In this document: piece by piece, positions 1 to 32,000 of the stretch
Position numbering within the stretch: position 1 is the first letter of the stretch
How the letters are laid out: every line of letters starts with the position of its first letter
Assembly: GCA_965224465.1 (NCBI GenBank)
Contig: OZ245049.1
Location: forward strand, 3,180,001 to 3,212,000
Direction: 5' to 3'
Source: Flavobacteriaceae bacterium
Lineage (GTDB): Bacteria > Bacteroidota > Bacteroidia > Flavobacteriales > Flavobacteriaceae
Length of the DNA: 32,000 nucleotides
Notes under the pieces: generated by a model
The model's input: only the letters and a program-made list of their open reading frames with translations
The model's database searches: none
Told to the model about the DNA's origin: nothing
Program-made: the position numbers and the translations under genes

Positions 1-344
1 TTCGAAATACCTTCCAAAGAATTGAGGAGGAATTTCCGGAAAAGTTTGAAAGAATTTCTGAAATACATTTAAAAGTTGGCTTATTGAGTAATGTCCAACC
101 CATTTTAATCACCAATGCCTTTAACGCATTTGTGATGGAGTTCCCACAGTATTACAATACTCAATTGATTGTAGATACGCTTCCCGTGATAATAGCGTGT
201 ACCTGTGGGGCTAAAACGGAAGTAAAAAAGAATCGTTTTGTCTGTAAGAGTTGTGGTAATTCTTGTAAAAATATCATTCAAGGCGAAGAATTATATATAA
301 ACGAAATAAAATTTTTTAATAAAAATGAACACGAAGAAACCTAA
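1..344 (+). CDS. hypA: Nickel metallochaperone HypA, 5' end cut by the window edge (first full codon at nt 3)
   Basis: The ORF track starts at a TTG at 84, but the same frame is open back to nt 3 (RNTFQRIEEEFPEKFERISEIHLKVGLLSNVQP...). It has the HypA-like core (KVGLLS.V.P..L..AF), a C-terminal Cys cluster CTC-x13-CKSC-x3-C and QGEELYI. It overlaps the hypB start by 20 nt. Confidence 0.75.
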   Translation, partial: RNTFQRIEEEFPEKFERISEIHLKVGLLSNVQPILITNAFNAFVMEFPQYYNTQLIVDTLPVIIACTCGAKTEVKKNRFVCKSCGNSCKNIIQGEELYINEIKFFNKNEHEET

Positions 345-1032
345 ATCATCAAAAATTACAGCAGGGAGCATAGATACAGAACACGTGACTCTTAATTTAT
401 TGAGAGCGAATGATTTTGTTGCTCTGAAAATAAAAGAAAAGTTAAAGGACATGTTGGTAATCAATGTGTGTTCTTCTCCAGGGAGTGGAAAAACTTCTTT
501 AATGCAAAAAACGGGAGAGCTACTTAAAAATAAGTTAACAATGGCTGTATTGGTAGCTGATCCAGAAACGGATAGGGATGCTGTTCGTATGAAAGAAGTA
601 GGTATAAATGCACTTCAAATTGTTACTGGAGGAATGTGTCATATAGAGTCTCAAATGATTTTACAGGCAATCGAATTGATCGATTTGGAAGGGACAGATG
701 TGTTGTTTATAGAGAATGTTGGGAACTTAATGTGTCCTTCTTCATTTGATCTAGGGGAGGATTATAGAGTCACCCTTATTTCAACTACCGAAGGAGATGA
801 CAAGCCTAGTAAGTATCCTAAAATGTTTTTGACCAGCGAGTTGATGTTGATTTCTAAGATGGATTTATTGCCGTATTTACCGTTTTCTGTAGCGGCAGTA
901 ACAGCAGATGCAAGGTTGGTAAATCCAGAGATTGAGGTCTTGGAGATTTCATCCTTAAAAGACACTGGATTGGAGAAATGGATTTCCTGGATTCAAGGGA
1001 AAGTCGAAGATAAAAAGAATAAAAACAAGTGA
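325..1032 (+). CDS. hypB: Nickel-dependent G3E-family GTPase HypB
   Basis: 235 aa. P-loop SSPGSGKTSLM, G3E signature ENVGNLMCP, and SKMD (NKxD-type) motif. No His-rich N-terminus. Confidence 0.85.
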   Translation: MNTKKPKSSKITAGSIDTEHVTLNLLRANDFVALKIKEKLKDMLVINVCSSPGSGKTSLMQKTGELLKNKLTMAVLVADPETDRDAVRMKEVGINALQIVTGGMCHIESQMILQAIELIDLEGTDVLFIENVGNLMCPSSFDLGEDYRVTLISTTEGDDKPSKYPKMFLTSELMLISKMDLLPYLPFSVAAVTADARLVNPEIEVLEISSLKDTGLEKWISWIQGKVEDKKNKNK

Positions 1033-1059
1033 ATTAACTAAACTAAAAACAAAATTTTA

Positions 1060-1977
1060 ATGGAAATCAGTAAACTATTTAAAACAGCGCTTGTAGGAGT
1101 CGGGCAGATTTTTTTACAAGACAATGGTTGGACAGGAGTTCTTTTTACGCTTGGTATGTTTTTTAGCGGATGGGATTTAGGAGTTACTTGCTTCTTAGGA
1201 TCCTTAGTAGGAACAATCACTGCGCAGGTATTAAAGTATAAAGAAGAGGATATTTCGTTTGGTCTTTATGGCTTTAATGGAAGTTTGGCTTTTATGTGTA
1301 TGATGTTCTTGTTTGGGAACAGCAATCCAATAATTTGGCTTCTTGGTATTGTGGCTGCTATTATTTCTACATTGGTTATGCATCAATTTGTAAAAAGAGG
1401 AAAAGTAGCATATACATTTCCTTTTGTAAGTACTTGTTGGGTTATTTTTTATGTAGCAACAGGGACAGGTATTTTAGAACAAACGACAGCCCCATTACCA
1501 ATGTATGCAACGGAAGTAAACGACTTTGCGAGTACTGTTATAAATACGTTATACACGCCGTTTTTTGGGCAAGCCGAAGTTAATTTTGGTGCGTCTGTTA
1601 TCACAGGTGTTTTGATTTTCTTAGGCTTGGCGATTTGTACACCTACTGCTGCAGTATATTCTATAACGGCTGCAGTTATTGGCTCTATTGTAGCGTATCA
1701 TTTAGGAGAAAATCCAAATGTAGTTGTAAATGGAATTTATGGATTTAGTCCTATTTTGGTTGCTTGTGCTTTTGCGGGGCCTAAAAGGTCTGATTTTATA
1801 TACGTCATAGTAGGGACAGTTATGGCTGTTCTGATTCATTTTACTATGAGTAAGATTGGGATTATACAATATACATTTCCCTTTATACTTACCTCTTGGA
1901 TCCTATTGTATGTAAAAGCAGCTATTGAAAAGTTAAATCCAGATACGTCTAAGCTTGTTAGGTTTCTGAATCCTTAA
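1060..1977 (+). CDS. Urea transporter (UT family integral membrane channel)
   Basis: 305 aa and strongly hydrophobic. N-terminal GQIFLQDNGWTGVLFTLG motif typical of bacterial UT proteins. Sits immediately upstream of ureABC. Confidence 0.75.
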   Translation: MEISKLFKTALVGVGQIFLQDNGWTGVLFTLGMFFSGWDLGVTCFLGSLVGTITAQVLKYKEEDISFGLYGFNGSLAFMCMMFLFGNSNPIIWLLGIVAAIISTLVMHQFVKRGKVAYTFPFVSTCWVIFYVATGTGILEQTTAPLPMYATEVNDFASTVINTLYTPFFGQAEVNFGASVITGVLIFLGLAICTPTAAVYSITAAVIGSIVAYHLGENPNVVVNGIYGFSPILVACAFAGPKRSDFIYVIVGTVMAVLIHFTMSKIGIIQYTFPFILTSWILLYVKAAIEKLNPDTSKLVRFLNP

Positions 1978-2046
1978 GGGTCGATGCTATAACAAGCCCC
2001 AAGAAATACTAGCGAACAATTTTATTAATCATTTAAATTTTAAATT

Positions 2047-2349
2047 ATGCATTTAGTACCAAGAGAACAAGAAAAGTTGATGCTTTTTTTAGCGGGTAAA
2101 GTAGCTGAAGAAAGAAAAGCAAGAGGATTAAAACTCAATCATCCAGAATCAATTGCATTGATAGCAAAAAACCTTATTGAGGGAGCGCGTGATGGAAAGA
2201 CCGTAGCGCAATTAATGCAAGAAGGAACTACATACATTAGTCGTAAAGATGTGATGGATGGCGTTGCAGAAATGATACACGATGTGCAAATCGAGGCTAC
2301 ATTTCCTGATGGAACAAAATTAGTTACCGTGCACAACCCAATTTCTTAA
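2047..2349 (+). CDS. ureA: Urease gamma subunit
   Basis: 100 aa. [10 protein letters not shown]...[15 protein letters not shown]...[17 protein letters not shown] is the canonical UreA sequence pattern. Confidence 0.97.
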
Positions 2350-2368
2350 AACTTAAAATTTTAAAATT

Positions 2369-2695
2369 ATGAGTACATCAAAAAGTAATTATGTAATTCC
2401 TGGCGAGATTATCTACGGAAAAGGAGATATCGAAATAAACGCAGGTAAAAAGGTGACAACTGTAAAAGTTACAAATACAGGAGATAGACCGATACAAGTT
2501 GGATCTCATTTTCATTTTGCAGAAGTAAATGCTGCATTGGAATTTGACCGTGAAGCTACAGAGGGAAAACGCTTAAACATTCCTGCTGGATTGGCAATTA
2601 GATTTGAGCCAGGGGAAACAAATGCTAAAGTTGAGCTTATTCCTTATGGAGGAATTGGTAGAGTTAGAGGGTTTAGTTTAAGACATAAGAAATAA
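2369..2695 (+). CDS. ureB: Urease beta subunit
   Basis: 108 aa. [19 protein letters not shown] and [15 protein letters not shown] are canonical UreB motifs. Confidence 0.97.
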
Positions 2696-2722
2696 TTACT
2701 AATTAATTAAAAAATAGAGATC

Positions 2723-4441
2723 ATGAGTACTATAGATAGAAAAAAATACGCATCCATGTATGGGCCTACAACAGGAGATAAAGTGCGTTTAGGTGATAGT
2801 GAATTATTCGCCGAAGTAGAAAAAGATTTTACCGTATATGGTGAAGAAAATAAATTTGGTGGTGGTAAAACAGTAAGAGATGGAATGGCGCAATCTGCTA
2901 CACATACGAGAGATGAAGGTGTGTTGGATTTATTGATTACCAATGCTCTTATTATTGATTATTGGGGAATTGTAAAAGCAGATATTGGGGTAAAAGACGG
3001 TAAAATTATCGGAATTGGAAAAGCAGGAAATCCAAATACGATGGATGGTGTGACTCCAGGGATGAACATTGGTGCTTCTACAGAAGTTCTCGCTGCCGAA
3101 GGTAATATAATTACTGCAGGAGGATTGGATGCTCATGTTCACTTTATTTGTCCTCAATTAGTAGATACTGCTCTGTATAGTGGGATCACTACCATGATTG
3201 GTGGAGGTACTGGACCTAGTCACGGTACGTTGGCAACCACAGTTACTCCAGGTGCTTGGAATTTAGAAAAAATGTTCCAATCGTTAGACGAATTCCCGTT
3301 AAATTTCGGGTTGTTTGGGAAAGGGAACTCTTCTTCGGAAGCCGCATTAGTAGAGCAAGTAGAAGCAGGCGCCTTAGGCTTGAAATTACATGAAGATTGG
3401 GGGACCACTCCATCTGCAATTGATACTTGTTTAACGGTTGCTGATAAATACGATATTCAAGTTGCGATTCACTCAGATACGTTGAACGAAGCTGGATTTG
3501 TTGAAGACACCATTGCTGCAATCAATGGTAGAACAATACATACATTCCATACCGAAGGCGCAGGTGGAGGACATGCTCCTGATATTATTACAATTGCAGG
3601 TTTACCAAATATCTTGCCTTCTTCTACAAACCCAACAAGACCGTTTACTGTAAATACAGCGGATGAGCATTTAGATATGCTTATGGTTTGTCATCATTTA
3701 GATAAAAATGTAAAAGAAGATGTATCATTTGCAGATTCACGTATCCGCCCAGAAACTATTGCTGCAGAGGATATTTTACATGATAAAGGTGTATTCTCTA
3801 TGATGAGTTCTGATTCTCAAGCAATGGGTAGAGTTGGAGAAGTTGTATGTCGTACTTGGCAAACTGCAGATAAAATGAAACGTCAATTTGGTGCCTTAGA
3901 AGAAGACAAAGGTAACGATAATGACAACTTTAGAATTAAGAGATATATTGCTAAGTATACAATTAATCCTGCAATTTCTCACGGTGTTTCTAAACATGTT
4001 GGTTCTATAGAGGTTGGTAAAATGGCAGATATGGTTATGTGGAGACCAGATATGTTTGGTGCGAAACCCGAACTTATTGTTAAAGGTGGGGTTGTATTAG
4101 CCTCTAAAATGGGAGATGCAAATGCATCCATTCCAACTCCTCAGCCAGTAGTATATAAACCAATGTTCGGATACTTTGGACAATCAATGAAAAAATCGTC
4201 TGCTATATTTGTTTCTCAAGTGTCCTTAGATAAAGGGATAGTTCAGGGATATGGTTTAGGTAAAAACGTATTGGCTGTTGAAAACTGTAGAAATATCAGT
4301 AAAGCAGATATGGTTTTAAATGATGCAACTCCTAAGATTGAGGTAAATGCTCAAACGTATGAAGTAAAAGTAGATGGAGAAGTAATTACTTGTGAGCCTA
4401 TTGATATTATTCCAATGGCACAATTGTATTTTTTGTTTTAA
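2723..4441 (+). CDS. ureC: Urease alpha (catalytic) subunit
   Basis: 572 aa. [29 protein letters not shown] and [12 protein letters not shown] nickel-site motifs. Confidence 0.98.
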
Positions 4442-4530
4442 TATATAATGTGGTCGATAAGACCAATTGTATTTTTTGATTATTGTGAGCCATGTTGAAT
4501 GCGTGTAGTAGTGTATTCAGCATGGCTATT

Positions 4531-4564
4531 AATCCAAATACATTTCTAAATGACCGCTGTAGAT
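4531..4564 (+). repeat. Foldback repeat 5'-end fragment (degenerate) in the ureC-TBDR spacer
   Basis: AATCCAAATACATTTCTAAATGACCGCTGTAGA versus consensus ATACCAAATACATTTCCAAGTGACGGTTTAGA. Confidence 0.7.
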
Positions 4565-4572
4565 CATGTCTT

Positions 4573-4608
4573 ATACCAAATACATTTTCAAGTGACGGTT
4601 TAGGAAAG
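4573..4608 (+). repeat. Foldback repeat 5'-end fragment in the ureC-TBDR spacer
   Basis: ATACCAAATACATTTTCAAGTGACGGTTTAGGAAAG matches the first ~36 nt of the consensus. Confidence 0.85.
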
Positions 4609-4671
4609 TCCTGTAGCATTTTTATAAATATATCTATGAGCTTATTGTCAGCTGTAAAAGACAACAAGAGA

Positions 4672-6894
4672 ATGAAAAAATCACCCTATAAAATCACCTT
4701 ATTGCTGCTAATTGTCAGCCTGTCCAGTTTTTCACAAACTATTATTGGAACTATTACAAATTCCTATAATGTACCTATTGAAAACGTGTATGTATTAAAT
4801 CGGAACGCTAATACCCATATTCACACAAATTCTAAAGGAGTGTTTTCTTTAGAAAATGTGAAGGTAGGAGATTCGTTACAGTTGAGTCATATCAGTTATA
4901 AAACTATCATTGTTCCTGTAAGAGCTATTGATACACCATTTAATATTCAGCTGCGAGAACAATTTGTGGACTTGTCGGAAATTGTAATTCCAAAAAAATT
5001 GAATGCTTTAAATGTATTTGTCAATATAAATTTAAAAAACACTCCCGTTAATAACTCTCAGGATATCCTTAAAACAGTTCCTGGTTTGATTATAGGGCAA
5101 CATGCTGGAGGTGGGAAAAGTGAACAAATTTTCTTAAGAGGTTTTGATGTAGATCATGGAACTGATATACAGATAACTGTAGAAGGCATGCCTGTAAATA
5201 TAGTTTCTCATGCGCATGGTCAAGGATACGCTGATCTGCATTTTGTGATACCTGAAACTATTGATAAAATAGACTTTGATAAAGGGCCATACCATGCCAA
5301 TAAAGGGAATTTTGCTACTGCAGGATATATAGATTTTCAACTAAAAGAACAGATAGATCATAGTCAAGTAAAACTAGAAGGAGGTTCCTTTAATACCCAA
5401 CGAATTTCAGGATTATTTAACCTGCTGAATCAAGGGAATAAAAAAGCCTATATAGCGACGGAATATTTAATGACAGACGGACCTTTTAAATCTCCTCAAA
5501 ATTTTAATAGGATCAATATGATGGCGAGGTATACCGAGTTTTTAAATAGTGGAGGAAAAGTATCGTTTATAGCTTCTTATTTTTCTAGTGACTGGGATGC
5601 TTCTGGGCAAATACCAGAGAGAGTTGTACCAATTATAGGTCGTTTTGGTGCCATAGATGATACCGAAGGTGGGACTACCCATAGAACAAATATTATAGTT
5701 AAATACGATAAAAAATTAGAGGAGGATGCAATGGTGAAAAACAGTATGTACTATGTGAATTATGACTTTGAGCTGTTTTCAAATTTTACATTCTTTTTAA
5801 ACAATCCTATCCAAGGCGATCAAATCAAACAAAAGGAAAACAGAAAGATATTTGGTGTAAATAGCGTGTATAGTAAGCGCTTCGATTATGGTATTGATAA
5901 CGATGGTGTATTTATAAGTGGTGTTGGGTTTAGAAATGATAAAAGTATTGAGAACGAATTGTCTTATACAAAAAACAGAACCCTCACGGTAAAAACACTA
6001 AAACTAGGTGATATTGATGAAACTAATATGTATGCTTTTGTAGATAGCAGGTTTAATATCGGTAAGTGGACCGTAAATCCAGGATTGAGATTGGATTATT
6101 TTAAGTTTAATTATCACGATCATTTGAAAGTAGCATACAGTGTAGAGTCAGCGCAAAAATCTATTCTGAGCCCCAAGTTAAATTTCTTATTTAATTATTC
6201 TAACAACCTACAGTTGTTTTTAAAAACAGGGAAAGGTTTTCATTCAAATGATACCAGAGTTGTTGTACAGTCAGTTGGACATAAAACGTTGCCAGCTGCC
6301 TATGGAAGTGATATAGGTATGGTTTGGAAGCCAAGTCCAAAAGTAATTCTAAGCACTGCTTTTTGGTACTTGTTTTCTGAGCAAGAATTTGTTTACGTCG
6401 GGGACGAAGCTGTGGTGGAATCCATAGGTAATACACAAAGATTAGGTGTAGATCTTGGATGGATGTATTACCCCTTAGATTGGTTAAGTCTAAATGTAGA
6501 TCTTAACTACGCAAAGCCAAAAGCGATTGAAGAACCAAAAGGACAAGATTTTGTGCCATTGGCGCCTGATCTAACAGTTGCAGGAGGCATTAGGCTAAAT
6601 CATCCGTCTGGATTGTTTGGAGCAGCTAAATTCTTATTTGTAAAAGACAGACCCGCAAATGAAGATAATTCTATTGTAGCTAAGGGCTATTCTTTATTGG
6701 ATGTAAATATAGGTTACAGATGGAGTAAAATCACCTTGGGAATTGAGCTTAGAAATGTACTAGATACAACATGGAATGAAACCCAGTTTGCTACCGAATC
6801 AAGGTTGAAAAATGAAGTAGCACCCGTTACTGAAATTCACTTTACACCAGGGAATCCTTTTAATGTTAAAGGCTCAATTACGTATAGTTTTTAA
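4672..6894 (+). CDS. TonB-dependent outer-membrane receptor embedded in the urease operon
   Basis: The real start is taken at MKKSPYKITLLLLIVSLSSFSQ (signal peptide). This is followed by a CarboxypepD_reg-like domain, a plug (FLRGFDVDHGTD) and a beta-barrel ending in ...ITYSF. The 60 codons upstream in the ORF track (from 4492) are read-through of repeat fragments. Confidence 0.85.
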   Translation: MKKSPYKITLLLLIVSLSSFSQTIIGTITNSYNVPIENVYVLNRNANTHIHTNSKGVFSLENVKVGDSLQLSHISYKTIIVPVRAIDTPFNIQLREQFVDLSEIVIPKKLNALNVFVNINLKNTPVNNSQDILKTVPGLIIGQHAGGGKSEQIFLRGFDVDHGTDIQITVEGMPVNIVSHAHGQGYADLHFVIPETIDKIDFDKGPYHANKGNFATAGYIDFQLKEQIDHSQVKLEGGSFNTQRISGLFNLLNQGNKKAYIATEYLMTDGPFKSPQNFNRINMMARYTEFLNSGGKVSFIASYFSSDWDASGQIPERVVPIIGRFGAIDDTEGGTTHRTNIIVKYDKKLEEDAMVKNSMYYVNYDFELFSNFTFFLNNPIQGDQIKQKENRKIFGVNSVYSKRFDYGIDNDGVFISGVGFRNDKSIENELSYTKNRTLTVKTLKLGDIDETNMYAFVDSRFNIGKWTVNPGLRLDYFKFNYHDHLKVAYSVESAQKSILSPKLNFLFNYSNNLQLFLKTGKGFHSNDTRVVVQSVGHKTLPAAYGSDIGMVWKPSPKVILSTAFWYLFSEQEFVYVGDEAVVESIGNTQRLGVDLGWMYYPLDWLSLNVDLNYAKPKAIEEPKGQDFVPLAPDLTVAGGIRLNHPSGLFGAAKFLFVKDRPANEDNSIVAKGYSLLDVNIGYRWSKITLGIELRNVLDTTWNETQFATESRLKNEVAPVTEIHFTPGNPFNVKGSITYSF

Positions 6895-6924
6895 TGTGTA
6901 ATTCGTTTAAAACACAATACTTAT

Positions 6925-7437
6925 ATGAAGATTATCTCAAAAATAATAGGGAATTTAAAAAACAGTGACTTTAGTTCAAAAGAGATAGATTTCTTTGATA
7001 TAGAGTGGTATGAGACAACGCGAAAAGTGCTTAGAAAAGAAACCAGAAATGGAGAAGAGATCGCATTGAGGATATTGAAAGAAAAGTTTAGAATTAAACA
7101 CCTCGATATTTTATTTGAAGACGATACTTCTATGATTGTAGCCAGTGTCTTGCCAGCAGAAGCTGTAATTGTACAACCAGATTCTATGAGAGAAATGGGT
7201 ACTATTTGTTACGAAATAGGAAATCAGCACATTCCTATTTTTATAGAAAAAAACGAAATAATTATACCATTCGAAGATCCTATATACAATTTATTAAATA
7301 GCGCTGGTTATAGGCCTTTAAAAGGGAAAAGAATATTTGAAAACATGCTAAAAGCAGTGCCGGATCATTCAAAGACTACGGATACTTGTATTGATATGGA
7401 TCGCTTATTTAGCAAAGTATTAGCCGATAAAAACTAA
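6925..7437 (+). CDS. ureE: Urease accessory protein UreE (no His-rich C-terminal tail)
   Basis: 170 aa. YEIGNQHIP motif. Positioned before ureF. Confidence 0.85.
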   Translation: MKIISKIIGNLKNSDFSSKEIDFFDIEWYETTRKVLRKETRNGEEIALRILKEKFRIKHLDILFEDDTSMIVASVLPAEAVIVQPDSMREMGTICYEIGNQHIPIFIEKNEIIIPFEDPIYNLLNSAGYRPLKGKRIFENMLKAVPDHSKTTDTCIDMDRLFSKVLADKN

Positions 7438-7441
7438 AATT

Positions 7442-8131
7442 ATGAAAATTAATGCACTCTTGAGTTTGTTACATGTAGCCGATCCTAATTTACCTATTGG
7501 TGGATATTCTCACTCCAATGGTTTGGAAACGTATGTTCAAAAAGAAATTGTAAATGATCAAAAAAGTACCTTGAGGTTTTTAATAAATATGATGAGTAAC
7601 AATGTATTGCATAACGATGCTTCTTATGTGAAACTGGTTTATGAAGCGTTGGAATCCAATAATTTTAAAGAGGTAATCTCTTTAGATTTGGAGTGTACAG
7701 CCTTAAAAAGCCCTAAGGAAATACGAGAAGGAAGCCATAAGTTAGGTGCGCGCTTATTTAAAATTTTTAAAAACAAAAATGAACACCCTATGTTAAAAGT
7801 TTTAGGGGAATATGTTTTTAAAAAGAAAGAAGTGGGGAATTATGCTATCGTGTATAGTGTGGTGTGTTTTGTAAGTGGGATTTCCTTAAAAGAAGCCTTG
7901 GCAGCATTTTATTTTTCTTCTGCTGCTGGGATGATTACTAATGCCGTTAAATTAGTGCCTCTTGGGCAATTACAAGGGCAAGAGATCTTATTTGAAATTC
8001 AGGGAAAGATAGATGTTTGGGTAGAAAAAACCATTGCGTTGGACAGAAGTCTTGTTGGGATTTCTAATGTAGGTTTTGATTTGCGTTCCATGCAACACGA
8101 GCGCTTGTATTCAAGGCTGTACATGAGTTAA
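7442..8131 (+). CDS. ureF: Urease accessory protein UreF
   Basis: 229 aa. LLHVADPNLPIGGYSHSNGLETYV N-terminal UreF motif. Confidence 0.9.
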   Translation: MKINALLSLLHVADPNLPIGGYSHSNGLETYVQKEIVNDQKSTLRFLINMMSNNVLHNDASYVKLVYEALESNNFKEVISLDLECTALKSPKEIREGSHKLGARLFKIFKNKNEHPMLKVLGEYVFKKKEVGNYAIVYSVVCFVSGISLKEALAAFYFSSAAGMITNAVKLVPLGQLQGQEILFEIQGKIDVWVEKTIALDRSLVGISNVGFDLRSMQHERLYSRLYMS

Positions 8132-8140
8132 GGAGTCCAG

Positions 8141-8176
8141 ATTATTTATATCGGTCATTTTGGATTGCATTGGTAT
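8141..8176 (+). repeat. Foldback repeat 3'-end fragment in the ureF-ureG spacer
   Basis: ATTATTTATATCGGTCATTTTGGATTGCATTGGTAT matches the last ~36 nt of the consensus. Confidence 0.85.
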
Positions 8177-8221
8177 TAAATGGATGTAGAGGTAAAAATT
8201 ATATAATTAAAAGAATAGAGC

Positions 8222-8854
8222 ATGAGAAAATATGTTAAAATAGGAATTTCAGGGCCTGTAGGTGCTGGGAAAACAGCGTTGATAGAAACCCTGTCTAGAA
8301 AAATGGCTAAAAACTATTATATAGGTGTCATAACCAATGATATTTATACCCGAGAAGATCAAATATTCTTACAAAAAAATAGTCTTTTAGATGCGGATAG
8401 AATTATTGGTGTAGAAACGGGAGGTTGTCCTCATACCGCTATTAGAGAGGATGCGAGTATGAACCTAGAAGCGGTGGATGAGTTAGCAGAAAGACATCCT
8501 GATATGGCACTTTTATTTATTGAGAGTGGTGGTGATAACCTGGCAGTAACCTTTAGCCCAGAACTGGTAGATTTAACCATTTTTGTTACAGATACTGCCG
8601 CAGGAGAAGACATTCCTAGAAAAGGTGGCCCTGGGAACACTCGCTCTGATTTATTATTGATTAATAAATTTGATTTGGCACCCTATGTTGGTGTTAACTT
8701 AGATAATATGAGGCGAGATGCTCTAAAAATGCGAAAAGGAAAACCATTTGTTTTCACCAATTTAAAAACGGGTGAAGGTGTAGATGCAGTTATTGGTTGG
8801 ATTCGAAAATATGCACTCTTAGAAGATATTAAAGAACCAGCACTTATAAAATAA
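8222..8854 (+). CDS. ureG: Urease accessory GTPase UreG
   Basis: 210 aa. [13 protein letters not shown]-loop, [20 protein letters not shown] and NKFDL motifs. Confidence 0.96.
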
Positions 8855-8945
8855 TTTGTAACAATTAGAAAGACCTTTTTGTGACCTATACTGAACAGTT
8901 AGAAACAGGGGGCTTGATACTTGTTTTTAGAATACTTTTTTGAGG

Positions 8946-9008
8946 CATATGATACATCCATTTCAACCATTTTATTCGGCTAGAGTTTGGTTGAATGGGT
9001 GTCATATG
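8946..9008 (+). other. Long imperfect hairpin (~21 bp stem, 18-nt loop) in the 268-nt ureG-ureD spacer
   Basis: CATATGATACATCCATTTCAACCA - loop - TGGTTGAATGGGTGTCATATG. No U-run follows. Confidence 0.7.
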
Positions 9009-9122
9009 TAACTTCTTATTAAAGCTTTTGATTAAAATAATATAGTATGACAGATGAGACAACCATGTATTTTTATAAGTAGGATGTTTCATTTGCTCGA
9101 ATTGATAAAATAGAATATACAG

Positions 9123-9932
9123 ATGAAAAATTTATGTGAATTGAAAATATCAACAGGAATTGTTGATGGTTTTCATAGGTTGATGAATCCTTATTTTACA
9201 GTACCATTTGGTTTGCTGCGTTTTGATGCTAGAACTCCTCATGATCCTTGGTTGCGTTATATGATTAGAAGTTCATCCCCCGGAATATTGGCGGGAGACG
9301 TTTACGACATGATAATAAACGTAGATAAAAACACGACTCTTGGCTTAGAAACACAAGCGTATCAACGAATTTATGAAATGAACGAAGGAGGCAAAGCAGT
9401 GCAAAAAATGACAGTGACAGTTCAAGATAATGGGTTCTTACATTATATTCCGCACCCTTTAGTCCCTCATAAAGACTCCGACTATGCTGCCAGTAATACA
9501 ATTCATTTAAAAAGTTCTTCACAACTAATTTGGGGGGAAGTAATTACTTGTGGAAGAAAACTGTATGGTGAGGTATTTGATTTTAAAAAATTTATAAACC
9601 ACACGGAGATCTTTGTAGATAAACAACTTATTTTTAAAGATAAAATACTGTTTGAACCAAAAAAAACGGATGTTTCTGGTTTAGGTCAGTTAGAAGGGTA
9701 CACCCATCAGGCAACACTGTTTTCTTATAGCGAAAATCTTAATTCGGAGTTGATTTATGATTTTTTATTAGCAAGTATTAAAGAGGAAGAAGAGGTTGAA
9801 TATGGTATGAGTACTACTTTACGTGGAGGTGTTATTATTCGGATAGTTGGCAATAGTGGAGAGCAATTATATCATTTAATTAAACAGATAGAAAATCGAA
9901 TTTTGGAGGTTTCTATTCCTGAATTAGTATAA
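9123..9932 (+). CDS. ureD: Urease accessory protein UreD/UreH
   Basis: 269 aa. SSPGILAGDVYD...TQAYQRIY pattern, and its position after ureG. Confidence 0.8.
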   Translation: MKNLCELKISTGIVDGFHRLMNPYFTVPFGLLRFDARTPHDPWLRYMIRSSSPGILAGDVYDMIINVDKNTTLGLETQAYQRIYEMNEGGKAVQKMTVTVQDNGFLHYIPHPLVPHKDSDYAASNTIHLKSSSQLIWGEVITCGRKLYGEVFDFKKFINHTEIFVDKQLIFKDKILFEPKKTDVSGLGQLEGYTHQATLFSYSENLNSELIYDFLLASIKEEEEVEYGMSTTLRGGVIIRIVGNSGEQLYHLIKQIENRILEVSIPELV

Positions 9933-9937
9933 TTATT

Positions 9938-10642
9938 ATGGAGTATTCTTTTCCTTTTATTGCGGGTGTCTTAGCGGCTGTTTTACATGTTATTTCTGGT
10001 CCAGATCACCTCGCTGCGGTTGCGCCATTTGCTATAGAAAGAGTAAAAAAGGCATGGAAAGTAGGTCTTTTATGGGGGCTAGGGCATTTGTCTGGAATGC
10101 TTTTGATAGGGCTGTTGTTTTTAGTTTTTAAAGACGTGATTCCAATTGAGAAAATTTCTAAGCATAGCGAAAAACTTGTTGGTTTTGTGCTTATTTTATT
10201 AGGTGTTTGGATTTTGACTAAAATCTTTATATCTAATAAAAAAAGGCATAAGCATGTTCATGTACATGTAAAAGGTGCCCCAGCAATTCATAAGCATGAG
10301 CACTCTCATTATGCGAATGATGTACATATCCATGATCATAAAGAAATTAAAAAAGGCAATGTGACTACTTTTTTTGTGGGTCTTGTTCACGGGTTGGCAG
10401 GGATTGCACATTTTTTAATTTTCCTGCCAGTTATTGGATTTGTATCCAAAATAGATTCCATAAAATACATCCTTGGTTTTGGTGTGGGAACCCTTTTAGC
10501 TATGACCTCTTTTGCAATTGTGATGGGGCGTATTGCTGCGTATTCAAAAAAAGATCACAATCATTCTGTTTTTCAAGGGATTCGTATTGCAAGTGCAGTT
10601 TTTGCGTTTTTGTTCGGGATATACTGGGTCTTGGTTAATTAA
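9938..10642 (+). CDS. Putative nickel permease (HupE/UreJ or UreH type) with a histidine-rich loop
   Basis: 234 aa, about 6 TM segments. TM1 motif HVISGPDHLAAV resembles the H-x-x-x-G-x-DH signature of secondary Ni transporters. The central loop KKRHKHVHVHVKGAPAIHKHEHSHYANDVHIHDHKE is rich in histidine. Confidence 0.7.
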   Translation: MEYSFPFIAGVLAAVLHVISGPDHLAAVAPFAIERVKKAWKVGLLWGLGHLSGMLLIGLLFLVFKDVIPIEKISKHSEKLVGFVLILLGVWILTKIFISNKKRHKHVHVHVKGAPAIHKHEHSHYANDVHIHDHKEIKKGNVTTFFVGLVHGLAGIAHFLIFLPVIGFVSKIDSIKYILGFGVGTLLAMTSFAIVMGRIAAYSKKDHNHSVFQGIRIASAVFAFLFGIYWVLVN

Positions 10643-10728
10643 CAAAGCTCTTGAGGAAAATAAGTTAAAAATAAATAGTTAGAATCAAGAGTGCCTTCAG
10701 GTACTATTGATTGACAGTTACGTATTAT

Positions 10729-10736
10729 TAAATTTG
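10729..10736 (+). promoter_or_regulatory. -7 box TAAATTTG upstream of the porin gene
   Basis: Exact TAnnTTTG 12 nt before the ATG at 10749, which would give a very short leader. Confidence 0.3.
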
Positions 10737-10748
10737 AAATTCACACTT

Positions 10749-11933
10749 ATGAAAAAACAATTTTTAACAGTATTAGTTGTAATATTTGCAACAGTACAAT
10801 TTGGTTATGGCCAAGATAGGAAAGAAGAAAAATCAGTTGCAGTTAACTGGGGAGGATACGTGAAAGCGGATTTTATCTATGATACCCGCCATACTTCAGA
10901 TGCGAGAGAAGGAAATTTTTTAGTATATCCAGCACCAGAAGTTTTTGTAGATGGAAGGGATGTCAATGACGAAGCTAGTTTTAATGGATATGCGATTGAG
11001 TCTCGGTTGAATGCATCTGTTAAGGGGCCTGATTTTTTCGGAATGAAAACTTTTGGATTCATTGAAGGTCATTTTTTCGGAAACCGTGGAGATGATATTA
11101 ATGGTTTCAGTTTAAGGCATGCTTTTTTAAAGTTATCGAATGATAAAGTGGATATTTTAATTGGTCAATATTGGCATCCGACCTTTGTTACAAATGTATC
11201 TCCTGGTACTTATGGTTTCAATGCAGGTGTTCCATATCAGGCATTTAATAGAAGTCCACAAATTCGTGTCTCTACAAAAGGAAATGTGAGGTTTATTGGA
11301 GTTATTTTGACAGAAAGAGATTTTCAAACAGCGGGTAGAGCGAGTGTAAGGTATGCTGCTTTGCCAACTTTACATGCGCAGCTACAGGTTGGTAGTGATT
11401 TAGGTTTCTTAGGTGGTTTTGGGATAAATGTAAAAACTGTTGATACCAAACCCGGATTTAATGAAAACCTAACAAGTATGTCTGTTTTAGCTTATGCAAA
11501 GGCACAATTAAGCGATAATATTACATGGAAATTACAGGGACTCTATGGAGGGAATATGACAGAGCTTATTCAAGCAGGTGGTTATGGATTAGATATGAAC
11601 AATGATCCAATTGCTAATAAAACACTATCGGTTTGGACGGAGTTTAGTGGGGATTTTACAAACACCGTAGAATGGGGTCTGTTTGCTGGCTATAGTGTGG
11701 ATAATGGCTATGGAGAGCAAGTTGTGGTCGTCCAAAATTCGTCCGTAGAGAGTTCGTATAGAATTTCGCCTAGAATTGGATGGAAATCTGGAAAAGTAAG
11801 GTTAGGGATAGAATTAGATTATTCGGAAGCTCAATATGGGAAGGTAAATCCTACCACAGGAGATTTTGATACTACAGGTATAAAGAGTGTTGGGAACTTT
11901 AGAACAGCTTTGTCTGCGAAGTACAGCTTTTAA
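10749..11933 (+). CDS. Outer-membrane beta-barrel porin-like protein
   Basis: Start taken at MKKQFLTVLVVIFATVQFGYGQ (signal peptide; the track start at 10707 adds 14 unlikely residues). Alternating beta-strand pattern with a C-terminal ...SAKYSF. Confidence 0.7.
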   Translation: MKKQFLTVLVVIFATVQFGYGQDRKEEKSVAVNWGGYVKADFIYDTRHTSDAREGNFLVYPAPEVFVDGRDVNDEASFNGYAIESRLNASVKGPDFFGMKTFGFIEGHFFGNRGDDINGFSLRHAFLKLSNDKVDILIGQYWHPTFVTNVSPGTYGFNAGVPYQAFNRSPQIRVSTKGNVRFIGVILTERDFQTAGRASVRYAALPTLHAQLQVGSDLGFLGGFGINVKTVDTKPGFNENLTSMSVLAYAKAQLSDNITWKLQGLYGGNMTELIQAGGYGLDMNNDPIANKTLSVWTEFSGDFTNTVEWGLFAGYSVDNGYGEQVVVVQNSSVESSYRISPRIGWKSGKVRLGIELDYSEAQYGKVNPTTGDFDTTGIKSVGNFRTALSAKYSF

Positions 11934-11964
11934 TATTTAGAGAGCTTTGTAAATTTATTGAAAA

Positions 11965-11988
11965 GGAATCGGAAGATTCCTTTTTTTT
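11965..11988 (+). terminator. Intrinsic terminator after the porin gene
   Basis: GGAATC-GGAA-GATTCC followed by T8. Confidence 0.7.
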
Positions 11989-12067
11989 ATGCCTTAATTT
12001 TAAAGGTATTCCTAAAGGACTGTTTAGGAATCAATACCGAATCGAGTATAGACTTGGTTTTTGTCTC

Positions 12068-12120
12068 GTTTAGATGGAGCATATTAGAGTAGCCGTAGCT
12101 GCCGTTCTGGTTTTAAGAAC
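12068..12120 (+). repeat. Degenerate central fragment of the foldback repeat
   Basis: TTTAGATGGAGC...GTAGCCGTAGCTGCCGTTCTGGTTTTAAGAAC resembles TTTTAGCTAGGCG...ATAGTGTAGCTATCGTTCTGTTTTTCAACAAC. Confidence 0.45.
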
Positions 12121-12190
12121 AAATAAAGGGAAGACTTGAATAAATGTATAGTAATAATAGGGAACTACTTTATGGATGCGTCTTATTCTT

Positions 12191-12350
12191 ATACCAAATA
12201 CATTTCCAAGAGACGGTTTAGAAATGGAATTATTTTTTATTTTAGCTAGGCGAAAAAAAGAAGGATAGTGTAGCTATCGTTCTGTTTTTCAACAACGCTA
12301 GAAGGTAAAATAAACTATTTATATCGGTTATTTTGGATTGTAATTGGTAT
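12191..12350 (+). repeat. ~160-nt foldback repeat, copy A (full)
   Basis: ATACCAAATACATTTCCAAGAGACGG...TTTTGGATTGTAATTGGTAT. Differs from copy B at only about 7 positions. Confidence 0.95.
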
Positions 12351-12351
12351 C

Positions 12352-12509
12352 ATACCAACTACATTTCCAAGAGACGGTTTAGAAATGGAATTATTTTTTG
12401 TTTTAGCTAGGCAAAAAAAAGAAGGATAGTGTAGCTATCGTTCTGTTTTTAAACAACGCTAGAAGGTAAAATAAACTATTTATATCGGTTGTTTTGGATT
12501 GTGTGGTAT
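12352..12509 (+). repeat. ~160-nt foldback repeat, copy B (full), 1 nt after copy A
   Basis: ATACCAACTACATTTCCAAGAGACGG...TTTTGGATTGTGTGGTAT. Confidence 0.95.
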
Positions 12510-12724
12510 TATTTATCAATACAGACTAATTTATTAAGAGGTGTCTTTTACATGTCAAAACCACAAGGACTCATTTTGCTTAAACACATTTCAACTTGTC
12601 ATCGCTGTCTATAGTTATGGTTTTGTTTTATAGACAAAAAAAACCAAAAGGATTGGTTCAATCTAATGTGTAGCGTTTTTTTAAGTGCTAAAGGTTTTGG
12701 TTGCGTTTGAAATAGGGATAGGAA

Positions 12725-12757
12725 ATACCAATTGTGGAATGTTTTGTAATTGGGATA
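12725..12757 (+). repeat. Miniature version: 5'-terminus-like and 3'-terminus-like sequences with almost no interior
   Basis: ATACCAATTGTGGAATGTTTTGTAATTGGGATA. ATACCAATT.. matches the 5' end and TTTTG.TAATTGG.AT matches the 3' end. Confidence 0.5.
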
Positions 12758-12775
12758 AGGAAGTCTATAGAAAAA

Positions 12776-12814
12776 GAGTCTGTTTTAAAAGCACGGTGCT
12801 TTTAAAACAGACTC
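12776..12814 (-). terminator. Long perfect hairpin downstream of the MFS transporter stop
   Basis: GAGTCTGTTTTAAAAGCAC / GTGCTTTTAAAACAGACTC, with T5 following on the minus strand and an A-run on the other side. Confidence 0.6.
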
Positions 12815-12856
12815 TCGAGAAAAAAAGTGTAAATTATTTTAGGAATAAATAAATTA

Positions 12857-14164
12857 TTAATCCACTATTTCTTCTGGTTTAAATGTAGGTTTCTTTAAAA
12901 ATGCGACTAAAACTACCGATATGAGTATTAATACAATGGCAGCATAATAAGCATAGGTATAAGAACCTGTTGCTGCTTTTACACTCGAGGAGATTTGAGG
13001 ACCAATAATTAAAGAAATTCCCCATCCATAATACACCAATCCGTAGTTAGCTCCGTAGTTTTTTAAACCGAAGTAATCGGCAACAATTGAAGGGGTTACA
13101 CTAAGTGCAGAACCGTAAGCTACACAGGCAACAACAACTCCAAATACTACCAAAGCTGGAGTAGTGTAGAATGGGAATAAGAACATATTTATAGCTGCTA
13201 CCGCATGGATAATATAGTAGGTGTTTTTTCTGCCTATCTTATCCGAAATAATACCACCAGATGCTCTACCAGAAGCATTTGAGATAGAGGCAATAGGAAC
13301 CATTATAGCTAGTAAAGCTGCCACTGTAATAGCGTATTCGCCTGTAGCACCACCTGTTTGGACTTTCATAATATCTGTTACGTTGCTAATGACCAATGCT
13401 CCCGCAGAACAAAAGAATGCATATATTACTAACAGCATCCATGCTTGTGGAGTTTTTGCTACAGTTTTTAAAGCTACACTCGGAGATTTTATTTGAGTCT
13501 CTCTTAAAGGTATAGATTCATCTCTAATAGGTTCTGGTGGTACATATCCTTCTGGAGGGTTTTTTACCATCATTGCCATAGGAAGTCCTATTATTAAAAT
13601 TAAGCCACCTAAGATCATAAGTGTTTGCTCTAGTGTAAAACCTAAGTTTTTCAAGAATAAAACCTCTAATGGGCCTAACCATAAAGCGCCTAAACCAAAT
13701 CCTGCAACCACCAATCCGTTTATCATTCCTTTCTTAGAAGGATGGAACCATTTCATTGCTGCTGGTCGAGGACAAGCATATACGAATCCAATTCCTAAAC
13801 CTACAATACCTCCAAAGGTTATAAAGAAAAAATAGGGAGAATGTGTGGCAAAACCAGAAAGTATAGTTCCGATTCCTACCATACATATTCCTAAAAGCAT
13901 TACTCTTTTTGGTCCAATTTTGTCTTGTAAGGCACCAGCCAGTATGAGTACCATCGCAAATAACATTCCTCCTATTGAATAGGGCAAGCTTAATTGGTCA
14001 ATGGCCCACTCGTGATATAGTCTACTTCCAGTAGCAGGATCTATAGTGTATTCTAGCGCGTCTTTTAAGTTACTCCAAGTATATAAAATACCGACACTAA
14101 AGTTAGATAAGACACCCGCGATGAGTACCATTTTTGCGTTTTTTCGAGCTTCTGTAGCTTCCAT
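12857..14164 (-). CDS. MFS transporter (oxalate/formate-antiporter-like subfamily)
   Basis: 435 aa, 12 predicted TM segments, 6+6 arrangement with a central hydrophilic loop (PPEPIRDESIPLRETQIKS). Confidence 0.75.
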   Translation of the reverse strand: MEATEARKNAKMVLIAGVLSNFSVGILYTWSNLKDALEYTIDPATGSRLYHEWAIDQLSLPYSIGGMLFAMVLILAGALQDKIGPKRVMLLGICMVGIGTILSGFATHSPYFFFITFGGIVGLGIGFVYACPRPAAMKWFHPSKKGMINGLVVAGFGLGALWLGPLEVLFLKNLGFTLEQTLMILGGLILIIGLPMAMMVKNPPEGYVPPEPIRDESIPLRETQIKSPSVALKTVAKTPQAWMLLVIYAFFCSAGALVISNVTDIMKVQTGGATGEYAITVAALLAIMVPIASISNASGRASGGIISDKIGRKNTYYIIHAVAAINMFLFPFYTTPALVVFGVVVACVAYGSALSVTPSIVADYFGLKNYGANYGLVYYGWGISLIIGPQISSSVKAATGSYTYAYYAAIVLILISVVLVAFLKKPTFKPEEIVD

Positions 14165-14238
14165 AAATAATTATTTTAAGTTAATAAGAGATTTTTCAGG
14201 TTTTTAAAGCAGAATTAAATTTTTCACGACGCTATAGT

Positions 14239-14246
14239 CAAAGCTA
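14239..14246 (-). promoter_or_regulatory. -7 box TAGCTTTG (minus strand) upstream of the MFS transporter
   Basis: Exact TAnnTTTG 75 nt before the ATG at 14164. Confidence 0.3.
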
Positions 14247-14410
14247 TAGAGCCGTAAAAAATTTGTTTTAGGCTTATTTTCAATTATCTATGAACAAAGG
14301 AACATACAATATGAGCAGCTCTTAAAAGTGAAGTAATAAATGATGATTTTACCGTGGAAATGTAACTTTTAAGGATCAAAAATGAATCAAGAGACACTGT
14401 TTATTGATGC

Positions 14411-14470
14411 TTATTGATGGGGATCTGTTTTGAGATTGTAATTTAAACGCTGTTAAAGGTGGTGTTTTGT
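14411..14470 (+). repeat. ~60-bp direct repeat X1 flanking copy C (contains a 3'-terminus-like TTTTGAGATTGTAATT)
   Basis: TTATTGATGGGGATCTGTTTTGAGATTGTAATTTAAACGCTGTTAAAGGTGGTGTTTTGT recurs at 14632-14692. Confidence 0.8.
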
Positions 14471-14471
14471 T

Positions 14472-14632
14472 ATCCCAATTAAATTTCCAAGTGAAGGTTT
14501 AGAAATGGAATTATTTTTTGTTTTAGTTAGGTGGAAAATGGAAGGAGAACCTTAGCTATTGTTCTGTTTTTTAACAACACTAGAACGTAAAACAACCTAT
14601 TTATATCGGTCATTTTGAATTGTAATTGGTAT
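14472..14632 (+). repeat. ~160-nt foldback repeat, copy C (full, apical stem degraded)
   Basis: ATCCCAATTAAATTTCCAAGTGAAGG...TTTTGAATTGTAATTGGTAT. Confidence 0.9.
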
Positions 14633-14692
14633 TATTGATGGGCAGCTGTTTTTAGATTGTAATTTAAACACTACTGAAGGAGGTATTTTGTT
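14632..14692 (+). repeat. ~60-bp direct repeat X2 flanking copy C
   Basis: TTATTGATGGGCAGCTGTTTTTAGATTGTAATTTAAACACTACTGAAGGAGGTATTTTGTT. Confidence 0.8.
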
Positions 14693-14760
14693 TAGGCTAA
14701 AAATTAGATGGATTCTCATAGCTGCCCTTCTGTTTTTTAACGACTAAGTCGATTCGTTAG
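14693..14760 (+). repeat. Degenerate central/3' fragment of the foldback repeat following X2
   Basis: TAGGCTAAAAATTAGATGGATTCTCATAGCTGCCCTTCTGTTTTTTAACGACTAAGTCG parallels TAGCTAGGCGAAAA..GGATAG..TAGCTATCGTTCTGTTTTTCAACAACGCTAGAACG. Confidence 0.55.
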
Positions 14761-14920
14761 AATTGTATTTCTCTCTCTGAAATGCTGCTCCCGATAGAAA
14801 ATTAATTTTTGGGAAGTATAAACGTGTACTCTTAAAATGAGTTTGTTGATTTAAGAGTGTCGTTTTTTCCTAAAGTTAGGGAAAGGAATGCACGTTCTGA
14901 TATAGATGAGTTTTCAAGTA

Positions 14921-15080
14921 ATACCAACTATATTTCCAAGTGACGATTTAGAAATGGAAATATTTTTTGTTTTAGCTAGGCGAAAACTGGAAGGATAGCT
15001 CCGCTATCGTTCTGTTTTTCAATAACGCTAGAACGTAAAACAACCTATTTATATCGGTTATTTTGCATTGTAATTAGTCT
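14921..15080 (+). repeat. ~160-nt foldback repeat, copy D (full)
   Basis: ATACCAACTATATTTCCAAGTGACGA...TTTTGCATTGTAATTAGTCT. Confidence 0.9.
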
Positions 15081-15126
15081 AACTGGATAGGAAAGAAATG
15101 CCGGTTGGTTTGAATGCAAGCATCTT

Positions 15127-15157
15127 CTGTTTTATCTAGGAGGAAAAAACGGAGAAG
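15127..15157 (+). repeat. Degenerate central fragment of the foldback repeat
   Basis: CTGTTTTATCTAGGAGGAAAAAACGGAGAAG versus TTGTTTTAGCTAGGCGAAAAAAAGAAGGATAG. Confidence 0.5.
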
Positions 15158-15213
15158 TATTGATGATTGTGCAGTGTTTGGAGCTGCTATAATCCAGTAA
15201 GATGGTACGGTTT

Positions 15214-17010
15214 TTATTTGTCTCCTCTACTTTCCAGTTCCTTTTGGAATTCTTCCATTACAGGTTTTACAGTGCTTTCTGGGATGTCTGATACACGTAT
15301 GTACATTAATCCATCTACAGCATTGTTAAATTTAGGGTCTACATTAAAAGCGACCAATCGAGCGTTTTGTTTTACGTATTTTTTTATCAATACAGGAATT
15401 CTAAGATTCCCAGGTTCAATTTCGTCTATAAATTTATCGAATTTTTGCATGTCTGCATTGGCTTCGTCGAAAACAAAATCTTTATCAGCATCTTTTAACT
15501 TTACTTTAAATTCTTTTTTAGGCTGAATGTACTGTGCCACATAAGGATCGTAGTAATGTGATTTCATAAATTCAATCATCAGTGATTTTGAAAACTCCGA
15601 AAATTGGTTGCTGATACTTACCCCTCCAATTAAGTATTTGTACTCAGGATAACGTAGGGTGGTATGAACAATTCCCTTCCACAACAAGAAAAGAGGCATT
15701 GGTTTTTGTTGGTACTCTTTGATGATAAAAGCACGCCCCATTTCTATAGAGTCCTCCATCATTCCAAATAATTCTGGTTCGAATTTGAATAAAGTATGAA
15801 TGTAAAATCCTTTAATTCCGTACTTTTTGAAAATAGATTTCCCGAGCCCCATACGGTAGGCACCTGCCAATTTATTAGCTTCTTTATCCCATAAAAATAG
15901 GTGGTGATAGTAGGTGTCAAATTCATCTAAATCGATGGCTAAATTTGTGCCTTCTCCTACCTCTCTAAAGGTTATTTCTCTAAGTCGTCCTATTTCTTGT
16001 AATAATTTAGGAATGGCATCACTAGGAGCGAAAAAAACCTCGTAATTTTTACTTTGTAAAAGTCTACCTTCATTTTCCCTCAAGGTGTCTACCTCTTTTA
16101 TGATTGCGCCTATATCGCCTTGAGCTACTATTTTTTTAGGTGATCGAGGTATTTTTAAAGAGGAAACATTTAGAGAGGTTGATTTCTCTTTTTCGAACGG
16201 ATTTGATAATAAATATGTTTTAGTTCGGATAAAATCACCTAAATCTTTGATGTTTTTGTATTCGTCTAATTGTTTTACAGAAATAGCTTTTCCGATTCGT
16301 ACTTTAACTACCCTTTCTTTTTGAGAAAGTAATTCTGAAGGTAATTTAGCGGTTCTTAGTTTGTCGCTTATTTTTGAAAGTATATAAAAATATCGGCTGT
16401 TTTTTGCGTGAAAATAAATAGGGATTACAGGTACTCTCGCTTTTTTAATTAATTTGATAGCTCCTTCTGCCCATGGTTTGTCTATGATTAGTTTTCCGTC
16501 TTTGTATGTAGAAACTTCTCCTGCAGGAAAAATCCCTAATGGATATCCGTCTTTTAGATGTTGTAACGCTTCTTTAATCCCCGTCAAACTAGACTTCGTG
16601 TCTTTGTGGTTTTCAAAAGGGTTTACAGCCAGAACATAGGGTTTTAAAGGCTTGATGCGGTGCAGTAGAAAATTGGCGATAATTTTATAATCGGTACGTC
16701 TTTCTATTAAAAGTTTTAACAAGAGTACACCATCAATACCACCTAAAGGGTGGTTTGAGACGGTTATAAAAGGTCCATTTTTCGGGATTCTTTTAAGGTC
16801 GCTTTCAGGAACTTCAAACTTAATTTGCAAATCGTTTAAAAGAGACGTGAAAAATTCGATTCCTTTTAAATGTTTGTGTGTATTGTAAATTTTATTAATG
16901 GTTGAAATTCTCAATATTTTTAAAAGAGACCAACCTATAAAAGTACCTAAAAAACCGTACTTTTCTACCTTGATCGCTTTGGCAACTTCTTTAGCTGTTA
17001 CTAAACTCAT
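15214..17010 (-). CDS. Bifunctional acyltransferase, OlsF-like (N-terminal PlsC-type O-acyltransferase plus C-terminal GNAT/OlsB-like N-acyltransferase); probable aminolipid synthase
   Basis: 598 aa. VSNHPLGGIDG and GIFPAGEVS acyltransferase motifs lie in the N-terminal half, with a GNAT-like C-terminal half. The architecture matches that described for OlsF of Flavobacterium and Serratia. Confidence 0.6.
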   Translation of the reverse strand: MSLVTAKEVAKAIKVEKYGFLGTFIGWSLLKILRISTINKIYNTHKHLKGIEFFTSLLNDLQIKFEVPESDLKRIPKNGPFITVSNHPLGGIDGVLLLKLLIERRTDYKIIANFLLHRIKPLKPYVLAVNPFENHKDTKSSLTGIKEALQHLKDGYPLGIFPAGEVSTYKDGKLIIDKPWAEGAIKLIKKARVPVIPIYFHAKNSRYFYILSKISDKLRTAKLPSELLSQKERVVKVRIGKAISVKQLDEYKNIKDLGDFIRTKTYLLSNPFEKEKSTSLNVSSLKIPRSPKKIVAQGDIGAIIKEVDTLRENEGRLLQSKNYEVFFAPSDAIPKLLQEIGRLREITFREVGEGTNLAIDLDEFDTYYHHLFLWDKEANKLAGAYRMGLGKSIFKKYGIKGFYIHTLFKFEPELFGMMEDSIEMGRAFIIKEYQQKPMPLFLLWKGIVHTTLRYPEYKYLIGGVSISNQFSEFSKSLMIEFMKSHYYDPYVAQYIQPKKEFKVKLKDADKDFVFDEANADMQKFDKFIDEIEPGNLRIPVLIKKYVKQNARLVAFNVDPKFNNAVDGLMYIRVSDIPESTVKPVMEEFQKELESRGDK

Positions 17011-17033
17011 TAAATCGAAATTAATAGTAACTA

Positions 17034-17041
17034 CAAAGGTA
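17034..17041 (-). promoter_or_regulatory. -7 box TACCTTTG (minus strand) upstream of the OlsF-like gene
   Basis: Exact TAnnTTTG 24 nt before the ATG at 17010. Confidence 0.4.
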
Positions 17042-17109
17042 CAACTTCTAGGTGGCTTTTAATAATGAATGCTTGTAAAGGGTAGTAATTTAACGATTTT
17101 TTAGCTTAT

Positions 17110-18360
17110 TCAAGGATTTTGTATTAGTACTTGTACCGTTTGTTTGGTTGCTTGTTTTAATAAAACGGATCCTTTTTTTTCTATCAGTTCTACCGCTTTT
17201 TTTGTGGCGTATCTAATGGTGTAAAGTGTTATGTTTGAGTTGTAGTACACGGTGTAGTTTTCTTGAAGTTTTTTGATAAACATTTTAAATCTATCGTGGT
17301 TGTCTTCCACGCAAACCGAAAAACTTAGGGCAGAATTTTGAATCAAATTTACGGTGAGTTTATAGTCATCTAAAAGTTGAAAAACATGCCTTAAGTTGGA
17401 CGTGACCATAAAAGAAAAATCTTTTGCAGAAATGGAAACGAGGTATTGCTGTTTCTTTTGAATAAAACAAGGTGTTTCTGGACTTAAGGCGATTCCTTTT
17501 TGTACAACAGTTCCTGTTGTGTTTAAATTTTCAAAAGACCTTACGTGTAAAGGTATGTTTTTGTTTTCTAATGGTTTTAGCGTTTTAGGATGTATCACAG
17601 TGGCGCCGTAAAAGGCCATTTCAGTAGCTTCTTTATAAGAGATTTTAGTTAAAAGAACAGTGTTTTTGAATGCCCTAGGGTCTGCATTTAGTACGCCATC
17701 TACGTCTTTCCAAATAGTTACACTTTTTGCATTTAAACAGAAAGCAAAAATTGCTGCGGTAAAATCAGAGCCCTCTCTTCCCAGTGTGGTTGTTTGGTTG
17801 GTGACACCTCCTGCTACAAATCCCTGGGTGATACACAGTTTGTGCTGTATGTTTTGTTGGATGTTTTTTTCTGTCGTCTCCCAGTCTACGTTGGCTGCTC
17901 TAAAATTAGAATCTGTACGGATACAGGTTCGTACGTCTATCCAAGTATTTGGTATGTCCTGACTTTGGAGGTATGAGCTTACTATTTTTGTTGATAATAG
18001 TTCCCCAAAGGATACGATCTGATCATAAATATAATCATAATTCTGAGACCTGTTACGAACTAAAAACCCACTTAGTTTTCCGAAAAGTAATTCGTTTTCC
18101 ATAAAAATAGCAGCATCTTTTTGAAATAAGTCCGTACAAATTTGAGCGTGATAATCTCTGATTACATCAATAGAATGATTTAAAGTGTCGGATTTGCTCA
18201 CATAGTCGTCTACTACTTTTTCAAATGCATTGGTCATCTTTCCCATTGCTGAGAGAATCACTACGGTATTTTGATACCCTTCATGTTTTAATACGTGTAC
18301 TATATTTTTAATAGCATCGGCACTTTTTACAGAAGCGCCTCCAAACTTAAATACTTTCAT
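17110..18360 (-). CDS. lysC: Aspartate kinase
   Basis: 416 aa. MKVFKFGGASV N-terminus, TTLGREGSDFTAA motif and C-terminal ACT-like region. Confidence 0.9.
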   Translation of the reverse strand: MKVFKFGGASVKSADAIKNIVHVLKHEGYQNTVVILSAMGKMTNAFEKVVDDYVSKSDTLNHSIDVIRDYHAQICTDLFQKDAAIFMENELLFGKLSGFLVRNRSQNYDYIYDQIVSFGELLSTKIVSSYLQSQDIPNTWIDVRTCIRTDSNFRAANVDWETTEKNIQQNIQHKLCITQGFVAGGVTNQTTTLGREGSDFTAAIFAFCLNAKSVTIWKDVDGVLNADPRAFKNTVLLTKISYKEATEMAFYGATVIHPKTLKPLENKNIPLHVRSFENLNTTGTVVQKGIALSPETPCFIQKKQQYLVSISAKDFSFMVTSNLRHVFQLLDDYKLTVNLIQNSALSFSVCVEDNHDRFKMFIKKLQENYTVYYNSNITLYTIRYATKKAVELIEKKGSVLLKQATKQTVQVLIQNP

Positions 18361-18363
18361 TTG

Positions 18364-18840
18364 TTATTGGTCTAAAAAGGATTTCATAGCAGTGCTGTCC
18401 ATTTGTACATTGCACCATTCATTCATTACATTTGCACCTGTATTTTTATAAAAGTCTACTGCGGGAGTATTCCAATCCAGGACATTCCATTCAATGCGTT
18501 TGACTCCTAAAGTATAGGCGTGTTCAATTACTTTCTTGTAAAGTTTCCCTCCTATTTTTAATTGGCGCTTGTCTTGTTGGACTATTAAATCTTCTAAATG
18601 AATCGTGGGACCTTTCCACGTAGAATATCGTGCATAAAACAAAGCCAGACCAACAATCTCCCCTTCGAGTTCTGCAACGTAGCATTCAAACAAAGGAGTT
18701 GTCCCGAAACCATGTTTTTCTAATTCTTGAATACTGATTTCTACGGCATCAGGTTCTTTTTCGAAGGTTGCTAATTCTTTAATTAATGAGAAAGCACTTG
18801 GCATGTCTGTTTTTTTTCCTTTTCTAATGATAAGATTCAT
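18364..18840 (-). CDS. GNAT-family N-acetyltransferase
   Basis: 158 aa. Acetyl-CoA binding segment VQQDKRQLKIGGKLY and a typical GNAT length. Confidence 0.8.
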   Translation of the reverse strand: MNLIIRKGKKTDMPSAFSLIKELATFEKEPDAVEISIQELEKHGFGTTPLFECYVAELEGEIVGLALFYARYSTWKGPTIHLEDLIVQQDKRQLKIGGKLYKKVIEHAYTLGVKRIEWNVLDWNTPAVDFYKNTGANVMNEWCNVQMDSTAMKSFLDQ

Positions 18841-18858
18841 TTTTTTTTAAATTTTACA

Positions 18859-18866
18859 CAAATTTA
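18859..18866 (-). promoter_or_regulatory. -7 box TAAATTTG (minus strand) upstream of GNAT-lysC
   Basis: Exact TAnnTTTG about 18 nt before the ATG at 18840. Confidence 0.4.
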
Positions 18867-18903
18867 CACGATATTTGTCAAAACACACAACAACAAAAAT
18901 TAA

Positions 18904-19941
18904 ATGAAACAAAGTAGAACTACCTTAGGAGAGTATATAATTGAAAATCAAAAACATTATAAGTCTACTTCTGGTGAGTTTTCGCGCTTAATCAGCTCTA
19001 TTAGGCTCGCAGCGAAAATTGTAAATCACAAAGTAAATAAAGCAGGATTAAGTAATATTTTAGGTGCTGCAGGGGATGTTAATATTCAAGGAGAAGCACA
19101 GCAAAAGCTGGATGTTTTTGCCAATGAAATATTTATGCAAACCTTGATTAATCGTGAAATTGTTTGTGGAATAGCCAGTGAAGAAGAAGACAAATTTGTT
19201 ACAATTAAAGGAAAACATCAAACCAATGAAAACAAATATGTAGTTCTAATAGATCCTTTAGACGGCTCTTCTAATATAGACGTAAACGTATCTGTAGGGA
19301 CTATTTTTTCTATTTATAGACGGATTACCCCTATAGGAACGCCCGTTGATGAAATGGATTTTTTACAGCGAGGGAGTCAGCAAGTTTGTGCTGGATATGT
19401 AGTATATGGAACGTCAACAATGCTTGTTTATACTTCTGGGCATGGAGTGAATGGATTTACATTGAATCCAGCTATTGGCTCATTTTACCTGTCACATCCC
19501 AATATGAAATTCCCTGAAAAAGGAAATATCTATTCGGTTAACGAAGGGAACTATGTGCATTTTCCTCAAGGCGTAAAAGATTATTTAAAATATTGTCAAG
19601 AAGAGGTTGATGACAGGCCGTACACATCACGTTATATCGGTTCCTTGGTGTCAGATTTTCATAGAAATATGATTAAGGGAGGAATTTATATGTATCCTAC
19701 CAGTACAAAAGCACCAAAAGGAAAATTGAGAATTTTATATGAATGTAATCCCATGGCATTTTTAGCAGAACAAGCGGGCGGGAAGGCTTCAGATGGTTAT
19801 ATGAGAATTATGGACATTAAACCTACAGAATTGCATCAACGTGTTCCTTTTTTCTGTGGTTCAATAACCATGGTGGAAAAGGCAGAATCGTTTATGTCTA
19901 AGTATCCAGAAGGTGCAAATTACAACGAAGAAGAAGTGTAA
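18904..19941 (+). CDS. fbp: Fructose-1,6-bisphosphatase class I
   Basis: 345 aa. [11 protein letters not shown] and [12 protein letters not shown] motifs. Confidence 0.95.
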
Positions 19942-20285
19942 ACTCTACGAGTTTTAGGAGCATCCTTAGGAGCAACGTGCAGTTTTGGCATATTTTTAAG
20001 AAGGTTTTTCTACCTTAAAAACAGGTCATAAAAAGGAATAAATAACGTCCATGGTAGTATAATAGCTATTGTGGGCGTTTTTTGTGATGCATTCTTTTTG
20101 GTGCTATTGTAACTTAATTTTAAAAGAATTGCTTGCGCCAGCCGTAGGGGATTGTTTTTAGGGTTAAGAACGGCTGCTTATCCGCTATTATAATCATCAT
20201 CAATATCATTATAAAGACAATCAATTTAATAGTGGAGTAAAATTGCATATCTTTAGGTACATTTACAAAACAAAAAATAGATATT

Positions 20286-20894
20286 ATGGCTTTTGAACTA
20301 CCTAAATTACCTTACGCTTACGATGCGTTGGAACCACATATAGATGCAAGAACTATGGAAATTCACCACAGTAAGCATCACCAAGGATATACAAATAATT
20401 TAAATAATGCGATTGCAGGAACCGATTTAGAAGGAAAATCAATCGAAGATATATTGGCTGGTTTAGACATGTCAAATGGAGCTGTTCGAAATAACGGAGG
20501 TGGTTTTTATAATCATAGGTTATTTTGGGAAGTAATGTCTCCAAATGGAGGAGGAGAACCTACAGGTGAGTTGGCTACAGCTATTAATGATGCTTTTGGT
20601 TCGTTTGAATCATTTAAAGATGCGTTCTCTAAAGCAGCAGCTACGCAATTCGGATCTGGATGGGCATGGTTGTGTGTACATGCAGGTGGTAAAGTTTCTG
20701 TGTGTTCTACGCCAAATCAAGACAATCCGCTAATGGAAGAAGTTAATTGTGATGGACATCCTGTGTTGGGCTTAGATGTTTGGGAGCACGCTTATTACTT
20801 AAATTACCAAAATCGCAGACCAGACTATATCAATGCATTTTTTAATGTAATTAATTGGGCGGAAGTTTCAAAACGGTACGCTTCAAACAAATAA
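20286..20894 (+). CDS. Fe/Mn-family superoxide dismutase
   Basis: 202 aa. [19 protein letters not shown] and DVWEHAYYL metal-ligand motifs. Confidence 0.95.
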
Positions 20895-20931
20895 TTTAGA
20901 GTTTCTGATTATTTACTAACAAATTAAGAGG

Positions 20932-20968
20932 TCCAATAGAAGTGAAAGCTATTATTGGATCTTTTTTT
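20932..20968 (+). terminator. Intrinsic terminator after the SOD gene
   Basis: TCCAATA...TATTGGA stem followed by TCTTTTTTT. Confidence 0.55.
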
Positions 20969-20978
20969 ATTTGAGAAT

Positions 20979-21611
20979 TTATTTACGTCCAAAATCGGCT
21001 GGGATCTCTCCCCAAGCTTTGGTTTCCCATTTTAATATTGTCGTGTTGTAATTGTTATTTCTTAGCCATGCTTCCGCACGTTTAATCAAGTCGAAAAGCG
21101 CTTTGTTTTCTTGAGTGATAGGAAGGTTTGTTCGGCATTGTTTTTTTTGAACCCAGCTCATTGCTATTCTCGAGTCAGAATAAATGGGGACATTGGATTT
21201 ATGAATTTTTAAAAAACCTAGACCATGTACCAATGCTAAAAATTCACCTATGTTATTTGTTCCTTTTTTGTAAGGACCTTGAGTAAAATATTGTTTTTTT
21301 GATTTAGAGTCAACGCCTCTATATTCCATAACTCCTGGATTTCCTGCGCAAGCGGCATCTACAGAAATGGAAGGATATACAGGAAGTCCTATTTTTTTAA
21401 GCTCTTCTCTCGATAGAATTACTTTTTTGGTGTCTTTTCCTACGTAATCAAAATAGTTTTCTTTTAAGGCTTTTTCTGCTTCGTTTTTAGAAACAAAAGA
21501 TTTGTATTGTGCTCCTTTAAAATCAGTAATGTGTTTTTTACAGACTTTCCAAGAGGTGAAAACACCTGTTTTATGACCTTGCCATACTACATAGTACTTT
21601 TTCTTTCCCAT
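20979..21611 (-). CDS. rnhA: Ribonuclease HI with an N-terminal hybrid-binding (caulimovirus VI-like) domain
   Basis: 210 aa. N-terminal YYVVWQGHKTGVF...AQYKSF, then an RNase H core with SVDAACAGNPG, NNIGEFLAL and IYSDS. Confidence 0.88.
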   Translation of the reverse strand: MGKKKYYVVWQGHKTGVFTSWKVCKKHITDFKGAQYKSFVSKNEAEKALKENYFDYVGKDTKKVILSREELKKIGLPVYPSISVDAACAGNPGVMEYRGVDSKSKKQYFTQGPYKKGTNNIGEFLALVHGLGFLKIHKSNVPIYSDSRIAMSWVQKKQCRTNLPITQENKALFDLIKRAEAWLRNNNYNTTILKWETKAWGEIPADFGRK

Positions 21612-21614
21612 AGG

Positions 21615-22187
21615 CTAGTTTTTCATTTTTAAAAGTACGGATTCAATAACCTGAGGAAAGTTGTTTTGCTCTAGGATGTGAATTTTTGCAGCTACATCAG
21701 CGGCAGTGTCATTTGGAGAAAGACTTGTTTTACATTGAAAAATGATGGCTCCTTCGTCATAATGTTCATTTACATAGTGGATGGTAATTCCTGTTTCAAT
21801 TTCTTTATTTGCGACCACCGCTTGGTGAACATTGCTCCCAAACATGCCTTTTCCTCCGTATTTAGGAAGCAGTGCAGGGTGGATGTTAATCACCTTATTT
21901 GGGAAGTTTTCTAATAAATTACTTGGAACTTTCCATAAAAAACCAGCTAAAATTATAATGTCTGCTTCTTTTTTTAGCAACTCTAAAACACGAGTACCTG
22001 TAAAAAAGTCAGCTTTACCGAATGTTAAGTTACTTACATTAAGTCTTTTAGCTCTGATCAAAACTTTGGCATCCTTGTTGTTAGATAAAACATAAGTAAC
22101 ACGTGCGATGTTACTGTTTTGAAAATAGGTAATGATGTTTTCGGCATTGGATCCAGATCCAGAAGCCAGAATTACAATTCTTCTCAT
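21615..22187 (-). CDS. purN: Phosphoribosylglycinamide formyltransferase
   Basis: 190 aa. ILASGSGSNAE and INIHPALLPKYGG motifs. Confidence 0.92.
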   Translation of the reverse strand: MRRIVILASGSGSNAENIITYFQNSNIARVTYVLSNNKDAKVLIRAKRLNVSNLTFGKADFFTGTRVLELLKKEADIIILAGFLWKVPSNLLENFPNKVINIHPALLPKYGGKGMFGSNVHQAVVANKEIETGITIHYVNEHYDEGAIIFQCKTSLSPNDTAADVAAKIHILEQNNFPQVIESVLLKMKN

Positions 22188-22219
22188 AATAGTTTGGTTG
22201 CATTTGTTGCAAAATAAAA

Positions 22220-22227
22220 CAAAAATA
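22220..22227 (-). promoter_or_regulatory. -7 box TATTTTTG (minus strand) upstream of purN-rnhA
   Basis: Exact TAnnTTTG about 33 nt before the purN ATG. Confidence 0.4.
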
Positions 22228-22335
22228 CTAACAAATACAGGGTGTAGACGAAAAACTTAAGGGTTTGAAATAACTTTAAATTAGAGTTAATTTGATTTAT
22301 TATGGATAAAAGATTTTCAATTAGAGAAAGTTTTT

Positions 22336-22343
22336 TATTTTTG
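22336..22343 (+). promoter_or_regulatory. -7 box TATTTTTG upstream of acpP-fabF-rnc
   Basis: Exact TAnnTTTG; its final G lies 30 nt before the acpP ATG. Confidence 0.45.
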
Positions 22344-22373
22344 CCGTGTAATTAAATTTAAAATTAAAAAATT

Positions 22374-22610
22374 ATGTCAGACATTTCATCAAGAGTAAAA
22401 GCCATTATCGTAGATAAATTAGGCGTTGACGAAAATGAAGTAACAATTGAAGCGAGCTTCACAAATGATTTAGGAGCAGATTCACTTGACACTGTTGAAC
22501 TAATCATGGAATTCGAAAAAGAATTTGATATTCAAATTCCAGATGACCAAGCTGAAAACATTGGAACTGTAGGTCAAGCAATTAGCTATATAGAAGACGC
22601 AAAAAAGTAA
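22374..22610 (+). CDS. acpP: Acyl carrier protein
   Basis: 78 aa. [17 protein letters not shown] phosphopantetheine site. Confidence 0.97.
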
Positions 22611-22616
22611 TTTTAT

Positions 22617-23867
22617 ATGGAATTAAAACGAGTTGTAGTAACTGGACTTGGTGCATTAACACCAATTGGCAACAATGTAGAAGAGTATTGGAAAGGTTTA
22701 ATTAACGGTGTTAGTGGAGCTGCTCCCATTACTCATTTTGATGCCTCCAAGTTCAAGACTCGTTTTGCTTGCGAGCTAAAGAATTTTAATGTTAATGATT
22801 TCATTAACAGGAAAGATGCTCGAAAAATGGACAAGTTTACTCAGTATGCTATGGTAGCTGCTGATGAAGCTGTCCTAAATTCTAAGTTAGACTTAGAAAA
22901 AGTAGATAAAGACAGGGTTGGTGTAATTTGGGGAGCCGGAGTTGGTGGATTGGAAACATTTCAGAACGAAGTGTTGAATTTTGCGAAAGGCGATGGTACT
23001 CCTAAATTTAACCCCTTCTTTATTCCTAAGATGATTCCAGATATTGCCCCAGGGTATATCTCGATTAAATATGGATTTAGAGGGCCAAACTTTACCACGG
23101 TTTCTGCTTGTGCCTCCTCTGCCAATGCTATTATAGATGCTTTGAATTATATCCGTTTAGGATATGCAGATGTGATGGTTACGGGAGGGTCAGAATCAGC
23201 AGTTATTGAATCTGGTATGGCTGGGTTTAATGCAATGCATGCTTTGTCTACAAGAAACGATGATCCAGCAACAGCCTCACGACCTTTTGACAAAGGAAGA
23301 GACGGTTTTGTGCTAGGAGAAGGTGCTGGAGCATTAATCTTAGAGGAATATGAACATGCGATGGCTAGGGGTGCTAAAATCTACGCAGAAGTAGGTGGAG
23401 GTGGACTGTCGGCAGATGCACATCATATCACTGCGCCTCATCCAGAAGGATTGGGAGCGAAGCTTGTAATGTTAAATTGTATCAAAGATGCTGGCTTAAA
23501 ACCAGAAGATGTAGATGCCATCAATATGCATGGGACTTCTACACCACTTGGTGATATTGCAGAATCAAAAGCAATTAAAGCAGTTTTTGGAGAACATGCT
23601 TATAAAATAAATATAAATTCTACCAAATCAATGACAGGTCATTTGTTAGGTGCAGCCGGAGCTATAGAAGCAATTGCTTCTATTTTATCAATAAATAACG
23701 GAATCGTACCTCCAACAATTAATCATTTTGAAGATGATGATCAGATCGATAGCAAGTTAAACTTTACGTTTAATAAGCCTCAGAAACGTGTTATAAAAGT
23801 TGCGATGAGCAATACATTTGGATTTGGAGGGCACAATGCCTGTGTGCTTTTCAAAAAATTTGATTAA
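22617..23867 (+). CDS. fabF: Beta-ketoacyl-ACP synthase II
   Basis: 416 aa. TVSACASS active-site Cys, HGTSTPLGD and GHLLGAAG motifs. Confidence 0.96.
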   Translation: MELKRVVVTGLGALTPIGNNVEEYWKGLINGVSGAAPITHFDASKFKTRFACELKNFNVNDFINRKDARKMDKFTQYAMVAADEAVLNSKLDLEKVDKDRVGVIWGAGVGGLETFQNEVLNFAKGDGTPKFNPFFIPKMIPDIAPGYISIKYGFRGPNFTTVSACASSANAIIDALNYIRLGYADVMVTGGSESAVIESGMAGFNAMHALSTRNDDPATASRPFDKGRDGFVLGEGAGALILEEYEHAMARGAKIYAEVGGGGLSADAHHITAPHPEGLGAKLVMLNCIKDAGLKPEDVDAINMHGTSTPLGDIAESKAIKAVFGEHAYKININSTKSMTGHLLGAAGAIEAIASILSINNGIVPPTINHFEDDDQIDSKLNFTFNKPQKRVIKVAMSNTFGFGGHNACVLFKKFD

Positions 23868-23882
23868 GCAGGATAATTTTGA

Positions 23883-24620
23883 ATGAACTTCATTCGTAAA
23901 ATAATAAAATCTCGGTCTCCCGAAGATGAGGCGTTTTATAATGATTTAAAACTTATTATGGGTTTTGGACCTAAGAATTTGAATTATTATAGAAAGGCTT
24001 TCTTACATCGTTCTTTAAAAAAGTTAGATGATATTGGGAATCCGAGAAATTATGAACGCTTAGAATTTTTAGGCGATGCCATGTTGGGCGGTGTAATCGC
24101 TTCTTACTTATTTAAAAAAGTTCCCGCTGGAGATGAAGGCTATTTGACTCAAATGAGGTCAAAAATTGTAAGTCGTGATCACTTGAACGAATTGGGACGT
24201 GATTTAAATTTAACGAAATTTGTCGAAAGCAATATTTCACGTAAAAAATTTGGAGAAAATATTCATGGAAATATTTTCGAAGCTTTAGTTGGAGCCATCT
24301 ATTTGGATAGAGGCTACAATTATTGTAAAAGATTTGTATACCATTGCGTAATCAAACCTTATGTAGATATTCCTAAACTAGAAGGTAAAATTACAAGTTA
24401 TAAAAGTCTTTTTATAGAGTGGTGTCAGAAAGAAAAACATAGTTTCGAATTTCAAATATACGATGATACTGGGATAGAAAATCTCAAGTACTTTGGAGTT
24501 CGTTTGTTTTTAAATGGAAAAGTTATTTCTAAAGGAAGAGGTACCTCTAAAAAGAAAGCAGAAGAAGTTGCTGCCAAGCGTGGCTATTTTGTATTTCAAG
24601 AGGATATTTCTAAAATGTAA
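23883..24620 (+). CDS. rnc: Ribonuclease III
   Basis: 245 aa. ERLEFLGDA signature, EALVGAIYLD, and a C-terminal dsRBD. Confidence 0.93.
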   Translation: MNFIRKIIKSRSPEDEAFYNDLKLIMGFGPKNLNYYRKAFLHRSLKKLDDIGNPRNYERLEFLGDAMLGGVIASYLFKKVPAGDEGYLTQMRSKIVSRDHLNELGRDLNLTKFVESNISRKKFGENIHGNIFEALVGAIYLDRGYNYCKRFVYHCVIKPYVDIPKLEGKITSYKSLFIEWCQKEKHSFEFQIYDDTGIENLKYFGVRLFLNGKVISKGRGTSKKKAEEVAAKRGYFVFQEDISKM

Positions 24621-24675
24621 CCTACTGCACTAAAACGGTTTCGTAGAAAAAACCGTAGAGTCTCCTAACAATCCG

Positions 24676-24683
24676 TAACTTTG
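24676..24683 (+). promoter_or_regulatory. -7 box TAACTTTG upstream of the IPExxxVDY gene and pyk
   Basis: Exact TAnnTTTG; its final G lies 21 nt before the ATG at 24705. Confidence 0.4.
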
Positions 24684-24704
24684 CCGTCAGTTTAATAGAG
24701 ATAT

Positions 24705-25163
24705 ATGCCTGTATTAACATTGGAAATGCCAGAGGATTATGTACTAGTCGGAATTCACTCAGTAGAGGAGGGTTATAGACTAGCGTACTTGTTTAATCAA
24801 TGTTTAAACAGCTCATTTGTACTGTCTAAGATAAGTTTAGACTTTAAAAATAATACCGTACAGTTTCCTATATTTGAATGGGAGGACGCAGAAAATTTTT
24901 CCAGTCAATATTTGATTGGAAATAAACAAATTACAAACTCAGAACCGTCAGAAGGTTTTGATTTGTTTAGTGGTCATATTAATACCATCCATTATTTGAT
25001 ACCAGAGAAAAGAAAAATTGACTATTTCTTAAAGATAGAAGGTGACATTTGTGATAAAAAATTACGTAATTTCATGAAGCAAATAAATCAAATACCTCAG
25101 GTACAATCTGCATATTTTGTAGATACAAACACAATAAAATCAACAAAAAATTTAATATTTTAA
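24705..25163 (+). CDS. IPExxxVDY-family protein (Bacteroidota-specific, function unknown)
   Basis: 152 aa. Contains LIPEKRKIDYFLK (IPExxxIDY). Lies in the usual position between rnc and pyk. Confidence 0.7.
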   Translation: MPVLTLEMPEDYVLVGIHSVEEGYRLAYLFNQCLNSSFVLSKISLDFKNNTVQFPIFEWEDAENFSSQYLIGNKQITNSEPSEGFDLFSGHINTIHYLIPEKRKIDYFLKIEGDICDKKLRNFMKQINQIPQVQSAYFVDTNTIKSTKNLIF

Positions 25164-25166
25164 TAC

Positions 25167-26594
25167 ATGTCAAATAACAGAAAAAAAACAAAAATAGTTG
25201 CCACTTTAGGTCCAGCTTGCGATTCACCAGGGTTAATTGAAAAGATGATGACCGAAGGGGTAAACGTATTTAGAATAAATTTTTCTCATGCGGTATACGA
25301 AGACGTAAAAACACGTGTGGATCTTATTAGAGAAATTAATGTACGACGTGGTTTTAACGTTGCAATATTAGCCGATTTACAAGGGCCTAAGCTTAGAGTA
25401 GGGGTAATGCAAGAAGGTGTGTTTTTAAATAAAGGAGACGAATTTATATTTACTACAGAAAAATGTGAAGGAACCAATAAAAAGGCCTTTATGACCTATC
25501 AACAGTTTCCTCAAGATGTAAGTGTAGGTGAACATATCTTAGTAGATGACGGAAAATTAATGTTTGAAGTTACAGCTACTGATGGTAAAACCAATGTTGT
25601 TTCAAAAGTATTAAGAGGAGGTAAATTAGGTTCTAAAAAAGGAGTGAATTTACCAAATACTAATATCTCTCAACCTGCATTGACAGAAAAAGATATTCAA
25701 GATGCATTATTTGCAATTAGTATAGAAGCAGATTGGATTGCCCTGTCCTTCGTTAGAACAGCTGATGATTTAAAACTATTAAATAAATTAATAGCTGATA
25801 ATTCTGATTATAAAATTCCAGTAATTGCAAAAATAGAAAAGCCAGAAGCGTTAAGAAATATCAACGAAATTACAGTTCACTGTGATGGTTTGATGGTTGC
25901 TCGTGGTGATTTAGGTGTAGAAGTTCCAATGGCAAAAGTTCCATTGATTCAAAAACGATTGGTTTTGGCTGCTAAAAAAGCGAGAATACCTGTTATTATT
26001 GCTACACAAATGATGGAAAGCATGATTACGAGTCAAGTTCCTACAAGAGCTGAGGTAAATGATGTTGCCAATTCTATTATGGATGGTGCAGATGCAGTAA
26101 TGCTTTCTGGAGAAACTGCCATGGGAGAATTTCCATTAGAAGTGATTCAACAAATGCGTACCATTATTGAAAGCGTTGAGAATTCACCTTTAATTACAGT
26201 TCCAGAAACACAGACACGTTGTCTAAATAATAGATATATATCTAAAATTATTTGTCATCAAGCAGCCATTACTGCAAACAGTGTGAATGCAGAGATGATT
26301 TCAACACTTACAAATTCTGGATATACAGCATTCCAAATTTCTGCTTGGAGACCTAAATCTAATATTGTAGCCTTTACATCTAATAGAAGAATTTTAGCAA
26401 TGTTAAACTTGCTATGGGGTGTGAAAGCTGTCTATTATGATAAACTTGTAAGTACAGATGATACCATAGAAGACATTAACAAATTAGCCGAAGAAAAAGG
26501 GTTTGTTAAAAAAGGAGATTTCGTCGTAAATTTATCTTCTATGCCTGTAGAGGAAAAAGGAATGGTAAACACACTACGTATTTCTGAGATTTAA
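25167..26594 (+). CDS. pyk: Pyruvate kinase
   Basis: 475 aa. KIVATLGPA, NFSHA, MVARGDLGVE and ATQMLESM-like (ATQMMESM) motifs. Confidence 0.96.
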   Translation: MSNNRKKTKIVATLGPACDSPGLIEKMMTEGVNVFRINFSHAVYEDVKTRVDLIREINVRRGFNVAILADLQGPKLRVGVMQEGVFLNKGDEFIFTTEKCEGTNKKAFMTYQQFPQDVSVGEHILVDDGKLMFEVTATDGKTNVVSKVLRGGKLGSKKGVNLPNTNISQPALTEKDIQDALFAISIEADWIALSFVRTADDLKLLNKLIADNSDYKIPVIAKIEKPEALRNINEITVHCDGLMVARGDLGVEVPMAKVPLIQKRLVLAAKKARIPVIIATQMMESMITSQVPTRAEVNDVANSIMDGADAVMLSGETAMGEFPLEVIQQMRTIIESVENSPLITVPETQTRCLNNRYISKIICHQAAITANSVNAEMISTLTNSGYTAFQISAWRPKSNIVAFTSNRRILAMLNLLWGVKAVYYDKLVSTDDTIEDINKLAEEKGFVKKGDFVVNLSSMPVEEKGMVNTLRISEI

Positions 26595-27676
26595 TCATCT
26601 AGTAAAGCATATAGCGCAAAAGACGCTAACCAATGGGCTCCAGCATATTCGCTTGAGTCCATTTTTTTGTAACTATGGTTAAAGTGTGCATTGCCTAAGG
26701 CAATCATTTTGTTGTTATTTAAGCTTTTTCCTAATTCGAATAAACACCAAGCTCTGCTGTAATTTAAGCCGTCTAAATGTGCTAATTTTCCGTCTGAACG
26801 ATCTGTGACTTCAGCTATTTGAAGCAATGCGGATGGGTTTTTTCTAAATCCAGGTAAAAATGAATCTAACCATGGTAGGAATTCTTCTTTAGAGAGTATC
26901 TTTTGCATCAAGGCTGCTTCTTGTAAGCAAGGTGATAAAAAATCAAAACCTCCAGGTTCCCAAGAAATTGGACATTGACTGTCTTCTAAGTAGTATTCTT
27001 TGGCTTTTGATATAATTATTTGCTCTAATTTTGAATTGTATTTATGGGCATAGTCAAATGCAAAGGAGAGTCCAAAAGCGGTGTTTGGATGTTCACCTAC
27101 ACGTATTGGGTGATTTAATTTTTGTAAAAAAGAAATGTATTTTGTTTCTATAAGTGAGACCAAGGGTTGTAAGTTTTTTGCCATCAGTTTTGCTTCGGGG
27201 ATGTCCCAGTCATTCAGTGATTCAGCTACTTTTAAAAGCCATGCCCAACCATAAGTGCGTTCAAAATGTTTGGCAGATGCAGCGTTAAAATAGGCGACTT
27301 CTTGTTGGATATTCTCTGCGGTTAAACTCGCTTGTAATTTCTTTAAAATAGCGTCTCTATGTCCGAATTTCGGAAACGTTTTTAGAATGTTAATTAGTGT
27401 CCAATGACCATGTACAGCAGAGTGCCAATCAAAACAGCCATAAAAAGCAGGATGTAACGTTGCGGGCTCTTTTAAATCGTTGGCGTTTTCTAAGACTTGT
27501 CCTAACTTGTTTGGGTATTCTTGATCCATACATTCATAGGCAAAATGATAGAGGTAATTAGCACGTTCCACAGTGAGTTCTGGTGTGTTTAGAAGAACAG
27601 TTTTTACTTCTTTTTGGACATCACTACACCCATTTAATACTAAGAGAATGGTGCAAACAGCTGCTATTTTTTTCAT
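26591..27676 (-). CDS. DUF2891-family lipoprotein
   Basis: 361 aa. Lipobox LVLNGC; FYGCFDWHSAVHGHW motif as recalled for DUF2891. Its stop overlaps the pyk stop (TTAA). Confidence 0.65.
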   Translation of the reverse strand: MKKIAAVCTILLVLNGCSDVQKEVKTVLLNTPELTVERANYLYHFAYECMDQEYPNKLGQVLENANDLKEPATLHPAFYGCFDWHSAVHGHWTLINILKTFPKFGHRDAILKKLQASLTAENIQQEVAYFNAASAKHFERTYGWAWLLKVAESLNDWDIPEAKLMAKNLQPLVSLIETKYISFLQKLNHPIRVGEHPNTAFGLSFAFDYAHKYNSKLEQIIISKAKEYYLEDSQCPISWEPGGFDFLSPCLQEAALMQKILSKEEFLPWLDSFLPGFRKNPSALLQIAEVTDRSDGKLAHLDGLNYSRAWCLFELGKSLNNNKMIALGNAHFNHSYKKMDSSEYAGAHWLASFALYALLDD

Positions 27677-27707
27677 GGTAGGAATCTTCTTTGTTGGTTT
27701 ATTTAAA

Positions 27708-30080
27708 TTATTTAGACGCTTTTACTTTCGTTAGCTCTATGTGCTTTTTTAAAATAATGGCATCATTCAATACAAAAGGCATGGGCATCATGTATGCCTC
27801 CCTTGGTTTGATAGTGAATTGAGGATTTGAAAGTAAATCAAAACTAGCTTCTAATACCGTCAAATTTAATGTTTCCTTTTTAGAAACAATCATTTTTAGG
27901 TCGATTATTTCGTTGGGGTCGGTTAAATAATAGGAAAGAATTGTTCCATAACTTTTAATTGGAACTTTTGTCTTTTTCATAACAACATCATTTATAACAA
28001 ACAATTTTAAGTCAATCGGATTTTTACTTATCAATTCAATCCGATTTGCATTCCGCTCGCTTCTTATACGGAGATGTACAAATCGATTGTTTCCTCTAAT
28101 AGTATCTGTAATAATGTTGATTGTAGGTGCTTTAAATAATTTAACTTCCGCATTTTGATGCCAGTGAATTGCTGTTTTGTACTTGCTTTTAATTAGTGTA
28201 GAATCATAACTTCCTAAAAGGGCTTGCTCTCCTATAAATTGTTTTGTAAAAGAATCTGTATGTCTATTGTAAGTGGACCAGTATGCTTTTTGGCTGTCCG
28301 TTTCTAGTGTGTAAATAATGCTGTTTGGTTGCCTGTTATTTACGCTATAGCCAGCAGTGTAAAAGGCAGTAGCAAAGGCAAGGCATGCTATTAAAAAAGC
28401 AAGGTTTCCTAGGGGTTTTCTAAAAGTAAATGAATGTATTATTGGGATAGCCAGTCCTAGGAGTAAGATGGTGAAAAGAGCACTTAGACCTATCATTTTT
28501 AAACCCAATCCTACAGGGAACATTTTTATTAGAGGGACAAAGATAAGAAGTGTTGGAATGAGTAGTACACTCCATAAGAGCGGTGTCCATTTGTTGTTTT
28601 TAGTCGAAAAAATAAGGTGTATAAGCATTAGAATTCCTGTACTTAATGGAATACTAAAAAAACCTGCTCCTTTTAAGTAATATGCAATAGTAAAATTTAT
28701 AATAATCCACACAATCAAAGGTGCAACAAGCAAATTCTGAATGTTGATTTTAAGAAAATAAGAACGGTAAAACCGTAAAAATATAGCGACACTTAATGCT
28801 ACGAATAATAGGATGTAATAATACCCATTATACGTAAATCCATGCAGTATGTCTTGGTATTGTGGGTGTATAATAAGCAATAGTTTCCACCCGAAAAAAG
28901 CAACTGAGACGGAGCTAATTAATGCGCCTAAAAAAGGGATAAACCCTTTTAATATTTCAAGAACAGCTAATTTTCTTTTAGACAGTCCAATGGCTAAAAT
29001 AACCAGAAAAATAAAAAAGAGTATATAAATAATAGGCTGTACCCAAGCAAATGGATACAGGGCAAGACCTATTCCTGGGAAATTAAAATAAACCAGGTCT
29101 TTACTGCTGTTTAAATTATTTAAATCGGTATTTGCATAGTAATTGATTAATGGGATTATGTAAGAGGCTTGATGTTTGAACGTGTTTATATCCAATCGTT
29201 CGTATGAATCTTGTACAGTGTGATAATCAAAATGATCTCCAATAAAGGCGAAATTGAAGCCGTTGATGTCTCCGTCTTCTCTAAAAATAGTTAAATCGGT
29301 ATCGTTAGGTAGCATTTTGTAAATACTATACATTAGTGAATTCGCTACTGGATAGGGAGTATTTGCCTTGTTAAATGTCTTTATAAGTTTTTCGTTCCCT
29401 CCATTTGTTTCTAATAACATATAACTAGGACCTCCACTTCCTCTGGCTTCTAAATTAAGGACAAGTCCTATGTTTTTTCCCCAAGCATGGTTGTTTACAA
29501 ATGCACTTGCTCCTAATAAACCGAGCTCTTCTGCATCGGAAATACAGATGATAATATCGTTTTTATAGCTTGTTTTTTGTGCTAAAATAGCCCTTACAGA
29601 TTCCAAAATGGTTACCACGCCACTGGCTGCATCGCTGGCGCCAAGGGAAGAATGAGGGTTAGAATCATAATGAGAAAGCAATAGTAATGGTTTTGTAGAA
29701 TTGGTTCCAGGAATACGTGCGATGATATTCTTTGTGTGTGTAGCGGCTCTCCATTTACTGTTTACAGCTACTTGTGATTGGATCTCAACCTCTAAACCCA
29801 TTTCCTGTAGCGCTGTTTTGATGTAATTTAATACAAAATCATGATTTTTACTTCCTGTAAAGTGAGGAGTGTGAGTTATCTTTTTAAGATGGAATAAGGC
29901 TTTTTCGGTAGAAAATTCCGTATTTTTCACTGTTATAGGAATGGAATTATCAGGCATTAACGATTGAAAACTTAGATAGGAAATGCTGCAAATTAATAAG
30001 AGTGAAAACAGGGAAATATAACGAGGTTTAGATCTAGGCATGGGTTGTAGTATTTTGTTAAATAGTGATAAAATGTTCAA
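27708..30080 (-). CDS. Membrane-anchored M28-family metallopeptidase
   Basis: 790 aa. N-terminal M28 domain (LLLSHYDS, DAEELGLLGA, LNLEARG), about 8 TM segments and a C-terminal domain. The start could alternatively be the downstream Met (MPRSKP). Confidence 0.8.
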   Translation of the reverse strand: MNILSLFNKILQPMPRSKPRYISLFSLLLICSISYLSFQSLMPDNSIPITVKNTEFSTEKALFHLKKITHTPHFTGSKNHDFVLNYIKTALQEMGLEVEIQSQVAVNSKWRAATHTKNIIARIPGTNSTKPLLLLSHYDSNPHSSLGASDAASGVVTILESVRAILAQKTSYKNDIIICISDAEELGLLGASAFVNNHAWGKNIGLVLNLEARGSGGPSYMLLETNGGNEKLIKTFNKANTPYPVANSLMYSIYKMLPNDTDLTIFREDGDINGFNFAFIGDHFDYHTVQDSYERLDINTFKHQASYIIPLINYYANTDLNNLNSSKDLVYFNFPGIGLALYPFAWVQPIIYILFFIFLVILAIGLSKRKLAVLEILKGFIPFLGALISSVSVAFFGWKLLLIIHPQYQDILHGFTYNGYYYILLFVALSVAIFLRFYRSYFLKINIQNLLVAPLIVWIIINFTIAYYLKGAGFFSIPLSTGILMLIHLIFSTKNNKWTPLLWSVLLIPTLLIFVPLIKMFPVGLGLKMIGLSALFTILLLGLAIPIIHSFTFRKPLGNLAFLIACLAFATAFYTAGYSVNNRQPNSIIYTLETDSQKAYWSTYNRHTDSFTKQFIGEQALLGSYDSTLIKSKYKTAIHWHQNAEVKLFKAPTINIITDTIRGNNRFVHLRIRSERNANRIELISKNPIDLKLFVINDVVMKKTKVPIKSYGTILSYYLTDPNEIIDLKMIVSKKETLNLTVLEASFDLLSNPQFTIKPREAYMMPMPFVLNDAIILKKHIELTKVKASK

Positions 30081-30179
30081 TTATAGCAGGTGAAATTTAG
30101 TTAAAAGTACTAAAAATTCAAAAGAAAGTGTGAATATAAACTTATTTTACTATATTGGAAGAACACAAAACCAACTATA

Positions 30180-30629
30180 ATGTCAATAAAACATCTAAAA
30201 CCAGTAAAAGGAAGCGTAGTAGAATCAAAAGAACGTAAGATCTTAGTAGCAGATTATATGATTACAAATATAGTGACGTTTTCACCAGATCAATTAATTG
30301 TTAATGTTATGGATATATTGATAAAAAATAATATTTCAGGAGGACCTGTTGTGAATGAGAAAAACGAATTGCTCGGTATTGTTTCTGAGAGGGATTGTAT
30401 GAAACAAATTAGTGAAAGTCGATATTTCAACATGCCTATTCCTGATGCTATTGTAGACAATCACATGGCAAAAGATGTAGATACGATGGATAAAAACATG
30501 ACCATTTTTGATGCCGCTAATATTTTTTATTCTTCTGGAAGGAAACGGTTTCCAATTGTGGAAAATGGTAAATTGATAGGTCAAATAAGTAGAAGAGATA
30601 TTGTAAAAGCAGCATTAGATATGATGTAA
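30180..30629 (+). CDS. CBS-domain pair protein
   Basis: 149 aa. Two CBS repeats (MITNIVTFSPDQ...GGPVVN...LLGIVSERD and MAKDVDTM...RFPIVENGKLIGQISRRD). Confidence 0.85.
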   Translation: MSIKHLKPVKGSVVESKERKILVADYMITNIVTFSPDQLIVNVMDILIKNNISGGPVVNEKNELLGIVSERDCMKQISESRYFNMPIPDAIVDNHMAKDVDTMDKNMTIFDAANIFYSSGRKRFPIVENGKLIGQISRRDIVKAALDMM

Positions 30630-30787
30630 TATCAACTACATTTCCAAGTGACGGTTTAGAAATCGAATTATTTTTTGTTTTAGCTAGGTGAGAAATCTTA
30701 GGATAGTTAGCCTATCGTTCTATTTTTAACAACGTTAGAACGTAAAATAAACTATTTATATCGGTCATTTTGGGTTGTATTTGGTGT
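30629..30787 (+). repeat. ~160-nt foldback repeat, copy E (full); first base is the last base of the CBS gene stop codon
   Basis: ATATCAACTACATTTCCAAGTGACGG...TTTTGGGTTGTATTTGGTGT. Confidence 0.9.
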
Positions 30788-30816
30788 AATAAGAGTTTTT
30801 ATTGGTTTTATCCAAT

Positions 30817-30849
30817 AAAAAAAACCGTTCAAAGATGAACGGTTTTTTT
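30817..30849. terminator. Bidirectional terminator hairpin (A8 - ACCGTTCA AAGA TGAACGGT - T7); second copy at 31284-31316
   Basis: 8-bp GC-containing stem flanked by an A-run and a T-run. It could end both the CBS/repeat-E transcript (+) and the candidate sRNA (-). Confidence 0.7.
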
Positions 30850-30912
30850 ATCTCTTACCGAAGTAAGTTAGATTGAAACTTTCCCCAAATTTTCAATTTC
30901 TCTAATAAGTAT
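30817..30912 (-). ncRNA. Candidate ~96-nt small RNA, copy 1 (promoter, two hairpins, intrinsic terminator)
   Basis: Minus strand reads TATCTTTG(-7 box)-TACC-AUACUUAUUAGAGAAAUUGAAAAUUUGGGGAAAGUUUCAAUCUAACUUACUUCGGUAAGAGAUAAAAAAACCGUUCAUCUUUGAACGGUUUUUUUU. Hairpin 1 is UUAG/AUUGAAA..UUUCAAU/CUAA. Hairpin 2 is CUUAC-UUCG-GUAAG. The terminator is ACCGUUCA-UCUU-UGAACGGU followed by a U-run. No ATG in the transcript. The 5' end is inferred. Confidence 0.5.
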
Positions 30913-30916
30913 GGTA

Positions 30917-30924
30917 CAAAGATA
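30917..30924 (-). promoter_or_regulatory. Bacteroidota sigma-A -7 box TATCTTTG for candidate sRNA copy 1
   Basis: Exact TAnnTTTG on the minus strand. A conserved CCGAACAA lies 19 nt upstream in both copies. Confidence 0.45.
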
Positions 30925-31076
30925 TAGATGTTTTAGAATAGCATTGTTCGGGAAAACACATGATTAATTGTGGTTTTGCATAAAACAGAAGTTTTACTTT
31001 TTTTATCCCACTTGAAGGGTTTAATCCTATGAGGATAGGTCTTTAAAAACGAATTAGTTACCGTTTTCTTGGGGCA

Positions 31077-31104
31077 AATTTTTGAGGGATTATGTGGTTG
31101 GTAT
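31077..31104 (+). repeat. Foldback repeat 3'-end fragment abutting copy F with a 1-nt gap
   Basis: AATTTTTGAGGGATTATGTGGTTGGTAT versus consensus CATTTTGGATTGTAATTGGTAT (copy B ends GGATTGTGTGGTAT). Confidence 0.65.
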
Positions 31105-31105
31105 T

Positions 31106-31266
31106 ATACCAAATACATTCCCAAGTGATGGTTTAGAAATGGAATTATTTTTTGTTTTAGTTGTCGAAATGGATGGATAGCCTTGCTATTGGTATATTTT
31201 TTAACAATGCTAGAACGTGAAATGAACTATTTATATCGATAATTTGGGATTGGAATTACTTGGTTA
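31106..31266 (+). repeat. ~160-nt foldback repeat, copy F (full, most diverged)
   Basis: ATACCAAATACATTCCCAAGTGATGG...AATTTGGGATTGGAATTACTTGGTTA. Confidence 0.85.
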
Positions 31267-31283
31267 AAATTATTTTTTTCAAC

Positions 31284-31379
31284 AAAAAAAACCGTTCAAA
31301 GATGAACGGTTTTTTTATCTCTTACCGAAGTAAGTTAGATTGAAACTTTCCCCAAATTTTCAATTTCTCTAATAAGTAT
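31284..31379 (-). ncRNA. Candidate ~96-nt small RNA, copy 2 (identical to copy 1)
   Basis: 31284-31391 is 108/108 identical to 30817-30924, while the flanks are diverged. Confidence 0.5.
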
Positions 31380-31383
31380 GGTA

Positions 31384-31391
31384 CAAAGATA
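31384..31391 (-). promoter_or_regulatory. -7 box TATCTTTG for candidate sRNA copy 2
   Basis: Exact TAnnTTTG on the minus strand. Confidence 0.45.
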
Positions 31392-31664
31392 GGAATGTTA
31401 TAGGATGTATTTGTTCGGTAAAGCGCAGGTAAGACTGTGGGTTTTCGTATTGGATTGAATTTTTTTTTCTGTGCGTTTGTAAAGTTGAGATCTATGTATG
31501 CTTTACACTCATTTGATTTGTTAAATCTGTATTATTATATTGAATTATTTTTTGCAAGATAAAAGCTAAAATAGCTAGCATAGCTTTTTTATGGAAAGTT
31601 GGTTTTGAAAATTGGTTGTGAAAAGGAACCCCTATAATGCGACATTATAAAGTCAAATGAGGCT

Positions 31665-31809
31665 AATACCAACTATATTTCCATATGACGGTCTATAAAT
31701 TAAATTGTTTTTTGTTTTAGCTAGGCGAAAAATTTAAAGATAGCCTTCGCTATCGTTCTATTTTTTAACAACGTTAGAACGTAAAACAAACTATTTATAT
31801 CGGTGATTT
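31665..31809 (+). repeat. ~160-nt foldback repeat, copy G (3' end removed by IS66 insertion)
   Basis: ATACCAACTATATTTCCATATGACGG...CTATTTATATCGGTGATTT, then the IS66 IRL. Confidence 0.85.
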
Positions 31810-32000
31810 GTAAGCGTACGGAGAACTACATCTTGTAAGAAGTTAAAAATAATCTAATTTTTGCATCTAAACAAAAACGAAAATATAAATGTTAGGATTA
31901 GGTACAGAACACACGTATTATTATCACTTATCTGCAGTTGATATGCGAAAAGGATTTAATGGATTAAGTGGATTAGTTAGTGAGCACATGGAACAAGAGC
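31810..32000 (+). mobile_element. IS66-family insertion sequence, left end (IRL starting GTAAGCG), inserted into foldback repeat copy G
   Basis: The repeat consensus breaks off at 31809 and the sequence continues GTAAGCGTACGGAG. IS66-family inverted repeats characteristically start 5'-GTAA. tnpB starts 79 nt later. Confidence 0.65.
31889..32000 (+). CDS. tnpB: IS66-family accessory protein TnpB (Orf2), N-terminal 37 codons, runs off the window
   Basis: MLGLGTEHTYYYHLSAVDMRKGFNGLSGLVSEHMEQE contains the IS66 Orf2 N-terminal motif (.DMR.GF.GL...V). Confidence 0.8.
   Translation, partial: MLGLGTEHTYYYHLSAVDMRKGFNGLSGLVSEHMEQE

Follow-up and report, generated by a model that had tools for sequence, protein, structure and literature searches.

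Non-coding foldback repeats with TWA flanks in a Flavobacteriaceae genome: a probable undescribed MITE family

The DNA analysed here, a window of 32,000 nucleotides from the genome of a marine Flavobacteriaceae bacterium (5.24 Mb, low GC), contains seven copies of a repeat that we consider, with a probability of roughly three in four, to be an undescribed family of non-coding foldback MITEs, moved in trans by a putative DDE transposase. The assignment relies on the inverted termini, the target-site duplications, the lack of an open reading frame and the presence or absence of copies between relatives. The element is also small, its copies are dispersed over unrelated loci and both filled and empty sites are seen. 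The first-pass annotation of this DNA had proposed a genuine foldback family without an assignment, and this part stands. It had further suggested something beyond a passive MITE; here the evidence points the other way, as the target-site duplications are clean (five of six are perfect TWA repeats) and an empty site is found for one of the copies (E).

A model built from the copies was used in nhmmer searches and returned all seven on the + strand with E values of 1e-40 to 1e-49. Two 29-nt core patterns each matched six copies, against a shuffle expectation of 0.00. The seven locations first proposed are thereby confirmed (Table 1). The nhmmer matches on the minus strand are weak echoes at the same loci only, because the element is palindromic. 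Element length is 158–162 nt, or around 158 nt when delimited as TACCAA...TTGGTA. The end sequences are TACCAAnTACATTTCC...GGAAATGTAnTTGGTA with TWA flanks, and the terminal TACCAAnTACA... pairs with ...TGTAnTTGGTA. Pairwise identity between copies is 76–89%, with A and B at 96%. A and B, one of two pairs that had been named as probable local duplications, form a tandem pair; E and F, the other, share 78% identity and do not qualify as a recent duplicate pair. Copy F has a rearranged 3′ end and is the most divergent (76–80% identity), and copy G is truncated near model position 146, where an IS66-family element has inserted. A single TTA joins the degenerate copy x to copy F. Where at least nine fragments had been claimed, the sequence supports two unambiguous ones, at 4574-4606 and 8143-8175, with about five more that are marginal. 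The window copies are old and mostly decaying, in a manner read as neutral.

Table 1. Copies and fragments of the repeat, their flanks, and the adjoining IS66-family end
Feature	Span with flanks	Strand	Element	Flanks (left/right)	Span in first-pass annotation	Remarks
A-B dimer	12189-12511	+	A 12192-12349; B 12353-12508	TTA/TTA, with TCA between A and B	A 12191-12350; B 12352-12509	head-to-tail
Copy C	14470-14634	+	14473-14631	TTA/TTA	14472-14632	
Copy D	14919-15082	+	14922-15079	TAA/TAA	14921-15080	
Copy E	30627-30789	+	30630-30786	TAA/TAA	30629-30787	
Copy x	31042-31103	+				degenerate, internally deleted; weak score; 3′ end ...GTGGTTGGTA
Copy F	31104-31264	+	starts at 31107	TTA (left, common to x and F)	31106-31266	
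Copy G	31664-31809	+	31667-31809	TAA (left)	31665-31809	
Left-end remnant (4574)	4571-4606	+	model positions 1-34	TTA (left)		ureC-TonB receptor spacer
Second remnant	4534-4563					beside the 4574 remnant; weaker, marginal; orientation ambiguous
Right-end remnant (8175)	8143-8178	+	model positions 126-160	TTA (right)		ureF-ureG spacer
Central fragment	12046-12120	+				degenerate; marginal
Central fragment	14686-14744	+				degenerate; marginal
Fragment	15096-15203	+				degenerate; marginal
IS66-family left end	31810-32000	+				GTAAGCG from 31810, which we take to be the IS66 inverted-repeat motif; Orf2/TnpB_IS66 start at 31889
Copy in L002 (outside window)				TTA/TTA		
Copy in L001 (outside window)				CAA/TAA		

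With the element delimited as TACCAA...TTGGTA, 3-nt direct repeats of the form TWA lie beside the complete copies. Six complete flank pairs could be scored (C, D, E, the A-B dimer and the copies in L002 and L001); the two flanks are identical in five of these and differ at one base in the sixth. One-sided flanks were read for copies F and G and for the remnants at 4574 and 8175 (Table 1). The middle base of the flank is a direct match in all six pairs (p ~0.016). An extension of the palindrome would instead pair a left TTA with a right TAA, which is not the pattern seen. Copies D and E, both flanked by TAA, are not mutual closest relatives (83% identity); since they do not form a sequence subfamily and the flanks match directly, it is the target that supplies the W, not the element.

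Repeats of this kind are typically left behind when a DDE transposase cuts T-W-A with a stagger of 3 nt. The same 5′-TWA-3′ 3-bp duplication and the same preference for AT-rich targets are known from the Tourist MITEs and PIF/Harbinger, which is eukaryotic, whereas the related bacterial IS5 family makes 3-bp duplications that are described as ANT, not TWA (PMC4482050). The TWA duplication therefore points to a putative IS5/PIF-Harbinger-like enzyme, where the likeness to IS5 is one of duplication length and the termini TACCAA... fall outside that comparison. Judged by length alone, enzymes of the IS30 family (duplications of 2–3 bp) and the IS3 family (3–5 bp) would also be candidates.

Copies outside the window are few. 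A 23-nt degenerate core, searched in 185,579 species-representative genomes, located only two further full copies; they belong to the related Flavobacteriaceae MAGs L001 (NORP150) and L002 (NORP129) and lie at loci that are non-homologous to those in the window. A profile of a small, spurious ORF in the 3′ arm also retrieved P0140, a predicted protein of 46 aa from the source genome that does not come from the window copies; there is thus at least one additional copy elsewhere in the source genome. The family is present in at least three related genomes. Pattern matches in metagenome (10) and viral (39) sequences all proved to be chance on nhmmer re-scoring, blastn against plasmid and phage collections gave no match, and a literature search with element sequence strings returned nothing relevant apart from one spider barcode. 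It therefore appears that this is an undescribed family, so far confined to one Flavobacteriaceae lineage. With a model of the family, intergenic regions in this genome and in related ones could be annotated more cleanly.

A transposase related to the element was found neither in the window nor in the plasmid and phage collections. The remark in the first-pass annotation that no cognate transposase is in view agrees with this, as the only mobile-element gene in the window is the start of an IS66 Orf2 at 31889. IS66 was considered as a partner of the MITE and rejected: its terminal repeat is a different one, and the target duplications of IS66 elements are 8 bp long.

Comparison with relatives provides both empty and filled sites. 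The MAG NORP129 contains the same acyltransferase-to-CBS block, around 21 kb, without any copy. There some 65 nt separate the stop codon of the CBS-domain gene from the hairpin AAAAAAACCGTTCAAAGATGAACGGTTTTTTT that comes after it; the window has this terminator hairpin too, with copy E between it and the stop codon. The site of copy E is empty in NORP129, as resolved to a diverged spacer of about 60 nt and not to the nucleotide. We note that the CBS-domain gene (30180-30629) has TAA as its stop codon, and that this TAA is also the left flank of copy E. The ureF-ureG spacer measures 90 nt with the right-end remnant and about 30 nt without it in the relatives L058 and L061, which carry the same TonB receptor-ureEFGD block. 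The locus in Gelidibacter salicanalis that holds the closest MFS homologue and a urease cluster contains no copy. A 3.6-kb composite transposon bounded by the remnants at 4574 and 8175, and with the TonB receptor, ureE and ureF as its cargo, was also considered. It was rejected because relatives keep TonB receptor-ureE-ureF-ureG-ureD-DsbD_2 as one block, which places the right remnant within an ancestral operon spacer.

These comparisons bear on whether transposition is needed at all. The repeats could owe their spread entirely to local duplication (segmental or tandem) and recombination, the flanking trinucleotides being coincidental. Such a process predicts uniform orientation, and it would fit the tandem pair A/B with its 96% identity as well as two local repeats, of which D6 (177 nt) has one copy adjoining each of E and F and D8 (61 nt, direct) lies on both sides of C. 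Neighbouring copies other than A/B are, however, no more alike than copies between genomes (76–89%). Apart from D6 and D8 their borders are unrelated and each copy has its own matched TWA. Copies at non-homologous loci in two other genomes, and isolated end remnants inside the urease operon, also argue against duplication alone, which we regard as very unlikely.

If the repeats are MITEs, the following sequence of events would account for their arrangement. A transposase encoded elsewhere would bind the inverted termini of about 25 nt and insert the element at T-W-A through a 3-nt staggered cut, and repair would leave a duplicated TWA, one on each side of the element. Natural targets would include TAA stop codons and AT-rich intergenic spacers; with such targeting, copies would come to lie directly after genes and accumulate in gene-free spacers. 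Insertion into a TWA beside a resident copy may give head-to-tail dimers with a spacing of exactly 3 nt, as in A-TCA-B and x-TTA-F. Dimers spaced by 3 nt are typical of the IR-IR junction intermediates of the IS30 and IS3 families, which would give the same architecture. The islands could then gather nested debris, local duplications (D6, D8) and other mobile DNA. Insertion at TAA stops and in operon spacers such as ureF-ureG can add long hairpins to 3′ UTRs and to polycistronic mRNAs.

The foldback extends over nearly the full length of the element, as had been described from the letters of the sequence. Copy A folds into a single long rod of −50.4 kcal/mol (z = −7.0), and each copy forms an imperfect rod of around 60 bp. 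An alignment of nine copies contains 60 pairs, with 92.8% of cells paired; sliding the partner column lowers this value to 39–48%. For helix 1, with its 22 pairs, the paired share of cells is 90.8% over the nine copies. The + strand gives the more stable fold in all eight full copies, because the consensus contains six G-U pairs and no A-C pair. The corresponding minus strand values are −32.8 kcal/mol for copy A and, for copy F, −20.9 against −43.3 kcal/mol on the + strand.

This asymmetry invites the idea that the element, or a domesticated part of the family, works as + strand RNA, either as a long mRNA-stabilising or processing hairpin in 3′ UTRs or intergenic transcripts, a role reported for ERIC and REP elements, or as a small RNA gene family; a MITE origin would be compatible with this. 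The advantage of the + strand amounts to 10–22 kcal/mol in seven of the eight copies, and among derived pair states G-U exceeds A-C by 18 to 7. Somewhat more double compensatory changes are seen than expected (5 against 1.3 in shuffles, a count reached in 1 of 500 shuffles with the nine sequences), which is compatible with some constraint on the hairpin. In five of six regions the gene immediately upstream has the + strand as its sense strand, and copy E, lying between a stop codon and its terminator, should be co-transcribed. Other features do not fit an RNA function. Paired columns are conserved no better than unpaired ones (0.915 vs 0.902), pairing is broken in 29 of 51 derived pair states, and the RNAalifold covariation term is positive (+1.35, nine sequences). 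The 18:7 excess is close to the mutation-bias expectation from the GC3 skew of the leading strand, since such a skew implies that C-to-T exceeds G-to-A on the + strand and so favours G-U over A-C mismatches. Copies C and D are flanked by minus-strand genes on both sides.

Nor do the copies carry transcription signals of their own: when the islands were scanned for sigma-70 promoters and for terminators, matches stayed at the level expected from shuffles. Scanning the window against Rfam 15 gave no match on any copy at the gathering threshold, and scans of all islands at E<=10 gave only sub-threshold matches scattered over many unrelated families (miRNAs, snoRNAs and enterobacterial sRNAs), none of which recurs across copies; the family remains without an Rfam assignment, as the first-pass annotation had it. 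The sole gathering hit in the window, 5_ureB_sRNA, was rejected as coding-sequence conservation in the urease alpha-subunit gene. A function as RNA is thus a doubtful reading, although one that retains some weight; the observations do not call for such a role. Coding capacity is likewise lacking. As first reported, no conserved ORF exists, with stops in all six frames, and the islands hold only small ORFs of 37–55 aa apart from one of 119 aa. No tRNA is present.

The single orientation noted at the outset is real: every scorable window copy is on the + strand, and this holds for each of the eight loci that can be scored clearly (A/B, C, D, E, F, G, 4574 and 8143). For about 7–8 independent loci the two-sided p is ~0.01–0.02, or ~0.016 for seven loci if E and F are counted as one event. 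Orientation is independent of transcription, given that the genes on either side of C and D are both on the minus strand and those around A/B are convergent. The GC3 skew of the window on the + strand is positive for + genes (+0.21) and for − genes (+0.26), and its sign identifies the + strand as the replication leading strand throughout the window.

All window copies are accordingly on the GC3 G-rich strand, which is the lagging-strand template and also the strand with the more stable hairpin, and the L001 copy has the same orientation relative to the skew. This would be expected of a palindromic single-stranded DNA element moved by an HUH enzyme (IS200/IS605, RAYT-like) with its orientation locked to replication. 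REP/BIME elements with RAYT and the IS200/IS605 derivatives are similarly palindromic and intergenic, form clustered arrays and are expected to show an orientation bias. The L002 copy, however, is on the C-rich strand (GC3 skew −0.43 for + genes and −0.12 for − genes), so that one of the two loci outside the window goes against a strict coupling to replication. Matched but variable TWA direct repeats are not a ‘peel and paste’ product, no constant tetranucleotide is present 5′ of the element, and a Y1 transposase was not seen in the window. REPs are moreover 20–40 nt long and lack a target-site duplication, in contrast to the present 158 nt with TWA. Movement by an HUH enzyme is consequently highly improbable, and the IS200/REP-like reading was rejected on termini and flanks.

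A variant of the MITE reading would make the family a strand-biased bacterial Tourist-like MITE, whose + hairpin is kept as a 3′-UTR or intergenic RNA, or whose insertion is coupled to the fork. This seems unlikely to us; were it true, a genome-wide strand bias would make the element more than a passive parasite. The orientation bias is unexplained but weak, in a window that was picked for looking odd, and it is not evidence for a different mechanism. One orientation at about eight loci is, for its part, not something predicted for a DDE-mobilised MITE.

The termini and flanks also decide against cassette recombination sites like the attC sites of integrons. The repeats are imperfect palindromes of attC-like length in a single orientation, and copies bracket an MFS transporter gene as they might a cassette. 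Their termini, ATACCAAn... and ...AATTGGTAT, do not fit RYYYAAC / GTTRRRY, the window contains no integrase, and copies are also seen as dimers and in cassette-free spacers, with target-site duplications at their flanks. Almost no weight can be given to an attC-like origin, which was rejected on the same two grounds as the IS200/REP-like one.

Among known systems the repeats most resemble, in size, foldback and intergenic habit, the MITEs Correia (Neisseria), Nezha (cyanobacteria), Chunjie (Geobacter) and the QMITEs (Coxiella). Correia makes a TA duplication. There is no detectable sequence similarity between the present element and the known prokaryotic MITEs, and its palindrome spans the whole length, whereas that of Correia, Nezha, Chunjie and QMITE-type elements is limited to the ends. 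Prokaryotic MITEs are described as non-coding elements of 100–250 bp that end in inverted repeats and have short direct repeats as flanks; most are intergenic, their sequence is AT-rich, and they are predicted to form very stable hairpins and occur as truncated and full copies with filled and empty sites between relatives (PMC3184786, PMC10969869). The duplication of Chunjie is 9 bp (PMC3184786), compared with the 3-nt TWA here. A palindrome over the whole element is also found in ERIC/IRU of enterobacteria (~127 bp), which is imperfect too, occupies intergenic and 3′ untranslated positions and has been classed as a MITE (PMC3184786). ERIC/IRU belongs to another phylum, differs in sequence and is shorter than the present element; its RNA-level effects have been tested by experiment, while those of the present element would be hypothetical. 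Nothing here is unusual for bacterial MITEs, bar the uniform orientation.

The copies are concentrated in three gene-free islands (11934-12856, 14165-15213 and 30630-31888) with a total of 3231 nt, or about 10% of the window; the ORF map bears out their coordinates. The family does not fill the islands, as had been claimed; recognisable family sequence accounts for about 44% (some 1.4 kb) and the remainder consists of terminators, promoter regions and the local repeats D6 and D8. In order, the genes of the window are a urease cluster with a TonB-dependent receptor, ureE, ureF, ureG, ureD and a DsbD_2 protein, a 408-aa ORF, an OFA-family MFS transporter (− strand), an acyltransferase and housekeeping genes, the CBS-domain gene and the IS66-family start. 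The 408-aa ORF, at 10707-11933, has no Pfam match and we take it to be a putative porin. The 119-aa ORF (15167-15526) leaves the second island and runs antisense into the acyltransferase gene. The MFS protein has its closest named relative in Gelidibacter salicanalis (82%), and for the housekeeping proteins, identity to their counterparts in the North Pond MAG NORP129 exceeds 90%. In this MAG a glycosyltransferase lies 82 nt to the left of the acyltransferase, and the C/D island, the MFS gene and the urease cluster are absent there; with these different left neighbours, the C/D island is at a synteny breakpoint. The islands can be regarded as plastic spots of the chromosome, as the synteny breakpoint and the IS66 insertion coincide with them. 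The IS66 Orf2 was identified by PF05717 (E 2e-5), its protein being truncated by the end of the window. Decaying copies in turn act as landing pads, as seen in the insertion of IS66 into copy G.

Comparison of window positions 1-15213 with positions 1-6310 of the syntenic block in the related Flavobacteriaceae MAG NORP129 (L013/L014) revealed that the urease cluster, a putative porin and the MFS transporter are missing at this position in the MAG; in their place it has a glycosyltransferase gene, 82 nt away from the acyltransferase gene. On this alignment the C/D repeat island, the ORF-free stretch 14165-15213 that holds copies C and D of the foldback repeat, is a synteny breakpoint because NORP129 lacks these genes there, and it may be where an acquired urease island ends.

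Compared with two relatives over the region 4669-10642, the urease cluster itself looks like two modules fused. A TonB-dependent receptor gene is placed between ureC and ureE, and its nearest homologues are only around 61% identical. In these relatives (L058 and L061) the TonB receptor, ureE, ureF, ureG, ureD and DsbD_2 form a single block without ureABC upstream. Remnants of the MITE (4534-4606) sit at the junction of the two putative modules. The sole Rfam match in the window to reach the gathering threshold, 5_ureB_sRNA (79 bits, 2871-3170, minus strand), falls within the urease alpha-subunit gene (2723-4441), in antisense orientation. Conservation of the coding sequence is the most likely cause of this match, rather than an antisense RNA of the Helicobacter type.

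Several other features are found close to the repeats and are collected in the table.

Features near the foldback repeats (window positions)
Feature	Positions	Strand	Description
Hairpin	12774-12816	-	very long and perfect, 20 pairs, then T-run; downstream of MFS transporter gene
D8, two units	14411-14471, 14632-14692		61-nt direct repeat, 85% identical
D6, two units	30806-30982, 31273-31449		177-nt repeat, 86% identical
IS66-family element	31810-32000		inserted into copy G

The hairpin is probably the terminator of the MFS transporter gene and lies outside the repeat family. Copy C is bracketed by the D8 units. The second of these begins exactly at the right TTA of copy C and is followed by a degenerate, 5′-deleted copy of the element (14686-14744), an arrangement which suggests that a [D8 + element] unit has been tandemly duplicated.

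The D6 units, a second repeat separate from the foldback family, are located 3′ of copies E and F. D6 opens with AAAAAAACCGTTCAAAGATGAACGGTTTTTTT, a bidirectional terminator hairpin that is also kept after the CBS gene in NORP129, and contains a further perfect hairpin, CTTAC-TTCG-GTAAG. D6 could be a small RNA gene, since a Bacteroidetes -7-like box, TAtcTTTG, is present on the minus strand some 100 nt upstream of the terminator. Rfam searches with D6 gave weak matches only, driven by the terminator.

The terminal repeat of the IS66-family element inserted into copy G starts at 31810 with GTAAGCG; an Orf2/TnpB_IS66-like ORF, cut by the window end, runs from 31889 (PF05717, E 2e-5) with no Orf1 before it.

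Within the 3′ arm of the element, CTATTTATATCG (columns 127-138 of the nine-copy alignment, for example 12315-12326) shows no change in any of the nine copies or in the 8143 remnant, the element's right end in the ureF-ureG spacer, while its 5′-arm partner varies. Twelve consecutive invariant columns are only borderline unusual (estimated p about 0.05); the block may be a protein-binding site.

Follow-up and report, generated by a model that had tools for sequence, protein, structure and literature searches.

The locus raises a simple question: does a 108-nt block that occurs twice in the window (the whole stretch of 32,000 nt of Flavobacteriaceae DNA that was analysed) constitute a gene in its own right and, if so, what would its product do? 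From the sequence alone, a preliminary description had read the block as a small RNA gene on the minus strand, driven by its own promoter. The comparative evidence presented here supports this reading, and every feature that the description listed was found again, at the same coordinates and on that strand (Table 1). We conclude that the block is, very probably, a genuine gene for a small non-coding RNA that has not been described before, an ordinary kind of bacterial regulator. That it is more than a chance arrangement follows from its conservation across genomes, which a single sequence does not show.

Table 1. Features of the two putative sRNA (small RNA) units and of their surroundings in the window.
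Feature	Position	Strand	Description
sRNA copy 1	30817-30924	minus	-7 box TATCTTTG, two hairpins, strong terminator
Copy 1, -7 box	30917-30924	minus	TATCTTTG (TAnnTTTG), sigma-A type; only nn vary in 14/14 copies
Copy 1, CCGAA upstream element	30947-30951	minus	exactly 22 nt before the -7 box, about -38 to -34
Copy 1, T1	30953-30977	minus	A-tract, hairpin, U-tract; conserved 5' of every copy
Copy 1, predicted transcription start (A)	30912	minus	5 nt past the G of the -7 box
Predicted RNA, 5' stretch AUACUUA		minus	single-stranded, precedes hairpin 1
Copy 1, hairpin 1	30868-30905	minus	UUAG/AUUGAAA...UUUCAAU/CUAA, presents the GGGG loop; from folding
Copy 1, invariant 14-mer	30876-30889	minus	UUUGGGGAAAGUUU, candidate seed or recognition loop; GGGG at 30883-30886
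Copy 1, hairpin 2	30854-30867	minus	CUUAC-UUCG-GUAAG, 5 bp; compensatory changes relative to homologues
A-rich linker	between hairpin 2 and terminator	minus	
Copy 1, Rho-independent terminator	30817-30849	minus	5' A-tract, bidirectional; ACCGUUCA-UCUU-UGAACGGU, then U8
sRNA copy 2	31284-31391	minus	whole unit, -7 box to terminator; 108/108 identical to copy 1
Copy 2, -7 box	31384-31391	minus	
Copy 2, +1	31379	minus	predicted
Copy 2, GGGG	31350-31353	minus	
Copy 2, terminator	31284-31316	minus	
Copy 2, CCGAA	31414-31418	minus	
CBS-domain gene	30180-30629	plus	borders the non-coding stretch, convergent to the block
D2D3 repeat beside copy 1	30627-30790	plus	MITE-like, about 160 nt; not part of the sRNA
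D2D3, further copies near the locus	31104-31262, 31664-31809		blastn, alignments
D2D3, copies elsewhere in the window	12191-12354, 12352-12502, 14468-14630, 14918-15082		
D2D3, fragments	4573-4606, 8143-8171		
IS66-family left end	31810-32000	plus	GTAAGCG at 31810; not part of the sRNA
Orf2 (TnpB_IS66) gene	starts 31889, runs off the window	plus	translation, Pfam PF05717

The block lies in a 1.25-kb non-coding stretch between the CBS-domain gene on one side and the left end of an IS66-family element on the other. A covariance model of the block scores 124 bits on each copy and finds just these two in the 32-kb window. The complete identity of the copies begins with the -7 box and lasts through the whole U-run, against only 71-73% (about 70%) in the flanks, and a repeat finder reports the pair as a 177-nt repeat that is 86% identical, its members being spaced 467 nt apart. 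The predicted minus-strand transcript had been said to lack an ATG, and indeed none occurs from 30912 to 30817, nor does it contain a conserved ORF. The sole frame opened by TTG has 13 codons; its C-terminus shifts among homologues and it is missing from the variant L001. A small-protein reading was rejected, given that a conserved frame is absent.

Relatives were reached via homologues of the CBS protein with 80-93% identity, which led to metagenome-assembled genomes (MAGs) and metagenome contigs. In these, the CBS gene faces aspS across a gap of about 240-320 bp that holds neither the dispersed repeat of about 160 nt nor an IS, and the block occupies that gap, on the aspS strand, just downstream of aspS and facing the CBS-domain gene in every relative found. 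The homology search proposed by the preliminary description thus located the block at one syntenic locus in Flavobacteriaceae relatives. Its carriers are the NORP129, NORP150, NORP167 and NORP270 MAGs together with Logan and JGI contigs, amounting to 13 distinct sequences. The order on the aspS strand is the same in every relative: aspS stop codon, a weak hairpin with a U-tract, CCGAA, a 22-nt spacer, TAnnTTTG, the RNA and a strong terminator. The first unit always starts about 100 nt past the stop codon on the same strand, a second tandem unit often comes next, and the array faces the convergent CBS-domain gene. Two intact units stand in tandem in NORP150, in NORP167 and on the L024/L027 contig, L018 and L022 also have a tandem pair, and L007, L023 and L025 each combine one intact unit with one decayed second unit.

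The family has a narrow distribution. A pattern scan of one genome per species, covering 185,579 species, returned 11 matches, four of which are real and belong to the NORP Flavobacteriaceae MAGs; the remaining seven fall by chance within genes of unrelated phyla. When JGI metagenomes were scanned in a second pattern run, five contigs were recovered, each of them carrying the aspS-CBS locus. At four loci of outgroups with about 80% identical AspS (Lutibacter profundi and three others), the covariance model found no match, and a co-directional gene follows aspS after 16-140 nt instead. As judged from these sequences, the family keeps its synteny, tends to duplicate in tandem and does not extend beyond a narrow clade of marine Flavobacteriaceae.

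Comparison of the regions upstream of the units points to a promoter of their own. In an ungapped alignment of 14 upstream regions, TA and TTTG of the -7 box never change, variation being limited to the two n positions (TATCTTTG, TATATTTG); CCGAA is likewise unchanged in 14/14 and always stands exactly 22 nt before the -7 box, across a spacer whose sequence is little conserved. The four bases after the -7 box (-4 to -1) vary, and the next base, an A, is invariant among the 13 distinct sequences. In silico, therefore, the -7 box, the CCGAA at its fixed distance and the +1 A are kept together in all 14 copies. TAnnTTTG alone occurs at chance level, with 43 matches in the window against 50.6 expected. 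Both promoter claims of the preliminary description were borne out: the exact -7 box is present, and the upstream element, given as CCGAACAA at 19 nt 5' of the -7 box in both copies, corresponds to CCGAA at 22 nt. Because the sigma-A box of Flavobacterium psychrophilum occupies -12 to -5 (PMC9723704), we infer that +1 falls on the invariant A, so that transcription is predicted to start at 30912 and 31379. The missing TTTG element at -33 is no objection, since this motif is not detectable in F. johnsoniae either (PMC7366714).

Further upstream of every copy lies T1, with the consensus AAAACC(G/A)CA...TG(C/T)G(T/C)TTT and a hairpin whose quality differs among copies. T1 resembles a terminator of aspS that accompanies each sRNA unit. 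A hairpin of the T1 type (AAAACCGCAU..AUGCGUUUU; in the window at 30953-30977 and 31420-31444, minus strand) occupies the same position in all loci. Directly behind aspS this hairpin is well formed. Several second copies (window copy 2, L018c2, L015 and L024c1) have a T1 that pairs better on the opposite strand, where G-U pairs stand in place of A-C mismatches, and at 31424-31439 of the window a terminator scanner flagged a plus-strand terminator-like site.

Folding of the predicted RNA reproduced the arrangement of hairpins described earlier, with two corrections. The bulged hairpin 1 (UUAG/AGAA/AUUGAAA...UUUCAAU/CUAA) is present, and its loop is G-rich as had been claimed, but instead of a 12-nt loop it is best viewed as a tetraloop, GGGG, which sits on a weak UUU/AAA stem. 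Hairpin 2 with its UUCG loop is likewise present in the window, but the tetraloop is not a conserved feature: homologues have UACG, UUUG or loops of 6-7 nt. The strong intrinsic terminator stands as described, with its A-tract, its two stem arms around UCUU and U8; it comprises an 8-bp, G+C-containing stem lengthened by A-U pairs, a 4-nt loop and a run of 7-9 U. Five divergent variants that were folded separately all gave the same series of hairpin 1 with its GGGG loop, hairpin 2 and terminator (z between -4.5 and -5.8). The columns of UUUGGGGAAAGUUU are invariant in the alignment, and GGGG is apical in all five of these variants.

In an alignment of the 13 sequences, the proposed structure pairs 97% of cells. 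Both partners are changed in four pairs, of which hairpin 2 and the terminator contribute two each; none of 500 shuffles matched this, and among slid registers a slide of +3 gives two such pairs and the others none. The stems of hairpin 2 in homologues read UCUAC/GUAGA, GUCUACC/GGUAGAC and CUUGC/GCAAG, which are compensatory changes, and the covarying pairs of the terminator go from G-C to A-U and from A-U to G-C. The inner stem of hairpin 1 is invariant in 12 of the 13 sequences; L001 has a different, shorter stem below the same loop. The only departure is the NORP129 type, in which about 17 nt are deleted and an alternative stem, ACUU-ACUUU[GGGG]AAAGU-UU-GAGU, forms with a U-G pair and the loop unchanged. 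With an effective sequence number of 1.03 and few events, the covariation is suggestive and not statistically deep.

The whole RNA folds at -25.6 kcal/mol (z = -3.3). This value is due to the terminator: without it, hairpins 1 and 2 reach -9.1 kcal/mol (z = -0.6) and are thermodynamically unexceptional. Folding does not tell the strands apart, as the plus strand does just as well (z = -3.8); the assignment to the minus strand is therefore based on the promoter, on how the elements are ordered and on one G-U pair of L001. An RNA from the plus strand was rejected: its conserved hairpins would come after the terminator, the -7 box, CCGAA and +1 pattern would be meaningless, and the U-G pair needed by the L001 stem turns into C-A there. 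The terminator (A7-stem-loop-stem-U7+; 30818-30849 and 31285-31316 in the window) is perfectly bidirectional. Across the clade its sequence hardly changes, even over most of the loop, and such conservation is unusual for a terminator. In relatives without another hairpin, the sRNA terminator probably also ends the convergent CBS gene.

The preliminary description could not assign the block to a known RNA family, and our searches agree. A scan of the whole window against Rfam 15 at gathering thresholds gave no match in 30400-32000, and a permissive scan of this region gave only terminator-driven matches (E of at least 0.15, at most 29 bits against thresholds of 40-186), so that the block stays below every gathering threshold. 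Neither a tRNA nor a tmRNA was found in the block, and blastn of 30600-31900 against plasmid and phage collections gave no match. The only match in the window at an Rfam gathering threshold is 5_ureB_sRNA (RF02514; 79 bits, 2871-3170, minus strand). It lies antisense inside an ORF of 572 aa at 2723-4441, which we take to encode the urease alpha subunit, and most likely reflects coding-sequence conservation and not a real antisense RNA.

Conservation is higher in the block than in the protein-coding gene next to it. Identity between the window block and its orthologues is 91-94% in most cases, and 77-80% for L001 and L007/L023/L025, variants that have a deletion or an insertion. Across the same relatives, the CBS gene has 78-85% nucleotide identity (57-65% at third codon positions) and the flanking intergenic DNA is about 60-70% identical. 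The sequence comparison thus shows the anatomy of the block and its synteny, purifying selection on it, a promoter-like pattern, covariation in a few pairs and a narrow distribution.

The copies within a genome have evidently not evolved independently. Paralogous blocks are 89-100% identical within genomes, against 60-73% in their flanks, and they share lineage-specific states, such as the AAGUG linker of both NORP167 copies and the CUUAC/GUAAG hairpin of both window copies. These shared states imply concerted evolution, bounded by the -7 box and the U-run. A recent tandem or segmental duplication was rejected as the cause of the 108-nt identity, given that the flanks and adjacent repeats are 71-79% identical; for the same reason the duplication must be old. 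Decayed copies that still align to the unit were observed at L023 560-660, L025 about 650-760 and L007 3440-3560 (minus strand). From these it follows that the tandem duplication is ancestral to the clade and that the second copy is dispensable in some lineages. The decayed copies have CTGAA in place of CCGAA and TATCTTTA or TATCCTTA in place of TATCTTTG, the G of the -7 box being lost, and alongside these promoter elements GGGG is gone and the terminator is broken. Such joint loss is what the pseudogenisation of one functional unit would look like.

Two other elements lie next to the block. The dispersed repeat D2D3 occurs in seven full copies in the 32 kb, throughout in one orientation and 79-88% identical to one another, with the copies beside the two sRNA copies merely 79% alike. 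It is intergenic and has inverted ends of about 20 nt (ATACCAAyTACA..). Its fold, which only the plus strand gives, is a long imperfect hairpin in which several G-U pairs are conserved. D2D3 has no Rfam match and is missing from the homologous intergenic region of relatives. By these sequence features, D2D3 is a MITE/REP-like dispersed repeat separable from the sRNA block, and its uniform orientation might point to single-strand-based mobilisation. The sRNA block is not part of D2D3, since the covariance model matches just two sites in the window. The preliminary description had allowed that the block might prove to be the end of a multi-copy mobile element; this is not so, as D2D3 occurs elsewhere without it.

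The IS66-family element is inserted in the 3' part of the third D2D3 copy of the locus. It begins with GTAAGCG, which we take to be a typical IS66 end, and Orf1 is absent between this terminus and Orf2. The Orf2 product matches PF05717 over 37 aa (E = 2.2e-5, 24.7 bits), a score just under the 26.6-bit cut-off because the protein is truncated by the end of the window. The element probably separates the sRNA array from aspS, and a third sRNA copy possibly lies beyond the window, past the element.

On balance, we favour the view that the block is a gene for an sRNA of about 92-95 nt with a sigma-A-type promoter, in which the CCGAA at its fixed distance would be an unusual element, belonging to a lineage-specific family and probably acting in trans by base pairing. 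In this model, the primary sigma factor would start transcription at the invariant A, possibly aided or regulated by the CCGAA element. The RNA would then fold into its AUACUUA 5' end, hairpin 1 presenting GGGG within UUUGGGGAAAGUUU, hairpin 2, the A-rich linker and the terminator. The G-rich apical loop, perhaps together with the conserved 5' end, would pair with C/U-rich, CUUUCCCCAAA-like sites in distant mRNAs, a step that would proceed without Hfq. Selection or gene conversion would keep the tandem copies alike, and their number would raise the dose. With the unit directly behind aspS, some of the RNA could also come from aspS read-through. Given its invariance, UUUGGGGAAAGUUU at the tip of hairpin 1 is the obvious candidate for the functional site, and base pairing in trans with C/U-rich mRNA sites is the most likely mechanism, action as a protein or RNA decoy being the main alternative. 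A point against the pairing view is that seeds are usually open, whereas this GGGG tetraloop is closed by a stem.

Perfect complementarity of at least 8 nt to the loop was found only in the sRNA genes themselves and at a few sites antisense to coding genes (an M28 peptidase and PAP2), where the mRNA resembles the sRNA instead of complementing it. No complementary site on the sense strand near a start codon was found in the window or the related loci (about 130 kb of DNA). An RNAduplex scan of 92 start regions returned long, unspecific A/U duplexes and was discarded as uninformative. That no complementary site was found nearby would fit an RNA that is real but binds either a protein or a structured RNA (rRNA or tRNA, for instance), with the UUUGGGGAAAGUUU hairpin as recognition site and the tandem copies as titration capacity. 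The lack of local targets says little, however, because trans targets normally lie elsewhere in the genome. In further support of such binding, the invariant motif is shown as a closed GGGG tetraloop in every variant, and the surrounding stems may change, as in L001, which fits recognition of shape plus sequence. Moreover, Bacteroidota lack Hfq and ProQ, and the partners of their sRNAs are poorly known (PMC7366714). Each RNA has a single GGA-containing loop, unlike sponges of the CsrB/RsmZ type, and no partner protein gene is linked to the locus. We regard this reading as unlikely.

A more elaborate form of the decoy reading, which we consider quite unlikely, would make the family a lineage-specific, dosage-amplified decoy, with two or three tandem copies in concerted evolution and a GGGG hairpin that binds a protein or structured RNA. 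The position behind aspS would then be meaningful and CCGAA-N22-TAnnTTTG would mark a dedicated regulon. If true, it would mean an unusual bipartite promoter in a phylum whose post-transcriptional control is largely uncharted.

Just as doubtful, in our estimation, is the proposal that there is no independent gene, and that the block is a structured 3' UTR or terminator cassette of aspS (stabilising the mRNA or acting as an insulator) or else an sRNA released from the aspS transcript by processing, in which case conservation of the "promoter" would be RNA-level or coincidental. The place of the first unit, close behind the aspS stop codon and on the same strand, fits this proposal, and T1, weak and in some copies degenerate, makes read-through plausible. 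Yet the promoter-like elements follow the stop codon and the T1 hairpin, and conservation starts exactly at the -7 box. The variable -4 to -1 positions, the variable spacer and the fixed CCGAA are, moreover, the signature of a DNA promoter. Second tandem copies and both window copies are whole although insulated by a strong upstream terminator, and the window copies are further cut off from any aspS gene by at least 0.9 kb and the IS66 element. Intact units that have survived far from aspS, and behind strong terminators, make a role in the aspS 3' UTR unlikely.

That the block is a non-transcribed DNA element or a functionless passenger of mobile DNA (the end of a repeat or of IS66, or a recent duplication) seems highly improbable: each window copy does lie directly beside a D2D3 repeat, the IS66-family element is 420 nt off and the two copies are identical, but four other full repeat copies in the window lack the block, relatives carry it without repeat or IS, it has two copies in 32 kb at one locus that is syntenic in all relatives and occurs in 4 of 185,579 species genomes, its diverged flanks speak for an old duplication, and it is more conserved than the coding DNA beside it.

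The putative sRNA resembles known systems in several respects. The closest comparison is with GibS and the high-confidence intergenic sRNAs of Bacteroides thetaiotaomicron, which are likewise intergenic Bacteroidota RNAs of about 100-150 nt (Ryan et al. 2020, PMC7366714). In that study, the criteria for intergenic sRNAs were an own transcription start site, a Rho-independent terminator and read coverage. Shared features are the TAnnTTTG -7 box, two internal hairpins, an A/U-rich body, a Rho-independent terminator (PMC7366714) and a presumed Hfq-independent action in trans. GibS has a long single-stranded 5' seed, measured transcripts and validated targets (PMC7366714), whereas the invariant element here is a G-rich apical loop and the sRNA is known from sequence alone. 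The two have no kinship in sequence or at the level of Rfam, and the family described here, unlike GibS, is limited to a genus-level clade of Flavobacteriaceae.

Tandem sibling sRNAs are familiar from OmrA/OmrB, PrrF1/PrrF2 and Qrr, which are proteobacterial and Hfq-dependent and have known regulons. As in the OmrA/OmrB type, the units here are adjacent paralogues with a predicted promoter and a terminator each and an identical candidate seed, and their predicted transcribed part is far more alike than their flanks. Unlike in that type, genomes differ in the state of the second copy, which may be intact or decayed. Homology to any of these RNAs was excluded, as there is no Rfam match. RsaE/RoxS of Firmicutes are loop-seed sRNAs with C-rich UCCC loops that act independently of Hfq. 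They share with our candidate a conserved motif, here a putative recognition motif, in a hairpin loop and not at an open 5' end, as well as the presumed independence of Hfq; the sequences are unrelated, however, there is a single such loop here, and the polarity is opposite, such that the G-rich loop would seek C/U-rich sites and not Shine-Dalgarno sequences. Finally, sRNAs of the DapZ and MicL type derive from 3' UTRs and have internal promoters. The unit described here is similar in that a housekeeping gene directly precedes it on the same strand and the terminator at its end also closes the locus. It differs in that its predicted promoter comes after the stop codon and a terminator-like hairpin, not within the coding sequence, and in that extra copies exist away from aspS.

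To our knowledge, Flavobacteriia have yielded very few regulatory RNAs so far, and in marine members there is none with a characterised mechanism. The family described here is new but of a familiar kind, a lineage-restricted sRNA candidate that contradicts nothing in current understanding. It offers a well delimited candidate, with an exact predicted start, end and recognition motif and with comparative support. The decayed second copies and the deletion variant L001 provide natural "knock-out" alleles that make the candidate directly testable. In addition, the CCGAA-N22-TAnnTTTG arrangement may reveal how promoters of Bacteroidota make use of the -33 region.
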